Positions 1 through 32,670 of a stretch of DNA of 32,670 bases are shown here, piece by piece (the first letter of the stretch is position 1; the number at the start of each line of letters is the position of its first letter). The DNA is from a virus. Its lineage: Duplodnaviria > Heunggongvirae > Uroviricota > Caudoviricetes. The stretch lies in the IMG/VR virus record IMGVR_UViG_3300045988_129198, one strand, 5' to 3'. Under the pieces are notes generated by a model. That model was not told where the DNA came from and made no database searches. It saw nothing but the letters and a program-made list of their open reading frames with translations. The translations under genes were made by a program, and so were the position numbers.

Positions 1-23
1 TCCCTTACACGGGCTTATTTTTT
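1..23 (-). other. Prophage attachment-site core (ogr-proximal), truncated by window edge
   Basis: Reverse complement of 1-23 is AAAAAATAAGCCCGTGTAAGGGA, matching the first 23 nt of the P2 att core as I recall it; the position next to ogr fits. Confidence 0.6.
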
Positions 24-85
24 ACGCGTAACACAATGAAATAAAAGGATTTATTTCTGGTCACGTCCACACATTGACCACATCG

Positions 86-112
86 ACAAAAAAGCCCCTC
101 GACTGAGGGGCT
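86..112 (-). terminator. Intrinsic terminator downstream of ogr
   Basis: 8-bp GC-rich stem (93-100 / 105-112, AGCCCCTC/GAGGGGCT) with 4-nt loop, followed on the minus strand by a T6 run (plus 87-92). Confidence 0.7.
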
Positions 113-124
113 TCCTGTTTGTAA

Positions 125-343
125 TTACATCCACATAATTTGCTGCCCTGACGGCAACGGGTGCGGTCTTACGGCGTGGACTTCTCCCGGCTTCACGATG
201 TATCGCTGTACCGACTCATAAGTGATGAATGTGGCGCTGCAATTCACGTTCTGACACTGGTGATAACGCTCTTTTGTCGTGTCAGTGATATAGCGGCTTG
301 TACGCGCATGTGCGGCATGCTGGCATAAAGGACAATGAAACAT
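125..343 (-). CDS. ogr: Late gene transcriptional activator Ogr (zinc finger)
   Basis: 72-aa product from the first ATG (MFHCPLCQ...), with CxxC...CxxC motifs; essentially the P2 Ogr sequence. The 93-aa track ORF begins further upstream. Confidence 0.9.
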   Translation of the reverse strand: MFHCPLCQHAAHARTSRYITDTTKERYHQCQNVNCSATFITYESVQRYIVKPGEVHAVRPHPLPSGQQIMWM

Positions 344-424
344 CGCGAGCACCTCTTCCGGTTTTGTTGATGGTGCCATTTTAGTTAATTTATCCTTATA
401 AAACAAACAGATAAATAAATTACA

Positions 425-1588
425 TCACTCATCATCTTCTGTTTCGTACTCCACATCAGAAAGCCTGACCTCAAGCTCTAAGGACGTCGTGAAGCCGCTA
501 TTATTCAGAAAATGTGTCACCTTAGTGATTGTCCAGTCCTGCTCGTCTATGACGCGCTTAAAGCCTGATACTTTAACCGGTGTTTCCGTGTAAATATCAG
601 CACGACCGGTAGCCAGGCTGATGGAGAACTCCGCAACGCCCCGTTGCAGTTTATCCCACTTCGCCTGAGCGGCACGCATGGCCTGTGCTTTCGTGGCATA
701 TACCGTGGTCAGGGCAAAAACGTTGTCAGCCTCACCGGCCATGTATTCACCTTCGCGCGCTTCCGGTACTTTTGGCGCTTTCTTCTGCCTGACCGGTTTT
801 GCTTTCGGGTGCTCCAGTGCGCGCAGGTGTTTTTCTTTCTTTTTGCGTTTCAGTTTTACCTTCTGCTTTTGCGGCTTCGGGTCTTTGGTGTGTAACCACT
901 TTGCCGTTACGCCGGTATAGGCTCCACGGTCAGCAATCGCAAAATGATGGCGGTCGCCGTCGCTGCGGGTGATGGTGACCTGCGGGATTTTTTTACCGCT
1001 GGCCGTCACCCCCTGCCCCGCTTTGAGAAACAACAGTTTTCCCATTTTTACCGACACCTCACCGCCGTTGCGTTCTGCAAGACGGGTCAGGAATTTCGCA
1101 TCAGACTCCTGCGACTGGTCGATGTGCGGGATTTTAATTCCGGCCAGTGACGGAGCGACACTGGCTTCCAGCCTGTTACGGGAGGCTATCGCCTCAACAA
1201 TCGCACCGAGCGTGGTGTCATGCCAGGAGCCTTCCCGGCGGGAATTGAGCGTCCCGCGGAAATCTGCACTCCGGGCGCGGATGGTGACCACATCCGGCGC
1301 GCCCCGGTGTTCAACCTCATCAACGGTGAATTTCCCTTTGCATACCAGGGCAAAACCTTTCCAGCCGATATACACCGTCAGGACAGCGCCACGAACCGGC
1401 AGCCCGACCTGCCCGTCGGCATCGTTCAGTTCAATATCAAGCTGGTCAGCTTCAAAGCCCCGGTTATCCGTCAGAGTCATGCTCATCAGACGGTCGCTGA
1501 TATTGCCGGTAATATCCCTGCTGTCGAGCATCAGCATGTAATCCGGCGTCAGCGTACTGCCTGCATCAAATGTCAGCGCATCCAGCAT
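425..1588 (-). CDS. D: Tail protein gpD
   Basis: 387 aa, same length and position (between U and ogr) as P2 gpD; ATG confirmed at 1586-1588. Confidence 0.9.
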   Translation of the reverse strand: MLDALTFDAGSTLTPDYMLMLDSRDITGNISDRLMSMTLTDNRGFEADQLDIELNDADGQVGLPVRGAVLTVYIGWKGFALVCKGKFTVDEVEHRGAPDVVTIRARSADFRGTLNSRREGSWHDTTLGAIVEAIASRNRLEASVAPSLAGIKIPHIDQSQESDAKFLTRLAERNGGEVSVKMGKLLFLKAGQGVTASGKKIPQVTITRSDGDRHHFAIADRGAYTGVTAKWLHTKDPKPQKQKVKLKRKKKEKHLRALEHPKAKPVRQKKAPKVPEAREGEYMAGEADNVFALTTVYATKAQAMRAAQAKWDKLQRGVAEFSISLATGRADIYTETPVKVSGFKRVIDEQDWTITKVTHFLNNSGFTTSLELEVRLSDVEYETEDDE

Positions 1589-2067
1589 TATTCCGCCCCC
1601 GTCATCCCCGTGAATCTGGTCGCCAGACTACCGGCCTTACCGATGAGCGACTCCGCCTGTTTACCGATATCGCCATAAAGCGCGGCCAGTGATTCATCAA
1701 CGCGGGTGAGCGACAGCATAAAATCAATTTTTCGGGGTGTGCCGTCTGCAAAGAAAATACTCCCTGTTTCATTCACCTTGCTGATGACATACATACCGTA
1801 AATCATGCCGGTGCCATCCAGCAACGGCCACGCCCGGCCTTCCTCTGCCATCAGTCTGAGCGTGGTCATCGTCAGCTTGCCGCCGGTCAGTTCGGGATAA
1901 AGCACACCGGCAAGCGTGATGTTTTCCTCGCCCACACCGAGAAACTGAAAGGCATCCCGTTTACCGATACGGGAATTTGACGGCCAGCGATAATCTGATT
2001 CACGCTGCATGGTCTGGTGTGGCAGCGTCTGGCGCATAAAAACAAACATACCTAACGCGAGCATCAT
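1588..2067 (-). CDS. U: Tail protein gpU
   Basis: 159 aa, P2 gpU length and position; its stop overlaps the D start (ATGA-type coupling). Confidence 0.9.
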   Translation of the reverse strand: MMLALGMFVFMRQTLPHQTMQRESDYRWPSNSRIGKRDAFQFLGVGEENITLAGVLYPELTGGKLTMTTLRLMAEEGRAWPLLDGTGMIYGMYVISKVNETGSIFFADGTPRKIDFMLSLTRVDESLAALYGDIGKQAESLIGKAGSLATRFTGMTGAE

Positions 2068-2081
2068 TTTTCGTCACCTCC

Positions 2082-2777
2082 TTAACCGTCATGCATCATG
2101 CTGGCACGGGCGCGCGCACGTTTATCCCGCTCGTATTTTTCGAGCGCATCCTGTAACTGGCGGTCGAGCTGAGTCCCCGGCGCAGTACCGCCCGTCAGAC
2201 TGATGTGATATTCGTTTTTACTCTGGTCCACATAAGAGCGGCCAGCCGGTGCCGTAACCGGCTGATAAGCCTGATAGCCTGCATAAGAGCTGGTCGCCGG
2301 AATATAACCACCGGTGCCATACGTGGCGGCATGAGTTCTGGCGGCGGTCTGGTCAAGCGTGCCTGACTCTTTGTTGATAACACCGAGTTTTTCCAGTACC
2401 CAGTCAATACCGCTGCGCAGTTTGTTGAACGCATTAAGCGGCAGCATCAACGCGTCAGCCAGTGCCTGCCCGAACATGACGCCCGTATCACGGCAACGGT
2501 TCAGGGTGTCCCGGGTGGCTTTGACCGGGGCAATCAGGTTTTTAAACCACTGCCACGCGGCCTGTAACTTTTCGCCCAGCCAGTCAAACACCGGCTTAAG
2601 TGGCGTGAACAGTTCCCCCACCGGCGCAAATGCCGCTTTCAGCCCTTCAACCACACCGCCAAAGAATGCGCTGACAGACTCCCAGTATTTACGGATAAGT
2701 AACGCCCCGGCGACAATGGCGGGCCCCAACCGTCGTGAAGATTGCTCCCATTGCGCCTGCTGCCGCGATGATGGCAT
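2082..2777 (-). CDS. T: Tail tape measure protein gpT, C-terminal segment (separated from the N-terminal segment by a frameshift)
   Basis: 231-aa ORF directly downstream of the 595-aa T segment and overlapping it in another frame; together about 800 aa, close to P2 gpT (815 aa). Confidence 0.75.
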   Translation of the reverse strand: MPSSRQQAQWEQSSRRLGPAIVAGALLIRKYWESVSAFFGGVVEGLKAAFAPVGELFTPLKPVFDWLGEKLQAAWQWFKNLIAPVKATRDTLNRCRDTGVMFGQALADALMLPLNAFNKLRSGIDWVLEKLGVINKESGTLDQTAARTHAATYGTGGYIPATSSYAGYQAYQPVTAPAGRSYVDQSKNEYHISLTGGTAPGTQLDRQLQDALEKYERDKRARARASMMHDG

Positions 2778-4476
2778 TGATGCCGGTGATAACCGGCCAG
2801 GCTACGAGGCCAATGGCACCGATGACACCAATCAGCGCCAGTGCACCACCGACAATGATGCCGATGGTTGACGCCAGTGATTTGTTTTTCTGTATCCAGC
2901 CGTCGAGTTTTAACACATACTTTGTGGCCGTCTGCGTGAGCTTACGCAGTGCGCCTTCCTGCTGGTCAAACAGGTCAGTCCCCACCGCCTCATAAGCGGA
3001 CTGAAACTCCTTAAAGTCACCGCCGAGGTTGTCCTGCATGATATTTACCAGCTCGGCGGTCTTCCCGTCTGAGGCTTTAAACGCAGCGGTCAGTTTGTCC
3101 AGCTTTCCAGTTGAGGCGGCAGTCATCAGCACGGCGGCGGCTGAGCTGACCTCCTCCCCGAAAATAGTTTTCATGTATTCAGCCTGCTGGGCAGTACCGA
3201 GCCGGTTTTTCTCAAAACTGGCCTGCATTTCTTTCAGAATGGTAAATACTGGTCGAGTATTCCCTTTACTGTCTGAGGTTTTCACGCCAAGCTCTTTCAG
3301 TGCATCCCATGCTTTTCCCGTCGGTGCCTGCAGGCGGCTTAACACGGCACGGCTTCCCGTCCCCGCCATTGAACCGGTAATTTTTGCATCATGCAGCGCC
3401 CCGACCATTGCGGCGGTTTCTTCAATGCTGACACCAGCATTTTTTGCCACAGGTGCGGCATAGGTCAGCGCATCGCTCATGCCATCAAAATCGGCGGCGG
3501 TTTTGTTCATCGTCATGGAGAGAACATCCCCGATATGAGCGACCTTATCGTTTGAAAGCTGAAAGGCGGATTTCATCCCCATCAGCAGGGCGGCGTTTTC
3601 TTCCATCGTGCGACGGTTCGCCAGCGCCATATTCAGCGTGACCGGCGTTGCCGCCTGAATGGCATCAACATCCCCACCGGCTTTCGCAATAATAATCTGC
3701 GCACCGGCTGCATCATCTGCCGAGGCTGCGGTATTGTCGCCGAGCTGGCGCGCCTGCTTGCGTAGTGCAGCCATTTCGGCGGAGTCTTTTGCCACACCGA
3801 GCACAGCCTGCAATTCTGAGTTTTTCTGCGCAAACTCATAACCGGGCATCAGCAACTTAACTCCGGCCATCGTTCCCGCAGCAGCAATCCCCACACCGGC
3901 AGCGCCCACTGAGGCCATATTTCCGGCCAGTTCCTTTCCGGCCTGATAACGCTGTTTTACTGCGTTAAGTTTTGCCTGTTGTGCACTGACACGCGCCAGC
4001 GCGTCACGCTGACGGTTAAGCTGTGCGGTGGTTTCACTGATACGGTTTTTCAGTCCCTGCTCATCATGTGCAAGATTGCGGGTATTAATTCCCACAGCGG
4101 CCAGTTCCCGCTGCTGGCGTTTAATGGAATCTGTCAGGCGGTTATATTTCGCCTGTAAGTCCTCCGCCGCACGCTTTGCGGATTCCAGCACTTTCGCCTG
4201 AGCACGGGTCGGACGTTCAGTGTTTTTAAACTGTGTGGCAAGGGCTTCGGCTTCCTGCCGTGCCTTTTCAAGTGCATGACCAGTCACGGCAAGCTGTGCG
4301 CTGGTCTTGCGAAATCCCTCAATACGGGATGCGTGACCGTTCAGCTCGCGCAGTGATTTTTGTGTTTCCCGGATATCCCCCGACAGCGACTTACTCGCTG
4401 TGCGGATGGATTTAAACGGGCGGGATGCCTGGTCAACAGCCCTGAGCAATACCTGTAATTTTACATTGTTACTCAT
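2689..4476 (-). CDS. T: Tail tape measure protein gpT, N-terminal segment (595 aa)
   Basis: Starts MSNNVKLQVLLRA as P2 gpT does; Ala/Gly-rich helical repeats typical of tape measure proteins; its start overlaps the E' stop. Confidence 0.85.
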   Translation of the reverse strand: MSNNVKLQVLLRAVDQASRPFKSIRTASKSLSGDIRETQKSLRELNGHASRIEGFRKTSAQLAVTGHALEKARQEAEALATQFKNTERPTRAQAKVLESAKRAAEDLQAKYNRLTDSIKRQQRELAAVGINTRNLAHDEQGLKNRISETTAQLNRQRDALARVSAQQAKLNAVKQRYQAGKELAGNMASVGAAGVGIAAAGTMAGVKLLMPGYEFAQKNSELQAVLGVAKDSAEMAALRKQARQLGDNTAASADDAAGAQIIIAKAGGDVDAIQAATPVTLNMALANRRTMEENAALLMGMKSAFQLSNDKVAHIGDVLSMTMNKTAADFDGMSDALTYAAPVAKNAGVSIEETAAMVGALHDAKITGSMAGTGSRAVLSRLQAPTGKAWDALKELGVKTSDSKGNTRPVFTILKEMQASFEKNRLGTAQQAEYMKTIFGEEVSSAAAVLMTAASTGKLDKLTAAFKASDGKTAELVNIMQDNLGGDFKEFQSAYEAVGTDLFDQQEGALRKLTQTATKYVLKLDGWIQKNKSLASTIGIIVGGALALIGVIGAIGLVAWPVITGINAIIAAAGAMGAIFTTVGARHCRRGVTYP

Positions 4477-4896
4477 TCGTGTTTCCGCTTCGCCGGAGCG
4501 CCTTTTCGCGCCATGTGATGAGTTCGGTCAGGCTCATGGGATACAGTTCTGATGGCGGCCAGTGAAATATCACTGCCACATCCGCCATCAGGTCATCGAC
4601 CGAGAGATTTTTCGGGAACGTTACTGCACCGAGTTCGGCGACAAAAAACCGACCACCTTACCGGCCAGCGCCACAAGGTCAGGCAGTTCCAGCGCGGCGA
4701 CTTCCTGCTCGGTCAGCATCGGTGCCGTCATGCGCGGCAGCACCTTAATCAGTGCATCGACTTCGGAGTTCGCGACCGCAGCCAGACTGACACCGCGCAG
4801 CGTCCCGGCATTAGGTTTCATCAGCGTGACCTGTTCGATAACCTGCTCACCACGCTTGACCGGATTGTCCAGGGTAATCACATTTTCTTTGTTCAT
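4469..4896 (-). CDS. E+E': Tail assembly chaperone gpE+E', made by programmed -1 frameshift at the T6G slippery site (plus 4642-4649)
   Basis: After a -1 shift at GGTTTTTTG the frame stays open to TAA at 4469-4471, giving a C-terminus ...LITWREKALRRSGNTNE that overlaps the T start; this is the conserved E/E' arrangement. Confidence 0.75.
4621..4896 (-). CDS. E: Tail assembly chaperone gpE
   Basis: 91 aa, MNKENVITLDNPVKRGEQ..., P2 gpE-like; ends GFLSPNSVQ immediately after a TTTTTTG slippery heptamer. Confidence 0.9.
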   Translation of the reverse strand: MNKENVITLDNPVKRGEQVIEQVTLMKPNAGTLRGVSLAAVANSEVDALIKVLPRMTAPMLTEQEVAALELPDLVALAGKVVGFLSPNSVQ

Positions 4897-4952
4897 GGTT
4901 TTCTCACTTCTGAATCGGGGTTAACCGGTCAGCCAGGCTGACCGGATGAAAA

Positions 4953-5471
4953 TCACAGGCCGATATTGCGGCGGTGTTGCTCCAGCCGGTCGACGCCGTT
5001 CACCTTCTCAATCATGTTGATGGTGTCGATTTCGACCAGCGCCTTACCGTCCATCGTCAGCCGGAAATAGGTGCAGACCACGGAGATTTTCGACTCGGTG
5101 TCTTCTCCCTGTTTGCCCTCGCCGGTGTCGATTTCTTTCTGACGTCCACGCATGACCACCTCGACGGCCACCGTTTCGCCGGTATCGTCGCGCTGGTAAG
5201 AGCCTGCAAAACGAATCGGTACGGAATCCACACCGGTTGCGGCGTAAAGCTCCCAGATAACCGAATCCGGGAAGCCACCGAGCGACCACTCCATTGACAG
5301 CGCATCGTCATCAAGGCCGAGGTCTACCGGTGCGCTGCCGTTCATCCCCGCACCGCGATAGTTTTCGAGCTTACGGGTCAGTTTTGGTAGCGTGACGGAC
5401 TTCGCGACGCCCTGATAGCTGTAGCCGTTCAGAAAGACGTTCATTAACTTGAGTTTGCGCGGCATTGCCAT
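4953..5471 (-). CDS. FII: Tail tube protein gpFII
   Basis: 172 aa; P2 FII length and position. Confidence 0.9.
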   Translation of the reverse strand: MAMPRKLKLMNVFLNGYSYQGVAKSVTLPKLTRKLENYRGAGMNGSAPVDLGLDDDALSMEWSLGGFPDSVIWELYAATGVDSVPIRFAGSYQRDDTGETVAVEVVMRGRQKEIDTGEGKQGEDTESKISVVCTYFRLTMDGKALVEIDTINMIEKVNGVDRLEQHRRNIGL

Positions 5472-5483
5472 CGGTCAGGCTCC

Positions 5484-6674
5484 TTAATTGCTGTTAACCG
5501 AGGTGACCAGATTTGCCAGGTATTTATCGGTAATACGCTGGCGCAGGGTCAGGTTTTCAAGAGGAGGCACCGGTGTATAGTCGTAGTCGATATACAGTTT
5601 TCCGGCCTTGAGGGTTTCCGCATCGTTGGATTCTTCGCTGAACCAGCAGGTCGCATCCACGATATAGCCGTTTGTTTTCAGCTCACGGAATTTGGCATTG
5701 ATGCCGTCAACGATGTCGCGAATCAGCGTTGCGGTGATGGGCTTGTCCACCGCCCACATGTGCGCCTCAGCCATCGTGTCGGCCATCACCTGCGCGGTGC
5801 GGGTGTAGTTTTCAAAGAGGAACAGCGGGTCATCAGAGCAGGTACGGTTACCCCAGAATCGGAAACCGTCGCGGCGAATCAGCGTAGTGACGCCTGACTC
5901 GTTAAGCAGGTCAGCATCGGTGCCGGACTCCTGCAAATCCCAGAATACAGATGCGCTGATGCCGGTAACACCGTTTACCCCGACGTTGGACAGCGTTTTA
6001 TGCCAGCCCTGCTCCTGGTCGATTTTAGCGCGCAGACCCAGCGCACGGGCGGTGGCATACGCGGTGGCGGTGGTACTGGTGACCGTATCCCATGCGAGGA
6101 AATCCGGCCAGATGACCATCAGCTCACGCTGGCTGAAATTCTGGCGGTAGGCTTTCACCTCGGAAATGGTCTTACAGCCCCATGCGCTGATATATCCGAA
6201 AGCGCGCAGCTTCTGACAGACGGATGCCAGTGCAACAGCCACCTCTTTGGTATCCAGTCCCGGCACACCGAGAATACGCGGTTTAACACCGGTTACCGAC
6301 TCCGCCGCCAGCAGGGCTTTTAGTCCGGTGTACTGACCGTTTTCGTCGGTGGTGCCGATGATATTGGAAACGGTCTGCGCGAGTTTCGTTTCCTCGTCAT
6401 CACCGGTGCCGTCTTCCACGCGCACGACAACGGTGACCGGTTTTGACTGGTCAGCGATGGCCTGCAACGATGCCGCCAGCGTGCCTTTTTTACCGGCCTT
6501 TGCAATTGCGCTTTGCACATTGGTAATCAGCACCGGTTTATTGAGGGGGAAGGTTTCCGCATCCGCATCGCTGGCCGTGCAGACCATGCCGACAATGGCA
6601 GTGGATACGGTGGAAATGACGCGGGTGCCGTCGTTAATCTCCAGCACCTGCACGCCATGATGATAGTCACTCAT
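5484..6674 (-). CDS. FI: Contractile tail sheath protein gpFI
   Basis: 396 aa; P2 FI length and position. Confidence 0.9.
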   Translation of the reverse strand: MSDYHHGVQVLEINDGTRVISTVSTAIVGMVCTASDADAETFPLNKPVLITNVQSAIAKAGKKGTLAASLQAIADQSKPVTVVVRVEDGTGDDEETKLAQTVSNIIGTTDENGQYTGLKALLAAESVTGVKPRILGVPGLDTKEVAVALASVCQKLRAFGYISAWGCKTISEVKAYRQNFSQRELMVIWPDFLAWDTVTSTTATAYATARALGLRAKIDQEQGWHKTLSNVGVNGVTGISASVFWDLQESGTDADLLNESGVTTLIRRDGFRFWGNRTCSDDPLFLFENYTRTAQVMADTMAEAHMWAVDKPITATLIRDIVDGINAKFRELKTNGYIVDATCWFSEESNDAETLKAGKLYIDYDYTPVPPLENLTLRQRITDKYLANLVTSVNSN

Positions 6675-6769
6675 CCGTTTAACTCCGTGGTTAATGGGTG
6701 CAACTATTTTCTGTTGTGCAGAGCATAAGACGCTATTTGACCTGGCTGGTCAGTGGATGAAACAACAGA

Positions 6770-6800
6770 TAAAGAAAAGGCGGGCAATTCGCCCGCCTGT
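6770..6800 (-). terminator. Intrinsic terminator between the accessory island / V-G operon and the FI operon
   Basis: GC stem AGGCGGGC-AATT-GCCCGCCT (6777-6800), followed on the minus strand by a T-rich tract (plus 6770-6778 aaagaaaag). Confidence 0.6.
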
Positions 6801-6853
6801 CCTGATTTGTACTCACTCATTTTCCGCCTGACAATTTACATAGCCCAAATGCT

Positions 6854-6876
6854 ATCAAATCTGACAGTCTGCTTTG
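6854..6876 (+). repeat. Repeat site L (core CTGACAGTCT), left boundary of the accessory cassette
   Basis: ATCAAATCTGACAGTCTGCTTTG; a near-identical direct copy at 9164-9186 and an inverted copy at 9287-9308. Confidence 0.7.
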
Positions 6877-7004
6877 AGCGAAAAGTGGACATTAGAGTTA
6901 CAAAAGCAAGTTTAAATCATCCAAAATATTACAATGTCCTTATCTATCTGATATCGTTATGATAAAAAGCTCCTGAATATAATCGATAGTAGGTGGTTAT
7001 TTCC

Positions 7005-7382
7005 ATGAAATCAATTTTAGAGGTTTTTACTCAAGGAAATACTAAAGAAAAACTGGCTGTTATCGCCGATCTCACAACCATTGCGGGAATATCGATTGCA
7101 ACTATTATTGCTGGTTTGTTAACCCTAGTTGCAAAAACAGATAAACTAGATATTGGAAATCTGTTTGGAGTTGTCATAATATCTCTGCTCGGATTGGCTG
7201 GTGTTTGCTGTTTTGTGGCCTTATTTATTTGGGTTATAACCCAAATGTCTAAACCATGGGGAACACCTCGGGGGGTTCAGCCCTTAGTTAAGTGTGCTAT
7301 TTCCCTTATCTTTATCTGTATGTTTTTACTGGCTGTCTTTACATTTTATGAGTTTATTTCTTCGATGAGCATACGCTATTGA
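7005..7382 (+). CDS. Small integral membrane protein (3 predicted TM helices), function unknown
   Basis: ATG at 7005 preceded by AGGTGG; the track ORF begins at GTG 6993. Three hydrophobic segments of about 20-25 aa; AT-rich codon usage unlike the phage backbone. Confidence 0.6.
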   Translation: MKSILEVFTQGNTKEKLAVIADLTTIAGISIATIIAGLLTLVAKTDKLDIGNLFGVVIISLLGLAGVCCFVALFIWVITQMSKPWGTPRGVQPLVKCAISLIFICMFLLAVFTFYEFISSMSIRY

Positions 7383-7404
7383 ATATAAAATCAGCCCCCA
7401 TAAC

Positions 7405-7989
7405 TTAAAAGAGACCTTCTATATCGACTTCAATGCCCAAATAACGGACTGTGCTTTCCAGTTTCTTATGGCCCAACAGAAGTTGGATCACCCGGAGACT
7501 CTTGGTTTTCTTGTAGATTAAGTAAGGTTTTGTTCTTCTCATGGAATGTGTGCTGTACAGCGAATCTTCGAGACCAAGCTTTTCTACCCACCCATGAAAA
7601 ATTCGGTTGTATTGCCGGGTTGATATATGGTGGTTAGTTCCGACCCGAGAGCGGAACAGGAAGCCTTTACTATGCAAGTTGCCGAGCTTTATCAATGCAG
7701 TAACCGCTTCCCTTGTCCCTTTGGTTATCTCAAATTGGACAGGGCTGCCGGTTTTCTGTTGCAACACCGTTGCTCTGCTTGAGACAGAACTGCCATATGC
7801 AGCATCTGATACTTTGAGTTTGACCAAATCACAGCCCCGTAGCTTAGTGTCCAAAGCCATGTTGAACAGAGCTAGATCGCGTGTTTTACCTTCCAACTCA
7901 AGTCTAATCCGGATCCCCCAGATATGAGATATCTGAAGTGGCCTTTTTTGACCGATGGTACGGTCTTTATTCCACGGTGACGTTTTCAT
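7405..7989 (-). CDS. Small tyrosine recombinase (FimB/FimE-like size, phage-integrase catalytic fold)
   Basis: C-terminal HSMRRT...LRVIQLLLGHKKLESTVRYLG resembles the HxxR / LGH / Y boxes of tyrosine recombinases, and LRGCDLVKLKVSD resembles box I. First ATG at 7987-7989 with AGGAG 7 nt upstream; the track ORF extends to a TTG at 8091. Confidence 0.7.
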   Translation of the reverse strand: MKTSPWNKDRTIGQKRPLQISHIWGIRIRLELEGKTRDLALFNMALDTKLRGCDLVKLKVSDAAYGSSVSSRATVLQQKTGSPVQFEITKGTREAVTALIKLGNLHSKGFLFRSRVGTNHHISTRQYNRIFHGWVEKLGLEDSLYSTHSMRRTKPYLIYKKTKSLRVIQLLLGHKKLESTVRYLGIEVDIEGLF

Positions 7990-8095
7990 ATTCAAATCTC
8001 CTGCAATGTGGGAGATTTGAGTATGGTTGTCTCTCAAGAGCGAAAATAAGTCAACTATCACTAGTTGTTGCGCATGTACGTATTCTGTCAATTAA

Positions 8096-8938
8096 TTATT
8101 GACAATCATCAATTCTGGAATGATCAAAATCATCATATCGAATTATAGTCTGGTTGACTGTATCTATTGTTGGTGTCATTTCTGTTATAATATCCTGATA
8201 ACCTAAAGAGTTAAATACATTTACTAAGGCCTCACACCGAAGGGCCGTAGCAATTACAAAATTATAAATTGCCAGCCGTTTATTTTCTTGTTTAACTGCA
8301 AGAATGAATTCGATAGCAGTATTTTCATCACTTTGGATTGCATTATATAGAGATACTATATTTACCATATCATCAGAGAATGTATGTATTGAATCACAAA
8401 GGGGAACGTAATGGGCATGATAGTGTGTTTCCCAGCCAATTAATTCAAAAAGTTTTCTGGTTCCTGGATATTCAGGTGTATTTGGCCACAATCTATTAAA
8501 TAGATCAGTTAGTTCTTTTCCCATGCGAATCCTTTCATTTGCTGCTGGATTAGTCATTCCTTTGGATTTTAAACACTCCAGCCACCGTTTTCCATTACTA
8601 TGAACTAATTTCTTACTAGCCTTGAGTAATGCTTGTGCATTTTCGCCATCATCTATTGCTATATAAAATTGATTGGCAGCCTGTTCTATTATAACCCTAG
8701 CTAATACTTCCGATGCTGAAAAGGCTCCTATATTCAAAGAAGAGATAGCCTGATTACTAAGTTCATTCAGTACATTAAAGTACTGTAAGACCATCAATTT
8801 TTGTTCCACACCCTTTAGGTTGTCTATTTTATTTTTATGCTCCTCAAATTTTGCATGGATATATTTATTTATCGCGGCTATTTTTTTTACATCTTCGTCA
8901 AGATCAAACGGGCAACGTCCAAACAATTCTTTTTTCAT
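8096..8938 (-). CDS. Hypothetical 280-aa protein (cargo gene, no motif recognised)
   Basis: ATG at 8936-8938 with strong AGGAGA RBS; AT-rich; located upstream of and co-oriented with the recombinase gene. Confidence 0.75.
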   Translation of the reverse strand: MKKELFGRCPFDLDEDVKKIAAINKYIHAKFEEHKNKIDNLKGVEQKLMVLQYFNVLNELSNQAISSLNIGAFSASEVLARVIIEQAANQFYIAIDDGENAQALLKASKKLVHSNGKRWLECLKSKGMTNPAANERIRMGKELTDLFNRLWPNTPEYPGTRKLFELIGWETHYHAHYVPLCDSIHTFSDDMVNIVSLYNAIQSDENTAIEFILAVKQENKRLAIYNFVIATALRCEALVNVFNSLGYQDIITEMTPTIDTVNQTIIRYDDFDHSRIDDCQ

Positions 8939-9163
8939 ATATTTCTCCTGTTGTACAAGCTTCCATACGTTGGCAGATTATACACTGAAGATTACCTATA
9001 AATAGCTGTGCGGGATAGCAGATCAGTGCAAGAAGTACAACCAAGTGAACTGTGCGTATTCAGATACCTGGCCTAACGTTCGCGATAGCCGTCCCCTGCA
9101 CGAAGCCATATATTAGATGTATTAGCTCAGACCTTATCTGACAGGTTGAGTAGGTAGAATCTA

Positions 9164-9186
9164 ATCAAAGCTGACAGTCTGGTTTG
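9164..9186 (+). repeat. Repeat site M (direct copy of L)
   Basis: ATCAAAGCTGACAGTCTGGTTTG, 21/23 identical to site L. Confidence 0.7.
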
Positions 9187-9286
9187 GACTGTGAGTTCAA
9201 CTGATGGATGCAACACACAGCGATCTACGGACATTACTAGCATAGCTGTGTATTAATCATCGGGAAGCAGGTCAGTCCGCTCCTAG

Positions 9287-9308
9287 CACAGAGCAGACTG
9301 TCAGATTA
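9287..9308 (-). repeat. Repeat site R (inverted copy of L/M), lying in the loop and 5' arm of a 10-bp-stem hairpin
   Basis: Reverse complement AATCTGACAGTCTGCTCTGTGC; 16 nt identical to L; flanked by stem 9284-9293 / 9316-9325 (TAGCACAGAG/CTCTGTGCTA). Confidence 0.7.
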
Positions 9309-9359
9309 GGCTTTACTCTGTGCTATAGATACGTTAGCTCACTCCAGAGATCATACAAC

Positions 9360-9887
9360 TTATTGCGGCATTTCCGGCCATTCAGGATTTGCAGGATCCA
9401 CACGGCTGACCAGAACACTGTAGCGTTCCCATGCTTCCAGTCGGCTACGCTCCTCATCTGTTGCCATATTCAGTCTGACAGAGCGTTCCAGTGGCTGAAT
9501 GATAGTTTCAGCTTCGGAAAGCAAAGCTGACTTCTGTAATTCCGCCAGTTGCAGCTGTTCGTCTGCCGTATAAATCCGCTTAATCACGGCACCATCCTTA
9601 AACATCCATTTACCTGAGTCATCAGCACGTCGGTTGGCGGTAATATCAGGAACCTCGACAACGCTAAAACCTTCAGGGTTGAGCGTTGAAGCATCTCTGG
9701 TGATGCCGACAATTATATTATTCTCATCGTAAACAATCTTTATCGTGTCTTCCTGAAAATTACTTACTTCCTCATACCAGTTTTTTCCCTCTTCGGACCA
9801 TAACCAGATAACATCAAAATTTTTTGTCAGTTGATATTGGGCAACAGTTTTTGGATTACCCGCAGTAATATTTTTTAAATGCTGCAT
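9360..9887 (-). CDS. G: Tail fiber assembly chaperone gpG
   Basis: 175 aa; P2 gpG size; immediately downstream of H. Confidence 0.85.
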
Positions 9888-9890
9888 AAA

Positions 9891-12626
9891 TTACACCTGT
9901 GCGACGTTATACCATGTGCCATTGATGTATTTTTGTATTGGTCTGAATACTGCGGGGTCATCACCATCGACTTCACCGACAATACCAAGCCCGGTAATTA
10001 CGTGCCCTGCTTTCTCATACATCACCCCTTTCTGCATGGTCTGGACAACACGTGTGCCAAGTCTGACATCTCTCACATAGCGGGAATCAAAGTTACCGTA
10101 ATCCGAGGGATTAACACGCCCCGTAATATTTATGGTTTTATTACTTTGAACGCTTCCGGAGACAAAGCGCATAACATGGACGCTATTAGCATAAACATCC
10201 AGATTACCATCACCATTTTGTTTAAAGCCCGTGTCATTATCACCCAAAACAATCGAATTACCGCCAAGAGCACTGGATGTTCCTATACCCAGAGCACCAT
10301 TCAATTGACCACCAGATAACGGCAGTGCACCGACATCTCCCGCTGTAGGTTTTCGCGTTGTGGTATAAAACTCAGACCAGTCAGCCTCGAATCCGTAACC
10401 GTCACGAGCAGAACGATAAAAAATACCACCGTTCTTATAATTAACGCGAAACTGGGCGGCGGGACAACTTCCTTCCCCGATATTAAAATGAAGAATTAAC
10501 GTTGATGCCCCACCAATAGTTGCGTTATAGGCTCCGCTACTCCAGTTCCATCCAACGGCTTTATCATTCGCAACGGTGTCTCCTGTTTTTCCTGAAGCAA
10601 ATGCACCAATACTTTTCGGCGTCAGGTTAATATCTGATGTTCCATCAAACGAAACGTTATTAATTTTACGGGCTGTTTTCAGCTTTGTTGCTGTCGCCGC
10701 ATTGCCGGACAGTTCACCAGAAAGGCCAGCACTGAATGTCTGTTTCGCGCCCCATGTCTGGGCTTCGTCAATGATTGGTACTCGTCTTGTTGTGATCGTG
10801 CGGCCTCCCGGATTTCCTGAAATGCGCACCATAAAAAAGCGGTAGTTGGCTTTACTTACAGTGCTGCGCCATACATGCATTGAGCGCCCCGAACCAGAAT
10901 CATCACTCGGACCGACTGAGATGTTTATCAGGTTGCCATCAATGACGCCCCAGTCCATACCGTCGGGAATGTTGGTCATATTATCAAGCCGAACGGTTAT
11001 CAGACTGCCCGGCACAAAATCGTAGGTCTGCCAGTCCAGACTGGATAGTTTTGCCACTGCGCCACCGATGCCCAGATTCAGAGGCAACGAAAAGGAGTTA
11101 TATACTTCTCGCCATTCGGTCCATTTGCTCCCGGCATAGACGCGCTCAAAAGTGCGCCCCTGTGTGGTTTCTGATTTCCCTGTGGTTGTGTAACGCTGCC
11201 AGACAGATACACCATCAAAACGCCTGATTACTTCCAGTATTCCAAGCAGTGTCGCTCCAGCGGTATCCTGCATTGGACCGTTTGACGCCTTCCCTGTAAC
11301 GCTGTAAATGCCTGGCGAAGTCAGATCATTCAAATCACCTTCGTAATAACGACATTCTGACTGATGGCCTACTCTTGACCACGGCTCCCACTGTGGGTTC
11401 TGTGCATTCCATATAGCAGAAAGGCAGCGAACATATACGTTCCCACGGCGGGTCGTATAGCGTTGCGTGCGTGAGTACCCACCACCCTCAAGAACTTCAA
11501 GGAATCCCTGACCATAACTTCCTTCTTCCGGATAGTTGCGGTCAAATGAAGCGATAGTGCCACTACTGTTTCGCCATAAACCAAGATGCTCTGCGCCTCC
11601 TAGCGTGTTCAGGTCAATAGTTGTGCTCAGGGGGCGTGTTGCAGACTGAATCTGACGCCAGTAGATCCACGGACCGTCTGAGCCATTCCAGGTGCCAGAA
11701 AGATTACGCATATAAACATTGCCAGTTCTGGTGGTATAACGCTGCATTCCGGAAAAATTACCGCCATTGAATACCTCAAGAACACCGACTGCACCGTCTT
11801 CAGGGAAATTTTTCTCCAGTGTTGCGTTGGAGGATGTGGATTTATACCAGACACCCACATAAGCCTTAACTGGACCAAATGTATTGAGATCAGCATCAAC
11901 CGGCATTTCGCCGTTGTTTTTCATAAACGTCAGGCTGGTAACACCAATATTGTCCAGAAAAGCTGATTTATCCTGGATATCTGCACCGTTCTGATTTTTC
12001 GCCAGACGTGAATTTGCGTTGTCATTTGCTGCCTTGACCGCTTTTGGCGTTGCCGCCAGCTCTTCACTGGTGCTGTTTGTTGCACTGCTTAACTGAGTAA
12101 AACCTTTTTCTGTCAGCGTGGCGTCAGGATGGCGGCGGGACTGCTCATGCTCTGCGATTTTGTCATCGACGTAATCCTGCGTCGCCATCACTGTGCTGGC
12201 ATCAATACTCAGCTCAACGGACGCCACGTTGCTGAGAATAATAACCATGCGGCAGGTCTGCGCACGTCCGGAGCCTTCAGCCAGTTCTGGCTTATAGCTT
12301 TCAGCCATGTTGGATACCGCAATCAGTGTTCCGGCATCGTCATACAGACCAAGCTCACGCATCCAGAAGCCGCCCACTTCGGGCGGTACAACCAGTTCAG
12401 CCACAATATAGTTTTTATTCTTATTATCCACACTGACTTTATTCAGAGCGTGACGCCAGACCTCATGCACCAGTTTCGTCTGACCGGCATCCGGCACCGG
12501 TAATTTGCCATTACCGTCACCCACGGCCATTGCAGACAGGTTTACTTTTTTCCCGCCGGGGACAGTGGCGGCTGCCAGCTTTGCGGCTCCGGCAGTAGTG
12601 ATAACGGTTTTAAATTTCGTGCTCAT
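9891..12626 (-). CDS. H: Tail fiber protein gpH (911 aa, three internal tandem repeats, extended C-terminal region)
   Basis: N-terminus MSTKFKTVITTAGAAKLAAA is the conserved P2 H baseplate-attachment region; three repeats of about 90 aa each contain QRYTT(R/T)xGNVY. Confidence 0.9.
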   Translation of the reverse strand: MSTKFKTVITTAGAAKLAAATVPGGKKVNLSAMAVGDGNGKLPVPDAGQTKLVHEVWRHALNKVSVDNKNKNYIVAELVVPPEVGGFWMRELGLYDDAGTLIAVSNMAESYKPELAEGSGRAQTCRMVIILSNVASVELSIDASTVMATQDYVDDKIAEHEQSRRHPDATLTEKGFTQLSSATNSTSEELAATPKAVKAANDNANSRLAKNQNGADIQDKSAFLDNIGVTSLTFMKNNGEMPVDADLNTFGPVKAYVGVWYKSTSSNATLEKNFPEDGAVGVLEVFNGGNFSGMQRYTTRTGNVYMRNLSGTWNGSDGPWIYWRQIQSATRPLSTTIDLNTLGGAEHLGLWRNSSGTIASFDRNYPEEGSYGQGFLEVLEGGGYSRTQRYTTRRGNVYVRCLSAIWNAQNPQWEPWSRVGHQSECRYYEGDLNDLTSPGIYSVTGKASNGPMQDTAGATLLGILEVIRRFDGVSVWQRYTTTGKSETTQGRTFERVYAGSKWTEWREVYNSFSLPLNLGIGGAVAKLSSLDWQTYDFVPGSLITVRLDNMTNIPDGMDWGVIDGNLINISVGPSDDSGSGRSMHVWRSTVSKANYRFFMVRISGNPGGRTITTRRVPIIDEAQTWGAKQTFSAGLSGELSGNAATATKLKTARKINNVSFDGTSDINLTPKSIGAFASGKTGDTVANDKAVGWNWSSGAYNATIGGASTLILHFNIGEGSCPAAQFRVNYKNGGIFYRSARDGYGFEADWSEFYTTTRKPTAGDVGALPLSGGQLNGALGIGTSSALGGNSIVLGDNDTGFKQNGDGNLDVYANSVHVMRFVSGSVQSNKTINITGRVNPSDYGNFDSRYVRDVRLGTRVVQTMQKGVMYEKAGHVITGLGIVGEVDGDDPAVFRPIQKYINGTWYNVAQV

Positions 12627-12636
12627 TGTTTCTCAC

Positions 12637-13167
12637 TTATCCGGGATAAACAGTAATAACATCACCATCACAGACCACACCGCCTGTATACAGGTAGCCG
12701 GGAATGTCCTGGGTAATGTTCAGACCAATAAGGTGACGGCTTGCGGGTTTGGCATCAGCAATCAGTCGCTCCATTTCCAGATACATTTCCTCTGTGATGC
12801 CGCTTTCCAGTACACCAATATCGAGCCGGAAGGTGCCGGGCGGGTCATTGTTTTCCCACCACTCCGTCACATTGATGAGATAGCCGAGCGGCTCCACCAC
12901 ACGCCGGATTGCGCCGACAGTGCCTTTATGACAGTGGATGAAATAGGCATCGCGGATAACGGCGCGTTTTGTCGCTTCCGGCCACTTTTCATCCCACCTG
13001 TCGACCGAAAACGCCCACGCCAGCCACGGCAGCAGATTTGCCGGACAGGTGTCCGGGTTCCACAGCTCACGAATACTGACCGGCGTTTTTTCAATTTCCG
13101 CACAGGCTTTTGCAGCGGCGACTTCAAGCGGTGATGAGCCGGTCGGCAGCAGTCGCGAATCACTCAT
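12637..13167 (-). CDS. I: Baseplate protein gpI
   Basis: 176 aa; P2 gpI size and position. Confidence 0.9.
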   Translation of the reverse strand: MSDSRLLPTGSSPLEVAAAKACAEIEKTPVSIRELWNPDTCPANLLPWLAWAFSVDRWDEKWPEATKRAVIRDAYFIHCHKGTVGAIRRVVEPLGYLINVTEWWENNDPPGTFRLDIGVLESGITEEMYLEMERLIADAKPASRHLIGLNITQDIPGYLYTGGVVCDGDVITVYPG

Positions 13168-14068
13168 CCGAGCCTCCGGTCACGACGCGGTATTCGGTAC
13201 AGAAAGACGCCTGCGTGCTGTTAAGCACGATATCGGCCAGCGGTGCAGCCAGTTCGACACGCTGCACGCCTTCCACATGCAAAGCGGCATAAATGGCAGA
13301 CAGACGGATGTCGCGCCCCAGCCGGTGCTGTGCCGTGATGTACGCTTCCAGTTTTTTCACTGCAGCAGCGCGAATTGGTTCGCTTTCGGGACCAGGGTAA
13401 AGGTAAAGCGTGGCGTTTATCTGGTATTCAACGATGGCGGCAGACTGCACGGTCACGCGGTCGGCCACCGGTCTGACGTCCTCGCCATTAAGGGCGTTAC
13501 GCACCACCGCCAGCAGGTCTTCGGAAGCGACACCGTTATTTTCACGTGACAGCACAGAGATGGTGACACAGGCCGGAGACGGACTGGTGACAGAGATATC
13601 CGCGACACGCCCGTCGGCACTGCGGCCATGATACTGATAGGCACCCACCGACCCGGCGACGCTTAAACCTTCAAACGCCTGCTGAATACGCAGACGATAA
13701 TCAGTGTCAGATTCCATTACTGCCGGTGTCGGCGGGATGGTCGAATCATCTGCTGGGGTGATAATCAGGCGCGTGGTATTGTAATTGGCACCAATCACAT
13801 CAAGGTCATTACCGGCGGCACTGGCCAGCATCACCGCCCGTGCGGCCTCATTCACACGCTGACGCCAGATAAGCTCACGATAAGCATTTTCCTCCAGCAG
13901 TTTGACGAGAGGTTCGGATTCCAGCGTCAGGGTATGGGCGACCGCCTCCTGCTGGTCTTCCGGGTAAAGGGAAATCAGTGTCGCCTTGCGTTCGGCAAGA
14001 ATGGTTTCAAAGTCCAGCTCCTCGACCACATCCGGTGCGGGTAGCTGGTTCAGGTCGATAATCGGCAT
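13160..14068 (-). CDS. J: Baseplate protein gpJ
   Basis: 302 aa; P2 gpJ size and position. Confidence 0.9.
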   Translation of the reverse strand: MPIIDLNQLPAPDVVEELDFETILAERKATLISLYPEDQQEAVAHTLTLESEPLVKLLEENAYRELIWRQRVNEAARAVMLASAAGNDLDVIGANYNTTRLIITPADDSTIPPTPAVMESDTDYRLRIQQAFEGLSVAGSVGAYQYHGRSADGRVADISVTSPSPACVTISVLSRENNGVASEDLLAVVRNALNGEDVRPVADRVTVQSAAIVEYQINATLYLYPGPESEPIRAAAVKKLEAYITAQHRLGRDIRLSAIYAALHVEGVQRVELAAPLADIVLNSTQASFCTEYRVVTGGSDE

Positions 14069-14072
14069 GGTT

Positions 14073-14420
14073 TCAACTCACAGGGATGGTTAACGAAAGT
14101 GGCTGGCCGGTGTCGTTGTGCTGACCGGTTAACGTGACCGTCATTCGCCCGTCAAAACTGCGCTCAGTGGTGACGGATGACAGGGTGACGCGGGGTTCCC
14201 ATTTCAGCACCGCCATGTAACAGGCGACCTTAATCTGCAACTCAAGCGCCGGAGTCTGCGGCTGGTCAATCATTGACGCCAGCAACGAGCCGTAATCACG
14301 ACGCATCACCCGCGAGCCGACCGGTGTGCGCAGGATATCGCCGATACTCTGGCTGATATGCTCAAGGTCAGTGACAGTCAGGCCATCACTGCGATTCATT
14401 CCGAGATAACGCGCAGTCAT
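14073..14420 (-). CDS. W: Baseplate wedge protein gpW
   Basis: 115 aa; P2 gpW size and position. Confidence 0.9.
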   Translation of the reverse strand: MTARYLGMNRSDGLTVTDLEHISQSIGDILRTPVGSRVMRRDYGSLLASMIDQPQTPALELQIKVACYMAVLKWEPRVTLSSVTTERSFDGRMTVTLTGQHNDTGQPLSLTIPVS

Positions 14421-15052
14421 AGAGGTCCCCCGGTTGTGCCGCCGCTGTCGCCGGGGTGTTTATGGGTATGCAGTACCTTACCGTTTGATGAGAGTTCACC
14501 GCCGGTGTGTTCAATGTTGCCGCGCATCGTCCCGCCCTTCTGTACTTCCAGCGTGCCGGTAATCAGTCTGTTGGTGCAGACCACCTCCGGGGTGTCCAGG
14601 GTGATGCGGGTTGACGCTTTCACCATGACTACCGGCACCGTGGCGGTAACAGAATCAGAAGCCGTCACGCTGGCCGTTTTAATTCCGCTTACCATCAGTG
14701 CACTGGTTTCAGGTTCATACTCAATCACCGCCCCGTCAGGGAAACGTATGTGCAGGGCATCCGCCGACGCAGACGGCGGAGGGTTATCGCCGGAATAAAT
14801 CCCCGGCAGAACGAACGCCGTGTCGAGTTCACCGCCCACGGCCAGAATCAGCACCTGTTCCCCCACGGAAGGTGCCCACCATGTGCGTGAACGTCCGGCA
14901 CGATGGGTCAGCCACTGAAGCCAGTCGGTGCACATGCCGCCGGTCTGCACACGGCAGCGACCGGCGTTAAGGTCGGTTTCGACGATAATGCCGGGGCGTA
15001 TCATGTTGCGCAGTGCGCGCGCGAGTTCCTGGATATTTGCGAGTGTTTTCAT
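14417..15052 (-). CDS. V: Baseplate spike protein gpV
   Basis: 211 aa from the ATG at 15050-15052 (MKTLANIQELARALRNMI...), the P2 gpV length; the track ORF extends upstream to a TTG. Confidence 0.9.
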   Translation of the reverse strand: MKTLANIQELARALRNMIRPGIIVETDLNAGRCRVQTGGMCTDWLQWLTHRAGRSRTWWAPSVGEQVLILAVGGELDTAFVLPGIYSGDNPPPSASADALHIRFPDGAVIEYEPETSALMVSGIKTASVTASDSVTATVPVVMVKASTRITLDTPEVVCTNRLITGTLEVQKGGTMRGNIEHTGGELSSNGKVLHTHKHPGDSGGTTGGPL

Positions 15053-15109
15053 AAGATCTAGCATGCTGCTGAGAACTGATGAGAACAATAAAAGAGTGTT
15101 TTTCTAAGG

Positions 15110-15142
15110 TTGACACAACACTCCATTTGAAGTGAATATAAT
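15110..15142 (+). promoter_or_regulatory. Putative sigma70-type promoter for the RelA/SpoT-like gene
   Basis: TTGACA at 15110-15115 and TATAAT at 15137-15142; the 21-nt spacing is non-optimal, so the call is tentative. Confidence 0.3.
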
Positions 15143-15185
15143 GATTACTTAACTGGCAAAAAAACATCCTCACTAATTGGAGCCA

Positions 15186-16277
15186 ATGGATACACGCATG
15201 TCAGACATTCTAATTACTTATGATGAACGGAAAGATAAATTTGAGTCCTATGCCCTTACTCTTAAATCGTTATTAACCACGTTAATTCGCAATGAAAAAA
15301 TTTCAATTCACTCACTTGAATCAAGAGTTAAAACAAAAAAAAGCCTTGAAGGTAAGATTAATAAAAAGGGAAAATACAAGTCTATAGATGATATTACTGA
15401 TATCGTTGGTATCAGGATCATCACACATTATGCTGATGATGTTGATAAGATAGCTGCTATAGTTGAAAAGGAGTTCACCATTGACCAAGAGAACTCTATT
15501 GATAAAAGAACCTCAATTGCGCCTGATAAATTTGGTTACCTATCACTTCATTATATAGTAACTTTAAACTCAACCAGAACAAACTTAAAAGAATATGAAG
15601 TATATAAAAACATCAAAGCCGAATTACAAATACGATCAATCCTTCAGCATGCCTGGGCGGAGATTGAACACGACATTGGTTATAAGTCGGCCACAGGACT
15701 GCCTAATGAAATAAGAAGATACTTTTCACGCTTAGCTGGTCTTTTAGAAATGGCCGATGATGAATTTATTAAAATCAGAAAAAAGATTTCTGAACGGCAG
15801 AAAGAGGTTGCAAAAGAACTAGAGCAAGGAACTAGTGATTCAGTTTTAGATATTTTCACTTTGGATGAGTTCTTAAACACAAGTCGAATTATGAGTGAAC
15901 TTTCAGAAGAGATAAAAGAAAAAACAGGAATCACAGTACATGGCCGATACAAGGATAAAGATTTGGGATACCTACTAAATGGTTTAAACCTAGCCAACAT
16001 AACTACAATAGAACAACTCAATCAAAAACTCTCACAAATGAAAAAGCAGATCGTAGATAGAATATTCTGCTTCGGAGAACCATTTATTAATTATTGCAGA
16101 GAAACCCCCATGCCAAAAGAAGCTCTTTTGAGTTATTTATGTCAAATTATCGTTGCGTTTCAAAACTCACCTTCGTTAGAATCTGAATTTAATAACAAAG
16201 CAGGTTTAAATCTGAAAAACAGCAATATCTCCGATTTTTTCTCGAATATAAGAGAAAACATAAGCACACAACCTTAG
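15186..16277 (+). CDS. RelA/SpoT-domain nucleotidyltransferase (toxSAS), candidate fused toxin-antitoxin of CapRel type
   Basis: Synthetase-domain signatures SRVKTKKSLEGKI...DIVGIRIITHYADD and ELQIRSILQHAWAEIEHDIGYK. About 363 aa with a C-terminal domain of about 150 aa with no recognisable motif. Start is ambiguous (TTG 15177, ATG 15186 or ATG 15198). AT-rich, on the opposite strand to the flanking late genes, at the P2 orf30 position. Confidence 0.8.
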   Translation: MDTRMSDILITYDERKDKFESYALTLKSLLTTLIRNEKISIHSLESRVKTKKSLEGKINKKGKYKSIDDITDIVGIRIITHYADDVDKIAAIVEKEFTIDQENSIDKRTSIAPDKFGYLSLHYIVTLNSTRTNLKEYEVYKNIKAELQIRSILQHAWAEIEHDIGYKSATGLPNEIRRYFSRLAGLLEMADDEFIKIRKKISERQKEVAKELEQGTSDSVLDIFTLDEFLNTSRIMSELSEEIKEKTGITVHGRYKDKDLGYLLNGLNLANITTIEQLNQKLSQMKKQIVDRIFCFGEPFINYCRETPMPKEALLSYLCQIIVAFQNSPSLESEFNNKAGLNLKNSNISDFFSNIRENISTQP

Positions 16278-16307
16278 CTTTAGTTTTAACGTATTCTAAC
16301 AGAAGAC

Positions 16308-16333
16308 TGCTGCCGGTAAGCACCGGCAGCAGC
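16308..16333. terminator. Hairpin between the convergent RelA/SpoT-like gene and S
   Basis: Stem CTGCTGCCGGT / ACCGGCAGCAG with 4-nt loop; only a modest U-tract on either strand. Confidence 0.45.
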
Positions 16334-16357
16334 GATGAGGTGTCGGGAATGGCACAA

Positions 16358-16810
16358 CTAACGCTCAAGGTGAGCCAGGATAATCTCTTCAATCATCTGC
16401 ACATCCTCACCGGTAAAGCCGAGCAGAGGACGCGCCGGATAATCAATTTTCTTACCGTCTTTCCGGGTTTCTTCCGACAGACCGAACTGATGCACACTGG
16501 CGATTTTCGGTGACTTTCCGCCGTAAAACTCCATTGATGCCTGTTCTGGGCTGGCGCGGATATGCAAAAAACGACTGGTGATAAGTTTCGCAAACATTTT
16601 TCGCTTAACACGACCGGTCTTTTTTCTGGCGCTCTGCTGCTGGCGTGGTGCGTAGGGTGTGCCGTCCGGGGCTTTCTGTGCCATCACCCGGCACTGCTGA
16701 CTCTGCCGCAGATGTTTCGCCAGTTCGGTGCTCAGTCGCCGACGCCCTGATGGTGACAGTGATTCAATCAGCCCGGTCAGCCGGTCTTCAAAACGCTTAA
16801 ACTCATTCAT
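16358..16810 (-). CDS. S: Tail completion protein gpS
   Basis: 150 aa; P2 gpS size and position. Confidence 0.9.
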   Translation of the reverse strand: MNEFKRFEDRLTGLIESLSPSGRRRLSTELAKHLRQSQQCRVMAQKAPDGTPYAPRQQQSARKKTGRVKRKMFAKLITSRFLHIRASPEQASMEFYGGKSPKIASVHQFGLSEETRKDGKKIDYPARPLLGFTGEDVQMIEEIILAHLER

Positions 16811-17270
16811 CCCACTTGCTCACCAGTTCGCCATTGATATAAAGCTCCATCGGGCGGGTGACCGGCTCCGGCGGCGGAGGTTCCGGGATATTCTTCACAT
16901 GCAGTGCGCCGTCCACCTCACTGACCAGCGTGCGCTCGGTCAGCATCAGGCTGATGCTGATATCAAAGCTGCTGTCATTGTTGATGTCCGCATAAAACGT
17001 GAAGCCCTTTTTCTGGCCTTCGTCGGTGGTCATGATGTCGGGCTGATTTTCCCGCAGCCACGCCAGCACCGGCACGATGAGCAGGTCAAAATCACCGGTA
17101 AAGTCGGTCACAATGACATTGAGCGTGTAACGCTTTTCGAATGACAGCGACGTCGCCAGCGTGGAGGCAATACTCCCGTTATCCACGAATATCCGCAGCA
17201 TCTCGGGACTGGTTTTCAGCACCGTGACGGCATCAGTCAGCGCCCTGCGCAGGCTGTCGGGTTTGAGCAT
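16803..17270 (-). CDS. R: Tail completion protein gpR
   Basis: 155 aa; P2 gpR size and position. Confidence 0.9.
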   Translation of the reverse strand: MLKPDSLRRALTDAVTVLKTSPEMLRIFVDNGSIASTLATSLSFEKRYTLNVIVTDFTGDFDLLIVPVLAWLRENQPDIMTTDEGQKKGFTFYADINNDSSFDISISLMLTERTLVSEVDGALHVKNIPEPPPPEPVTRPMELYINGELVSKWDE

Positions 17271-17523
17271 CGTTTTCGTCCTGACAGTGTTTAATCATTT
17301 TTACCTGGCTGGCACAGCGTGCCAGCGCGTTCTCAAGCAGCCGGATATCGGCACTTAAATCGCCGTTCTTCTGCGGGTCACTGCCCGGCATCGGGCAAAG
17401 ACTCACTTTCGGGCAGGCGTTGTGGACAATCACTGGCGTCTGCGCAGGCCGGGCGCTGGTGCAACCGGCGCACAGCATCAGGCAGGTCAGCACCGTACCA
17501 GCGGCGAAAATCTTCGTTTTCAT
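17233..17523 (-). CDS. lysC: Outer-membrane spanin lipoprotein LysC (Rz1-like), nested out of frame in lysB
   Basis: 96 aa from the ATG at 17521-17523 (MKTKIFAAGTVLTCLMLCAGC...), with lipobox LCAGC; embedded arrangement as in P2. Confidence 0.75.
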   Translation of the reverse strand: MKTKIFAAGTVLTCLMLCAGCTSARPAQTPVIVHNACPKVSLCPMPGSDPQKNGDLSADIRLLENALARCASQVKMIKHCQDENDAQTRQPAQGAD

Positions 17524-17803
17524 TGAGTAACCTCGTGATGGTTTTCTCGCGCTGTGCTTCACGCTTCGCGGCGTTCTCCAGTTCCTGACGCAGTGCCACC
17601 TGCGCCAGCTCGTTTTTGTCTGCCCTGGTGATGGCAACATGAAGCTGATTTTTCAGCATGGTGATGGTCGTCTGCTGTTCACTGGCGACGTTATTCGCCC
17701 TGTCCAGCGAGGCGCGCAGGCTGGCATTTTTGTGTTTCACCAGAAACAGACCGGCCACCGCCAGCGATAACAACACGACCAGCACAATCATCAGCTTTGA
17801 CAT
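17378..17803 (-). CDS. lysB: Inner-membrane spanin LysB (Rz-like)
   Basis: 141 aa with an N-terminal TM segment and a coiled-coil-like remainder; P2 lysB size and position. Confidence 0.85.
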   Translation of the reverse strand: MSKLMIVLVVLLSLAVAGLFLVKHKNASLRASLDRANNVASEQQTTITMLKNQLHVAITRADKNELAQVALRQELENAAKREAQREKTITRLLNENEDFRRWYGADLPDAVRRLHQRPACADASDCPQRLPESESLPDAGQ

Positions 17804-18216
17804 AGTTCCCGCCCCTCAAGACGCTGACGACAGGCTTTACGTATCAGCCGGAAAAACAGCGACGCCACAAGATAAATCAGCGCGGTAAAAATCCACCCGG
17901 CAGCGACCAGCGAGATAAACGTCGCCACCATCACCACCAGAGCCGCCGCCCGTCTGCGCCACGGCACCGACTGCAAAAACAGCGACGTGACAATCTTCAC
18001 GGCCAGCGATTCCGGCGGCAGCTCCCGCCCGTAGCGTTCCAGCACATACTCCGTGGCATACACGCCGACACCACCGGCAACCACACAGATAACCGTCGCC
18101 AGAATCGCCCAGGTGGCGACAAAACTGACGGCCACGCTCTGCGGGTAAATCAGGGACAGTGCCAGCATCAGCGCCAGCGACACGTTCAGCATCAGTGAAA
18201 GGGATAATTTCTTCAT
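17791..18216 (-). CDS. lysA: Lysis accessory membrane protein LysA
   Basis: 141 aa, multiple TM segments; P2 lysA size and position. Confidence 0.85.
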   Translation of the reverse strand: MKKLSLSLMLNVSLALMLALSLIYPQSVAVSFVATWAILATVICVVAGGVGVYATEYVLERYGRELPPESLAVKIVTSLFLQSVPWRRRAAALVVMVATFISLVAAGWIFTALIYLVASLFFRLIRKACRQRLEGRELCQS

Positions 18217-18230
18217 GGTGTTTACTCCGT

Positions 18231-18728
18231 TTAAGCCGGTACGCCGCCGGCGGTACGCCAGACGGTGACCAGTTTTTCCAGTGAATGCTCACGCTGACCG
18301 TAACCGGCACCCGGCAGGGACGCCCAGATATTGCGACAGCGTGAAATGGCGCGCTCAATGCGTCCCGCCCGGATGTCATCCAGTGCACCGCGTTCGCGGA
18401 TCAACTGAATGGCGAGCCTGTCCTGTGACAACGGACTGAAATCCGGCAGGGCAAGCTGTTTGCGGTAGTGCGGCCAGAACAGGTAAAGCTGCTGATAGCG
18501 ACCGGAGGCCGTGGATTTTTCACCGCGACGGTTAAACACCTTCGCCGGTCGGCCATGCGCGAACGGGTGGTCACTGTAGTCGGTGAAAATTTCCGGCTTT
18601 CCGTCCAGTCCGGTGACTATCACGTCATAGCCCCGGTTTTTCGTCAGCGGATGATTCGCCGTCCCTTCGGACACGGCCAGCATGTCGAGAAAGGCGGCGA
18701 TATTCTGATGCGTGTTAATTACCGGCAT
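18231..18728 (-). CDS. K: Endolysin gpK (lysozyme family)
   Basis: 165 aa; P2 gpK size and position within the lysis cassette. Confidence 0.9.
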   Translation of the reverse strand: MPVINTHQNIAAFLDMLAVSEGTANHPLTKNRGYDVIVTGLDGKPEIFTDYSDHPFAHGRPAKVFNRRGEKSTASGRYQQLYLFWPHYRKQLALPDFSPLSQDRLAIQLIRERGALDDIRAGRIERAISRCRNIWASLPGAGYGQREHSLEKLVTVWRTAGGVPA

Positions 18729-19009
18729 TACGGTTTCCCCCTGCCCTTAAAACGGCGCTGAATGGCAATCTCAATCACCTGATAACCGGCGATACCCAGC
18801 ATGGAGCCGATGCCGCACACCGCAGGCAGTGACAGGTCAGGAAACTGCACCAGAACAACACCGGCAACCATCGAGACAAAACCACCGAGCAACATGCGCC
18901 CGATAAACAGACGCGGGGTGATAGGTTCACCACCGGCAAGCACCTTGCCGACAACAATCAGCACCCCAATCATGAAAAGCGACAGGACGCTTTTTTCTTC
19001 TGCTGTCAT
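18728..19009 (-). CDS. Y: Holin gpY
   Basis: 93 aa with hydrophobic TM segments; P2 gpY size and position. Confidence 0.9.
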   Translation of the reverse strand: MTAEEKSVLSLFMIGVLIVVGKVLAGGEPITPRLFIGRMLLGGFVSMVAGVVLVQFPDLSLPAVCGIGSMLGIAGYQVIEIAIQRRFKGRGKP

Positions 19010-19012
19010 GCG

Positions 19013-19216
19013 TTACTCCCACAGATTGACAGTTTCAGCCACGGGCGCGGTCTGAACGTCGGGCAGTTCGACGGCGGTGCCGTGTGGCAGCACCGCCCCC
19101 AGTTCAGCCAGTCCCGGATTTGCGGCGAGCACGGCCTCGACCACGCCCTCAGTGCGCCCGTAATAGCGGACACAAATGGCGTCGAGCGTGTCGCCCTGTA
19201 GCGCAAAGGTCTTCAT
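19013..19216 (-). CDS. X: Tail protein gpX
   Basis: 67 aa from the ATG at 19214-19216 (MKTFALQGDTLDAICVRYYG...); P2 gpX size and sequence as recalled. Confidence 0.85.
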   Translation of the reverse strand: MKTFALQGDTLDAICVRYYGRTEGVVEAVLAANPGLAELGAVLPHGTAVELPDVQTAPVAETVNLWE

Positions 19217-19725
19217 CAGATTTGACTCACGATGCAGCGCGGCTTGCCCTGGATGCGCGCCACCGCCCAGCGCATATCCCGCCACAGCTCATCAATGGTG
19301 CTGTCAATGCTGTCAGCCTTCTTGTCGCCTTTCGCACTGGCATCCACGCCGCGATAACGCTCATAAAGCGATGCGGTCGCCATCGCACACACGGCGCGCT
19401 CGTAGTAAAAAACTTTGATGCTTTCACCGTCGATGTCGTCCGCCGGAACGTCCGCCAGACACGTAAAACCGGCGGCAATTTTCTGTTCGCGGTATTCGTA
19501 CAGCTCCGCATTCGTCTCCGCCATGCCTGACTTGATGGCCTCACGCAGACGGGCGGGGGCGACGGTCTGCTCAAGGCGCATACGTTCCCGGACGCGCTTC
19601 GGGTCGATATCGGGAAAAAAGAACGTGTTTTTAATCACCGGCTCGTCGCCTGCCGGTTGCGGGATGACCACCGTCCCCTCACCGGACACGGGAGCCTCCT
19701 TTCGCGGAATAATCAGCGTCATCAT
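19216..19725 (-). CDS. L: Head completion protein gpL
   Basis: 169 aa from MMTLIIPRKEAP...; the track ORF extends to an upstream GTG. Confidence 0.9.
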   Translation of the reverse strand: MMTLIIPRKEAPVSGEGTVVIPQPAGDEPVIKNTFFFPDIDPKRVRERMRLEQTVAPARLREAIKSGMAETNAELYEYREQKIAAGFTCLADVPADDIDGESIKVFYYERAVCAMATASLYERYRGVDASAKGDKKADSIDSTIDELWRDMRWAVARIQGKPRCIVSQI

Positions 19726-19824
19726 GACTACCTCTGAAAAGTCGGGCGGTGGACGCCGGTGCAGTGTCAGGTGATTCACCCTCACTGACCGGCGTGCCGC
19801 CCTGGCGCGGGGCGCATTCGGTTG

Positions 19825-20568
19825 TTAACTGGCTTTCTTTTTCGGGCGTCCACGTTTTGCCGGTGTCACGCTCCGGGTCTTACGCGGGACACGGGTGGCC
19901 GCTTTGGGCTGCGGCTCCGGCTTCGGTTTCAGCTCCCGCTCCAATCGTTCAATCTCTTTTTTGACGCCTGCCTGACAGTCGAGCTGTGTCGCACGTTGCA
20001 GGTGAGCCAGCGCACCGGCGGCATCACCAGCGTCACGCAGAAACAGACCGGTGATTTTGTGCAGCTTTGCGCGCACTTCATCAGGCATGTCAGCCGTGGC
20101 GGTCAGTTCAAGGGTCTCCGTCAGCAGGCGGATATCCACAGATTCACCGGCAGCGTGAGCGCGCATGGCCGCGAGTGCGACCTCCTCGGTGAACATGTAC
20201 GGCGGGGTGCGGCGGTGTTTACCCGGCATGGTCAGACCGTACTTCAGGGCATAACGGGCAATCTCCAGCGCACCGGCAATATCGCCGGTATCCAGACGCC
20301 ACAGCATGACCGTCATCAGAATGTCATCCTGTGCACCTTTGCCCTGCTCCAGCACACCGTTCACCCACGGCAACCAGAACGGCAGCAGTTCGCGCTTTTT
20401 CGCGGCCTTAAGCTCTTTTGAATAAATCGCTTTCAGTGTGCGCTGGTCTGCGGCCAGCTTGACCAGCATCTGCTCATAGACAGTTGCATGTCGCAGCGGG
20501 GCGGCTTCCCGCTGCGCGGTCATCGCTGCCGAGACCCGCATCATGTGGCGCTGTGCGGGACTCGTCAT
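19825..20568 (-). CDS. M: Terminase small (endonuclease) subunit gpM
   Basis: 247 aa; P2 gpM size and position. Confidence 0.9.
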   Translation of the reverse strand: MTSPAQRHMMRVSAAMTAQREAAPLRHATVYEQMLVKLAADQRTLKAIYSKELKAAKKRELLPFWLPWVNGVLEQGKGAQDDILMTVMLWRLDTGDIAGALEIARYALKYGLTMPGKHRRTPPYMFTEEVALAAMRAHAAGESVDIRLLTETLELTATADMPDEVRAKLHKITGLFLRDAGDAAGALAHLQRATQLDCQAGVKKEIERLERELKPKPEPQPKAATRVPRKTRSVTPAKRGRPKKKAS

Positions 20569-20571
20569 CGG

Positions 20572-21645
20572 TTACGCTCCCGGCTCTGCGGTCGCCTTAG
20601 CCGGTGTGGAGAAATCACCGACCTTGATTTTTTCCACCAGACAACCGGCGGCGTAGTCTTCCACCACGTAATCAATGTTCATTGACTCGTAGTTCTCCAC
20701 GCGGTCGAGTTTCGGGTTTTCCACAATCACGCGGCGATGGCTGTCATCCATGTAGTAGATGGACAGGTTTTCCAGCTTCGTGATGAGCATCGCATCCGCC
20801 GGGAAGTACGGGACGCGTACCGCTGGCAGGTTACCGATGCGTTTCTGGCTGATGATGACGTCAGCAGCCAGCATTTCGCTGTTATCCTGCTCCCTGTTGA
20901 CGATGGGGAAATACTTGTCCGCCAGTAGCTGACGCCCCACAATCACCACAAGGTCAGGGTCTTCCTGATACCACGGCTCAATCAGGTTGTTGGTCGCATC
21001 CATCACCAGTGCATCGAGGCTGGCATAATCACCGCCCTTACCCACGCGGATGACCTCAGAGGTGGTGCGGCCTTCCTCGTCAGTGACCTTGCTCATCACG
21101 CGAGCCGGGGCTTCATTGCGGTATTTCTGCAGCCAGCCGACCGCCACATCCTGCAGCATCGGATTGCTGCTGCGGTCAGAGGTTTCGGCACGCTTCACGC
21201 CGTTAAAACCGGCCATGATGAAATCAAGGGACTGACGTTTGATAATGGCGTTACGGACACGGAGCTGGAAATCCTGATAACGCGCCCACAGGTCAAGCGT
21301 TTTGTAGCGGATATAAAAATCGAAGTTAATCTGGTCGCATTCGTACTTGTTTGACGCCAGCTTCGAGAAGTCCTTCGGCTGACGCTCGGTGCCACCGGCA
21401 GTGTCGGTGGTGCTGGCGATGGAGCCGGTGACACCGATACCAATTTTTTCCCCTTTCATTTCGCTGACCGGCACAATGTTGATGCGGGTCAGAAAGTCAG
21501 AGGACTCCTGCATGGTGTTCATCAGGGTCTGGGTGACCGAAGGTTCAACGGTGAATTTTTTCGACACATCACCGGCGTCAATGCCGTTCAGTTCGGCAAC
21601 ACGGGACAGGTAGGCATTAAATTTAAAGCGGGTTTCCTGGCGCAT
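20572..21645 (-). CDS. N: Major capsid protein gpN
   Basis: 357 aa; P2 gpN size and position. Confidence 0.9.
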   Translation of the reverse strand: MRQETRFKFNAYLSRVAELNGIDAGDVSKKFTVEPSVTQTLMNTMQESSDFLTRINIVPVSEMKGEKIGIGVTGSIASTTDTAGGTERQPKDFSKLASNKYECDQINFDFYIRYKTLDLWARYQDFQLRVRNAIIKRQSLDFIMAGFNGVKRAETSDRSSNPMLQDVAVGWLQKYRNEAPARVMSKVTDEEGRTTSEVIRVGKGGDYASLDALVMDATNNLIEPWYQEDPDLVVIVGRQLLADKYFPIVNREQDNSEMLAADVIISQKRIGNLPAVRVPYFPADAMLITKLENLSIYYMDDSHRRVIVENPKLDRVENYESMNIDYVVEDYAAGCLVEKIKVGDFSTPAKATAEPGA

Positions 21646-21703
21646 AGTTTTTCCTGAAATTAAGGGTTAATCGTGAAGGTTTTCCCGGACTGGCTGACGC
21701 CGG

Positions 21704-22558
21704 TCAGCAGTTCGTCATCAGGGCGTCACCGCCACCACCGGTGGCCTTGCTGCGGCGCTGCTGGGTCAGACTTTCGGTGTGGTCGAGACTGTTTTTCAGG
21801 CGGGTGAATGCCTGGCTGGTTTCATCCGCTCTGTCAGTCACCTCCTGCTTAAGTGCGGAAAAGGCGGTTTCCATCTCAGCGAGGCGCTGCTCAGTGGCAC
21901 TCAGTTTTTCCTGCACATGTTCAGCAACAGCGGTCACCGCTTCATGCACGTCATTCAGACGGGCGTCATCGCTGGCCTGTTTGCGGCCAAAAATGGATTT
22001 CACCTTTTCGGTCAGGGCGGTGAACACGGTTTCAGGCAGGTCTTCAAACTCCAGCTCAACAGGCGTTGCCACTGAAATCAGGTTTTCAGGGCTTAATTTG
22101 AAGCGGTTCAGGGGGTTATGTTTTGCCGTGCGGCAGAATTCCAGGTATTCCGTGCCGAGGCTTGCCGGGTCATCGGTGACGGCCAGCCCCACCAGATAAC
22201 ATTTGCCGGTGTTGGCAAAGTTCGGCTGAATTTCCATTGAGGTATAGACCTTCTGCGCGGCCTTGTTCATCGCGATAAGGTCATCGGTCGGGGTGATTTT
22301 CGCAAACAGCGCCCATTTGCCTTTCAGCGCCGAATCATCGTCAATCTTTTCGGCCTTCAGTTCGGCCACATCGCCATAACGCTTAAAAATACCGTCAGGC
22401 AGGATGCCGCGCAGATGTTCCAGGTTAATGCGGCAACCATAGACACGCGGGTCAAAGGTTTCGGCCATTTCCTGAATATCCTGCGCACTGATGACACGCC
22501 CGTCACAGGTGTCACCCTCAACGCCGATACGAAAGAATTTTGAGACTTTTTTTGCCAT
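21704..22558 (-). CDS. O: Capsid scaffolding protein gpO
   Basis: 284 aa from MAKKVSKFFRIGVEGDTCDGR...; the track ORF extends upstream. Confidence 0.9.
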   Translation of the reverse strand: MAKKVSKFFRIGVEGDTCDGRVISAQDIQEMAETFDPRVYGCRINLEHLRGILPDGIFKRYGDVAELKAEKIDDDSALKGKWALFAKITPTDDLIAMNKAAQKVYTSMEIQPNFANTGKCYLVGLAVTDDPASLGTEYLEFCRTAKHNPLNRFKLSPENLISVATPVELEFEDLPETVFTALTEKVKSIFGRKQASDDARLNDVHEAVTAVAEHVQEKLSATEQRLAEMETAFSALKQEVTDRADETSQAFTRLKNSLDHTESLTQQRRSKATGGGGDALMTNC

Positions 22559-22731
22559 TGTCAGGAGTCCTGAATAGTGATTAGAGGAGTCACATGTCGG
22601 CATCAGTTTCCCGACGATGCGCATCCTCCGCCATCAGTCCCGGATGGCTTATCACTGACACAACAGCACCTTAGCGAATCGCGGGGCGCGACTCAGTAGC
22701 CTTGCCGTGTATTCATCACGGCGAGGTATTC
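22559..22731. promoter_or_regulatory. Divergent late-promoter region between O and P (expected Ogr-dependent)
   Basis: 173-bp intergenic region between divergently transcribed O and P, where P2 places its divergent late promoters; no exact TGT-N12-ACA match was found by eye. Confidence 0.4.
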
Positions 22732-24504
22732 ATGACCATCACCACAGACACCACTCTTTTACACGACCCGCGTCGTCAGGCGGCGCTGCTGTACTGGCAG
22801 GGGTTTTCCGTGCCGCAGATTGCCGCCATGTTGCAGATGAAACGCCCGACGGTGCAGAGCTGGAAACAGCGCGACGGCTGGGACAGCGTTGCCCCCATCA
22901 GCCGTGTCGAAATGAGTCTGGAAGCGCGGCTGACCCAGCTCATCATCAAACCGCAGAAAACCGGCGGTGACTTCAAGGAAATTGACCTGCTCGGACGCCA
23001 GATTGAACGACTGGCACGGGTAAACCGCTACAACCAGACCGGCAACGAGGCAGACCTTAATCCGAACATCGCTAACCGCAACAAAGGCGGGCGGCGCAAA
23101 CCGAAAAAGAATTTTTTCAGCGACGAGGCTATCGAAAAGCTGGAGCAGATTTTCTTTGAGCAGTCTTTCGAATATCAGTTGCACTGGTATCGCGCCGGGC
23201 TTGAGCACCGCATCCGCGATATCCTGAAATCCCGCCAGATTGGCGCGACGTTTTATTTTTCCCGCGAGGCGCTGCTGCGCGCCCTGAAAACCGGTCATAA
23301 CCAGATTTTTCTGTCGGCCAGTAAAACGCAGGCGTATGTGTTCCGCGAATACATCATCGCTTTTGCCCGGCTGGTTGACGTTGACCTGACCGGTGACCCG
23401 ATTGTCCTGGGCAATAACGGCGCAAAACTGATTTTTCTCGGCACCAACTCCAACACCGCACAGAGCCATAACGGCGACCTGTACGTCGACGAGATTTTCT
23501 GGATCCCGAATTTTCAGGTACTGCGTAAGGTGGCATCAGGTATGGCCTCACAGAGTCACCTGCGCTCGACCTATTTCTCCACCCCGTCCACGCTGGCGCA
23601 CGACGCCTACCCGTTCTGGTCGGGTGAACTGTTCAACCGGGGACGCGCCAGCGCCGCCGAACGCGTGGAAATCGACGTCAGTCATAACGCCCTTGCCGGA
23701 GGTCTTCTCTGTGCGGACGGCCAGTGGCGGCAGATTGTCACCATTGAGGATGCCCTGAAAGGCGGCTGCACGCTGTTCGACATTGAGCAGCTCAAACGTG
23801 AAAACAGCGCCGACGATTTTAAAAACCTGTTCATGTGTGAATTTGTTGACGACAAGGCATCGGTGTTCCCGTTCGAGGAGCTGCAACGCTGCATGGTCGA
23901 CACGCTGGAAGAATGGGAAGACTATGCGCCGTTTGCCGCGAATCCGTTCGGCTCCCGCCCGGTATGGATTGGTTACGACCCGTCACACCGTGGCGACAGC
24001 GCCGGATGCGTTGTACTGGCACCGCCGGTGGTGGCCGGTGGCAAATTCAGGATCCTTGAGCGTCACCAGTGGAAAGGCATGGACTTTGCCACTCAGGCTG
24101 AATCCATCCGCAAACTCACCGAAAAATACAACGTCGAATACATCGGAATTGATGCCACCGGCCTCGGTGTCGGCGTGTTCCAGCTCGTTCGCTCGTTCTA
24201 TCCCGCCGCGCGCGATATCCGCTACACGCCGGAAATGAAAACCGCAATGGTGCTCAAGGCAAAAGACGTTATCCGTCGTGGCTGTCTGGAATATGACGTC
24301 AGCGCCACCGACATCACCAGCTCGTTTATGGCTATCCGCAAGACCATGACCAGCAGCGGACGCAGCGCCACCTATGAGGCCAGCCGCAGCGAGGAAGCCA
24401 GCCACGCCGACCTCGCCTGGGCGACCATGCACGCCCTGTTAAATGAGCCACTCACCGCCGGTATCAGCACCCCGCTGACATCCACCATTCTGGAGTTTTA
24501 CTGA
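22732..24504 (+). CDS. P: Terminase large (ATPase) subunit gpP
   Basis: 590 aa from the ATG at 22732 (MTITTDTTLLHDPRRQAALLYWQGF...), GAGG RBS 5 nt upstream. Confidence 0.9.
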   Translation: MTITTDTTLLHDPRRQAALLYWQGFSVPQIAAMLQMKRPTVQSWKQRDGWDSVAPISRVEMSLEARLTQLIIKPQKTGGDFKEIDLLGRQIERLARVNRYNQTGNEADLNPNIANRNKGGRRKPKKNFFSDEAIEKLEQIFFEQSFEYQLHWYRAGLEHRIRDILKSRQIGATFYFSREALLRALKTGHNQIFLSASKTQAYVFREYIIAFARLVDVDLTGDPIVLGNNGAKLIFLGTNSNTAQSHNGDLYVDEIFWIPNFQVLRKVASGMASQSHLRSTYFSTPSTLAHDAYPFWSGELFNRGRASAAERVEIDVSHNALAGGLLCADGQWRQIVTIEDALKGGCTLFDIEQLKRENSADDFKNLFMCEFVDDKASVFPFEELQRCMVDTLEEWEDYAPFAANPFGSRPVWIGYDPSHRGDSAGCVVLAPPVVAGGKFRILERHQWKGMDFATQAESIRKLTEKYNVEYIGIDATGLGVGVFQLVRSFYPAARDIRYTPEMKTAMVLKAKDVIRRGCLEYDVSATDITSSFMAIRKTMTSSGRSATYEASRSEEASHADLAWATMHALLNEPLTAGISTPLTSTILEFY

Positions 24505-25538
24505 TGAGCAAGAAAGAAGGGAAAACACCGCAGCCAGCGGCAAAAACAATCACCGCCAGCGCCCCGAAAATGGAAGCATTCACCTTTGGCGAGCCGGTGC
24601 CGGTACTCGACCGCCGTGACATTCTGGATTACGTCGAATGCATCAGTAACGGCAGATGGTATGAGCCGCCGGTCAGCTTTACCGGTCTGGCAAAAAGCCT
24701 GCGTGCTGCCGTGCATCACAGCTCACCGATTTACGTCAAACGCAATATTCTGGCCTCAACATTTATCCCGCATCCGTGGCTTTCGCAACAGGATTTCAGC
24801 CGCTTTGTGCTGGATTTTCTGGTGTTCGGTAATGCGTTTCTGGAAAAGCGTTACAGCACCACCGGTAAGGTCATCAGACTGGAAACCTCACCGGCAAAAT
24901 ATACCCGCCGTGGTGTGGAAGAGGATGTTTACTGGTGGGTGCCGTCCTTCAACGAGCCGACACCTTTCACGCCCGGTTCCGTGTTTCACCTGCTGGAGCC
25001 GGATATTAATCAGGAGCTGTACGGCCTGCCGGAATACCTCAGCGCCCTTAACTCTGCCTGGCTGAATGAGTCGGCCACGCTGTTCCGCCGCAAGTATTAC
25101 GAAAACGGCGCACATGCCGGATACATCATGTACGTCACCGATGCCGTGCAGGATCGCAACGATATCGAAATGCTTCGCGAAAACATGGTGAAGTCGAAAG
25201 GCCGCAACAACTTTAAAAATCTGTTTCTCTATGCCCCACAAGGGAAAGCCGACGGCATTAAAATTATCCCGCTCAGTGAAGTGGCGACGAAGGACGATTT
25301 TTTTAATATCAAAAAAGCCAGTGCCGCAGACCTGCTGGACGCCCACCGCATCCCCTTTCAGTTGATGGGCGGCAAGCCGGAGAACGTCGGGTCGCTGGGT
25401 GATATTGAGAAAGTGGCAAAGGTCTTTGTCCGCAATGAGCTTATCCCGTTACAGGACAGGATCCGAGAGATAAACGGCTGGCTCGGTCAGGAGGTCATCC
25501 GCTTTAAAAACTACTCACTGGACACTGACAACGACTGA
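24504..25538 (+). CDS. Q: Portal protein gpQ
   Basis: 344 aa; P2 gpQ size; its start overlaps the P stop. Confidence 0.9.
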   Translation: MSKKEGKTPQPAAKTITASAPKMEAFTFGEPVPVLDRRDILDYVECISNGRWYEPPVSFTGLAKSLRAAVHHSSPIYVKRNILASTFIPHPWLSQQDFSRFVLDFLVFGNAFLEKRYSTTGKVIRLETSPAKYTRRGVEEDVYWWVPSFNEPTPFTPGSVFHLLEPDINQELYGLPEYLSALNSAWLNESATLFRRKYYENGAHAGYIMYVTDAVQDRNDIEMLRENMVKSKGRNNFKNLFLYAPQGKADGIKIIPLSEVATKDDFFNIKKASAADLLDAHRIPFQLMGGKPENVGSLGDIEKVAKVFVRNELIPLQDRIREINGWLGQEVIRFKNYSLDTDND

Positions 25539-25543
25539 ACATC

Positions 25544-25565
25544 GCCGCCTGCGGGCGGCTTTTTT
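25544..25565 (+). terminator. Intrinsic terminator after Q
   Basis: GCCGCC-TGCG-GGCGGC hairpin followed by T6 (25560-25565). Confidence 0.75.
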
Positions 25566-25707
25566 ACATCCCGTCATCACGCCCTCACACGCTCACCACC
25601 GCACAAAACACCCCTTAGACACACCAACGCCCCGACGCACAATCTAAACGCCATCACGACGCGCTCAGACGCTGAAAAAATAAAATCAGCACCACCGCCA
25701 GCGCGCA

Positions 25708-25726
25708 GTGCTTTCCCCGCCTCGCC
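25708..25726 (-). other. cos cohesive-end sequence (P2-type, 19 nt)
   Basis: Plus-strand GTGCTTTCCCCGCCTCGCC is the reverse complement of GGCGAGGCGGGGAAAGCAC, which I recall as the P2 cohesive end; the position between Q and the A-side genes is as expected. Confidence 0.6.
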
Positions 25727-25853
25727 CGCCCGCTTCATGGGGCGGTTTTGATGCGGAGACGCCCCTCCCTAAAATAGCATGACATCTGACCGCATCTAAA
25801 AAAAATAGAGGGTCTAATACAACGCATTTAAATGCAGCTAAAGATGCAAAGAC

Positions 25854-26477
25854 TCATACTAACTTGTCTATTGAAATTACAAGCTTTTCGATGAAGTTCT
25901 TAACTACTACCATATCATCACCAGTTATGGGCCAAGGCTCACGAGGTGTAATTGGTTGCATGTCACCTTCATGTGCTATCTTATTACGTCGATCAACAAT
26001 CGCATTCAGATTTAATCTCAGTGACTTAGATTCTAAATCGGCATTACTATTCGTAGCACCTTGATCTATTGCAACCTCTCTCCACAAGGAAATATTTGAA
26101 ATCAGCCTAATTCCATCAGCAATAGATTCACTGGTTTGATACGTTTGAATCCCAAGTTGTCGCCTAACTTCTAAGTCATAAATTTGGTCACGAGTCCAAG
26201 CGTTGTTAAAAATATTATTCATAACACTATGGGGCATTGTAAACTTATCGTATTTCTGCGTACTAGCCCTCCTTCCCTGAAAAATCTCAAGCATCCGCTG
26301 CGCGACAAGTTCATGAATATATAAATCTAAAGCAGAAACTCTAGCAACCCACTCAGCTCTCAGAATTTCTCGAGAATCAAATACACTCGAAAAATTAGTA
26401 GAAGTATAAGCATATGTCACAGATAACAAATCACATCTAATCCAAGCACGGTCAAATATCGATTTTGGCGTTGACAT
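25854..26477 (-). CDS. Hypothetical 207-aa protein with an R-x4-H motif (candidate HEPN-like RNase effector)
   Basis: C-proximal IVDRRNKIAHEGD contains R-N-x3-H; AT-rich; starts 4 nt after the upstream ParA-like gene's stop. Confidence 0.6.
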   Translation of the reverse strand: MSTPKSIFDRAWIRCDLLSVTYAYTSTNFSSVFDSREILRAEWVARVSALDLYIHELVAQRMLEIFQGRRASTQKYDKFTMPHSVMNNIFNNAWTRDQIYDLEVRRQLGIQTYQTSESIADGIRLISNISLWREVAIDQGATNSNADLESKSLRLNLNAIVDRRNKIAHEGDMQPITPREPWPITGDDMVVVKNFIEKLVISIDKLV

Positions 26478-26480
26478 ACT

Positions 26481-27524
26481 TCAATCTCTTGTCAGGGCGA
26501 TAACCCTTTCTGCACAAGTGTCAAATGCAGCAGAAAATACAGTCATATTTTTTTCCGTCTGATCCCAAACAGCGCCTTTCTGACCAGTCTGTTGGGCTGT
26601 CAGTGTGTAGACTGGAACTTGAAATTCCTGAGACATAGCAATCAGACTATTGAAATCAGAGACTTCCATTATTGGGTCAGAAGGAGGCATCCCTGCTTTT
26701 TGCTCAAACTCGACTACATCCAACATATCAAACTCAACAAGTTTCGGGATTAGCAAAGAAATTAAGTTATCTCGAAGTTCATCAATCCATTTTTGGAAGG
26801 CCGCAGATGCCTGACCATTGCGTGGTCTATACTTTTGGACGATAGAACCTATAAATTTCACGTTAGACTCAGGGAATGGATAGTTAGCATTCTGGAGCAA
26901 CTCCATTCGTGAAGCCATGTTTGCCCATTGTTTCCATCTTGGTAAAGTACGAGCGAGAGAAGAAAGGGCCATCGACGAGAAATAATCAGGATGAAGAGGT
27001 ACGATAAAATAATCTGATGTAGTTAAAATGTTTTGGTTCAATGGCCCCAGGCTCGGGCTCATATCAACAATCACATAATCTGCATTTACTTTTTCAGCAG
27101 TTAGGTCAAACAAATACCTGATAGAACCAGGAAGGTTTTTAAGTGGTAATAATGACCCCGTTAATTCTTGAGCTACACCTAATGTAGTTTCATACTCAGA
27201 AAGCCCAATATGGCCGGCAAGAAGATGCAAGTTTGCATTACCCTCGATATCAAACACTTCTGCAGGTTCAATCGCACTTGGTTTAGACTCAAAAGCAGGA
27301 GAAAGGGCGTCACGAATATTATTGGCTACTGGTTGATTATAAATCTGTTCTAAATCCGCAATGCCTCTAAATCCAAGAATCATTCCGGTAAGATTACATT
27401 GTGGATCACAATCAGCTAGCAAAACCTTATGACCTTTCTCAGCCAACTTCCAACCTAAGTTAAACGCAGTAGTAGTTTTACTTACTCCACCCTTATGATT
27501 AAACAAACAGATTACCTTCGCCAT
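26481..27524 (-). CDS. ParA/MinD-family P-loop ATPase
   Basis: Deviant Walker A KGGVSKTT near the N-terminus, DCDPQ A' motif and hydrophobic Walker B (YVIVDMSP); 347 aa; AT-rich. Confidence 0.8.
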   Translation of the reverse strand: MAKVICLFNHKGGVSKTTTAFNLGWKLAEKGHKVLLADCDPQCNLTGMILGFRGIADLEQIYNQPVANNIRDALSPAFESKPSAIEPAEVFDIEGNANLHLLAGHIGLSEYETTLGVAQELTGSLLPLKNLPGSIRYLFDLTAEKVNADYVIVDMSPSLGPLNQNILTTSDYFIVPLHPDYFSSMALSSLARTLPRWKQWANMASRMELLQNANYPFPESNVKFIGSIVQKYRPRNGQASAAFQKWIDELRDNLISLLIPKLVEFDMLDVVEFEQKAGMPPSDPIMEVSDFNSLIAMSQEFQVPVYTLTAQQTGQKGAVWDQTEKNMTVFSAAFDTCAERVIALTRD

Positions 27525-27722
27525 TATGCAACGCCCTTAACCGACAGATGTGTAGTACCCCATCATAGAACGTATATTCTGCCACAGCCAGTGAATTAAA
27601 ACTAAACCTGTAAAGTGTCAGATATTCACATTCATCAGATTCTAAGTTTTATCTTACGTCCACCGCGATTTAGGAAGATTTTCGGATTTTATCAAATTGT
27701 ATGATGATACAACGTTATGCGA

Positions 27723-29792
27723 TTAAAATCGCTCACCACTTCTTTGCTGTCGATATCGCCGCTGTATATGGCATTTCAAAACTTCCCTAAATACCAACAC
27801 AGCTTCGGGGTCATCCCATGCTATAACACCGTCATCAACCAGATTAAGCACGGCTGCAGCATGTTCAGAAGGTGTGGGAGCCGGTAACGAAGTATCACTG
27901 CCGGTGAGCTTTCCACAGTTATTGACAGGACTCCGAGGCGCGGCGATGCCGCTTTTTAAAGTCAAAGGCTCAACGACCGGAACTTTCGGCACAATGCGCC
28001 AGTCCGTCGTTCTGGTGATATGAATATGACGCGCGCCGAGATGCGGCGCGTAAATGCCGACCACTCTCTCAACTTCTTCCTCGTACTCGTTAACGTCATC
28101 CGACGGGCTACGGGCAACCCTGACAGTCTGACAATCGCGCGGGACATTTGCCCCACCCTGCGCGCTGATATACAACGCAAAATCACCACTGTCTGCGGCA
28201 GCGCGAGCAGCCTCGACGCGTTCGTCAAACTCATCAGCAATACTGACGCCGCGAGGCAATTTGCGTAGTTCACGGTAAGCCCCCATTGTCGGCAGTCCAA
28301 CCGTTTTAAATTGCGGGATGCGCCACGTTGACGCCCATGCGGTAACAGCCGCGGCAGTATCTTTAAGCGGCTTACCGGTATCGTTATCGAGCTGACCATC
28401 CAGTGCATAGCCGTCGATATTTTTTGAAATGTATTTCGCGATATATCCCGCAGCACCGCCCCGGTTAAGGTGTTTTGCCTGAAAACGGTTTCGCGCAGCT
28501 CCTCTTTCATCGCCATCCTCTTTGAGCGCATAGCGACGCATGATTTCGATAATCTGGTTACGCTGGCGCGGATTACAAAAAAGCATCATATGCCAGTGCG
28601 GCGTTCCGTCGTGGTGTGGCTCGACGACACGCAAACCGTAGACCTGTAAATCATTATCCTTGAATGCCGTGCGCATCAGGCTCCAGATACGGCAGAGATA
28701 ACGCTGCGCATCCTTTGGATTAAATGCCTCATCGTTCCAGCCGTGATTAAGCTGCACGGTTTTACTTTCGCCTTTTCCGACCTGACGTGTCGGGTGATAC
28801 TTTGACGGCGCGGTCAGCGTGATAAACATCCCCACATCACCCTCTGCGGCGGCGTAACGCTCAATACCGGCAATGGTGTTCATCAGCTCCATCCGGCGAA
28901 TTTCAGGATTAGAAATACTGCCCATCACCTTACTGATAAGGTCGATGCGCTCGCCGGTTTCCCTGTTTTCGAGGTCACACGATTTAAGAAATTCCAGATT
29001 TGCCTGGCGGCGCGCACGCACATCACGAATGGCATGTTTACTGGCATAAGGAGAACGGTCTTTATTGACCTCCCCGACAGCTATCAGTAACGCCTCATGC
29101 CAGCGCATACGCTGGCCTTTAAGCTGATGAGTCCACCACTCATCGTTAAACAGGCGGGCAATGGCAGAATATGCCTGCCTCGTGGTCATCTGTCCTTTAC
29201 GGTATTTTTTCCAGTAGAGAGGGGAAATATTGAAAGCACGTGCAGCGCCAGCAACATGACCATACAGGTGAGCCTGCGCCTCATCCGTAAACAGCGATTC
29301 TTTTTCGCCATGCGCATCCACCCAAGCATCGCTGAGTTCCTCATACATCATGAAAAGCTGCGATGAGATACGGGCGGCAAACTTTTTCAGCTCCTTGTCA
29401 TTCATTCCCGGCAGTCGCGCATAGTGGTCACGCTCTGCCAGAAACAGCAACGACGCGTCGGTGTTCATTTCATGGCGCTGATTCACACGCTCAATGCGCG
29501 GCCATAAACGACGCTGAAAAGTGGATGTGAGGAAATAAAACCCGTGCACCGGGCTTTTATTGCGCCGGATGTAGTCATAGCGTGAAGTAAACAGCGAGCG
29601 CAAAAAGTAAGGCAGGCGGTTAATCGTGGATAAAACACCTTGCACCTGACGCATCTCGTCACGTGTAAGGGGTCTTTCGCGCCCGACAGCCTCGCGTGGC
29701 GCGTTCCATGCATAAGCACCGGTAAACGCCTTACCGGTGCCTGCAGCAAATGCTGACGGAGGGACAAAACGCCCGGAGGCTTTAACGGCCAT
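27723..29792 (-). CDS. A: Replication initiation endonuclease gpA (rolling-circle)
   Basis: About 689 aa from the ATG at 29790-29792 (MAVKASGRFVPP...); the track ORF starts at an upstream TTG. P2 gpA-like and directly downstream of the orf80-83 cluster. Confidence 0.85.
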   Translation of the reverse strand: MAVKASGRFVPPSAFAAGTGKAFTGAYAWNAPREAVGRERPLTRDEMRQVQGVLSTINRLPYFLRSLFTSRYDYIRRNKSPVHGFYFLTSTFQRRLWPRIERVNQRHEMNTDASLLFLAERDHYARLPGMNDKELKKFAARISSQLFMMYEELSDAWVDAHGEKESLFTDEAQAHLYGHVAGAARAFNISPLYWKKYRKGQMTTRQAYSAIARLFNDEWWTHQLKGQRMRWHEALLIAVGEVNKDRSPYASKHAIRDVRARRQANLEFLKSCDLENRETGERIDLISKVMGSISNPEIRRMELMNTIAGIERYAAAEGDVGMFITLTAPSKYHPTRQVGKGESKTVQLNHGWNDEAFNPKDAQRYLCRIWSLMRTAFKDNDLQVYGLRVVEPHHDGTPHWHMMLFCNPRQRNQIIEIMRRYALKEDGDERGAARNRFQAKHLNRGGAAGYIAKYISKNIDGYALDGQLDNDTGKPLKDTAAAVTAWASTWRIPQFKTVGLPTMGAYRELRKLPRGVSIADEFDERVEAARAAADSGDFALYISAQGGANVPRDCQTVRVARSPSDDVNEYEEEVERVVGIYAPHLGARHIHITRTTDWRIVPKVPVVEPLTLKSGIAAPRSPVNNCGKLTGSDTSLPAPTPSEHAAAVLNLVDDGVIAWDDPEAVLVFREVLKCHIQRRYRQQRSGERF

Positions 29793-30057
29793 ATGAGCCA
29801 AAAGCCTCTGAACAACGCCTGCTGAGTTGCTCAACCTGCGCGTTTAAATCAGCAAAAGACTTTGCGCTTCCGGTCAGAATATCGTGATGCATCAGGCCGG
29901 AAACGAGCTGGCTTAATTTCGGGTAATAACCAACCACCGCCAGCCATTCCTGACCGGCGTTTTTACCGCTTTCCGCTCTCTTTTTCTCGTGGAGAATAAA
30001 CTGAAAGCTGTCACTGGTAACGACATAACGTTCGCCAATTTCAATACGAAAACTCAT
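29782..30057 (-). CDS. Hypothetical protein (P2 orf83 position)
   Basis: 91-aa ORF placed by synteny between the DksA-like gene and A. Confidence 0.6.
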   Translation of the reverse strand: MSFRIEIGERYVVTSDSFQFILHEKKRAESGKNAGQEWLAVVGYYPKLSQLVSGLMHHDILTGSAKSFADLNAQVEQLSRRCSEAFGSYGR

Positions 30058-30278
30058 GCCGTTCTCCGGTAATGTTTGTTTTTTGCTTCAAAGACTGACT
30101 GACAGGAAACACAACGCGTGGCTGACGGGTAAGCCGCACGACGGGCAGCAGGTATTGGCGCGTCACACTCTTCGCAAACCAGCGCAGAAGCACCGCAATG
30201 TTTTACCCTTGCCGCGTTAATCTGGCGCTCCAGTAATTCAGCCTGTTGTTCCTGAATAAAATCTACGTTGTCCGGCAT
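30054..30278 (-). CDS. TraR/DksA-family C4 zinc-finger protein (P2 orf82-like)
   Basis: 74 aa with CEEC...CVSC four-cysteine motif. Confidence 0.75.
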   Translation of the reverse strand: MPDNVDFIQEQQAELLERQINAARVKHCGASALVCEECDAPIPAARRAAYPSATRCVSCQSVFEAKNKHYRRTA

Positions 30279-30280
30279 TA

Positions 30281-30583
30281 TCAGCTCCTTTTATCGTTAA
30301 GTTTCCTGGATACATCAGCGCAATAACTGGCAAGTTCTGTCGTTAATTTTGTCAGTTCATCCACTGAGGAAATTTGCTTGTGGAATACAGCGCGTTTAAC
30401 AAGTAAATTGACCACATCAGACAGGAGGTTTAATTCATTCTGATAAATCGCGATAACAGATTCAGTTATGTCGCGTTTTTCTTTATCAAGGCAAAGTTGA
30501 ATAAGAGACAAATCGCCATTTTTCATAACGGCGATTTTTAAGGCGTTATTCAGTAATACAACTGAATGAGAACAGGACATCAA
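30281..30583 (-). CDS. Hypothetical protein (P2 orf81 position)
   Basis: 100-aa ORF, tightly packed in the early operon. Confidence 0.6.
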
Positions 30584-30837
30584 AGCACCTCCCCGCGAGA
30601 CAATCCGATATTGTGAAATTTTTCCGACTCCTGACTGAGCAGCTCGACTATCTCCACGCGGGATAACTCCGCCTTTGTGATATGGCGAATCATGGCGTCA
30701 AGATGAGAAGAAAAGCGCGTCGCTGCGTCGGCCTGTGCTTCGGTTCTGGCCTGTTGCAGCAGTAATGCGTATTTACCGCACTGATTTTCAGAAACTGTAT
30801 GCATGACTTTCTCCAGGCAAAAAGAAGCCCCGCACAA
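30580..30837 (-). CDS. Hypothetical protein (P2 orf80 position)
   Basis: 85-aa ORF overlapping the neighbouring gene by 4 nt. Confidence 0.6.
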
Positions 30838-30867
30838 TTAAGTGCGTTAAAAACTCTGGTTAATTAC

Positions 30868-31368
30868 TTAATGCAGATATTGCTCTGGTTTTACCGACGT
30901 CAGAATTGTCGGTGCATACTCAAACAGGCTGAATAATTCACGTAATGCACGGAATAAAGCATCACGCCAGTAACATGATTCTTCATTAATTCGCCAGTAT
31001 GGCTGGTTGAATTCTTTTTCAGTCAATCCGGCATGCATAAATAAAGTACGACGCTGACTGACTGTTAAAAAACTAATATATGCATACTCACTTGCGCCAA
31101 CCTGACGGCGTTTTGAGAATGCCCCACGCAATTCATCAATTGCACAAACCAGCCGTTCACGTTCGACGTCGTTCATTTCTTCAAAACGCATCGTTGCGTG
31201 ACGCTGTTTTAACTGCGCATGGAAGCAAACCGTTAGCCGTTCGCGTTCCATCATCTGATTATAATAATCGCATGTCTCCTGCCAGCGAGGGACGGCCAGA
31301 TGCTTACCAATTATCCGGCGCATAGCTGCTGGCTGTTTTTCAACGAGATTGAGCGTCATCACTGTCAT
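30868..31368 (-). CDS. B: Replication protein gpB
   Basis: 166 aa, the P2 gpB length; position between orf78 and orf80. Confidence 0.85.
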   Translation of the reverse strand: MTVMTLNLVEKQPAAMRRIIGKHLAVPRWQETCDYYNQMMERERLTVCFHAQLKQRHATMRFEEMNDVERERLVCAIDELRGAFSKRRQVGASEYAYISFLTVSQRRTLFMHAGLTEKEFNQPYWRINEESCYWRDALFRALRELFSLFEYAPTILTSVKPEQYLH

Positions 31369-31559
31369 TTCCAGACCCTCCGGCTTTTCAGAAAGGTCAG
31401 AGCCTTTTTTAACGGACTCTGTTTTTTGGTGCGGATAATGATTCCCTTACGCCCCTTACCGTGGGTGATGGTGAAGTCAATCGCCCTGGGGCTTTCGTTA
31501 CGCAATAACTGAGCAATACAACGAGGCTCATTCATACGGTTCTCCTTAACGTGGTTCAC
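31365..31559 (-). CDS. Hypothetical small protein (P2 orf78 position)
   Basis: 64-aa ORF between cox and B. Confidence 0.55.
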   Translation of the reverse strand: MNHVKENRMNEPRCIAQLLRNESPRAIDFTITHGKGRKGIIIRTKKQSPLKKALTFLKSRRVWK

Positions 31560-31821
31560 CGAGACCTAACCACATCAACCAGCCGTCACGAATCTCTTTA
31601 GGACGGCTTTCATAAGCCAGTTTTAGTCCGTTATTCCATGCCGGAAGGTATACCCAATATTCACCAGCACGCCCCGATACTGACTGAGGGTCAGTAATCT
31701 CAATAACTGGTAATTTCCCTTTCTCAATCATGCCCCTTACAGCTCTTGGAGTTTTACCAATGAGTTTTGCAAACTCCTGATAAGGCACGGCATCAGTCAC
31801 GCTTACAAGCTGTCTATTCAT
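31546..31821 (-). CDS. cox: Cox excisionase / early-promoter regulator
   Basis: 91 aa; C-terminal ...GRAGEYWVYLPAWNNGLKLAYESRPKEIRDGWLMWLGLGEPR matches P2 Cox as recalled. Confidence 0.85.
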   Translation of the reverse strand: MNRQLVSVTDAVPYQEFAKLIGKTPRAVRGMIEKGKLPVIEITDPQSVSGRAGEYWVYLPAWNNGLKLAYESRPKEIRDGWLMWLGLGEPR

Positions 31822-31845
31822 CTGCTACGATTCTCCCTTAGTGCT

Positions 31846-31865
31846 TCTAATGGCTCCTAATGGCT
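31846..31865 (+). promoter_or_regulatory. Putative immunity operator: tandem direct repeat (T/C)CTAATGGCT x2 in the cox-C switch region
   Basis: Two perfect 9-bp CTAATGGCT copies spaced exactly 10 bp apart (31847-31855 and 31857-31865) between the divergent cox and C genes. Confidence 0.5.
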
Positions 31866-31942
31866 AATTATTGCCTAAAAGGATAACTCCAGAAGCACAA
31901 CATTTCACACTATCAGCAAGAAATTACGCAATCGGAGTAATT

Positions 31943-32377
31943 ATGTCAATAGACGTTTCGGAGAAGTTGAAGCTAATCCGTGAATCTGAAAGGTTAAACC
32001 GTAAAGAATTCAGTGAATTAACTGGTGTAGCCTACAGCTCACTTTCGAGCTATGAGAGCCGGTCAAAAAACGCTGGAGTTGAAGCCATAATGAAGGTCTT
32101 ACAACATCCCAGATTTACTAAATATACTTTGTGGTTCATGACTGATCAGGTAGCTCCAGAAGCCGGGCAAATTGCGCCCGCTCTCGCACTTTGGGCAAAA
32201 CGAAACAACGTCGCCCCACTCCGGTCAAAAGACTGGTTAACAATTTATCGTGAATATATTCATCACAAGTGCCTACTATTGGTGGCTAAATTTCAGCCAC
32301 CACGAAAAAAGCGATTAGTAGTAGCAAAAAAAGTACCACTCGGAGGGTTTTCTGATGGCAATCAAAAAACTCGATGA
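31943..32377 (+). CDS. C: Immunity repressor C (HTH), with a C-terminal extension relative to P2 C
   Basis: From the ATG at 31943: MSIDVSEKLKLIRESERLNRKEFSELTGVAYSSLSSYES...FTKYTLWFMTDQVAPEAGQIAPALA resembles P2 C, but the product is about 144 aa rather than 99; its end overlaps the int start. Confidence 0.75.
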   Translation: MSIDVSEKLKLIRESERLNRKEFSELTGVAYSSLSSYESRSKNAGVEAIMKVLQHPRFTKYTLWFMTDQVAPEAGQIAPALALWAKRNNVAPLRSKDWLTIYREYIHHKCLLLVAKFQPPRKKRLVVAKKVPLGGFSDGNQKTR

Positions 32378-32670
32378 TGGTCGATATGAAGTGGACATCC
32401 GCCCTACTGGACGTAACGGAAAACGCATCCGTAGGAAGTTTGATAAGAAAAGCGAAGCTGTCGCTTTCGAAAAATACACGTTGTACAACCACCACAATAA
32501 AGAATGGCTATCAAAACCAACAGACAAACGACGTCTGTCGGAACTGACACAGATCTGGTGGGATTTAAAGGGTAAACACGAAGAGCATGGGAAATCTAAT
32601 CTTGGAAAAATTGAAATCTTCACAAAAATAACGAATGACCCATGCGCATTTCAAATCACGAAATCCCTTA
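32355..32670 (+). CDS. int: Integrase (tyrosine recombinase), N-terminal part only; runs off the window edge
   Basis: ATG at 32355 opens a frame MAIKKLDDGRYEVDIRPTGRNGKRIRRKFDKKSEAVAFEKY... with no stop before the window ends; it is absent from the ORF track, presumably for that reason. Confidence 0.8.
   Translation, partial: MAIKKLDDGRYEVDIRPTGRNGKRIRRKFDKKSEAVAFEKYTLYNHHNKEWLSKPTDKRRLSELTQIWWDLKGKHEEHGKSNLGKIEIFTKITNDPCAFQITKSL

Follow-up and report, generated by a model that had tools for sequence, protein, structure and literature searches.

The gene for the tail tape measure protein T of a P2-like prophage is represented by two overlapping reading frames in the DNA analyzed here, a stretch of 32,670 nucleotides that is referred to as the window, and this arrangement raises the question of what has divided the gene. 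The window is a P2-like (Peduovirus) prophage of Escherichia coli that is integrated between yegQ/trhP and yegR. A preliminary description had attributed the division to a +1 frameshift in a C4/G4 homopolymer, which was seen either as a sequencing error or as an inactivating mutation. The following features of the tail region are relevant to this question:

2689..4476, minus strand: 5' part of gene T (tape measure), an open reading frame of 595 aa, identified by a Pfam match and by comparing each residue with the uninterrupted T of E. coli ECA64
2082..2777, minus strand: 3' part of gene T, an open reading frame of 231 aa with its stop codon at 2082-2084
4469..4896, minus strand: tail chaperone genes E (4621-4896) and E' (4469-4588), assigned by sequence and gene integrity
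1588..2067, minus strand: gene of gpU, 159 aa, intact, next downstream of T
425..1588, minus strand: gene of gpD, 387 aa, intact, at the end of the FETUD operon

Both reading frames of gene T were found with the positions and sequences given in the preliminary description. The 595-aa frame comprises gpT residues 1-584 followed by the 11 out-of-frame residues ARHCRRGVTYP (C-terminus ...AIFTTVGARHCRRGVTYP) and ends at a TAA stop codon at 2689-2691. The 231-aa frame (...SSRRLGPAIVAGALL) contains native gpT residues 604-815, encoded at 2085-2720, and its part upstream of 2720 is an out-of-frame read-through of the 5' half of T. It is shifted by +1 relative to the 595-aa frame, and the two frames overlap by 89 nt (2689-2777). 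A Pfam search detected the PF10145 domain (PhageMin_Tail, 1e-45) at residues 239-440 of the 595-aa frame and no match in the 231-aa frame. The split pair does not represent a chance pattern, as each half shares 97-100% identity with the T genes of P2-like phages. Gene-by-gene mapping with annotated relatives located T between the E/E' chaperone genes and U-D within the FETUD tail operon; the relatives display the order FI-FII-E-E'-T-U-D-ogr and carry T as a single 815-aa 'phage tail tape measure protein'. The PF10145 match along with this synteny confirmed the earlier assignment of the gene as T, the P2-like tape measure gene; in this prophage, only the tail-fibre gene H is longer.

The length of gene T provided the first indication that more than a single base is involved. 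The gene spans 2395 bp in the window (2082-4476) as opposed to 2448 bp in all relatives listed, which comprise 73 phage records and 1595 records from 1592 complete E. coli genomes; the shortfall is 53 bp. The matches of these relatives to the window T, with nucleotide identities of 97-98.5% for P2 and P2-like phages and of up to 99.8% in E. coli genomes, fall into two pieces that together span 2448 bp. In an evenly spaced sample from the whole E. coli ranking, 57 of 60 T homologues were exactly 2448 bp long, down to an identity of 88%, which indicates that the length of T is strongly conserved. A single 815-aa frame was present in 14 of the 17 fetched relatives that span the whole gene, the three exceptions being broken elsewhere in T. 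The comparison with gpT of close relatives that the preliminary description had called for hence revealed no common two-frame arrangement, but one frame of 815 aa. Window T shares 97% nucleotide identity, the same operon and the same start and stop positions with the gene of P2 gpT (815 aa, PF10145), and it is 99.8% identical to T of E. coli ECA64. It differs from P2 gpT in that the uninterrupted frame of 815 aa and 2448 bp is lost: a net deletion of 53 nt disrupts the frame after codon 584, eliminates residues 585-602, places residue 603 within the junction and shifts residues 604-815 out of frame.

The nature of the interruption was deduced from blastn comparisons of the window with five relatives (L003, L025, L026, L028 and L029), supplemented by a three-way alignment. 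Two further features are defined by these alignments:

2723..2725, minus strand: deletion junction, at which coding GGC replaces 56 nt, with a net loss of 53 nt
2721..2727, minus strand: GGGGCCC run, a product of the junction that is absent from all relatives compared

In otherwise identical prophages, the 56-nt segment CAGTGCTGTTGTGACGGCCATCGGGGCGATTAGCTGGCCGGTTGTGGCCGTGGTGG is located between ...ACGGTTGG and CCGCCATTG..., whereas the junction of the window reads ACGGTTGGGGCCCGCC (window allele ...CACGACGGTTGGGGCCCGCCATTG...). Positions 1-2722 and 2726-25754 of the window align to the prophage of strain 317 (L003) with 274 substitutions and no gaps, and the only insertion or deletion detected by blastn over these 25.7 kb is the exchange of 56 nt for 3 nt. 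The isolate assembly L028 contains the 56-nt segment and shows neither mismatches nor gaps over window positions 1-2722 and 2726-13267. A single Logan contig, represented by L026 and L018, differs from the whole window by one substitution and likewise has the segment, as do L025 and L029, which are nearly identical to the window. The T protein comprises 815 aa in L025, L026 and L028.

The lesion can be parsed in two equally economical ways, either as an in-frame deletion of 54 nt that comprises codons 585-602 (SAVVTAIGAISWPVVAVV) plus one extra C, or as a pair of deletions, 24 nt and 29 nt long, between which an internal GGGGC is left in place. Residues 585-602 form the third hydrophobic helix of a block extending from residue 532 to 616. 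Microhomology at the breakpoints amounts to none under the 54-nt parse and to 2 nt under the parse with 24 and 29 nt. A hairpin-mediated deletion was considered and rejected, since the predicted DNA fold of the wild-type segment is no better than that of shuffled sequences (z = 0.53). Taken together, the 0-2 nt of microhomology and the hairpin score make no simple slippage mechanism evident. The GGGCCC at the junction is an ApaI-type palindrome, and an examination of the junction revealed nothing that would suggest engineering.

The distribution of the junction was determined by searching several sequence collections. A 48-mer spanning it was absent from 5426 complete E. coli genomes and from 50,697 phage records (INPHARED), whereas the corresponding wild-type 48-mer, used as positive control, matched 1120 of the E. 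coli genomes. Exact and gapped junction patterns yielded no hits in the GTDB representatives, IMG/VR and the JGI metagenomes, and the wild-type control pattern recovered 116 IMG/VR contigs. Among the 153 billion gene positions of a further collection, no record of the 595-aa product was found. The lesion is thus private to this assembly.

The two options offered by the preliminary description, an error or an inactivating mutation, both stand. We lean towards the view that the deletion is real, that it arose very recently in the E. coli population sampled and that it possibly coexists with the intact allele; this would represent ordinary prophage decay and not a homopolymer miscall. The regions flanking the lesion are error-free, with no mismatches or gaps relative to L028 over 13.3 kb. 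The junction moreover consists of novel k-mers that a De Bruijn assembler should not be able to invent without supporting reads, which argues for a real variant. A rare 2-nt deletion in the C repressor gene of the window is reproduced in four independently recorded contigs, so that the assembly appears faithful at that position. On the other hand, a knockout of T offers no obvious selective benefit to the host cell.

A particularly informative counterpart of the window is the scaffold LIJU14-1_SAMEA2338799_METAG-scaffold_432 (L036, ENA ERZ28599814), whose length of 32,723 bp exceeds that of the window by exactly 53 bp. The last 10,728 nt of this twin scaffold are 100% identical to window positions 21943-32670 and terminate at the identical base, and the frameshifted C repressor gene common to both assigns them to the same rare sub-lineage. 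This independently assembled scaffold and the window probably derive from one and the same prophage, in one sample or in two sister samples, and the scaffold length together with the absence of the 595-aa product makes an intact T in the scaffold very likely. The 53 additional base pairs imply either that both alleles coexist or come from sister samples, or that the junction of the window is an assembly or library artefact.

Such an artefact is a possibility to which tentative but considerable weight is given. The source DNA would then contain an intact T of 815 aa, and the replacement of 56 nt by 3 nt would have arisen during assembly, scaffolding or gap closing, or from a read that was chimeric or duplicated, in a metagenome of low coverage. 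The restriction of the lesion to this one assembly is in agreement with this explanation, as is the twin scaffold with its excess of exactly 53 bp, its identical right end and its identical overlap of 10.7 kb. In addition, the assembly of run ERR414424, whose source is probably this sample or a sister of it, breaks at positions 4980 and 13272, which points to low coverage or to the presence of another P2-like prophage in the metagenome, and the 3-nt filler without microhomology is unlike a clean biological deletion. However, the junction is flanked by no repeat of assembler k-mer length that could short-circuit the graph, and the error-free flanks and the fourfold record of the 2-nt deletion in C speak against an unreliable assembly; the intact T of the twin scaffold is itself deduced from the scaffold length and the missing 595-aa product.

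The homopolymer explanation of the preliminary description has a sound observational basis. On the coding strand, GGGG at 2724-2727 directly precedes CCC at 2721-2723, a +1 offset disrupts the frame, and the removal of one base does restore it, with ...TTVGPAIVAG... resulting from the loss of one G and ...TTVGAAIVAG... from the loss of one C. The predicted fusion protein of about 800 aa, close to the length of P2 gpT, nevertheless turned out to comprise 797 aa in either case and remains 18 residues below 815; it would still be devoid of the third hydrophobic helix, a difference of 54 nt from the gene of the 815-aa gpT. The proposed cause did not withstand the alignments, which replace it by the exchange of 56 nt for 3 nt: an extra base as the sole cause is refuted by near-identical prophages that carry the 56 nt. 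Since the tract was created by the junction, sequencing reads with CCC instead of CCCC, which had been named as evidence for an error, would not restore the wild-type gene.

In a broader form, this explanation assumes either a single extra base in the G4/C3 run, caused by a miscall or a 1-nt slip, or a miscall on top of a genuine allele with an in-frame deletion of 54 nt, and it has to be rated as very improbable. In its favour, removal of the C yields TTVG followed by AAIVAGALL, which matches native residues on both sides, and true 1-nt homopolymer frameshifts in T are known from L006 (A5 to A4) and L103. Against it, the relatives read GTTGGCAG...GGTGGCCGCC at the position of the tract and possess no G3 or G4 run there, so that none of them displays a tract shorter or longer by one base, and the difference amounts to 53 nt and not to 1 nt. 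The softer variant predicts GGGGCCGCC or GGGCCCGCC at the junction, but neither of these two in-frame junctions shorter by one base, nor a 797-aa in-frame allele, was found in the 5426 complete E. coli genomes; the three contig collections likewise contained no 54-nt-deleted or one-G-shorter ancestral allele. Finally, the 25.7 kb compared contain no other 1-nt insertion or deletion and hence no homopolymer-error profile, the only other indel of the assembly being the 2-nt loss in a CACAC sequence; the absence of gaps over these 25.7 kb argues against an error-prone consensus. The case illustrates that a frameshift mendable by one base can conceal a larger lesion, and that near-identical relatives are needed before a homopolymer error is called.

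A functional split, in which a programmed +1 ribosomal frameshift within 2689-2777 joins the frames or the tape measure operates as two polypeptides, can be dismissed as exceedingly improbable, although a +1 shift anywhere within the 89-nt overlap would fuse the frames and phage tail operons are known to use programmed frameshifts. An example is located just upstream: the P2 E/E+E' pair likewise consists of two overlapping frames in the same tail operon and is expressed by a programmed -1 frameshift at TTTTTTG (PMC3091744), a slippery site that is intact in the window at 4640-4646. This site is conserved in all relatives, whereas the split of T is found in none of them (14 of 17 with a single frame and the other three broken at other sites) and would need a +1 shift. 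A direct reading of the overlap at 2689-2777 detected no shift-prone motif, neither a heptamer of the type X XXY YYZ nor a prfB-like CUU UGA motif. The fused product would still be 18 residues short, and the ATG at 2777 that opens the 231-aa frame has no Shine-Dalgarno-like sequence upstream that could serve as ribosome-binding site. In view of established tape-measure biology, a ruler in two pieces should furthermore be unable to span the tail.

If the sequence is taken as written, T would represent a null allele. A tape measure protein must span the distance from the baseplate hub to the tail terminator as one chain, and T is essential for the formation of P2 tails. The deletion would remove codons 585-602 with the third hydrophobic helix and shift the frame by +1, and translation from the T start codon would yield residues 1-584 of gpT and 11 junk residues, with the last 212 residues left unjoined. 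The C-terminal part that would be absent includes the helices docking to the spike, which in the window are not covalently continuous with the N-terminal ruler, as residues 604-815 are out of frame. In the cryo-EM structure of P2, C-terminal helices of the tape measure have been built into density at the gpV spike, and candidate transmembrane helices have been proposed to act as a pore or inner-membrane conduit (bioRxiv 10.64898/2026.09.14.750843). Because the C-terminal 212 residues are missing, the protein would not be anchored at the baseplate, and polymerisation of tube and sheath should fail. The prophage as written should accordingly be blocked in tail assembly, both for itself and for a P4-type satellite, and would keep its genes for lysogeny, lysis, heads and cargo. 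The premature stop codon, located 607 nt before the normal end of T, may also reduce the expression of U and D by polarity.

To assess the integrity of the remaining genes, the annotation of strain 317 was projected onto the window for the 32 genes that extend from ogr to Q. All 31 genes other than T that were compared are free of internal stop codons and have kept their start codons. T is therefore the only broken morphogenesis gene of the window, which as written contains a disabling lesion in an essential morphogenesis gene, as is characteristic of defective prophages. Prophages of the P2 type are not SOS-inducible, so that induction by mitomycin C, which had been suggested as an assay for tailed particles, would be a poor test.

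Broken T genes are common among the relatives of the window. The prophage on Logan contig SRR11478762_203 (L029), otherwise identical to the window, has an amber mutation (CAG to TAG) at codon 505 of T, and the complete genome AP024126.1 (L006) has lost one base in an A5 run of the gene. A common internal T deletion of 1.9 kb, with a 7-nt overlap at its junction, was detected in two samples (L037 and L039); L103 is shifted by -1 within the same 56-nt segment that is affected in the window, and T of L038 and L041 was called in pieces. A search with a 131-aa C-terminal T fragment retrieved only other, differently broken T genes. These T-defective P2-like prophages resemble the window in that the same gene is disabled and the remainder is largely intact, and several of them occupy the same chromosomal site; each lesion differs in position and type, and none has the junction of the window. 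As T is the second-longest gene, lesions in it fit ordinary mutational decay.

The window shares with grounded defective prophages the combination of a null allele in a structural gene with intact accessory genes, which here specify a ParA-like ATPase with a HEPN RiboL-PSP protein, a RelA/SpoT-like protein and a DUF5677 protein. It differs from them by having one clearly disabling lesion and no substitutions relative to intact copies. If the lesion is real, the window consequently represents at most the very first step of decay. A more far-reaching proposal is that a real deletion would be one of several independent T knockouts in one circulating clone and would reflect a selection that acts recurrently among gut E. 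coli to ground a P2 prophage with defence cargo, tail assembly being disabled and immunity and cargo kept. The same clone includes the amber mutation at codon 505 in SRR11478762 and the C-terminal frameshift of the C repressor in the sub-lineage of the window. We regard this proposal as unlikely.

The gene of the immunity repressor C (31943-32377, plus strand) has lost 2 nt after position 32189, where CACAC is reduced to CAC at codon 83. The frameshifted protein consists of 82 native residues extended by 62 out of frame, which gives 144 aa where the regular product has 99; its gene overlaps the start of int at 32355. This variant is on record in four contigs, including one from the human gut metagenome ERR414424 (PRJEB5224) and the 32,723-bp scaffold. 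The C-terminus of P2 C is disordered over 14 residues, of which the final 9 can be dispensed with (PMC2995052), so that the frameshifted C may still repress. The only substitution relative to Logan contig SRR13674859_68 across 32.6 kb is located at position 372 in the ogr-D intergenic region (G in place of A); one substitution along with two deletions constitutes an unusual ratio of indels to substitutions.

Accessory genes are located at three positions of the window. The region 25854-27524 (minus strand) between the portal gene Q and the replication gene A contains a two-gene cargo that encodes a ParA/MinD-like AAA_31 ATPase (347 aa) and a HEPN RiboL-PSP protein (207 aa). No match to this stretch was found at this locus among the complete E. 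coli genomes searched. The pair occurs in about 107 blocks of a large collection, always together with a gpA of 689 aa, and its PADLOC matches are weak (PDC-M28B); the two genes likely constitute a candidate defence pair in a P2 hotspot. Between the baseplate gene V and the tail gene S (15198-16277, plus strand), a RelA/SpoT-like 'GTP pyrophosphokinase' of 359 aa is encoded that matches the PADLOC candidate system PDC-S33 (1e-16). Further cargo is present at 7005-8938 between the sheath gene FI and the tail-fibre assembly gene G, namely genes for a 125-aa hypothetical protein, a short tyrosine recombinase of 194 aa and the DUF5677 protein. The exact variant of the 125-aa protein is rare (22 contigs) and served as lineage marker.

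The replication protein gpA (27723-29792, minus strand) comprises 689 aa, compared with 757-770 aa in other P2-like prophages, and its sequence diverges from about residue 658 onwards, a point that lies at the border of the cargo hotspot. A truncation of gpA as a second lesion of the prophage was rejected, as 689 aa is the called length in contigs with the same cargo wherever the gene was called, which identifies the protein as a natural variant.

The divided T gene of the window thus reflects either an assembly error or an ordinary null mutation in a prophage tail gene and in any case belongs to a known kind of feature, the significance of which is small beyond annotation. In the case of an artefact, the prophage would be intact and probably functional. 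If the deletion is real, the prophage would produce no infectious particles and provide no help for P4-like satellites, but would keep its immunity and candidate defence cargo, and the deletion would represent a textbook first step of prophage decay.

Follow-up and report, generated by a model that had tools for sequence, protein, structure and literature searches.

What brings cargo into the slot between genes FI and G of P2-like phages, and what is the three-gene island that fills it here? Defence hotspots of phages and their satellites have become a main source from which new immune systems are drawn. A survey published in 2026, covering thousands of P2 and P4 elements, still treated the mechanism of exchange at such hotspots as open and judged transposons, homologous recombination and domain homology to be unsatisfying explanations (PMC13586616). 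We examined one hotspot in a window of 32,670 nucleotides from a virus of the Caudoviricetes, following an earlier note on the same DNA that had suggested either a phase-variable module or a self-mobile cassette.

The Z/fun island and its boundaries

The ORF listing of the window places FI at 5484-6674, G at 9360-9887 and H at 9891-12626, all on the minus strand, with three genes between FI and G that encode a transmembrane (TM) protein, a tyrosine recombinase and a DUF5677 protein. An AT-rich insert with three extra genes at the Z/fun site was what the earlier note had described, and both the ORFs and the base composition agree: the insert is 2.4 kb long and AT-rich, with a GC content of 0.32-0.46 against 0.55-0.59 in the flanks. 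Alignment of the window with five other P2-like phages delimits the variable segment as 6891/6896 to 9274. A search of 5426 complete E. coli genomes found the island at 99.6-99.9% identity in 36, S88 and ATCC 11775 among them; none of the 50,697 phage records searched contains it. No family of PADLOC-DB v2.0.0 matched any of the three proteins at E<=1, in keeping with the note's view that this is not a described defence system. NCBIfam returned no equivalog and Rfam no RNA family for the island, and we found no mention of the three protein accessions in any paper or in the supplements of Rousset 2022. IS3 insertions and a deletion variant were seen, as in ordinary decay.

Related sites mark both edges of the variable segment. 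At the left (6828-6890, plus strand), the conserved P2 flank (6828-6866) precedes a G-type 24-bp core, GTCTGCTTTGAGCGAAAAGTGGAC, at 6867-6890; at the right (9275-9335, minus strand), a C-type 24-bp core, GTCTGCTCTGTGCTAGGAGCGGAC, lies at 9298-9275, and conserved P2 flank runs on to the stop codon of gene G. Both cores face the cargo, and both sites are kept in all six of the P2-like phages compared, homology at the left ending at 6893-6896. The locus comparison that the note had proposed was run, and it returned the same boundaries in all P2-likes compared, whatever the cargo. Between the slot and the FI promoter region, the P2 backbone has a hairpin that resembles a terminator, GGCGGGCgaattGCCCGCC with a run of T after it (6778-6798, minus strand); this hairpin is kept in all P2-likes.

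The two boundary cores are palindromic and have common arms, GTCCGCT/AGCGGAC, with different centres; the left core departs from the G consensus at four positions and the right core from the C consensus at two. The same inverted arms characterize the 24-bp cores as a family, around a central region of ~10 bp that comes in two versions, C (cTGTGCCAGg) and G (tTGAGCGAGg); of the composite sites, 27/27 and 25/27 show the difference at the two diagnostic spacer positions. In their layout, with arms of 7-8 bp inverted about a centre of 8-10 bp, the sites are typical of tyrosine-recombinase cores. An HMM built from 29 non-P2 composite sites only, searched against the 32.7-kb window, matched 6851-6895 (E=4e-7) and 9275-9313 (E=1.9e-6), with no other significant match there (next best E>1). 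By this criterion of sequence similarity, the boundaries of the P2 slot are members of a site family associated with the recombinase.

The palindromes formed by the composite sites are imperfect, with mismatches at two constant positions. Reading these sites as attC-like folded hairpins is unsupported: whether paired as one long hairpin or as two short ones, they showed no covariation beyond shuffles, and we therefore take the symmetry of the cores as protein-binding arms. Most copies of the core do not have the form of a T-tailed terminator.

The recombinase, its neighbours and a deletion junction

The recombinase gene (7405-7989, minus strand) encodes 194 aa from the RefSeq ATG. Its product matches PF00589 at 64.4 bits (cut-off 27.1; E 1.4e-17), and R51, K79, H148, R151, H174 and the catalytic Y183 are invariant in an alignment of 26 family members, which bears out the catalytic boxes read earlier. 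All of these residues except K79 align to XerD (R148/H244/R247/H270/Y279). The protein is a catalytic domain alone, preceded by ~35 residues without an obvious core-binding domain; the XerD profile match spans the catalytic domain only, and the N-terminal core-binding domain of Xer, Cre and IntI was not found in it. With 7984 homologues scored, the best 120 of them at 73-95% identity, the window recombinase is by alignment a member of a large conserved family of ~200-aa proteins.

A predicted leader hairpin of 19 pairs (7986-8026, minus strand) buries the Shine-Dalgarno sequence and ATG of the gene and is kept, with compensatory variants, in three related loci (L016, L024, L066); a family-wide, alignment-based fold of the leader gave no result, start positions being different. 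Directly upstream of the leader is a degenerate G-type core (GTCTCTCAAGAGCGAAAATAAGTC; 8029-8052, plus strand), whose DUF5677-proximal arm has decayed. Its position matches that of the G-type core found 63 nt upstream of the recombinase gene in many canonical loci, and homology to the L024 recombinase unit starts within it, at 8046.

In size and as a lone catalytic domain, the protein recalls FimB and FimE. This likeness, a 33-nt imperfect inverted repeat around the island and the hairpin over the recombinase start could all fit the phase-variable module of the earlier note, in which a FimB/FimE-like inversion would switch expression of the DUF5677 or the membrane protein. However, the likeness holds for size and does not extend to the invertase models, PRK09871 and PRK09870 scoring 19.4 and 13.8 bits against cut-offs of ~220. 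The flanking repeat is P2 backbone, there whatever the cargo, and the outer cores differ in their central regions. Tyrosine recombinases require matching central regions for complete strand exchange. No inverted pair of like sites was found around a promoter, copies of the island are collinear in all 30 E. coli genomes among the matches listed, and family members stand in cassette arrays, not at invertible switches. We regard a phase switch as highly improbable.

At its 3' end the gene departs from its relatives. The protein ends in ...VDIEGLF in place of the canonical ...VDDALEISESIEV, homology to every relative stops at 7423, and no site follows the stop codon, where canonical ~200-aa members, ending in ...VRYLGIEVDDALEISESIEV, have a hairpin and a C-type half-site. 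Judged from the shared part (73-95% identity), the window recombinase is a family member by descent and a truncated copy, which may be impaired. Up to position 7423 lies the remaining part of a TM cassette (6891-7423, plus strand), which carries the 3-TM gene and, of the terminator hairpin of this gene, the left half (AAAAGAGACCTTCTAT). The gene is a 129-aa ORF at 6993-7382 (plus strand) from GTG 6993, or 125 aa from the RefSeq start at 7005; in the 125-aa form it has three hydrophobic stretches, and the protein matches phrog_4155 (E 3e-84). The cassette occurs in 64 E. coli genomes, 28 of them without the window recombinase. It is the sole cargo of the P2 slot of KSC207 and the second of two cassettes in that of NQ3, and it is also found within a non-P2 array (L204). 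Homology of KSC207 to the window breaks at 7423, in the loop of the terminator hairpin, which is also where the match to all other recombinase genes ends. By these coinciding breaks, the junction is an internal deletion that cost the recombinase its last 12 codons and its own C> site, and the TM cassette ~325 nt. The 2.4-kb block is therefore now flanked by the two outer sites only.

The 280-aa protein (8096-8938, minus strand) had been taken for an orphan without a motif. It is in fact a member of PF18928 (DUF5677; 40.1 bits, cut-off 27.1, E 5e-10, residues 50-194), it matches phrog_4167 (E 2e-202), and its RefSeq name is DUF5677 domain-containing protein. Its AlphaFold model is all-alpha, with ten helices (pLDDT 94.9), and R81, E85, Y173 and H185 are invariant. 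Membership of the HEPN superfamily, whose mark is a four-helix fold with an Rx4-6H motif, was considered for this protein. Upstream of the gene, a repeat search and weak HMM hits (E 1.5-5, not significant alone) point to relic partial sites at 9138-9239: 9138-9195 repeats the left-boundary flank and left arm in direct orientation at 71% identity, and 9219-9239, on the minus strand, corresponds to the left arm and half-spacer of a G-type core. In four lambdoid prophages (L007-L010), DUF5677 is accompanied by the region up to 9223. This third copy at 9138-9195 could be taken for the direct repeat of a simple insertion; we rejected that as the main explanation, since the region accompanies DUF5677 in lambdoid prophages and the deletion at 7423 is the real internal junction.

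Could the DUF5677 protein and the recombinase form a two-gene unit, with the recombinase as a defence effector or DUF5677 as a recombination accessory or directionality factor? The two genes run in the same direction with 106 nt and a decayed site between them, and the pair is linked at 87-89% nucleotide identity in P2-like and lambdoid phages, two unrelated types; DUF5677 is also reported as enriched beside serine recombinases in Bacillota (PMC12632615). Yet DUF5677 homologues occur without the recombinase, those at 41-53% identity standing alone in other prophage accessory regions, the recombinase family neighbours cargo of any kind, and the lambdoid copies have a 73-nt deletion in the recombinase with DUF5677 intact. 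Moreover, the Bacillota DUF5677 ORF that was tested against six phages is outside the five ORFs reported as defensive (PMC12632615). A two-gene unit is, in our estimation, improbable. Nor do all three genes make up one system: the TM cassette stands alone in other P2 slots, and DUF5677 homologues are found without a recombinase. We read the DUF5677 and 3-TM proteins as independent cargo, probably with anti-phage or exclusion functions.

Cassette arrays and proposed exchange between unrelated elements

Elsewhere, in lambdoid prophages, ICEs, islands and plasmids, the recombinase gene again lies within these sites. Enterobacterales loci have it between a G core and a C core, and in ~40 of 47 canonical loci a hairpin directly 3' of the stop codon is followed by TGTGCCAnnAGCGGAC and then by locus-specific sequence. 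Members from Betaproteobacteria (58-65% identity) keep this layout of stop codon, hairpin and (C/T)GGCCAnnAGCGGAC(A/G)TT, the half-site after the stop codon being kept down to 58% identity. A scan of 2 Mb found 261 cores, where a binomial estimate gave ~3-4 expected by chance, all at the loosest threshold. Their arrangement is consistently C> ... <G, with composite <G-18-C> junctions, so that an array reads C> cargo <G-18 bp-C> cargo <G on the recombinase strand; the recombinase gene stands in place of the 18-bp linker, between <G and C>.

Between the sites of these arrays lie cassettes of 0.5-9 kb, rich in known defence genes. The cargo includes PD-T7-1, Lit, type IV mREase, JukA, dGTPase and HEPN_LA2681, as well as AbiJ-like/PDC-S32, DUF4238, an OLD-like nuclease, AAA_15/21+HNH and TIR/SEFIR proteins. 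Many cassettes carry no annotation. Of the 80 viral loci, 77 have no recombinase within reach, and for these slots the enzyme would therefore have to work in trans, unless a different enzyme served the sites.

Sites, array grammar, cargo content, site-bounded cassette identity and the deletion junction were read directly from the DNA. One such case is the HAD+NUDIX cassette of phage P2_4C9. A lambdoid prophage has, in a hotspot between Q/RusA/DUF968 and DUF977, a cassette that matches it at 99.3% identity over 1491 nt, and the outer bases of the two cores mark both limits of the homology. The slot of NQ3 holds a DUF6650 and a TM cassette with a composite site between them, and both cassettes also occur in a non-P2 array. 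The right arm of this composite site goes with the TM cassette and its left arm with whatever precedes, a pattern of arm swapping that fits a crossover inside the core.

These observations also bear on whether the sites are recombinase targets at all. They might instead be backbone terminators, regulatory hairpins or targets of another enzyme, with cargo turned over by homologous or illegitimate recombination and the recombinase a decaying passenger. Such a view would accommodate the many slots without a recombinase nearby, the lack of covariation or structural signal, the 3' truncation of the window recombinase by an illegitimate junction, and the IS3 insertions and deletion variant as ordinary decay. 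It accounts poorly, however, for identical cassettes in unrelated phages without flanking homology and with breakpoints at the cores, for the NQ3 arm swap, or for a gene embedded between G and C cores with a post-stop half-site so widely kept. The arm/centre layout is that of tyrosine-recombinase cores, and most copies are not T-tailed terminators. We consider this explanation unlikely.

We think it likely, then, that the island is a site-specific cassette array in the Z/fun slot, with the recombinase as its cognate enzyme, and neither a phase switch nor a three-gene defence system. Our preferred reading is an array of two cassettes (DUF5677 / recombinase / TM) with an internal deletion. On the minus strand the proposed order would be C> (9298-9275), the DUF5677 cassette, the decayed <G (8052-8029), the recombinase, the deletion, the rest of the TM cassette and <G (6890-6867). 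The window locus itself may be inert, because the canonical tail and 3' site are missing and the upstream site is degenerate.

We infer that the recombinase catalyses the exchange; the pathway given here and the function of the cargo are put forward on the same footing. The C and G central regions would act as two non-interchangeable versions of the core. Recombination between like sites in direct orientation would excise a circle consisting of cargo and one composite site, and in the reverse reaction the circle could enter any site of either type, C or G. Through C-by-C and G-by-G events in pairs, whole cassettes would then be swapped between elements without other homology. Neither circles nor inversions nor excision variants were seen.

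More broadly, we lean, with some reserve, toward an unnamed integron-like system, made up of a ~200-aa tyrosine recombinase and two heterospecific 24-bp cores, that would create and service hotspots and move anti-phage cassettes between unrelated elements: P2 Z/fun, the lambdoid replication-nin region (including flxA of the E. coli K-12 Qin prophage), ICEs, islands and plasmids. If true, it would account for the otherwise unexplained exchange of defences between elements without common homology. The self-mobile cassette of the earlier note finds support in a more specific form: the recombinase typifies a site-specific cassette system, and the sites of that system double as the hotspot boundaries. 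With a recombinase family, two core sites and an array grammar in hand, cargo exchange at hotspots becomes directly testable. The cores also give sequence-based limits to cassettes, by which new defence genes can be found from their flanks, and the system may offer a natural tool for heterospecific-site exchange.

Comparison with known systems

One precedent concerns the same locus. Inverted repeats flanking fun, allowing site-specific exchange, are credited to Nilsson et al. (2004; Nilsson, Karlsson & Haggard-Ljungquist) in a 2022 review (PMC8987985). As the review presents them, these are very probably the same repeats, and the inference, site-specific exchange of cargo between phages and bacterial genomes, is the same as ours. 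Part of the present picture may thus already be described in Nilsson et al. (2004), which we cite through that review. We found no paper that names an enzyme for the fun-flanking repeats and no match to the core sequences in any paper. A recombinase, a division of the cores into two types, a grammar of arrays and a connection with the arrays of lambdoid phages, ICEs and plasmids were likewise absent from the literature read, in which Nilsson et al. (2004) is represented by PMC8987985. The recombinase family is a candidate enzyme for the repeats noted in 2004.

Like the FimB/FimE invertases, the recombinase has ~200 aa and a catalytic domain with a short N-terminal extension; unlike them, it scores far below the threshold of their models, has no invertible promoter segment beside it and belongs to a context of cassette arrays.

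The resemblance to integrons is more extensive. In both, a tyrosine recombinase gene lies beside a fixed site and is followed by an array of short cassettes, mostly of 1-3 genes, separated by imperfectly palindromic composite sites of ~60-70 nt. Cassettes start after ...GAC|GTT-like ends, and the cargo is rich in anti-phage genes, as has recently been reported for integron cassettes (bioRxiv 10.1101/2024.07.02.601686). The enzyme, however, has ~200 aa against ~320-340 aa for an integron integrase, and the integrase models TIGR02249 and PRK15417, with cut-offs of 265 and 435, give it 17.8-17.9 bits. Its gene is followed by the fixed site on the downstream side, whereas the fixed site of integrons is upstream of a divergent intI. 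The cores are of two heterospecific types, and the cassettes are larger and lie in either orientation, so without a single Pc logic. The sites show no sign of a folded single-strand substrate, with no covariation beyond shuffles, and the arrays lie within phages, ICEs and islands.

The pdif modules of Acinetobacter plasmids differ in that their modules depend on host XerCD, while here a small recombinase is dedicated and element-borne. It scores 42.7 bits with the XerC model (cut-off 335) and 25 bits with the XerD model (cut-off 330), and the cores, as read from sequence, are unrelated to dif (11-6-11). In other respects, both pdif modules and laboratory RMCE with heterospecific lox or FRT sites are close parallels: modules lie between oppositely oriented sites, occur in many backbones and are exchanged without flanking homology, and common arms with differing centres would permit swapping while blocking deletion and inversion.

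An AT-rich island of three genes between FI and G

The ORF listing shows that the window holds a complete P2-like prophage, in which GC content falls from 0.55-0.59 to 0.32-0.46 between the tail sheath gene FI (5484-6674, minus strand) and the tail-fibre assembly gene G (9360-9887, minus strand), with the fibre gene H next. Three genes occupy this insert: one for a protein of 125/129 aa with three hydrophobic helices (TM protein; 6993/7005-7382, plus strand; equal to phrog_4155), one for a tyrosine recombinase of 194 aa (7405-7989, minus strand; PF00589, 1.4e-17) and one for a protein of 280 aa (8096-8938, minus strand). The insert and its recombinase, both described in the earlier note, are thus borne out by the gene inventory, the GC drop, the family matches and the occurrence of the island at 99.6-99.9% identity in 36 of 5426 complete E. 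coli genomes, including S88, ATCC 11775 and APEC O1/O2 strains. No copy turned up among 50,697 phage records. The 280-aa protein has the length and position first reported, but it does not lack a recognizable motif, being a member of DUF5677 (equal to phrog_4167). The PADLOC models matched none of the three proteins, in agreement with the view that this is not a described defense system. Against NCBIfam, the best matches of the recombinase were XerA, XerC, an invertase and an integron integrase, all far under the cut-offs.

The DUF5677 protein is predicted to fold into ten helices (pLDDT 94.9), and R81, E85, Y173 and H185 are invariant; fold searches gave nothing more specific than generic bundles and a weak resemblance to HEPN. 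Its homologues at 41-53% identity stand alone in other prophage accessory regions, beside defense genes. A preprint reports DUF5677 enriched next to serine recombinases in Bacillota, and its single tested DUF5677 ORF falls outside the five that protected in assays with six Enterococcus phages (PMC12632615). The TM protein had no informative match. Judging by context, the chances seem about even that the DUF5677 and TM proteins are anti-phage or exclusion cargo.

Other inserts were observed in the window. A third AT-rich insert (15055-16332, GC 0.35) lies between the baseplate spike gene V (14417-15088) and the tail completion gene S (16358-16810), and two prophages that otherwise hardly differ from this one lack it (L027, L054). 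The protein that it encodes, 366 aa long with a RelA/SpoT domain (15177-16277, plus strand; PF04607, 1.9e-21; PADLOC candidate PDC-S33, 1e-16), looks like a toxSAS/CapRel-like defense candidate, and neither core type of the cassette system described below flanks the insert. At the other classical P2 hotspot, tin/old, a ParA-like AAA_31 ATPase of 346 aa is followed by a HEPN RiboL-PSP protein of 206 aa (25854-27524, minus strand). These two possibly form a two-gene defense system; a weak PDC-M28B match of the ATPase was the only PADLOC result there.

Core sites and their arrangement

Alignment of the window flanks with five P2-like phages having other cargo delimited the slot: left homology stops at about 6893-6896 and right homology restarts at 9275. 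Both ends consist of a 24-bp core with inverted arms, GTCTGCT-TTGAGCGAAA-AGTGGAC on the left (6867-6890, plus strand) and GTCTGCT-CTGTGCTAGG-AGCGGAC on the right (9298-9275, minus strand). Such repeats as such were already known: a 2022 review (PMC8987985) credits the inverted repeats around fun, and the idea that they enable site-specific exchange, to Nilsson et al. (2004, Mol Biol Evol 21:1).

When 2 Mb of collected loci were scanned with a 24-bp consensus for each of two core types and a tolerance of six mismatches, 261 cores were found, where about 3-4 would be expected by chance (binomial estimate), all at the loosest threshold. The two types share identical arms and differ in their centers, cTGTGCCAGg in C and tTGAGCGAGg in G. 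Read on the recombinase strand, with arrowheads for orientation, arrays take the form C> cargo <G-18 bp-C> cargo <G, and the recombinase gene is flanked by <G 63 nt upstream and C> 19 nt past its stop codon. An HMM built solely from 29 non-P2 composite sites (<G-18 bp-C> junctions between neighboring cassettes) matched exactly the two slot boundaries (E 4e-7 and 1.9e-6), all other matches in the 32.7-kb window having E>1. The 17-mer CTGTGCCAGGAGCGGAC found beside the recombinase in canonical loci, those with a complete recombinase C-terminus and its own C> site, is identical to the right boundary of the P2 slot.

In an alignment of 28 composite sites, the two center positions that distinguish C from G were mismatched in 27/27 and 25/27 cases, and arm pairing showed no covariation beyond shuffles. 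These observations point to protein-binding arms as the source of the arm symmetry, rather than to a site that folds, and the centers may be heterospecific overlap regions.

The recombinase family and proposed cassette exchange

Among 7984 scored homologues of the recombinase, the best 120 have 73-95% identity, are nearly all 194-203 aa long and come from Proteus, Providencia, Pantoea, Idiomarina, Cycloclasticus and other hosts. Scanning one genome per species gave more than 593 loci, with identity down to 58% in Betaproteobacteria, and 845 of 5426 complete E. coli genomes carry the gene. It stands between cargo blocks in a Providencia island, an ICE-like element and lambdoid prophages. In canonical loci a hairpin and TGTGCCAnnAGCGGAC directly follow the stop codon, with locus-specific sequence beyond; distant family members also have a hairpin and then (C/T)GGCCAnnAGCGGAC(A/G)TT after the stop codon. 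The spacer reads TGTGCCA in Gammaproteobacteria and CGGCCA in Betaproteobacteria. Canonical members include the 200-aa protein of a lambdoid array in E. coli FDAARGOS_433 (L138) and cluster P0012. Upstream, a 19-pair hairpin (7986-8026) hides the Shine-Dalgarno sequence and start codon; it is also present at other loci (L016, L024, L066) and is retained in relatives with compensatory changes. This suggests that read-through transcripts would not be translated into recombinase, an arrangement known from some insertion sequences.

Comparisons between unrelated elements point to the cores as the limits of exchange. The HAD-phosphatase and NUDIX cassette of the P2-like phage P2_4C9 (L004, 567-2057) recurs in a lambdoid prophage (L160, 5887-7377) between Q/RusA/DUF968 and DUF977, at 99.3% identity over 1491 nt; the match ends at the outer bases of both cores, and the two loci have no other sequence in common. 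The P2 slot of strain NQ3 has the order G> DUF6650 <C-18-G> TM <C, and its DUF6650 and TM pair recurs at 98.2% identity within an array of four cassettes on a non-P2 viral contig. The arm AAAAGTGGACATT accompanies the TM cassette at every occurrence while the opposite arm matches whatever stands before it, which would place the crossover between the left arm and the center of the core. We infer from these comparisons that cassettes move by way of core sites, and each mechanistic step is likewise deduced from comparative sequence. That the cores have nothing to do with the recombinase is a less likely alternative. It agrees poorly with the position of the gene, which has a G core on one side and a C core on the other across the Enterobacterales loci, and with the finding that the sites delimit exchange between unrelated phages; a downstream half-site is retained in distant family members too.

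The island itself appears to have a deletion in its history. The slot of strain KSC207 contains the TM cassette alone and is homologous to the window from FI to exactly 7423, beyond which KSC207 has 325 nt more cassette and then a C core. Position 7423 is the loop of the TM-cassette terminator hairpin (AAAAGAGACCTT-CTAT-AAGGTCTCTTTT) and also the end of window recombinase homology to every relative. This break accounts for a recombinase that ends in IEGLF instead of the last 12 canonical codons and is missing its own C> site. The simplest account would start from an array of the form C> DUF5677 <G recombinase C> TM <G, which then lost an internal segment in a single deletion. In the <G core that precedes the recombinase (8029-8052), the arm nearer to DUF5677 has decayed, and the 336 nt upstream of DUF5677 contain relic partial sites (9138-9195 and 9219-9239).

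Further rearrangements were seen around these genes. A P2-like prophage (L054; IMG/VR 646862326_000003) has the same island minus 1046 bp (window 6839-7884); it has lost the left core, the TM gene and the greater part of the recombinase but keeps DUF5677. IS3-family insertions have entered the DUF5677 module or its immediate surroundings in a lambdoid prophage (L007, 4483-5696) and in a P2 island copy of E. coli GPEC128-620 (H45); the insertion in L007 sits where homology to the window ends, at 9223.

Lambdoid prophages carry the DUF5677 and recombinase pair at 87-89% identity, with a 73-nt deletion in their recombinase. A functional pairing of the two proteins is possible, but the data do not require it. 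The earlier proposal of a phase-variable, recombinase-switched module is unlikely, since the flanking cores are heterospecific, the island copies listed are all collinear and the family was not found at switches. The other proposal of the earlier note, a self-mobile cassette, gains support in a narrower sense: sequence comparison supports site-bounded cassette exchange. The window recombinase, which has lost its C-terminal codons and its own site, may be impaired.

Cargo range and relation to known systems

The first locus set comprised 56 cassettes (44 distinct) of 0.5-9 kb, mostly with 1-3 ORFs in either orientation. Sampled cargo included PD-T7-1, Lit, a type IV methyl-directed restriction enzyme, JukA with a partner protein, a dGTPase, two HEPN_LA2681 proteins, an AbiJ-like/PDC-S32 protein, DUF4238, an OLD-like nuclease, and AAA_15/21+HNH and TIR/SEFIR proteins. 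Regulators, transporters and enzymes also occur in chromosomal and plasmid arrays, and many cassettes have no annotation. The C> ... <G pairing recurs in a recombinase-independent sample of 90 IMG/VR contigs with the exact strict C core, 80 of which were read: 32 had a P2-like context and 45 lay elsewhere, several P2 slots held two to four cassettes, and a recombinase was within reach in only 3/80.

In marine metagenome and genome contigs (L020-L023), an ICE-like element with CobT/VWA, RadC and a Toprim primase has the recombinase between an arsenic-resistance and a copper-resistance block; the cassette system is therefore not limited to defense cargo. In the Qin prophage of E. coli K-12 MG1655 (L229; NC_000913.3, 1645981-1646995), flxA, between relB and ydfW, has a C-type and a G-type core on either side (E 7e-8 and 2e-6 with the non-P2 HMM), so this strain has a one-cassette slot of the system. 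The annotated ydfV ORF overlaps the C core, and no recombinase lies near the slot.

The literature searched contained no description of the recombinase family, the two core types or the array grammar, and nothing in it connected the P2 slot with the arrays of lambdoid prophages, ICEs and plasmids. The most recent survey of P2/P4 hotspots treats the exchange mechanism as open (PMC13586616). The system described here, known from comparative sequence, is of the same general kind as integrons and dif modules, which are likewise site-specific cassette systems.

Follow-up and report, generated by a model that had tools for sequence, protein, structure and literature searches.

Two 24-bp sites of different spacer class border the cargo slot of P2-like phages and suggest cassette exchange by small tyrosine recombinases

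The window analysed here, a 32,670-nt stretch of DNA (IMG/VR record IMGVR_UViG_3300045988_129198), is a P2-like prophage. The hotspot that lies between FI, which codes for the tail sheath, and G, which is needed for tail-fibre assembly, is occupied here by positions 6854–9308. Sequence comparison indicates that two sites in this hotspot, L and R, are genuine recombination sites and mark the fixed ends of an exchangeable gene slot present in most P2-like phages. We consider it probable that L and R are heterospecific borders at which cassettes are exchanged through T-class and G-class sites by a family of small tyrosine recombinases, and that part of the present cargo entered through recombination between two G-class sites (GxG).

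Both sites lie on the minus strand, at 6867–6890 (L, the FI-side border) and 9275–9298 (R, the G-side border), and both consist of a 9-nt arm, a 6-nt spacer and a second 9-nt arm, with the 24-bp consensus GTCCGCTnn-N6-nnAGCGGAC (GTCCGCTyy-N6-rrAGCGGAC). They differ in spacer class. Read on the recombinase strand, L carries the T-class spacer TCGCTC (GTCTGCTTT-GAGCGA-AAAGTGGAC on the plus strand), and R carries GTGCTA (GTCCGCTCC-TAGCAC-AGAGCAGAC on the plus strand), which belongs to the GTGCCA-like G class. Because the spacers differ, each site is predicted to recombine with same-class sites elsewhere and not with the other. The segment between them is bounded upstream by R and downstream by L, both oriented with the recombinase. 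That L and R resemble inverted repeats is due solely to their palindromic arms; 6858–6890 and 9275–9307 form a 33-nt inverted repeat that is 82% complementary.

An initial annotation of this DNA had described three copies of one core-bearing site, two direct (L and M) and one inverted (R). The repeats themselves are as it described them: L at 6854–6876 (ATCAAATCTGACAGTCTGCTTTG) and M at 9164–9186 (ATCAAAGCTGACAGTCTGGTTTG) are 21/23 identical in direct orientation, and the inverted core at R, AATCTGACAGTCTGCT on the minus strand at 9292–9307, is identical to 6858–6873. Comparison with other phages nevertheless suggests that the functional unit is the 9-6-9 site and not the CTGACAGTCT core, and that CTGACA, previously taken as core, is phage-backbone flank and not a recombinase arm. 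This P2-backbone flank of L (6828–6866) has two CTGACA motifs 33 nt apart, and it is kept as ...AAAGCAGAC/TGTCAGATTTGATAGC... across P2-like phages with unrelated cargo. Further out, a terminator scan placed an intrinsic terminator of the P2 backbone at 6778–6798 (minus strand), upstream of the FI promoter at the FI-side edge of the hotspot region; its hairpin is also found directly 3′ of the G stop codon in L097, a P2-like phage without the hotspot. A promoter scan of 6650–9400 gave fewer matches than shuffled sequence and was uninformative. The annotation had seen no similar motif elsewhere in the window, which proved incomplete, as two more degenerate sites lie at 8029–8052 and 9209–9232. 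When the window was searched for CTGACAGTCT with at most one mismatch, the motif was above chance, with 7 occurrences against 1.35 expected, a count that 0 of 100 shuffles reached. A fourth exact copy of this 10-mer, at 28120, falls within replication gene A, where its flanks are unrelated, and was set aside as a chance match, and a 12/14 arm match at 2978 with an unrelated spacer was likewise taken as chance.

In 1.2 Mb of related loci, arms matching GTCCGCT-N10-AGCGGAC at 12 or more of the 14 positions occurred 155 times at gap 10, against 1–6 times at any other gap from 4 to 19. With the spacer included, 405 sites fell on the strand of the recombinase or G gene, compared with 1 in shuffled loci. 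P2 loci had 128 sites on one strand and 0 on the other, and recombinase loci, which were picked by homology to the recombinase at one per species and are a sample not independent of the hypothesis, had 277 on the recombinase strand and 8 on the opposite strand. The starts of T and G sites were 42 nt apart in 30 of 46 pairs. Spacers are 96–100% invariant and the arm sequence is also conserved; the spacer variants found were GTGCTA, GTGCAA, GTACCA and TTGCTC, and distant recombinase lineages have other recurring spacers.

The same two borders enclose unrelated cargo in about 60 other P2-like phages. The gaps in these loci range from 1.06 to 4.9 kb, all open with CTGACA/GTCCGCTCT-GTGCCA and mostly close with TCGCTC-AAAGCAGAC/TGTCAG; their cargo-side arms vary from cargo to cargo, and multi-cassette cargos contain internal junctions in which a T site and a G site are separated by 18 nt (T-18 nt-G). 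Border sites are also present in L-413C, P2_2H1, P2_4C9 and 12474II, and in phage P2 itself fun(Z) has a G-class site on one side and a T-class site on the other. Beyond phages, hundreds of sites, usually as T-18 nt-G pairs, separate diverse cassettes near close homologues of the window's 194-aa recombinase, forming arrays on both plasmids and chromosomes across many Gammaproteobacteria. Cassettes in the arrays measure 1.55 kb at the median, and their ORFs number 134 on the strand of the recombinase and 97 on the opposite one; AraC or LysR regulators are present in many cassettes, and numerous defence genes are found among the cargo. A recombinase gene is missing from most of the P2-like phages that have the borders, so that a recombinase acting at their slots would have to be supplied in trans, by another replicon.

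Phage slots and recombinase-linked arrays share identical cassettes, and the homology ends in the spacers. A cassette shared by a phage slot and a recombinase array (L149 and L021) ends in this way, 3.19 kb is held in common at 98.9% identity by L128/L131 and L010, and the window matches a Buttiauxella array (L006) over 7423–9298 at 96.7% identity, with the homology ending at 9298. Homology of the window to other P2-like phages stops at 6881–6899 on the L side, and homology to these phages and to the slot of E. coli KSC207 (L180) resumes at 9269–9287 on the R side. The locus of E. coli NQ3 (L181) equals that of KSC207 plus a DUF6650 cassette placed exactly in the L spacer, and shows the G-18 nt-T junction that such an insertion is predicted to leave. 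These limits suggest that the outer arms of both sites are the phage's, that the inner arm of L belongs to the 125-aa cassette described below and that the inner arm of R arrived with the DUF5677-recombinase unit. The loci L090–L096 are identical to the window.

The recombinase gene (7405–7989, minus strand) encodes a 194-aa protein with only a tyrosine-recombinase catalytic domain (PF00589, E 1.4e-17; 64.4 bits against a cut-off of 27.1). Candidate active-site residues, assigned by motif position, are R51 (LRGCD), K79 (QQKTG), H148/R151 (HSMRR), H174 (LLGH) and Y183 (VRYLG), and all are invariant in alignment A2. With a profile of 28 homologues, the nearest solved relative was the XerD catalytic domain (residues 131–280, E 2e-5); a single-sequence search of the PDB gave no match, and an AlphaFold2 model from 28 close homologues (pLDDT 48) was of insufficient quality to be used in a fold search. 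Dozens of genera have homologues with more than 90% identity. The 'xerC' with variable ORF sets upstream that is associated with mcr-10 was considered as the same recombinase and rejected, since the gene in pMCR10_090065 encodes another protein, of 331 aa. Around the recombinase gene, conservation stops exactly, in about 55 of 60 loci, at a T spacer upstream, at ...GTCCGCTnn/TCGCTC-ATAAGGGACAACC, and at a G spacer downstream. In the window, the recombinase's own T-class site (8029–8052, minus strand; GTCTCTCAA-GAGCGA-AAATAAGTC on the plus strand) keeps a conserved recombinase-side arm and spacer, with a degenerate cassette-side arm, and homology to 878 plasmid records ends at 8044, one base beyond the spacer. 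RNA folding predicted a hairpin at 7986–8026 (minus strand) that pairs the recombinase Shine-Dalgarno sequence and start codon with an upstream complement (−18.1 kcal/mol, z −3.97), and it is conserved across the recombinase loci compared.

We propose that L and R would each act as a double-stranded tyrosine-recombinase site, its two inverted 9-nt arms placed round the 6-nt spacer. The arrays hold a recombinase of about 200 aa consisting of the catalytic domain only, its gene lying inside one T-18 nt-G junction, and this candidate enzyme would catalyse TxT and GxG recombination and not TxG. Either permitted reaction would excise a circle made of a cassette and a junction, and the same reaction would re-insert the circle at any same-class site, the phage borders included. 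Insertion at one class followed by deletion at the other would then swap the cargo of the slot.

The window's own cargo may record such an insertion. Besides the recombinase it encodes a predicted membrane protein of 125 aa (7005–7382, plus strand; 129 aa if started at the GTG at 6993) and, upstream of the recombinase on the same strand, a 280-aa DUF5677 protein (8096–8938, minus strand; PF18928, E 5e-10). The 125-aa protein had no match in Pfam, NCBIfam or PADLOC; across the three cargo proteins PADLOC found no defence-system match, and the only Pfam/NCBIfam matches were PF00589 and DUF5677. Exact-protein look-up of the 125-aa gene returned the same P2 context only, and its informative relatives came from DNA search: the gene is the sole cargo in the KSC207 slot, and it is probably the resident cassette of an ancestor of that type. 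The DUF5677-recombinase pair is also found in the Buttiauxella array and in lambdoid prophages (L001, L004). The window thus reads as the KSC207 slot plus a DUF5677-recombinase unit joined at R. Positions 7407–7423 are the left half and loop of the terminator hairpin of the 125-aa gene (AAAAGAGACC-TTCTATA-), and an illegitimate junction follows at 7423/7424, where KSC207 runs on as ...TTCTATA-AGGTCTCTTTT and the window enters the recombinase gene; homology to plasmid and array recombinase genes begins at 7423. The DNA of 7407–7423 now codes an aberrant recombinase end, IEGLF-stop, and the window's recombinase lacks both the family's nearly invariant C-terminal DALEISESIEV (its last 11 codons) and the usual downstream G-class half-site; the upstream T half-site at 8029–8052 is present and the downstream G half-site is deleted. 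In the order of events that we favour, a phage slot holding only the 125-aa gene would have gained a [G site-DUF5677-recombinase] circle through GxG recombination at R, and a later illegitimate deletion of about 360 bp would have taken out the second G site together with the resident cassette's right part and the final 11 codons of the recombinase, thereby locking the insert in place. Because the nearly invariant tail is missing, this copy of the recombinase may be inactive, and we take the element to be an insertion that is locked in and probably disabled, and not an active switch.

This history bears on the pairing first suggested for the three repeats, in which L and M would be an excision pair for a three-gene circle, while M and R would delimit an invertible, fim-like promoter switch that acts on the DUF5677-recombinase operon. 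The 21/23 direct identity of L and M, the inverted 11-nt core common to M and R, whose copies lie 112 nt from each other and upstream of the operon, and a recombinase of FimB/FimE size all speak for it. M, however, is probably a dead T site within the DUF5677 leader and not a full site: in a gapped alignment with L, an 11-bp deletion has removed its inner arm and spacer, and its arm score of about 8/14 is at chance level. The M region shares a 49-nt direct repeat with the L region and, with its flank (9138–9195, minus strand), appears to be the fossil of an L-type T-class border that retains its outer arm plus some 40 nt of flank of the P2 type; it travels within the DUF5677 cassette leader in non-P2 contexts. 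Near it lies a degenerate T-type half-site (9209–9232, minus strand; TGCAACACA-CAGCGA-TCTACGGAC on the plus strand), and the 56-nt segment 9219–9274 is homologous to sequence abutting the recombinase's T site in L012, L015, L020 and L085. The LxM deletion product was absent from 5,426 complete E. coli genomes (38 carriers) and from about 65 IMG/VR P2-like loci, and the inverted isoform was absent from the same complete genomes, whose assemblies report the majority state only. The best match to the predicted inverted sequence was 85% identical and simply in normal orientation, and all 35 full-length carriers were collinear with the window in one alignment piece, bar one IS3 insertion. Phages that carry unrelated cargo and lack M still have L and R, R being the G-class border common to P2-like phages with any cargo, and the recombinase scores 20.1 bits against the FimB/FimE-type invertase model NF007371, for which the cut-off is 222. 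We therefore regard both pairings as very improbable. What stands of the original proposal is that these are tyrosine-recombinase sites and that the recombinase segment entered site-specifically.

Three other explanations were considered. The T and G sites might be real borders served by another enzyme (host XerC/XerD, the P2 integrase or another recombinase), the small recombinase being frequent cargo or acting on its own junction only. The many P2 slots that have borders without the recombinase fit this, and the P2 Int arm-site consensus quoted in PMC3448106, tgTGGaCa, is loosely like the AGYGGACA at the site edge. We nevertheless judge it quite unlikely, as the sites cluster around the small recombinase gene in non-P2 plasmids and chromosomes, their orientation tracks that gene by 277 to 8, the gene is embedded between T and G half-sites in the great majority of loci, and distant lineages of the recombinase come with other spacers. 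The E. coli dif sequence is, we take it, unrelated to the T/G sites. Also unlikely is that the same recombinase works by integron-like chemistry, with T and G as the two halves of a single attC-like element, the T-18 nt-G junction, that is recombined in folded, single-stranded form. As single-stranded DNA the junction does fold into one long hairpin that pairs T with G, with two mismatched spacer positions (rc(GTGCCA) matches TCGCTC at 4/6 positions), and it was the lowest-energy fold for 3 of 4 junctions (z −3 to −4). Arm sequence is conserved, however, and not structure alone; every site forms a whole palindromic 9-6-9 unit by itself; the phage borders lie kilobases apart, where no local pairing is possible; and crossovers fall at both T and G spacers, unlike the single crossover point of attC.

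Finally, cargo might be swapped only by homologous recombination in the flanking tail genes, with the inverted repeats incidental, for example as transcription signals. FI and G are 90–95% identical among P2-like phages, which is ample for exchange. We hold this to be extremely improbable because of the breakpoint data: homology breaks fall in the 24-bp sites and not at variable points in the flanks. The same cassettes, moreover, adjoin the recombinase in genomes without P2 flanks, and a T-run typical of a terminator is absent from the L and R repeats.

Whether the sites mark a so far unrecognised, integron-parallel cassette system, widespread in Gammaproteobacteria and using the P2 tail-gene hotspot as a docking slot, is in our estimate about an even chance. 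The parts that this broader reading brings together are a recombinase of about 200 aa, two orthogonal 24-bp sites and T-18 nt-G junctions that fold like attC. A large proportion of enterobacterial genomes contain P2-like prophages, whose hotspots constitute a major anti-phage reservoir; to our knowledge, cargo swapping in them has mostly been left open or credited to flanking homology. If correct, slot exchange by the small recombinases would supply a missing mechanism for the trade of defence and metabolic genes between phage hotspots and bacterial arrays. The sites would connect the hotspots to plasmid and chromosome arrays, including a module in hundreds of Klebsiella and E. coli plasmids, and would allow cassettes to be delimited by computation, each taken to run from a G site to the T site that follows. 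A 24-bp site pair and a candidate enzyme make cargo swapping a bench-testable question, and so small a recombinase, whose two sites are orthogonal by nature, could serve laboratory cassette exchange.

Inverted repeats flanking the inserts at the Z/fun position of P2-like coliphages were described by Nilsson, Karlsson & Haggard-Ljungquist (Mol Biol Evol 2004), a paper known to us through those that cite it; they lie at the same locus and, by position, appear to be the same repeats as L and R. The citing papers make no mention of a recombinase, two spacer classes, T-18-G junctions or arrays, and in our literature search we found neither the recombinase family nor the two-spacer design nor the arrays described. 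The arrangement is integron-like in that a tyrosine recombinase lies beside an array of diverse, exchangeable cassettes rich in defence genes, which presumably move as circles and whose junctions are foldable imperfect palindromes of about 66 nt. Unlike IntI, with a model length of about 320, the recombinase has about 200 aa (194–200) and no N-terminal core-binding domain, and it scores 18.2 bits against TIGR02249 (cut-off 265) and 18.3 bits against NF011946 (cut-off 435), both integron-integrase models. Its gene lies inside a junction, in mid-array. Unlike attC, the T/G sites are sequence-conserved, duplex-type 9-6-9 units of two spacer classes, two per junction, with crossovers at both; and unlike integron cassettes, which are mostly promoterless and co-oriented with Pc, the array cassettes have genes in both orientations and often their own regulators.

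Acinetobacter plasmids carry pdif modules, which are shared among replicons and bounded by short arm-6 nt-arm sites whose 'polarity' alternates; these sites are dif-like (11-6-11), one per junction and used by the host XerC/XerD. The cassettes described here are likewise discrete gene modules bounded by arm-6 nt-arm sites and shared between replicons. Their sites, in contrast, are unrelated in sequence, come two per junction and are linked to a dedicated small recombinase, which scores 43 bits against the XerC model (cut-off 335) and 26 bits against XerD (cut-off 330). With the FimB/FimE switches the system shares a tyrosine recombinase of about 200 aa and short inverted repeats near a promoter region; it differs in having no inverted isoform, in repeats that are not equivalent since M has decayed, and in an invertase score far below cut-off. 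In laboratory recombinase-mediated cassette exchange (RMCE) with Cre or Flp, heterospecific lox or FRT sites combine the same arms with incompatible spacers, so that a slot is stable alone and is exchanged by two same-class crossovers. The P2 slot, set between same-arm sites with different spacers, would follow the same design; unlike RMCE it appears to be natural and conserved, with the small recombinase as its candidate enzyme.

The repeats lie in a P2-like prophage on the reverse strand of the window, in which we identified genes for the tape measure (2689-4476), tail tube (4953-5471), tail sheath FI (5484-6674), tail-fibre assembly protein G (9360-9887) and tail fibre H (9891-12626), and replication gene A (27723-29834). 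The region with repeats L, M and R fills the gap between FI and G, the same position as the non-essential fun(Z) in phage P2 and one among the known variable loci in P2-like phages (PMC9122126). The cargo of this gap is a 125-aa predicted membrane protein (7005-7382, + strand), a 194-aa tyrosine recombinase (7405-7989, − strand; PF00589) and a 280-aa DUF5677 protein (8096-8938, − strand).

The initial annotation placed L (6854-6876) and M (9164-9186) as 21/23 identical direct repeats and R (9287-9308) as an inverted copy of their core, and these positions and identities are correct. In a whole-window repeat search, L and R proved to form a 33-nt inverted repeat (6858-6890 and 9275-9307); the search also gave an L/M similarity of 49 nt at 71% identity, 35 nt of which are flank. 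CTGACA, taken as the site core, is itself flank and falls outside the recombinase arm. L (6828-6866) and M (9138-9176) are each preceded by a pair of CTGACA motifs with a spacing of exactly 33 nt, and the R flank has a single copy. No similar motif had been noticed elsewhere on reading the window, short of a systematic scan. The 10-mer with at most one mismatch has 7 occurrences against 1.35 expected; the fourth exact copy, at 28120 in the coding sequence of gene A, has unrelated flanks. For the two rearrangements that had been proposed, excision between L and M and inversion between M and R, we built the predicted products and searched them against 5,426 complete Escherichia coli genomes. The inverted isoform was absent from these genomes, the top matches, at 85% identity, being the 38 normally oriented carriers, and the deletion product was likewise absent, with no match spanning 80% of the query. 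Every full-length carrier was collinear with the window, although genome assemblies show the majority state and such searches thus leave room for rare events.

A different architecture emerged from 80 loci with recombinase homologues, mostly >90% identical, on chromosomes and plasmids of dozens of genera. About 55 of 60 loci show a sharp end to DNA conservation on either side of the recombinase gene, at ...GTCCGCTnn/TCGCTC-ATAAGGGACAACC upstream and at GCAGCCCT-GTGCCA/nnAGCGGAC downstream (slash, limit of conservation). The arm pair GTCCGCT...AGCGGAC had 155 matches at a 10-nt gap versus 1-6 at each other gap from 4 to 19, so in each unit a 6-nt spacer separates palindromic arms of 9 nt. Spacers are of two classes, T with TCGCTC and G with GTGCCA, and within either class they are 96-100% invariant. 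Scoring arms and spacer together identified 277 sites on the recombinase strand versus 8 on the opposite strand, and 1 in shuffled sequence. T and G sites are mostly paired, 42 nt apart start to start in 30 of 46 cases, i.e. with an 18-nt linker (a T-18-G junction), and a cassette is the interval that a G site opens and the following T site closes. With a T site on one side and a G site on the other, the recombinase gene occupies a junction. Read on the recombinase strand, L (6867-6890) is GTCCACTTT-TCGCTC-AAAGCAGAC, of the T class, and R (9275-9298) is GTCTGCTCT-GTGCTA-GGAGCGGAC, of the G class. The site-arm edge AGYGGACA resembles the P2 Int arm-site consensus tgTGGaCa (PMC3448106). One Leclercia array (L037) has two copies of the recombinase gene, at 8001-8567 and 12752-13374, ~4.7 kb apart.

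In four sequenced P2-like phages that carry unrelated cargo, homology with the window extends up to 6881-6899 and resumes at 9269-9287, breaking inside L and R; both sites are part of the phage backbone. The same borders appear in IMG/VR, where about 65 complete G-to-FI intervals have gaps of 1.06 to 4.9 kb: all but a few have CTGACA/GTCCGCTCT-GTGCCA on the G side, starting 50-62 nt past the G stop codon, and most have TCGCTC-AAAGCAGAC/TGTCAG on the FI side, about 216 nt ahead of FI. In these intervals the cargo-side arms vary with the cargo, and internal T-18-G junctions are present in longer cargos. In phage P2, fun(Z) is flanked by a G site and a T site, and in a phage that lacks the slot (L097) the G stop codon leads directly into the terminator and FI promoter. 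The inverted repeats of Nilsson et al. (2004) at the P2 locus, as cited in PMC8987985, agree with these borders; to the extent of that citation, border repeats at this locus are prior art. Two other cargo positions in the window differ. A 366-aa RelA/SpoT-domain protein (15177-16277, + strand; PF04607, E 1.9e-21; PADLOC candidate PDC-S33) is encoded on the opposite strand amid tail and baseplate genes, with no T/G sites flanking it; this is a second moron position, and the gene may be a defence gene of the alarmone-synthetase type. Between gene A and the portal side lies the other P2 hotspot (25854-27524, − strand), with genes for a ParA-like ATPase (AAA_31) and for a HEPN protein of the RiboL-PSP type; it contains no T/G sites, and cargo exchange there must therefore take another route.

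Exchange limited by the sites was evident in five comparisons. A 3.19-kb two-cassette block, 98.9% identical, is shared by P2-like slots (L128/L131) and a Leclercia tamurae array (L010), where it adjoins the recombinase, and ends in a G spacer and a T spacer with context-specific outer arms. The first cassette of a further P2 slot (L149) and the cassette right after the recombinase in L021 share 1.7 kb, again ending at spacers. Window positions 7423-9298 are 96.7% identical to a Buttiauxella array (L006), up to the R outer edge. E. coli NQ3 has, relative to E. coli KSC207, an extra DUF6650 cassette in the L spacer; the G site, 18-nt linker and T arm gained with it are those expected if a circle integrated by T×T recombination. 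Finally, the window is identical to KSC207, whose slot holds the 125-aa gene only, between FI and 7423, L included, and then from 9276, with the DUF5677-recombinase unit joined at R.

The best-supported model from these sequence comparisons is double-stranded, spacer-directed recombination between sites of the same class. T and G would serve as orthogonal addresses, and a cassette would therefore be stable between its own borders yet exchangeable. Alternatively, the T-18-G junction could act as one folded single strand, as attC sites do, and it has features that would suit this: 4 of 6 positions are complementary between the T and G spacers, and an attC-like fold was predicted for 3 of 4 junctions. 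However, crossovers occur at T and G classes alike, and the phage borders are kilobases apart, both of which argue against the folded-strand alternative. The recombinase is the candidate enzyme for these sites, a link that rests on association and the breakpoint pattern.

The insert in the window has a site-specific junction on the R side only; its left junction (7423/7424) falls in the terminator of the 125-aa gene, within the loop of a hairpin that in KSC207 has the form AAAAGAGACC-TTCTATA-AGGTCTCTTTT. At this junction the G half-site normally 3' of the recombinase gene has been removed, and the recombinase ends in IEGLF in place of its last 11 residues, DALEISESIEV, nearly invariant in the family. 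On the simplest reading, a [DUF5677-recombinase] circle would have left an L006-type array via G×G excision and entered the phage G border via G×G integration, after which a deletion of about 360 bp would have locked the insert in place. This deletion probably crippled the recombinase. Public genomes hold other derivatives, with a further deletion (L095) or IS insertions. ISEc12 (IS21 family) lies between DUF5677 and M in one carrier (L002, 6626-8928), and another carrier strain (hit H15) has an IS3-family element inside the cargo.

M and its flanks match L and its flanks over about 100 nt in a gapped alignment, with an 11-bp gap in M where L has its inner arm and the greater part of its spacer, and no second arm for M was found at the correct distance. 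In lambdoid prophages, as in Buttiauxella, M accompanies the DUF5677 leader. M is a fossil L-type border rather than a partner site. A degenerate T-type half-site (9209-9232) and a 56-nt segment beside R recur directly adjoining the recombinase in other genera. The DUF5677-recombinase pair is also found in lambdoid prophage sequence beside an ATPase and HNH pair (L001, 3965-5750; L004, 3415-5164), with the recombinase frameshifted in L001 and unannotated in L004; both have the M fossil only, the G and T border sites being absent. L004 was deposited as an 8.4-kb 'plasmid', and its content is lambdoid replication genes.

The 127 cassettes found (median length 1.55 kb) carry 231 ORFs, which lie on both strands and form 170 clusters. 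One kind of cargo comprises transporters, AraC/LysR regulators, acetyltransferases and hydrolases, and another defence genes, among them CBASS 4TM effectors, GmrSD, LmuB, PtuA, AriA, SduA and a Lit-type peptidase. The recombinase matches the catalytic domain only (PF00589), with invariant candidate active-site residues; its nearest solved relatives by profile are the XerD and XerA catalytic domains, and it scores far under threshold against Xer, integron-integrase and Fim-invertase family models. The family numbers 380 clusters at 50% identity (E ≤ 1e-30) and >7,900 at 90% identity (E ≤ 1e-10), and has only generic names in the sources checked. Matches to the recombinase gene alone, at 89-91% identity, occur in 878 plasmid records, most of them Klebsiella, and in one such plasmid module cassettes and T/G sites flank the gene. 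The widespread plasmid form, full-length at 200 aa, is annotated WP_001752951. Distant lineages, marine and other (58-70% identity; L059-L084), have similar arms and different recurring spacers: ATACAC/ATACTG, CGTATC, TGGCTA, ACTTCC and CGAGAC (e.g. L075, 7099-13298; L081, 1048-4650), which hints that enzyme and site co-evolve. In L172 (26058-29039), the colistin-resistance gene mcr-10.1 follows a 331-aa tyrosine recombinase, unlike the window recombinase in size; differing ORF sets upstream of the mcr-10 'xerC' (PMC9431528) suggest that this region could have a cassette-like organisation of its own.

In the literature, including papers citing the 2004 work (with few subscription journals covered), we found no candidate enzyme, two-spacer architecture, junction structure or Gammaproteobacteria recombinase-linked arrays. 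In a hairpin (7986-8026, − strand) with a perfect-looking 15-bp stem (−18.1 kcal/mol, z −3.97), the Shine-Dalgarno sequence and ATG of the recombinase gene pair with an upstream complement. This hairpin is conserved between genera, L006 showing at least one compensatory change, and would stop translation from read-through transcripts; some transposase genes have similar 'protection from outside transcription' structures.

Follow-up and report, generated by a model that had tools for sequence, protein, structure and literature searches.

The perfect hairpin that lies just downstream of gene G in a P2-like prophage is part of the inverted repeat already annotated as flanking the Z/fun locus of phage P2. 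With moderate confidence, we interpret this hairpin as a palindrome internal to the B end, one of the two ends of a mobile cassette platform, and as a likely DNA-level recognition element, through a mechanism that we infer from sequence comparisons. The platform would have arrived once in an ancestor of the P2-like phages by a transposition-like event, and recombination inside or at the platform ends would later have exchanged its cargo. The two arms of the palindrome may be inverted binding elements for a tyrosine recombinase or some transposase, acting in duplex form or after extrusion or folding into a hairpin, and the palindrome would give the B end an identity distinct from that of its partner, the A end. 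The DNA analyzed here (hereafter the window) is a stretch of 32,670 nucleotides from a P2-like prophage that is near-identical to one in E. coli S88; the features of its cassette locus are listed in Table 1.

Table 1. Features of the cassette locus in the window, with the evidence for each assignment.
Feature	Position	Strand	Evidence or remark
B end = P2 Z/fun "left inverted repeat"	9275..9357	-	AJ512680 homology; nhmmer match to repeat profiles; conservation with other cargo
Palindrome outer arm	9316..9325	-	TAGCACAGAG on minus strand; family consensus TGGCACAGAG
22-nt loop	9294..9315	-	Repeat core AATCTGACAG on minus strand
Inner arm and inner-end motif CTCTGTGCTA-GGAG-CGGAC	9275..9293	-	Position-wise conservation; variable cargo directly beyond
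A end = right inverted repeat, beside FI promoter	6808..6890	+	Homology to B end
CCTGATT, decayed 7-bp target duplication	6801..6807	+	5/7 match to partner
ACTTATT, second decayed 7-bp copy, overlaps G stop codon	9358..9364	+	5/7 match
DUF5677 protein gene, cargo	8096..8938	-	Pfam PF18928 E = 5e-10; RefSeq annotation
Short tyrosine recombinase gene, catalytic domain only	7405..8091	-	Pfam PF00589 E = 1.4e-17
129-aa hypothetical protein gene, cargo second unit	6993..7382	+	Sequence looks hydrophobic by eye
Truncated third A-type copy (A')	9118..9189	+	Profile positions 4-78; faces B end, cut after ...CTGGTTTGGAC
~85-bp IS30-family remnant (TGTGAGTTCAACTGATGGATGCAAC...)	9190..9274	+	Fills gap between A' and B end
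Canonical intrinsic terminator (GGCGGGCGAATTGCCCGCC then T-run)	6778..6798	-	Terminator scan; between A end and FI promoter

The hairpin downstream of gene G

The arms TAGCACAGAG (9284-9293) and CTCTGTGCTA (9316-9325) are perfectly complementary and form a 10-bp stem around a 22-nt loop that includes AGACTGTCAGATT. The core of this loop, CTGACAGTCTG, is present at 6861 and 9171 and, in inverted orientation, at 9294. Coordinates, pairing, and core recurrence all match an earlier note on this DNA, which had described a 10-bp stem with a 22-nt loop presenting a repeated core in an ORF-free stretch; the latter is also as described, given that the 421 bp from the stop codon of G to the 280-aa gene (8939-9359) contain no ORF of at least 60 aa. 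A fourth copy of CTGACAGTCTG at 28120 was set aside as a chance occurrence because it lies within a long ORF, has dissimilar flanks, and was not called by the repeat profiles.

Folded as single-stranded DNA, the hairpin reaches -8.6 kcal/mol (z = -2.1). Across 200 dinucleotide shuffles of the window, perfect 10-bp stems with loops of 3 to 30 nt occurred at a mean of 1.0 per shuffled window, with at least one in 53% of the shuffles, and the same search found five in the actual window. Other perfect 10-bp hairpins lie at 4549-4591, 16307-16332, and 29716-29740. Since such hairpins arise about once per window by chance, any significance must come from conservation, and the hairpin is indeed kept in over 100 distinct homologous ends of the repeat.

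This stem-loop does not serve as the late-operon terminator. No T-run follows the stem on either strand and the terminator scan did not call it, which agrees with the earlier judgment that it is not a canonical intrinsic terminator. An intrinsic terminator was therefore rejected, also because a canonical one exists elsewhere, at 6798-6778, where it is likely the true stop for minus-strand transcription. In P2 itself, the stem homologous to this terminator is degenerate, and the P2 record annotates another terminator inside the cargo.

The hairpin lies in a repeat that flanks the Z/fun locus

Read on the minus strand, the B end runs from its outer terminus TGTATG at 9357 to its inner terminus ...GGAGCGGAC at 9275. 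Its A partner agrees with it at the outer terminus (TGTAC...) and at the inner terminus (...AAAAGTGGAC); the two ends are homologous over about 85 nt, with their inner 33 nt 82% complementary, and the A end has no stable hairpin (DNA fold z ~0). The region 9275-9389 of the window matches positions 1-115 of AJ512680 with 93% identity over 115 nt and matches AJ512676 with 90%. In the GenBank records AJ512676, AJ512680, and AJ512685, the homologous 113 bp directly 3' of G are annotated as "left inverted repeat" and 91 bp beside FI as "right inverted repeat". These are the inverted repeats that Nilsson, Karlsson, and Haggard-Ljungquist reportedly described in 2004 on either side of the Z/fun lysogenic-conversion locus in P2-like coliphages, and the P2 Z/fun repeats are thus the same element as those of the window, with the inverted partner next to the FI promoter and non-essential cargo in between.

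The segment 9275-9359, hairpin included, is found at 87% to 92% identity in about 370 other E. coli P2-like prophages that carry different cargo and lack the rest of the intergenic region, while 8939-9274 is found only together with the DUF5677 cargo. Because 9275-9359 is conserved without this cargo-linked portion, the hairpin belongs to the phage backbone and sits at the exact boundary between backbone and cargo (9275). The stem is hence conserved in related prophages, as the earlier note had asked of it, both at this locus and in the distinct homologous ends counted above. Directly outside the two ends, the window and other P2-like phages show a 7-bp direct repeat with five of seven positions matching (p ~0.013), which fits an old insertion.

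Cargo and gene order

On the minus strand, the tail fiber gene H and the tail-fiber assembly gene G (9887-9360) are followed by the 421 non-coding bp, the DUF5677 gene, and the recombinase gene, and then by a small plus-strand gene and the tail sheath gene FI. Within this order, the B end is followed by the IS30 remnant, the inverted A' copy, the DUF5677 and recombinase genes, the 129-aa gene, the A end, the terminator, and the FI promoter. The terminal repeat of the IS30 remnant is the same as that of an intact 1.2-kb IS with an HTH_38+rve transposase gene that occupies the same position of an A end in another locus (L152). By this layout, the cargo of the window forms two tandem units, of which the first has been emptied and holds an IS scar. 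PADLOC gave no match for any of the three cargo proteins.

The DUF5677 and recombinase module, together with a 337-nt upstream region, is shared at 87% to 90% identity between P2-like and lambdoid prophages (window 7423-9274; L005 2568-4317, L006, L129). The shared module ends at the same nucleotide (9274/9275) at its boundary toward the B end, and the recombinase gene is a pseudogene in the lambdoid copies. These lambdoid copies also adjoin a B end, of a divergent type, about 50 nt past the end of the module. Between the stop codon of the DUF5677 gene and the start of the recombinase gene in RefSeq there is a near-perfect hairpin of 19 pairs (7986-8026), seen as a self-inverted BLAST match and kept in the lambdoid copies.

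The proximity of a recombinase gene to inverted repeats raises the idea of a fimS-like invertible switch, in which the neighboring recombinase would use the inverted copy at 9168-9195 to turn around some 100 bp that lie upstream of the DUF5677 gene. The repeats in question (9168-9195 and 9280-9307) are 28 nt long and 75% complementary, and the recombinase is of about the size of FimB and FimE, but its score of 19.4 bits is far under the cut-off of 222 for the invertase subfamily. Furthermore, 38 of 38 E. coli loci with at least 99% identity are colinear over the 421 bp and none carries an inverted allele, what separates the repeats is the IS30-family remnant and not a promoter cassette, and the hairpin is present in hundreds of phages without the recombinase. 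A FimB/FimE-type switch was rejected on the first three of these grounds (score, lack of an inverted allele, IS30 remnant), and we regard inversion at this site as extremely unlikely.

Conservation of the palindrome

Throughout the repeat family, the palindrome is confined to B ends, where its consensus TGGCACAGAG-N22-CTCTGTGCCA folds as single-stranded DNA at -13 kcal/mol (z = -4.35), compared with z ~0 for A ends. Watson-Crick pairs make up 79% of the stem cells over 62 distinct sequences, and each of the central six stem pairs is Watson-Crick in 48 to 58 of the 62. Covariation is marginal: 85.8% of stem cells pair compared with 85.3% after shuffling, only 5 cells change on both sides, and the covariation score of 0.124 (shuffled mean 0.113) was reached by 24 of 500 shuffles. 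The compensatory changes are few, namely A-T for G-C at pair 2 (in the window), GAC/GTC at pair 10, and G-C at pair 9. Because stem covariation is this weak, the arms could be conserved as sequence rather than as structure. Divergent lambdoid-type B ends have kept the arms (GGCACAGGG...CTTTGTGCC) around different loops, and among ends selected without any loop pattern the loop core is at least 80% to 90% conserved. The inner end is conserved through AGCGGAC-N-TT, with an NN dinucleotide as its sole variable part, and cargo-linked polymorphisms start within the loop and not only at this dinucleotide.

Since cargo-linked polymorphism starts within the loop, homologous recombination between the repeats would suffice in place of a site-specific exchange. 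The palindrome might then have no function of its own and be an accident in a repeat that is kept only as homology for RecA- or phage-mediated cargo exchange. The entire 83 bp are about equally conserved, mismatched stem variants are tolerated, covariation is weak, and polymorphism that begins inside the repeat is what homologous crossovers predict. However, the arms persist across genera and in lambdoid-type B ends with altered loops, the palindrome occurs strictly in one of two otherwise homologous ends, the few double changes (pairs 2, 9, and 10) restore pairing, and the inner arm recurs beside a recombinase gene (see below), so that we consider a functionless palindrome unlikely.

Conservation also bears on the proposal, made in the earlier note, of a structured RNA element, which could be a 3' stabilizer, a processing site, or a factor-dependent terminator of the late V-W-J-I-H-G transcript, or could insulate the cargo from late transcription. 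The hairpin is well placed for such roles on the minus strand, 35 to 76 nt past the G stop codon (9360-9362), its stem is present in the RNA minimum-free-energy fold with 12 pairs, and several one-sided stem changes are compatible with G-U pairing. Yet these G-U-compatible changes are as frequent for the opposite strand (39 versus 37), the 106-nt RNA fold is ordinary (z = -1.1), and Rfam 15 gave no match at the gathering threshold for the whole window and nothing relevant at E <=5 for 6650-9450. These strand-even changes, the negative Rfam scan, and the ordinary RNA fold therefore disfavor a role as RNA and favor a DNA-level element. The absence of a U-tract, the canonical terminator at 6798-6778, a putative V-operon terminator that the P2 record places about 365 nt downstream of G and thus away from the hairpin, and the same palindrome in B ends of many unrelated transcriptional contexts all speak against an RNA element as well. 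With an empty Rfam scan, weak covariation, and no strand bias, the structured-RNA proposal found no support, and we deem an RNA-level function quite improbable.

A family of cassettes with paired A and B ends

The repeat is not limited to P2-like phages. A defective lambdoid prophage (Rac/DLP12-type) has it beside a TolA-like accessory gene and a tRNA-Ser island also contains it, as do plasmids from Pantoea, Salmonella, Yersinia, and Klebsiella and the chromosomes of bacteria such as Erwinia, Morganella, Mixta, Kosakonia, Xenorhabdus, and Acinetobacter. Pairs of A and B ends occupy unrelated sites across more than 10 genera, and in profile searches across about 280 fetched loci all 114 of 114 convergent pairs consist of one A and one B end, whose inner ends (...AGCGGAC) face each other over 0.1 to 8 kb of variable cargo. 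Directly outside the TGTATT termini, 13 distinct insertions show perfect direct repeats (7/7, zero offset; chance 6e-5 each) such as TCTCAGG, TTTCATG, CTTAATC, and GCTAATA, and these perfect 7-bp duplications flank pairs outside P2-like phages. Cargo differs behind identical outer flanks, and many of the cassettes carry defence-like genes. The Pfam domains of 28 large cargo ORFs were mostly of defence-like, metabolic, or transport kinds, with one unrelated IS110 among them.

All-against-all clustering of 342 cargo ORFs revealed no recurrent transposase, and no transposase was found in large cargos or in unpaired ends with long interiors. The combination of paired repeats, target duplications, and variable cargo without a transposase is the signature expected of a non-autonomous transposon-like platform whose contents are presumably exchanged. 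For the L127 insertion (Rac/DLP12-type), a single site, the empty junction was found in none of 5,426 E. coli genomes while the filled site was found in 785. The wider cassette family is apparently undescribed; literature searches on the core sequences, the 7-bp duplications, and non-autonomous cassettes with defence genes brought up no relevant report.

Several features of individual cassettes were seen in passing. The cargo of four loci (L208, L210, L212, and L237) includes an E2/multi-ubiquitin and ThiF-JAB set (ubiquitin-like conjugation), a CHAT protease with HEPN/Toprim, patatin-SLOG with TIR, and HD-domain dGTPase-like genes. In different genera, one and the same position of A and B ends, right after ...TTTGAGC or ...CTGTGCC and just past the inner arm, has been hit repeatedly by IS30-family elements and by at least one further IS type, which ends in CAGGCTGTGTGAAAAC (window 9190-9274; L152 322-1542; L147, L173, L195, L133, L236, L261). 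This position resembles a sequence- or structure-specific insertion hotspot. One cassette family interrupts, within its stem-loop, the intrinsic terminator that follows a vbhA antitoxin gene (insertion point between AGGCTAACT and GGATGTTAGCCTTTTTT; L155 1575-7845; L128/L280 ~1345), and its 7-bp duplication GCTAACT derives from the terminator stem. Short palindromes such as GTCCGCTCTTTGCACAGAGCGGAC resemble two inner ends fused head to head (L287 ~5000-5100; L291 ~10300-10400; L280 7600-7660) and may be emptied cassettes or products of recombination.

A link to a short tyrosine recombinase

Homologues of the window recombinase were sampled by protein, independently of the repeats, and gave 15 contexts with a readable 3' flank. 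In 12 of these 15, the sequence ...TTGTCAG-GGCTGCAACAGCAGCC-CTGTGCC-ANNAG-CGGAC lies within about 45 nt of the recombinase stop codon and is followed by unrelated DNA. This motif is equivalent to the hairpin's inner arm joined to the inner terminus of a B end, and a 58%-identical homologue shows the same layout with a different hairpin. Downstream of the site there is usually an inverted A end; "recombinase gene plus site" therefore replaces the B end in these cassettes. The L292/L293 lineage has a B-outer-like sequence, outer arm included, at 97 nt upstream of its recombinase gene, and the gene there takes the place of the loop. Such a B-outer-like sequence upstream of the recombinase gene was significant only in this lineage and in true B ends, and hairpins presenting the core near recombinase genes are no commoner than background (~7%). 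In a single case (L286 6610-6650), some 370 nt before a recombinase homologue, the same core appears as TTAATCTGACAA in the loop of a 7-bp stem whose sequence, ACAGGGG/CCCCTGT, is unrelated.

Only about five cassette types carry the recombinase gene. The window copy lacks its native site, as comparison of 3' flanks shows that its last codons and native 3' flank were replaced from ~7423, and all of its NCBIfam matches are far below the cut-offs. The same short recombinase (89% to 94% identical) also occurs with other upstream genes instead of DUF5677, including genes for an alpha/beta hydrolase, a pentapeptide-repeat ion-channel protein, and hypothetical proteins (L152 1653-3361; L237 643-3195; L280 5437-7538).

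Recombinase genes commonly adjoin their own sites, and for this reason the recurrence of CTGTGCC-ANNAG-CGGAC next to these genes is circumstantial evidence, though not proof, that the motif may be a recombination site. Of the earlier proposal of a recombinase-binding cruciform, binding of a recombination protein has become the best-supported reading, but neither this cargo nor the neighboring recombinase has the hairpin to itself, and the link to the recombinase is indirect. Tyrosine recombinases are not known to generate target duplications.

A further-reaching proposal unites these observations, and we put it forward tentatively, as possible rather than probable. The A/B pair might be an unrecognized, widespread platform of Enterobacterales that was seeded by transposition and whose cargo is swapped at CTGTGCC-ANNAG-CGGAC by the minimal tyrosine recombinase. 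The gene of this recombinase would have held the place of the loop in ancestral "long" B ends, so that the B hairpin would be both its recognition structure and the scar of gene loss, and Z/fun would be one ancient insertion.

An attC-like recombination site of an integron-type system that acts as a folded single strand also comes to mind, since the imperfect palindrome marks the boundary of a cassette, with a tyrosine recombinase close by and with variable cargo of single genes. But the recombinase scores 17.9 bits against a cut-off of 435 for integron integrases, the GTTRRRY/RYYYAAC boxes were not seen in the 83-bp end, the ends are inverted and not direct, strand asymmetry is absent, and 7-bp target duplications flank the unit. 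Membership among integron attC sites was rejected because the recombinase is not of the IntI type, the boxes are absent, and the ends are inverted; an attC-like mode of action thus seems very unlikely. Our favored reading remains that of a B-end palindrome as a probable DNA-level recognition element.

Comparison with known systems

Mobile insertion cassettes and those class 1 integrons that have lost tni genes and lie between IRi and IRt are non-autonomous cassettes bounded by transposon ends. Like such cassettes, the A/B platform has long inverted repeats at its termini, duplicated target sites, and passenger genes, and it lacks an internal transposase. Similar to class 1 integron remnants, some A/B copies have a tyrosine recombinase gene beside one end and a variable cassette beyond it. 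Tn402-type elements generate a 5-bp duplication, whereas the A/B platform has a 7-bp duplication, 83-bp ends of two types, and a minimal catalytic-domain recombinase that is not IntI and that most copies lack.

In layout, the ends themselves resemble those of complex-ended DDE transposons (Mu, Tn7, IS21, Tn552), with which they share 5'-TG termini, a length of about 80 to 100 bp, and a difference between the two ends. As in these transposons, the A/B ends contain an internally repeated motif, with CTGACAG occurring twice about 33 bp apart. Duplications of 6 to 7 bp are made by Tn552. No MuA, TnsB, or IstA-like gene was found in or beside about 115 cassettes. IS21 has multiple direct repeats per end and a terminal CA, and the ends of Mu and Tn7 likewise contain several copies recognized by their transposases (PMC10122671); the IS21-family element assayed in the same study generates 5-bp duplications (PMC10122671).

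Rho-independent terminators and REP-type mRNA-stabilizing hairpins are comparable insofar as a stable stem-loop directly follows the last gene of an operon, but the B-end hairpin differs from them in that it lacks a U-tract, has a loop of 22 nt, and is not conserved in a strand-specific way, and a separate canonical terminator lies 2.5 kb downstream.

P2-like phages have two variable loci that are reported to include anti-phage genes, Z/fun being one of them, and the literature that we found does not address the mechanism of cargo turnover at these loci. Should the palindrome be only a relic in a patch of homology, the repeat would be an ordinary one that is already annotated. If instead Z/fun is a transposon-like platform, cargo exchange would gain a concrete and testable mechanism with a dedicated recombination motif, and plasmids, lambdoid prophages, and chromosomal islands would have the same platform ends in common. 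This would provide a mechanism for the turnover of defence genes across phages, plasmids, and chromosomes, and the 83-bp ends would be a simple sequence handle, or bait, for new defence cassettes.

Follow-up and report, generated by a model that had tools for sequence, protein, structure and literature searches.

The minus-strand gene at positions 9891-12626 of the window, the 32,670-nt stretch of DNA that was analysed, is gpH, the tail fibre of a P2-like temperate phage, and belongs to the long (~910-920 aa) class typified by Yersinia phage L-413C GpH; the assembly and binding mechanism proposed for it below is judged likely. The gene lies in a complete P2-like (Peduovirus) genome in which the late operon is collinear with that of P2, with V (14417-15088), W (14073-14420), J (13160-14068) and I (12637-13167) preceding H and G (9360-9887) following it. 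The features expected of a Peduovirus gpH were all present, namely the PF12571 adaptor, the position in the V-W-J-I-H-G order with a Caudo_TAP neighbour, and a P2 H/Mu S-type tip (Table 1). The first-pass annotation had given 669 aa for P2 H against 911 aa for this protein, and both lengths were confirmed, from NC_001895 (reference gene, 12734-14743) and from the ORF. By analogy with P2 H and the L-413C GpH fusion protein, H would be a virion component mediating adsorption.

Table 1. Positions of the H gene, its neighbours and the segments of the H protein in the window.
Feature	Position	Strand	Basis
gpH tail fibre gene, 911 aa, long (L-413C-type) class	9891..12626	(-)	ORF, ATG start; between I and G homologues as in P2
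gpI baseplate protein, 176 aa, probable fibre docking partner	12637..13167	(-)	ORF; collinear with P2 I; annotated as I in P24B2 and E. coli S88
gpG tail fibre assembly chaperone, 175 aa	9360..9887	(-)	PF02413 Caudo_TAP E 6.7e-34; 89% identity to P2 G
N-terminal tail-collar/baseplate adaptor domain, aa 1-151	12174..12626	(-)	Pfam PF12571 E 3.3e-57
One PF03406 'phage tail fibre repeat', aa 170-211	11994..12119	(-)	Pfam E 4.6e-21; left mosaic breakpoint vs P2 at its end, aa ~203-207
Predicted knob repeat R1, aa 241-328	11643..11906	(-)	Alignment vs R2; AlphaFold domain pLDDT 81-91
Predicted knob repeat R2, aa 333-421	11364..11630	(-)	z = 30 vs R1; AlphaFold domain pLDDT 77-86
Predicted knob repeat R3, divergent copy, most freely reassorting cassette, aa 427-511	11094..11348	(-)	hhalign; alignment; four-gamete pattern vs R1-R2 block
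Fourth beta-sheet domain, knob-like size, highly conserved, aa 515-618	10773..11084	(-)	AlphaFold domain
Conserved linker with GNAATATKLKTARKINNVSFDGTSDINLT (GNAATATKL linker), aa 619-672	10611..10772	(-)	96-100% identity in all same-class homologues
Mu S'-like domain (Pfam gp37_C), aa 673-768	10323..10610	(-)	PDB 8ju3 (Mu S/S') domain i-Evalue 4.5e-49, 81% identity over 97 aa
gp37-like shaft segment with LGDNDTGFKQNGDG..DVYANS, aa 769-843	10098..10322	(-)	PDB 6f45 (S16 gp37) E 2e-4; PF20744 weak
Distal tip, P2/Mu type, aa 844-911	9894..10097	(-)	84% identity to P2 H aa 602-669; Mu S C-terminus 5yvq domain i-Evalue 4.1e-15

The long fibre is not peculiar to the phage analysed here; as judged from sequence, it is a standing allele class. 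The H gene of Peduovirus P24B2 is 98.3% identical in nucleotides over 100% of the length, with only point differences, and the cargo genes between G and FI differ in that phage. A prophage of E. coli S88 carries a 911-aa gene that also shows only point differences, with knob-module DNA 99.8% identical, and has the same cargo genes; a PADLOC search of the cargo genes between G and FI gave no match. Long H proteins were found in P24B2 and vB_YpM_50 (911 aa), L-413C (913), phage 899 (909), and P24E6b, P24C9 and the 'Peduovirus P2' record OU784746 (919 each), and 313 of 5,426 complete E. coli genomes contained the module DNA at ≥80% of its length. A long mosaic P2-type fibre, known since 2008 from L-413C and common in E. 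coli prophages, is therefore real but ordinary. The first-pass annotation would have counted its reading as refuted if the added length were common to the nearest reference H proteins and carried no mosaic breakpoint. Half of this applies, as the closest relatives are equally long or nearly so; breakpoints relative to P2 are nevertheless present.

Similar to H, L-413C GpH has the same gene position, domain order and three knobs, and its residues 1-240 and the distal third, residues 641-911, are 95-100% identical to H, with G at 93%. The L-413C knob module, in contrast, belongs to another allele set (R1 47%, R2 69%, R3 47% and fourth domain 69% identity), and its synonymous divergence is saturated. 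The work of Garcia et al. 2008, as relayed by PMC7460101, presents L-413C GpH as a mosaic of a P2-like N-terminal 207 aa and C-terminus with a middle mixed from other enterobacterial phage fibres.

Alignment with P2 located two sharp DNA breakpoints, at window positions ~12021 (aa ~203) and 10097 (aa ~844). Between them a middle of ~1.9 kb has been replaced, aa 208-~770 having no P2 counterpart, and DNA homology restarts exactly at 10097 and continues through gene G. The conservation of the N-terminus claimed earlier was borne out by PF12571 and by identities over aa 1-207 of 84% to P2 H and 85% to the 669-aa H of Wphi; 186 K is 69% identical over aa 1-229. In P2, the N-terminal part of H binds gpI (preprint 10.64898/2026.09.14.750843). 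The claim that the C-terminal region differs holds for aa 208-~770 and fails for the tip, since aa 844-911 share 84% identity with the final 68 aa of P2 H. The proposed exchange of the receptor-binding domain was partly supported: the two breakpoints and the modules also found in T6-type gp37 and Mu S' make H a mosaic relative to P2, but the tip (84%) and G (89%) are of P2 type. The adaptor is thus common to H, P2 and Wphi, and the tip, chaperone G and V-W-J-I-H-G position are shared with P2. The middle of P2 H differs from that of H in having a second PF03406 repeat and neither pyocin-type knobs nor a Mu S'-like domain; a 2026 cryo-EM study describes it as extension and anchor domains, a helical 'P2 knob' and a beta-helical knob (preprint 10.64898/2026.09.14.750843). 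A short conserved island within the shaft segment is shared with P2 H aa 476-534. The tip occurs in two allele classes, and the tip class co-varies with the class of G.

The replaced middle has relatives outside the P2 family. The four-domain knob module (aa 225-640) occurs in gp37 of the T6/T2 type (T6, RB3, RB6, RB33, PST, JK23), in ~197 phage records that are collinear at 55-58% aa identity and 98-99% coverage, and the top structural match of the H model was the BFVD model of JK23 gp37 (E 1.6e-57, TM 0.61). The fibres differ in N-terminal attachment, which is to the gpI baseplate protein for H and to the gp36 joint for T-even gp37. T6-type fibres, unlike H, bear a separate gp38 adhesin at the tip that binds the receptor. 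PMC12892980 describes gp38 as the tip receptor-binding protein. The second set of relatives is Mu S/S' (5YVQ, 8JU3): aa 167-233 match the constant part of S, the domain at aa 673-768 is 81% identical to the variable part of S', and the C-terminal tip of Mu S matches aa 836-910. PF12604 also matched the Mu S'-like domain, borderline above threshold (23.0 bits; cut-off 22.5). The knob module is absent from Mu fibres, which are encoded with an invertible G segment, whereas H has neither such a segment nor an intact inversion crossover site. A search with the crossover site of 186 K, as annotated there, gave no match even with 8 substitutions allowed, and the homologous position matched at 14 of 26 bases by hand count, which ruled out the remnant of a Mu-type inversion site at the module's left boundary. 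A serine invertase gene was not seen either; the recombinase nearby is a tyrosine-type fragment in the cargo island.

The first-pass annotation had placed three tandem repeats of about 90 aa at 11120-11820. The repeats and their location were upheld, with a block that is slightly wider (11094-11906) and a period of 92-94 aa; R1 and R2 are clear copies and R3 is a divergent third. Since the identity match swamps all others when H is compared with itself by BLAST, segment-wise alignment with shuffles was used instead. R1 against R2 gave a local score of 195, compared with a shuffle mean of 28.6 (sd 5.5), giving z = 30, and this score was reached in 0 of 1000 shuffles. R3 compared weakly with the other repeats in pairs (z = 4.3 and 2.2), and was supported by profile-profile comparison (hhalign 88%, E 3e-6). 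A full-length repeat alignment, in which G18, P35, E44, V45, Q55, T58, W80 and W83 are invariant, and the strand pattern of the AlphaFold model give R3 further support. The motif reported for all three, G.LEV..GG...QRYTT.xGNVY, is complete in R1 and R2, but R3 retains only G.LEV and QRYTT. The AlphaFold strand pattern is the same in each, with six strands per repeat at pLDDT about 77-91.

The low pairwise scores of R3 speak for chance similarity or compositional bias, but such an origin for the signal as a whole is barely conceivable given the R1-R2 score, the profile-level match of R3, the common predicted fold and the 1,483 cluster representatives matched by the repeat profile (E <= 0.001) in a library of 1.84 billion proteins. 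The head-to-tail layout and regular period would also fit a recent tandem duplication of DNA, able to expand and contract and so variable in copy number among close relatives. We rejected this account, which we consider very improbable, because no DNA repeat unit was detected by Tandem Repeats Finder or direct-repeat searches; the repeats exist in the protein only, and the sole direct DNA repeat joining two units, 17 nt long and 88% matched, covers the QRYTT codons of R1 and R3. Protein identity is only 43% between R1 and R2 and 26% between R3 and R1. Moreover, the T6-type gp37 of phage JK23 (P0105) has the same three copies in the same order, the third weakly matched (E 0.7), the ~197 T-even genes are collinear over nearly the whole module, and all long-class Peduovirus H proteins examined carry three copies.

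By sequence profile and predicted fold, R1-R3 belong to the 'Knob' domains known from R-type pyocin fibres. The six strands predicted per repeat fit the pyocin Knob fold, an antiparallel beta-sheet of 5-6 strands joined by loops; three chains would build a trimeric, beta-prism-like knob with the sheets buried on its axis. Against PDB sequences the repeat profile matched the R1 pyocin fibre 6cl5_A (E 1.6e-4, chain residues 141-211, the Knob2 region), the R2 pyocin fibres 6ct8_A (E 4.3e-3) and 6cl6_A (E 7.2e-3), and tail fibre 9b45_2 (E 1.2e-5). The AlphaFold model of H (mean pLDDT 74.5) contains four beta domains, and Foldseek matched it to 6cl5_A (E 3.7e-6), to the staphylococcal phage receptor-binding protein phi11 gp45 5efv (E 2.8e-7), which Buth et al. 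2018 named as a Knob homologue (PMC6116203), and to the related staphylococcal phage receptor-binding proteins 6v8i, 9euf and 6iab. These fold matches are to a monomer model of a protein that would function as an intertwined trimer, and global TM-scores are low (0.2-0.3); several targets also hold beta-propellers, which stacked beta-meanders might attract. The cleanest support comes from the fold match to 6cl5_A and from the sequence-profile match, each of moderate strength. NCBI already names homologues 'pyocin knob domain-containing protein'. Pfam models left aa 225-670 uncovered and NCBIfam and Pfam scans returned no family for the knob region, and the name probably comes from a resource other than NCBIfam. 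Across the family, knobs occur in 1 to 8 tandem copies, 3 being commonest among the 150 best cluster representatives.

Like Knob1 and Knob2 of the R1/R2 pyocins (6CL5, 6CL6; Buth et al. 2018), R1-R3 are tandem domains of ~85-90 aa with the motif G.L.V...Q.Y.T..G..Y.R....W..W, and in both the pyocins and long-class H the knobs are the most variable part of the fibre. Sequence identity between the two sets is low, however, and H has three knobs rather than two. The distal ends also differ, H having the Mu/P2-type tip and a Caudo_TAP chaperone where the pyocins have an iron-containing shaft and a lectin-like foot. The fourth domain of the module resembles R1-R3 in size and strand order in the AlphaFold model, without sequence similarity to them (hhalign probability 0.1-0.4%) or a profile match; folded alone it reached pLDDT 68, and its best PDB fold match (E 0.11) was not significant. 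The alignment of many homologues ends at the end of the following linker, aa ~673, and the linker motif is found in one or several copies in other fibres.

Within same-class H proteins, identity was 47-98% in the knobs and 96-100% in the GNAATATKL linker, Mu S'-like domain and shaft. Knob dS ranged from 0.36 to saturated, compared with 0-0.12 for the same pairs in the adjoining segments (PF03406 linker, GNAATATKL linker, Mu S'-like domain and shaft). Knob dN/dS was 0.07-0.25. With synonymous sites near saturation, these low values ruled out positive selection on the knobs and are the reason for reading the pattern as old alleles plus recombination. Each knob has 8-9 allele classes, recombinants occur, and the combinations (0,0,0), (0,0,1), (1,1,0) and (1,1,1) were all present, a four-gamete pattern. 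Fully independent assortment of each knob was too strong a description, as R1 and R2 mostly go together, apart from one R1/R2 recombinant class, and R3 reassorts against the R1-R2 block. These comparisons show that, in the long class, recombination exchanges old knob alleles within flanks that hardly differ.

A host range different from that of P2 had been suggested and does not follow from the sequence, because L-413C, whose distal third is like that of H, and P2 vir1 depend on the same LPS-core residue of Y. pestis: each requires the terminal GlcNAc of the outer core, and heptoses of the LPS core as well (PMC3182234). L-413C is reported to be narrower in specificity, and a fluorescent fusion of its GpH attaches to Y. 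pestis cells (PMC7460101). Set against a near-invariant Mu S'-like domain and shaft, the diversity of knob alleles could mean that specificity is set by the knobs rather than the tip.

Two accounts of the knobs were weighed, and each seems to us rather unlikely. One makes the knobs, not the tip, the main determinants of host specificity, with lectin-like knob trimers reading LPS or O-antigen sugars and allele reassortment retargeting the fibre. The concentration of strong variation in the knobs, the number of allele classes and the recombinants favour it, as do the R-type pyocins, in which Knob2 is most diverse and has been proposed over the C-terminal foot as determinant of the killing spectrum, and the K1F endosialidase, in which a knob-like prism binds sialic acid (PMC6116203). 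Low dN/dS counts against this account, giving no sign of ongoing positive selection, and the tip too has two allele classes. The same module lies in the shaft of T6-type gp37, in a group whose receptor binder is a separate gp38 tip adhesin, a role that we take to apply to T6 itself. L-413C and P2 vir1, furthermore, share a receptor residue, yet P2 H has no such knobs. The other account, similarly doubtful, treats the knobs as purely structural, as spacers and trimer-folding nuclei that set length and stiffness, their diversity being neutral hitch-hiking from recombination. Strong purifying selection, the shaft position in T-even gp37 and the range of tandem copies, which fits a length-setting block, agree with it, and Buth et al. 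described the knobs as having multiple hydrophobic cores and as likely important in trimer folding (PMC6116203). Hitch-hiking, however, leaves unexplained why divergence is concentrated in R1-R3, when the fourth domain, linker and Mu S'-like domain of the same genes are 95-100% identical.

In the mechanism that we propose for the long-class fibre, the trimer geometry, the binding role of each part and the receptor are inferred. gpH would assemble as a homotrimeric fibre whose aa 1-160 dock onto baseplate protein gpI. The PF03406 repeat would be followed by the four-domain module, three pyocin-type Knobs of ~90 aa each and one further, unclassified beta domain, which the GNAATATKL linker would connect to the Mu S'-like domain, gp37-like shaft and P2/Mu-type tip, with the downstream chaperone G assisting tip folding. 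By analogy with L-413C and P2, the decisive LPS-core contact would most likely be made by the distal third; the knobs would lengthen and stiffen the shaft, with auxiliary sugar contacts probable. The gene probably arose by homologous recombination at conserved linker motifs with modules circulating in T6-type gp37 and Mu/P1-type fibres, and old knob alleles are still exchanged within the Peduovirus population.

Tail-fibre mosaicism has been described since the 1990s, and the current view of it is unchanged by this gene. In practice the gain is modest: it consists of a precise domain map for a common P2-family fibre class, one that includes the fibre of the plague-diagnostic phage L-413C. For host-range prediction or engineering, the three knob cassettes are the place to look, as variation is concentrated there. 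Fragments of the related P2 H fibre have already served to retarget R-type pyocins. A bolder and still less likely suggestion is that the knobs of E. coli/Yersinia Peduovirus are exchangeable sugar-reading cassettes whose allele combination, not the Mu S'-like domain or shaft, tunes the LPS core or O-antigen types engaged. Knob genotype would then predict host range among P2-like prophages and offer a handle for retargeting pyocins and phages.

The window spans the whole genome of a P2-like phage (Peduovirus), and its first 25 kb align at ~96% identity over 85% to Peduovirus P24B2, P24E6b, vB_EcoM-720R8 and several Yersinia pestis phages. The tail fibre gene H lies between homologues of the baseplate gene I and of the tail fibre chaperone gene G (see table), the latter encoding a Caudo_TAP chaperone with 89% identity to P2 G. 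The reference P2 H (NC_001895, 12734-14743) encodes 669 aa, as the first-pass annotation had stated, compared with 911 aa here; H lengths vary across the family, with 669 aa for Wphi H and only 462 aa for 186 K. The long H is a known allele class and not a peculiarity of this phage. DNA of the H gene is matched over at least 80% of its length by 28 phage records, with P24B2 H at 98.3% identity, and the protein measures 911 aa in vB_YpM_50, 913 aa in L-413C, 909 aa in phage 899, and 919 aa in P24E6b, P24C9 and OU784746, a record assigned to the species Peduovirus P2. The four-domain module comprises three repeats (R1-R3) and a fourth beta domain; of 5,426 complete E. coli genomes, 398 contain DNA of this module and 313 of these carry at least 80% of it. 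A prophage of the neonatal-meningitis strain S88 shows 99.8% identity and has the same cargo genes as the window. According to Garcia et al. 2008, as summarised in PMC7460101, L-413C GpH is a four-part hybrid: the N-terminal 207 aa and the C-terminus are P2-like, and fibres of other enterobacterial phages make up a mosaic middle part. A long, knob-bearing H was already known. The initial observation on H is confirmed and its interpretation partly supported: an exchange peculiar to this phage is not borne out, given H proteins of 909-919 aa in its relatives and the module DNA in E. coli genomes.

Features of the H region and of the cargo loci (window positions unless marked aa, which are residues of H)
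Feature	Position	Strand	Remarks
Baseplate gene I homologue	12637-13167	-	adjoins H on one side
H ORF	9891-12626	-	ATG start; 911 aa
Chaperone gene G homologue	9360-9887	-	adjoins H on the other side
PF12571 adaptor	aa 1-151
PF03406 repeat	aa 170-211		one copy
Three putative knobs	aa 241-511
R1	aa 241-328		head-to-tail unit
R2	aa 333-421		head-to-tail unit
R3	aa 427-511		head-to-tail unit
Fourth beta domain	aa 515-618
GNAATATKL... linker	aa 619-672		conserved
Mu S'-like domain	aa 673-768		81% identity to Mu S' variable part; 8ju3 domain i-Evalue 4.5e-49; Pfam gp37_C barely over threshold
Shaft segment	aa 769-843		likeness to S16 gp37 (6f45)
Tip	aa 844-911		matches Mu S C-terminus (5yvq); 84% identity to P2 H last 68 aa
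G/FI cargo island	6893-9275		33-37% GC
Cargo, DUF5677 protein	8096-8938	-	280 aa; Pfam E 5e-10
Cargo, short tyrosine recombinase	7405-8091	-	228 aa; PF00589 E 1.4e-17; TTG start
Cargo, ORF without family	6993-7382	+	129 aa
RelA/SpoT-domain protein	15177-16277	+	366 aa; PF04607 E 1.9e-21; PADLOC candidate PDC-S33 E 1e-16
Two-gene cassette	25854-27524	-	ParA/MinD-like ATPase, then RiboL-PSP HEPN protein
Replication gene A	27723-29834

The three tandem repeats reported in the first-pass annotation stand, R1 and R2 by shuffling and R3 by profiles and a structural model. Local alignment of R1 with R2 scores 195, compared with 28.6 ± 5.5 for 1000 shuffles (z = 30), and on their sequences the two units are unmistakably related. 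The pairwise signal of R3 in the same shuffle test is weak (z = 4.3 and 2.2). In a profile comparison, 65 R1/R2-type sequences align with 28 R3-type sequences at an hhalign E of 3e-6, residues G18, P35, E44, V45, Q55, T58, W80 and W83 are invariant in a joint alignment of the three types, and AlphaFold predicts the same six-strand pattern in all three repeats; together these support R3 as a full-length, divergent third copy. R1 and R2 contain the whole of the shared motif that had been quoted, G(x)LEV..GG...QRYTT(R/T)xGNVY, and R3 contains part of it. Since Tandem Repeats Finder detected no tandem DNA repeat in H, the duplication is ancient; the sole direct DNA repeat joining two units is a 17-nt match between R1 and R3 at their QRYTT codons.

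When searched against all PDB chains, the repeat profile matched the 9b45_2 tail fibre (E 1.2e-5), the R1 pyocin fibre 6cl5_A in its Knob2 region (E 1.6e-4) and the R2 pyocin fibres 6ct8 (E 4e-3) and 6cl6 (E 7e-3), and this sequence-profile match to pyocin fibres is independent of the structural model. The AlphaFold model of aa 225-680 contains four separate beta domains (mean pLDDT 74.5). Foldseek of this model against the PDB returned 6cl5_A (E 3.7e-6) and also the staphylococcal phage receptor-binding proteins 6v8i, 5efv, 9euf and 6iab. Of these, phi11 gp45 (5EFV) is listed as a structural homologue of pyocin Knob domains by Buth et al. 2018 (PMC6116203), and the other three are related proteins that also bind receptors. 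The predicted fold is supportive of knobs, short of decisive, because a single chain of a trimeric fibre was modelled and the global TM-scores are low. Close homologues are already named ‘pyocin knob domain-containing protein’ in source databases. The family is large, its profile matching 1,483 cluster representatives at E <= 0.001; among the best 150 of these, copies per protein range from 1 to 8 and three is the commonest number (54 proteins), which makes the triple knob typical. The fourth domain resembles the knobs in size and strand order, and is left unclassified because it has no sequence similarity to them and, modelled alone, no significant fold match.

DNA homology to P2 runs at 92% from gene V up to window ~12021 (H aa ~203), is then lost, and starts again at 10097 (aa 844) to continue through G, so that ~1.9 kb is replaced relative to P2; a 90-nt island of P2 homology (aa 786-815) lies inside the replaced part. 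The exchange proposed at first is real as a mosaic relative to P2, but the tip was not exchanged. The gp37 long tail fibre genes of ~197 T-even phages, including T6, RB3, RB6, RB33 and PST, align collinearly with the four-domain module (aa 225-640) at 55-58% amino acid identity and 98-99% coverage, and gp37 of Shigella phage JK23, as modelled in BFVD, is the best structural match by far. The module is also present after other N-termini and on plasmids. The module ends fall at the conserved PF03406 and GNAATATKL motifs, which is the classic pattern of tail-fibre module exchange at linkers that are conserved.

Across the long class, identity is 96-100% in the PF03406 and GNAATATKL linkers, in the Mu S'-like domain and in the shaft, whereas the knobs fall in discrete allele classes, with identities to the window's H of 98, 90, 75 or 47% for R1, 93, 80 or 69% for R2 and 94, 75, 60 or 47% for R3. 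L-413C GpH matches the window's H at 95-100% over aa 1-240 and 641-911 but at 32-80% in the knob module. Among 89 proteins we distinguished 8, 9 and 8 allele classes of R1, R2 and R3. The R1,R2,R3 combinations (0,0,0), (0,0,1), (1,1,0) and (1,1,1) were all seen, which proves recombination between the R1-R2 block and R3, and recombinants between R1 and R2 are rare in this set. Breakpoints do not lie exactly on domain borders. Synonymous divergence is 0.36 to saturated in the knobs, compared with 0-0.12 in the directly flanking segments of the same pairs, and knob dN/dS is 0.07-0.25. The knob alleles are thus old, purified and moved by recombination. Recent positive selection on the knobs was considered and rejected on these dN/dS and synonymous values.

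The tip has two allele classes, of ~100% or ~50% identity. Tip and G (window 9360-10097) are inherited jointly as one of two classes, a tip at ~50% accompanying G at 73-75% identity and a tip at 99-100% accompanying G at 90-95%. The variable knob module has its left edge (window ~11930-11965; H aa ~222-232) at the position homologous to the ‘Mu-like inversion crossover site’ annotated in the 186 K gene. This putative site is at most a relic, as it is degenerate (14/26 bases shared with the 186 K site in a hand count) and no invertase gene was seen.

In P2, gpI is bound by the gpH N-terminus, and the tip is folded as in Mu (preprint 10.64898/2026.09.14.750843). A fluorescent fusion of L-413C GpH attaches to Y. 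pestis cells (PMC7460101). In the LPS outer core of Y. pestis, L-413C and P2 vir1 alike need the terminal GlcNAc, and heptoses contribute (PMC3182234). Because P2 H lacks knobs yet shares its tip with the window's H, it is simplest to suppose that the decisive LPS-core contact is made by the distal end, the knobs lengthening the shaft and perhaps making secondary sugar contacts. We think it rather unlikely that the knobs instead set host specificity, a reading kept alive by their being the diversified part of H, like Knob2 of R-type pyocins, which has been proposed to outweigh the foot domain (PMC6116203). A host range unlike that of P2, which had been read from the sequence, is plausible but not inferable from it, given that L-413C and P2 vir1 need the same LPS sugar.

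Elsewhere in the window, the G/FI hotspot, which in P2 holds Z/fun, carries an AT-rich cargo island, which the E. coli S88 prophage also has and which P2, L-413C and P24B2 lack. PADLOC gave no match for any of the G/FI cargo proteins; a 2025 preprint (PMC12632615) selected DUF5677 as a candidate for defence. A 33-nt inverted repeat (AATCTGACAGTCTGC..., 82% complementary; window 6858-6890 / 9275-9307) brackets the island, precisely where homology to other Peduoviruses breaks off. The different cargo of L-413C is enclosed by a related inverted repeat of 25 nt (L003 6314-6338 / 7397-7421), and the same thresholds gave none in P2 or P24B2. The inverted repeat may mark recombination borders of the hotspot. 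The RelA/SpoT gene takes the place of P2 orf30, with the S and V homologues on either side and in the opposite orientation, and its E. coli S88 copy is annotated ‘GTP pyrophosphokinase’. It is a candidate CapRel-like defence gene, in which a toxic small alarmone synthetase would be fused. The two-gene cassette, with the portal/terminase end on one side and replication gene A on the other, has weak PADLOC matches (PDC-M28B) and encodes an ATPase of 347 aa (PF13614, E 6.6e-33) and a HEPN protein of 207 aa (PF18735, E 9e-12); it is probably further defence or conflict cargo.

What the first reader, a model, noticed from the sequence alone, without database searches (positions are those of the whole stretch)
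25854..27722. Two-gene operon at the tin/old hotspot: ParA/MinD-family ATPase plus a 207-aa protein with an HEPN-like R-x4-H motif
Between cos and the end of A, where P2 carries tin/old, sits an AT-rich two-gene operon. The first gene is a 347-aa deviant-Walker-A ParA/MinD-type ATPase. The second starts 4 nt after its stop and encodes a 207-aa protein whose C-proximal RRNKIAHEG matches the R-(N)-x3-H HEPN RNase motif. No partition centromere or plasmid context is present, so a partitioning role is unlikely. An ATPase paired with a HEPN-like nuclease resembles abortive-infection architectures, but I do not recognise this pair as a named system.
Basis: partly seen in the sequence, partly recalled or inferred. 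Interest (0 to 1): 0.8.

Follow-up and report, generated by a model that had tools for sequence, protein, structure and literature searches.

The report
Phage-borne ParA-like ATPase plus HEPN RNase
A P2-like prophage carries, in its known anti-phage cargo slot, a tightly coupled gene pair (a ParA/MinD-type ATPase and a HEPN-fold predicted RNase) that travels as a unit across many bacteria and phages and is most likely an untested toxin-plus-regulator defence module.

Summary
Two abutting minus-strand ORFs (347 aa, 27524-26481; 207 aa, 26477-25854) fill the low-GC gap between P2 cos (25708-25726) and gene A.

The pair is an obligate dyad. The ATPase lies directly upstream of the HEPN gene in about 78 of 80 genomic and 18 of 19 viral loci from many phyla, with no third conserved gene. 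The two proteins co-evolve (r = 0.80).

It occupies both P2 hotspots, Pf inovirus accessory regions and a decayed Enterobacter prophage where only the pair stayed intact. It is almost absent from plasmids, which argues against partition.

Related ATPases pair with RelA_SpoT, DUF5855 or SIR2 proteins.

No named or tested system matches. The nearest precedents are a ParA/Soj-HEPN toxin-antitoxin dyad predicted in 2013 and an untested "HEPN_RiboL-PSP | AAA_31" entry in Rousset 2022.

Most likely it is a HEPN RNase toxin gated by a ParA-like ATPase, acting in abortive infection or addiction. Function is inferred, not shown.

The parts
27525..27722 (-). AT-rich non-coding leader between the gpA stop and the ATPase start. 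Cassette homology with the Enterobacter copy begins about 90 nt upstream of the ATG. It contains a conserved -10-like TATGAT (27567-27562) and a Shine-Dalgarno-like AAGGG (27538-27534). It is the probable own promoter, which is inferred.
   Evidence: Sequence and alignment with the Enterobacter and Morganella upstream regions. The consensus sigma-70 scan found no strong site here. There is no Rfam hit, no repeats, and the fold z-score is +0.71, so no antitoxin RNA is indicated.
26481..27524 (-). 347-aa ParA/MinD-fold (SIMIBI) ATPase with a deviant Walker A (K11, K16), D38xDPQxN44, Walker B D154 and P179-D180. It is the predicted regulator, antitoxin or sensor of the pair.
25854..26477 (-). 207-aa HEPN-fold protein of Pfam family HEPN_RiboL-PSP. 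The catalytic-type motif R163-R164-N165-x-I167-x-H169-E170 is present, and D51 and H55 are also invariant. It is the predicted RNase toxin or effector.
25727..25853 (-). Downstream spacer between the HEPN stop and cos. It is homologous to the Enterobacter copy and contains the 12-nt palindrome GCATTTAAATGC (25824-25835) followed by a T-run. It may be a terminator, which is inferred.
   Evidence: Sequence; alignment A8.
25708..25726 (-). P2-type cos cohesive-end sequence. It marks the boundary of the hotspot and is not part of the module.
   Evidence: Exact match, none expected by chance. The Enterobacter copy of the cassette is followed by the same sequence with 1 mismatch.
27723..29834 (-). 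P2 gpA-type replication nickase. It is the other boundary of the hotspot and is context only.
   Evidence: PHROG_91, E = 0.

Best explanation
The two genes form one self-contained, horizontally mobile conflict module carried as cargo ('moron') by temperate phages.

**Proposed mechanism.** The 207-aa HEPN protein is the effector, an Rx4H endoribonuclease whose unleashed activity arrests translation. The upstream, translationally coupled ParA/MinD-type ATPase is its cognate regulator. In the resting lysogen it keeps the RNase inactive, either by binding it or by an ATP-dependent conformational or covalent mechanism. A perturbation then releases or activates the RNase. That perturbation could be infection by a competing phage, or loss or shut-off of the module, with the ATPase's nucleotide- or DNA-bound state as the sensor. 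The outcome is abortive infection or superinfection exclusion that protects the lysogen population and the resident P2-like prophage. Post-segregational addiction may be a side effect.

**Shown here.**
- Both folds and both sets of catalytic-type motifs.
- Strict two-gene synteny, co-evolution and tight gene spacing.
- Absence of a third gene or an RNA partner.
- Residence in recognised anti-phage hotspots of three kinds of mobile element.
- Selective retention of the pair in a decayed prophage.
- Near absence from plasmids.
- Pairing of related ATPases with other toxin-type effectors.

**Inferred.** RNase activity and toxicity; that the ATPase neutralises or gates the RNase; physical interaction between the two proteins; the trigger; and the anti-phage phenotype.

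For: **3. The dyad is obligate.**
- An ATPase ortholog (47-68% identity) lies directly upstream on the same strand in about 78 of 80 species-representative genomic loci. About 70 are full length. The rest are cut by contig ends or are partial or degraded matches. One locus, L048, has none.
- The same holds in 18 of 19 viral loci.
- All-against-all clustering of neighbouring ORFs finds only these two recurrent genes, in 78 and 77 of 82 loci. The next cluster occurs in 7 loci.
- The gap between the ORFs is -50 to +18 nt. ATPase and HEPN pairwise distances correlate (r = 0.80; Mantel 0 of 999).

**4. The context points to conflict.**
- In the window the pair occupies the gpA-cos-gpQ hotspot that holds old/tin and many validated defence systems (PMC9122126; PMC9519451).
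- In a Morganella P2-like prophage it occupies the second P2 hotspot, the Z/fun position.
- It sits in the accessory region of Pf5 and WX-TY inoviruses.
- It sits near repressor and CII-like genes of other temperate phages.
- In Enterobacter it survives intact between a gpA remnant and a frameshifted gpQ pseudogene.

**5. Related ATPases have swappable effectors.**
- A 44%-identical ATPase pairs with a different HEPN in P4 hotspots (system 47).
- A 30%-identical one pairs with RelA_SpoT or DUF5855 in the P2 hotspot (systems 110 and 129).
- A 29%-identical one pairs with SIR2_2 in a viral contig.

**6. The HEPN family has a validated defence member.** PD-T4-2_B is labelled RiboL-PSP-HEPN in the DefensePredictor tables, and PD-T4-2 protects against T4 (PMC9519451).

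**7. There is an independent prediction.** A ParA/Soj-HEPN dyad was proposed as toxin (HEPN) and antitoxin (ATPase) in PMC3710099.
Against: - No experiment exists for this pair or any close homolog. Toxicity, neutralisation, complex formation and phage protection are all unshown.
- Neither protein matches a known defence model in PADLOC v2 beyond a Walker-A-only hit.
- A sample of 128 neighbouring genes from 74 loci showed very heterogeneous contexts: housekeeping genes, mobile-element genes and a few R-M, PIN or kinase genes. No family occurred in more than 2 proteins, so enrichment in defence islands was not demonstrated.
- The ATPase is more conserved than the HEPN protein. That is atypical for labile type II antitoxins, though compatible with an enzymatic antitoxin or a sensor.
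- The alternative-effector pairings involve ATPases only 29-30% identical, so they support the theme rather than this clade directly.
- My attempt at a complex prediction failed technically.
Confidence: 0.65

Rival explanations
1. The pair is a pure addiction module (toxin-antitoxin) that stabilises the prophage or genomic island carrying it, with no role against other phages. The ATPase is the antitoxin and the HEPN protein is the toxin.
For: The order is the classic two-gene one, with the putative antitoxin first and the ORFs overlapping or abutting. The pair is scattered in heterogeneous chromosomal contexts, including among housekeeping genes. It is retained intact in a decayed prophage. 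The 2013 prediction framed such dyads as TA systems.
Against: - The module repeatedly lands in the very loci of P2, P4-like and Pf elements where validated anti-phage systems reside.
- P2 prophages are very stable and need no addiction (general knowledge).
- A 347-aa ATPase with every catalytic-type motif conserved is an unusually elaborate antitoxin, which suggests a sensing role.
- Many TA modules turn out to act in defence, so this rival overlaps with the best explanation rather than excluding it.
Confidence: 0.17
2. The ATPase is a genuine partition or positioning ATPase. It would segregate or position an episomal phage form (for example the inovirus replicative form) or a cellular cargo, with the HEPN protein as its non-catalytic adaptor in place of ParB.
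For: The fold and motifs are those of ParA, McdA and MinD positioning ATPases. The NCBIfam and PHROG names say 'partition'. The pair occurs in inoviruses, which have episomal replicative forms.
Against: - No ParB-like gene and no centromere-like repeats flank the operon.
- Relatives occur in only 13 of 72,556 plasmids.
- All NCBIfam partition models score far below their cut-offs, for example 60 bits against 180-348.
- P2 integrates. The pair also sits in chromosomes between housekeeping genes.
- The partner keeps an invariant Rx4H catalytic-type motif, which an adaptor would not need.
- Related ATPases pair with RelA_SpoT or SIR2 effectors.
Confidence: 0.05
3. The module serves the phage's own programme rather than host defence. 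The RNase would be deployed during lytic growth or induction to degrade host or competitor transcripts, or to counter an RNA-based host defence, and the ATPase would time its action.
For: The pair is co-directional with, and just downstream of, the early replication gene A, so read-through from the early operon is possible. It is carried by several unrelated temperate phages.
Against: - The pair is just as common in chromosomes with no phage genes nearby.
- It is kept intact after the prophage has decayed, which indicates a benefit, or addiction, in the absence of phage development.
- Its low GC and its hotspot position are typical of lysogen-expressed morons.
Confidence: 0.08

Closest known systems
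ParA/Soj ATPase + HEPN (MAE_18760 family) gene dyad, predicted as a toxin-antitoxin system (Anantharaman et al. 2013, PMC3710099)
   Same: A two-gene module with a ParA/Soj-type SIMIBI ATPase next to an Rx4-6H HEPN protein. The ATPase is proposed as antitoxin and the HEPN protein as RNase toxin.
   Different: The window's HEPN protein belongs to the sibling Pfam family HEPN_RiboL-PSP (45.7 bits). It scores only 16.2 bits on the MAE_28990/MAE_18760 model, below the 26.8 cut-off. The 2013 table lists RiboL-PSP-HEPN with ParB, not ParA. That dyad was never tested experimentally as far as my searches show. Its phage-hotspot residence was not described.
[quoted passage not shown] 2022, Table S1B)
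   Same: The ATPase belongs to the same clade: 44% identity over 345 aa, E 1e-98. Its partner carries an R-N-x3-H-E motif. It sits in a cos-proximal hotspot of a P2/P4-family element. The authors annotated it 'Likely a RNAse'.
   Different: The HEPN partners are not detectably similar by BLAST beyond the motif. The P4 partner scores only 17.9 bits on PF18735. The listed gene order is HEPN then ATPase. The host element is P4 rather than P2. The system does not appear in the paper's tables of tested systems.
HepT/MntA (HEPN-MNT) type VII toxin-antitoxin systems
   Different: The partner is a ParA-fold ATPase, not a MNT nucleotidyltransferase. The window motif is RRNKIAHEGD and lacks the Tyr of the HepT Rx4HxY motif that MntA AMPylates (that motif is from my own knowledge). 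The protein is 207 aa with extra helices, against about 130 aa for HepT.
PD-T4-2 (Vassallo et al. 2022), a validated anti-T4 system whose B component is labelled RiboL-PSP-HEPN
   Same: Same Pfam-level HEPN family label. It is a two-gene system found in E. coli mobile elements.
   Different: PADLOC's PD-T4-2 models do not hit the window protein. The table entry links that system to a GNAT label rather than to a ParA-like ATPase.
ATPase + nuclease abortive-infection systems: OLD, PARIS (AriA/AriB), Septu (PtuA/PtuB), Gabija
   Same: The works-like logic is the same: a P-loop ATPase sensor or regulator coupled to a nuclease effector. These systems sit in the same P2/P4 hotspots (PMC9122126).
   Different: Those ATPases are ABC/SMC-type and their nucleases are Toprim or HNH. 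Here the ATPase is SIMIBI ParA/MinD-type and the effector is HEPN. There is no sequence or fold relationship.
AbiF/AbiD-type HEPN toxins (type III TA with an upstream antitoxin RNA; Cas13 ancestors)
   Same: [quoted passage not shown] Both are phage-defence HEPN RNases.
   Different: No antitoxin-RNA candidate was found: no Rfam hit, no repeats and no unusual structure in the flanks. Instead a conserved protein partner is present.
ParABS / McdAB / MinCDE positioning systems
   Same: The ATPase fold and the deviant Walker A are shared.
   Different: There is no ParB, McdB or MinC/E partner and no centromere. The pair is almost absent from plasmids. Its obligate partner is a HEPN protein.

Membership tests
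HEPN superfamily | Four-helix up-and-down bundle core (HEPN fold) | tested here: met
HEPN superfamily | Conserved Rx4-6H motif | tested here: met
   R164-NKIA-H169 is present. R163, R164, N165, H169 and E170 are invariant in 23 homologs down to 29% identity. In 36 homologs R163, R164, H169 and E170 are invariant and N165 is at least 90% conserved.
HEPN superfamily | Metal-independent endoribonuclease activity, usually as a dimer | not testable with these tools
   This needs purified protein and RNA-cleavage assays.
Pfam PF18735 HEPN_RiboL-PSP | Full-length match above the gathering threshold | tested here: met
   45.7 bits against 28.4, covering residues 11-206. Orthologs from five distant lineages score 51-56 bits. 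Nearly all of the 120 listed database homologs carry PF18735.
ParA/MinD (SIMIBI, deviant Walker A) ATPases | Deviant Walker A KGGxxK[ST] with the signature lysine, plus Walker A'/switch and Walker B aspartates | tested here: met
   K11-GGVS-K16-TT, D38xDPQxN44 and D154 are invariant across 74 orthologs.
ParA/MinD (SIMIBI, deviant Walker A) ATPases | ParA/MinD fold | tested here: met
ParABS-type partition system | Cognate ParB-like adaptor gene and centromere repeats next to parA | tested here: not met
   Only the HEPN gene follows the ATPase. No repeats occur in the flanks and there is no third conserved gene in 82 loci. NCBIfam partition models score 60 bits against cut-offs of 180-348.
ParABS-type partition system | Residence on low-copy plasmids, episomes or chromosome origins | tested here: not met
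   Only 13 of 72,556 plasmid records carry a HEPN relative, all Burkholderia at about 27% identity. The window copy is in an integrating P2-like prophage.
Two-gene proteinaceous toxin-antitoxin module (type II / type VII-like) | Conserved bicistronic operon with tightly coupled genes, mobile and patchily distributed | tested here: met
   Synteny holds in about 78 of 80 genomic and 18 of 19 viral loci. ORF gaps are -50 to +18 nt and co-evolution gives r = 0.80. Hosts span Proteobacteria, Acidobacteriota, Planctomycetes, Cyanobacteria, Chloroflexi, CPR bacteria and one archaeal MAG.
Two-gene proteinaceous toxin-antitoxin module (type II / type VII-like) | Toxin is growth-inhibitory and is neutralised by the cognate partner | not testable with these tools
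   This needs expression and rescue experiments. The complex prediction could not be run.
Anantharaman 2013 ParA/Soj + MAE_18760-HEPN dyad | HEPN partner belongs to the MAE_18760 family | tested here: not met
   PF18737 (MAE_28990/MAE_18760-like) scores 16.2 bits against a cut-off of 26.8. The best family is PF18735. This is a sibling family with the same architecture.
[quoted passage not shown] | Both proteins homologous to the catalogued pair | tested here: inconclusive
   The ATPase is 44% identical, E 1e-98. The HEPN proteins share only the motif region, with BLAST E > 1.
Known anti-phage defence systems (PADLOC v2.0.0) | Significant match of the components to a system's HMMs | tested here: not met
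   The HEPN protein has 0 hits. The ATPase has only PDC-M28B over residues 3-40, the Walker A region.
Anti-phage defence system (functional class) | Enrichment next to known defence genes, or residence in defence hotspots | tested here: inconclusive
   Hotspot residence is met: P2 gpA-cos (window), P2 Z/fun position, Pf accessory region, and next to a TIR gene in L086. A random sample of 128 neighbours in 74 genomic loci showed no dominant defence signal.
AbiF/AbiD-type type III TA | Upstream structured or repeated antitoxin RNA | tested here: not met
   There are no Rfam hits at E <= 1, no direct repeats, and the leader fold z-score is +0.71.

The most novel reading that the evidence does not exclude
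ParA/MinD-type ATPases form a previously unrecognised class of infection sensors or gatekeepers in prokaryotic immunity, analogous to the ABC ATPases of PARIS, Septu and Gabija and to STAND NTPases. Their nucleotide- and DNA-dependent dimer switch would be tripped by phage DNA, by phage ParB-like or DNA-mimic proteins, or by nucleoid disruption, and would then license interchangeable suicide effectors. This window would show the HEPN-RNase version. Sister versions use RelA_SpoT, DUF5855 or SIR2 proteins, all shuttling between P2, P4, inovirus and chromosomal hotspots.
Probability: 0.3. Interest if true: 0.8.

Novelty: new variant of a known kind. Interest (0 to 1): 0.62.

Why it matters
HEPN RNases gated by a partner are a recurring solution in bacterial immunity: HepT/MntA, RnlAB, the AbiF RNA system, Csm6 and Cas13. 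No ParA/MinD-type ATPase has been shown to play the gating or sensing role.

This pair is widespread. The protein search found 741 clusters at 90% identity. The species-representative genome collection (185,579 species) gave 421 confirmed matching stretches. The pair is extremely well conserved as a unit. It sits in the best-validated anti-phage hotspots of P2-like phages and in Pf inoviruses of Pseudomonas aeruginosa.

If validated, it would add a new sensor class to the ATPase-plus-effector paradigm. It would also give a function to a large set of 'ParA family' or 'BcsQ' annotations that are probably wrong, and it would explain an accessory locus of clinically relevant Pf prophages.

The module is compact at about 1.9 kb and comes from an enterobacterial P2-like prophage (the closest full-length homologs are from Klebsiella, Enterobacter and Serratia, and an identical fragment is recorded from E. 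coli), so it is directly testable.

Tried and rejected
- **Complex prediction failed.** The two ORFs are in the same frame, so I tried to fold the read-through chain. A Gly-Ser-linked chain gave an unusable alignment, because MAFFT stacked the HEPN homologs onto the ATPase part. I abandoned this and used the last AF2 job on the ATPase alone.
- **Known-defence models.** PADLOC gave no meaningful hit.
- **Near-identical DNA.** The cargo is absent at about 85% identity or more from 5,426 complete E. coli genomes and 50,697 phage records. Only the 57-bp cos-side flank matched.
- **Solved structures.** No PDB sequence relative exists for the HEPN profile.
- **Defence-island enrichment.** Pooled Pfam and PADLOC scans of 128 neighbour ORFs were inconclusive. 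Contexts are too heterogeneous, and my ORF calling in GC-rich MAGs is crude.
- **Antitoxin RNA or repeat centromere.** Rfam, a repeat search and a fold z-score of the flanks were all negative.
- **Promoter scan.** No strong sigma-70 consensus lies upstream. There is only a conserved TATGAT.
- **Literature.** Eight full-text searches found no experimental work on a ParA+HEPN pair. 'ParA' hits in the defence papers I opened were the arabinose promoter 'Para'. The Pf-phage papers I opened do not discuss the pair.
- **Ideas considered and dropped.**
  - A programmed read-through fusion: ORF spacing varies from -50 to +18 nt among orthologs.
  - HepT-style AMPylation: the Tyr after the His is absent.
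  - An inactive MinD/ParA domain, as in some conflict systems (PMC7159879): all motifs here are intact.
Full report
**1.

The window carries two abutting minus-strand ORFs, 27524-26481 (347 aa) and 26477-25854 (207 aa), separated by 3 nt. They lie in a block of 38-42% GC inside a 52-59% GC phage backbone.

The flanks are P2-type genes: large terminase, portal gpQ and replication nickase gpA. The exact 19-nt P2 cos sequence sits at 25708-25726. The pair therefore fills the gpA-cos-gpQ interval. P2 carries old/tin there, and Rousset et al. and Vassallo et al. found many validated defence systems at this locus (PMC9122126; PMC9519451).

**2. What the two proteins are**

The 347-aa protein is a ParA/MinD-type ATPase.
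- Profile matches: Pfam AAA_31 6.6e-33 and CbiA, and PHROG_164 'ParA-like partition protein' 2e-45.
- All NCBIfam partition or MinD equivalogs score far below their cut-offs.
- The deviant Walker A (K11, K16), D38xDPQxN44 and Walker B D154 are invariant in 74 orthologs. Unlike the inactive MinD/ParA domains described in some conflict systems (PMC7159879), this one looks catalytically competent.

The 207-aa protein is a HEPN-fold protein.
- It matches Pfam HEPN_RiboL-PSP over its full length at 45.7 bits (cut-off 28.4). The sibling MAE_28990/18760 model gives only a sub-threshold 16.2 bits.
- No PDB relative is detectable by sequence.
- R163, R164, N165, H169 and E170, plus D51 and H55, are invariant even in the 29%-identical Pf-phage homologs.

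**3. The pair is an obligate, mobile two-gene unit**

*Abundance.* The HEPN protein has 741 database relatives (clusters at 90% identity), almost all annotated PF18735. The closest full-length relative is 84% identical, and an identical 134-aa fragment comes from E. coli. A scan of one genome per species confirmed 421 matching stretches.

*Synteny.*
- In the 80 best genomic loci, an ortholog of this particular ATPase (47-68% identical) lies immediately upstream on the same strand in about 78. The loci span Proteobacteria, Acidobacteriota, Planctomycetes, Cyanobacteria, Chloroflexi, candidate-phyla-radiation (CPR) bacteria and one Hadarchaeota MAG.
- About 70 of these ATPase copies are full length. 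The rest are cut by contig ends or are partial or degraded matches.
- One locus (L048) lacks the ATPase and one is uninformative.
- Of 19 viral-contig loci, 18 show the same arrangement. The 19th is a spurious partial match.

*No third component.* All-against-all clustering of every ORF in 82 loci finds only two recurrent families, the HEPN protein (78 loci) and the ATPase (77 loci). The next family occurs in 7 loci. Rfam, repeat and folding analyses of the flanks give no sign of an antitoxin RNA of the kind used by AbiF/AbiD-type HEPN toxins (PMC13064643).

*Coupling and co-evolution.* The ORFs always abut or overlap, with gaps of -50 to +18 nt. ATPase and HEPN pairwise distances are strongly correlated (r = 0.80; Mantel 0 of 999). 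The HEPN protein evolves faster, with a mean distance of 0.585 against 0.424.

**4. Where the module lives**

Besides the window's gpA-cos hotspot, the pair occurs in these settings.
- **The second P2 hotspot.** In a Morganella P2-like prophage it sits between the tail-fibre assembly gene and the sheath gene, the Z/fun position (hotspot noted in PMC9519451).
- **Pseudomonas inoviruses.** It lies in the accessory region of Pf5 (Orf317 'Soj-like' followed by an unannotated HEPN ORF) and of phage WX-TY.
- **Other viral contigs.** It occurs in further inovirus-like and tailed temperate phage contigs. Repressor and CII-like regulator genes are among the most frequent other genes within the 8-kb flanks of these loci.
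- **An environmental P2-like contig.** There it lies about 600 nt from gpQ (L093).
- **A decayed prophage.** In Enterobacter ludwigii the order is gpA C-terminal remnant, ATPase, HEPN, cos (1 mismatch), then a gpQ pseudogene broken over several reading frames. Only the cargo pair (90% and 79% identical to the window) is intact. The block occurs with or without a neighbouring live P2-like prophage, once next to a TIR/SEFIR gene.
- **Plain chromosomal contexts.** In Ralstonia, for example, it sits among housekeeping genes.

The pair is nearly absent from plasmids, with relatives in 13 of 72,556 records. The cargo DNA is absent at about 85% identity or more from 5,426 complete E. coli genomes and 50,697 phage records, so this allele is rare.

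A pooled annotation of 128 neighbouring ORFs showed very heterogeneous contexts and no clear defence-island signal. I count that test as inconclusive.

**5. Related ATPases have other toxic partners**

Rousset et al.'s supplementary tables list several related entries.
[quoted passage not shown] None appears in their tables of tested systems.

The window ATPase is 44% identical (E 1e-98) to the P4 ATPase and 30.5% identical (E 9e-35) to the P2 one. The HEPN partners share only the motif.

Among 80 viral loci with ATPase homologs, those at 57% identity or more always carry the HEPN gene. Those at 35-45% are mixed. One 29%-identical ATPase is followed directly by a SIR2_2 protein.

This pattern of a conserved P-loop regulator with swappable suicide effectors is the hallmark of sensor-effector immune modules. 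The caveat is that the non-HEPN examples involve distant ATPases.

**6. Most likely mechanism**

The HEPN protein is probably an Rx4H endoribonuclease toxin or effector. The ParA-like ATPase, translated first from the same mRNA, keeps it inactive. It then releases or activates it when its ATP- or DNA-bound state is perturbed, either by a superinfecting phage or by loss of the module. The result would be abortive infection or exclusion that benefits the lysogen and the resident prophage.

What is shown:
- folds and motifs;
- synteny, tight gene spacing and co-evolution;
- hotspot residence and retention after prophage decay;
- lack of partition hallmarks.

What is inferred:
- RNase activity and toxicity;
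- neutralisation and physical interaction;
- the trigger;
- the anti-phage phenotype.

My confidence is about 0.65 for the toxin-regulator conflict module with a defence role. A pure addiction role is a further 0.17. Partition (0.05) and a role in the phage's own programme (0.08) are less likely, for the reasons given under the rival explanations.

**7. Comparison with what is known, and novelty**

Works like:
- HepT/MntA and other partner-gated HEPN toxins;
- ATPase-plus-nuclease abortive-infection systems such as OLD, PARIS and Septu.

Member of:
- the HEPN superfamily and Pfam HEPN_RiboL-PSP (criteria met);
- ParA/MinD-fold ATPases (criteria met).

Not a member of:
- ParABS-type partition systems (two defining features tested and not met);
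- any PADLOC system;
- PD-T4-2, whose B component shares the Pfam-level label but not detectable HMM similarity;
- the AbiF-type RNA-antitoxin class.

The nearest precedents are purely computational.
- The 2013 ParA/Soj-HEPN (MAE_18760) dyad, predicted to be a TA system.
- The untested P4 'system 47' catalogue entry.
- DefensePredictor, which flags a 334-aa E. coli 'ParA family protein' as a putative novel defence gene. I could not retrieve its sequence or neighbours.

I therefore rate the finding as a new variant of a known kind, a partner-gated HEPN toxin or defence module. Its regulator class is unexplored and its distribution is unusually clean.

**8. Verdict**

It is not yet a demonstrated defence system. 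It is a compact, highly conserved and experimentally tractable candidate. The broader possibility that ParA-like ATPases are a general sensor class for swappable effectors is worth testing. Interest: 0.62.

Noticed in passing
window 15177-16277 (+): A 366-aa ORF on the opposite strand to the surrounding tail and lysis genes, in a 34% GC island. It has a RelA_SpoT domain (Pfam 1.9e-21) and hits the PADLOC candidate PDC-S33 (1e-16). It may be a toxSAS- or CapRel-like single-gene defence moron in a third cargo site of the same prophage.
   Followed up: partly
window 7405-8938 (-): A low-GC (35-45%) two-gene insert between the sheath gene (5484-6674) and the tail-fibre genes (9360-12626), which is the P2 Z/fun hotspot. 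It encodes a DUF5677 protein (280 aa, 5e-10) followed by a short tyrosine-recombinase-like protein (228 aa, Phage_integrase 1.4e-17). Neither has a PADLOC hit.
   Followed up: partly
window 26475-26483: The ATPase and HEPN ORFs are in the same reading frame, separated only by the stop codon and one further codon. Read-through would give a fusion protein. The spacing is not conserved among orthologs (-50 to +18 nt), so this is probably incidental.
   Followed up: yes
L083-L086 (Enterobacter ludwigii), 6316-9835: A decayed P2-like prophage fragment: gpA C-terminal remnant, intact ATPase and HEPN genes, cos with 1 mismatch at 8751, then a gpQ pseudogene split over several reading frames. It is present with or without an adjacent live P2-like prophage. 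In L086 a TIR/SEFIR gene lies between ogr and the pair.
   Followed up: yes
L087 (Morganella morganii CP132554.1), 6957-8624: The same pair (84% and 73% identical) sits between the tail-fibre assembly gene and the sheath gene of a P2-like prophage. This is the other P2 hotspot, the Z/fun position.
   Followed up: yes
L080 (Thiomargarita MAG), 10001-12274: A tandem arrangement of HEPN (10001-10570), ATPase (10600-11646) and HEPN (11648-12274). It suggests duplicated modules side by side.
   Followed up: no
L178 4001-5918 (and probably L184): A ParA-like ATPase 29% identical to the window's is followed 65 nt downstream by a SIR2_2-domain protein (9e-24) in a viral contig. A 376-aa ORF ends 10 nt before the ATPase and could be a third component.
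   Followed up: partly
PMC9122126 Tables S1B/S5B: [quoted passage not shown] The P4 'system 47' pairs a 44%-identical ATPase with a divergent HEPN protein. None appears in the paper's tables of tested systems.
   Followed up: partly
L001 (AY324828, Pf5 prophage of P. aeruginosa PA14) 3055-4528: The HEPN ORF downstream of Orf317 ('Soj-like putative regulatory protein') is not annotated in the GenBank record. The Pf-phage papers I opened do not discuss this pair.
   Followed up: partly
database annotations: Many orthologs of the ATPase are named 'cellulose biosynthesis protein BcsQ' or 'ParA family protein' by their sources. Given the strict HEPN linkage, these names are probably misleading.
   Followed up: no
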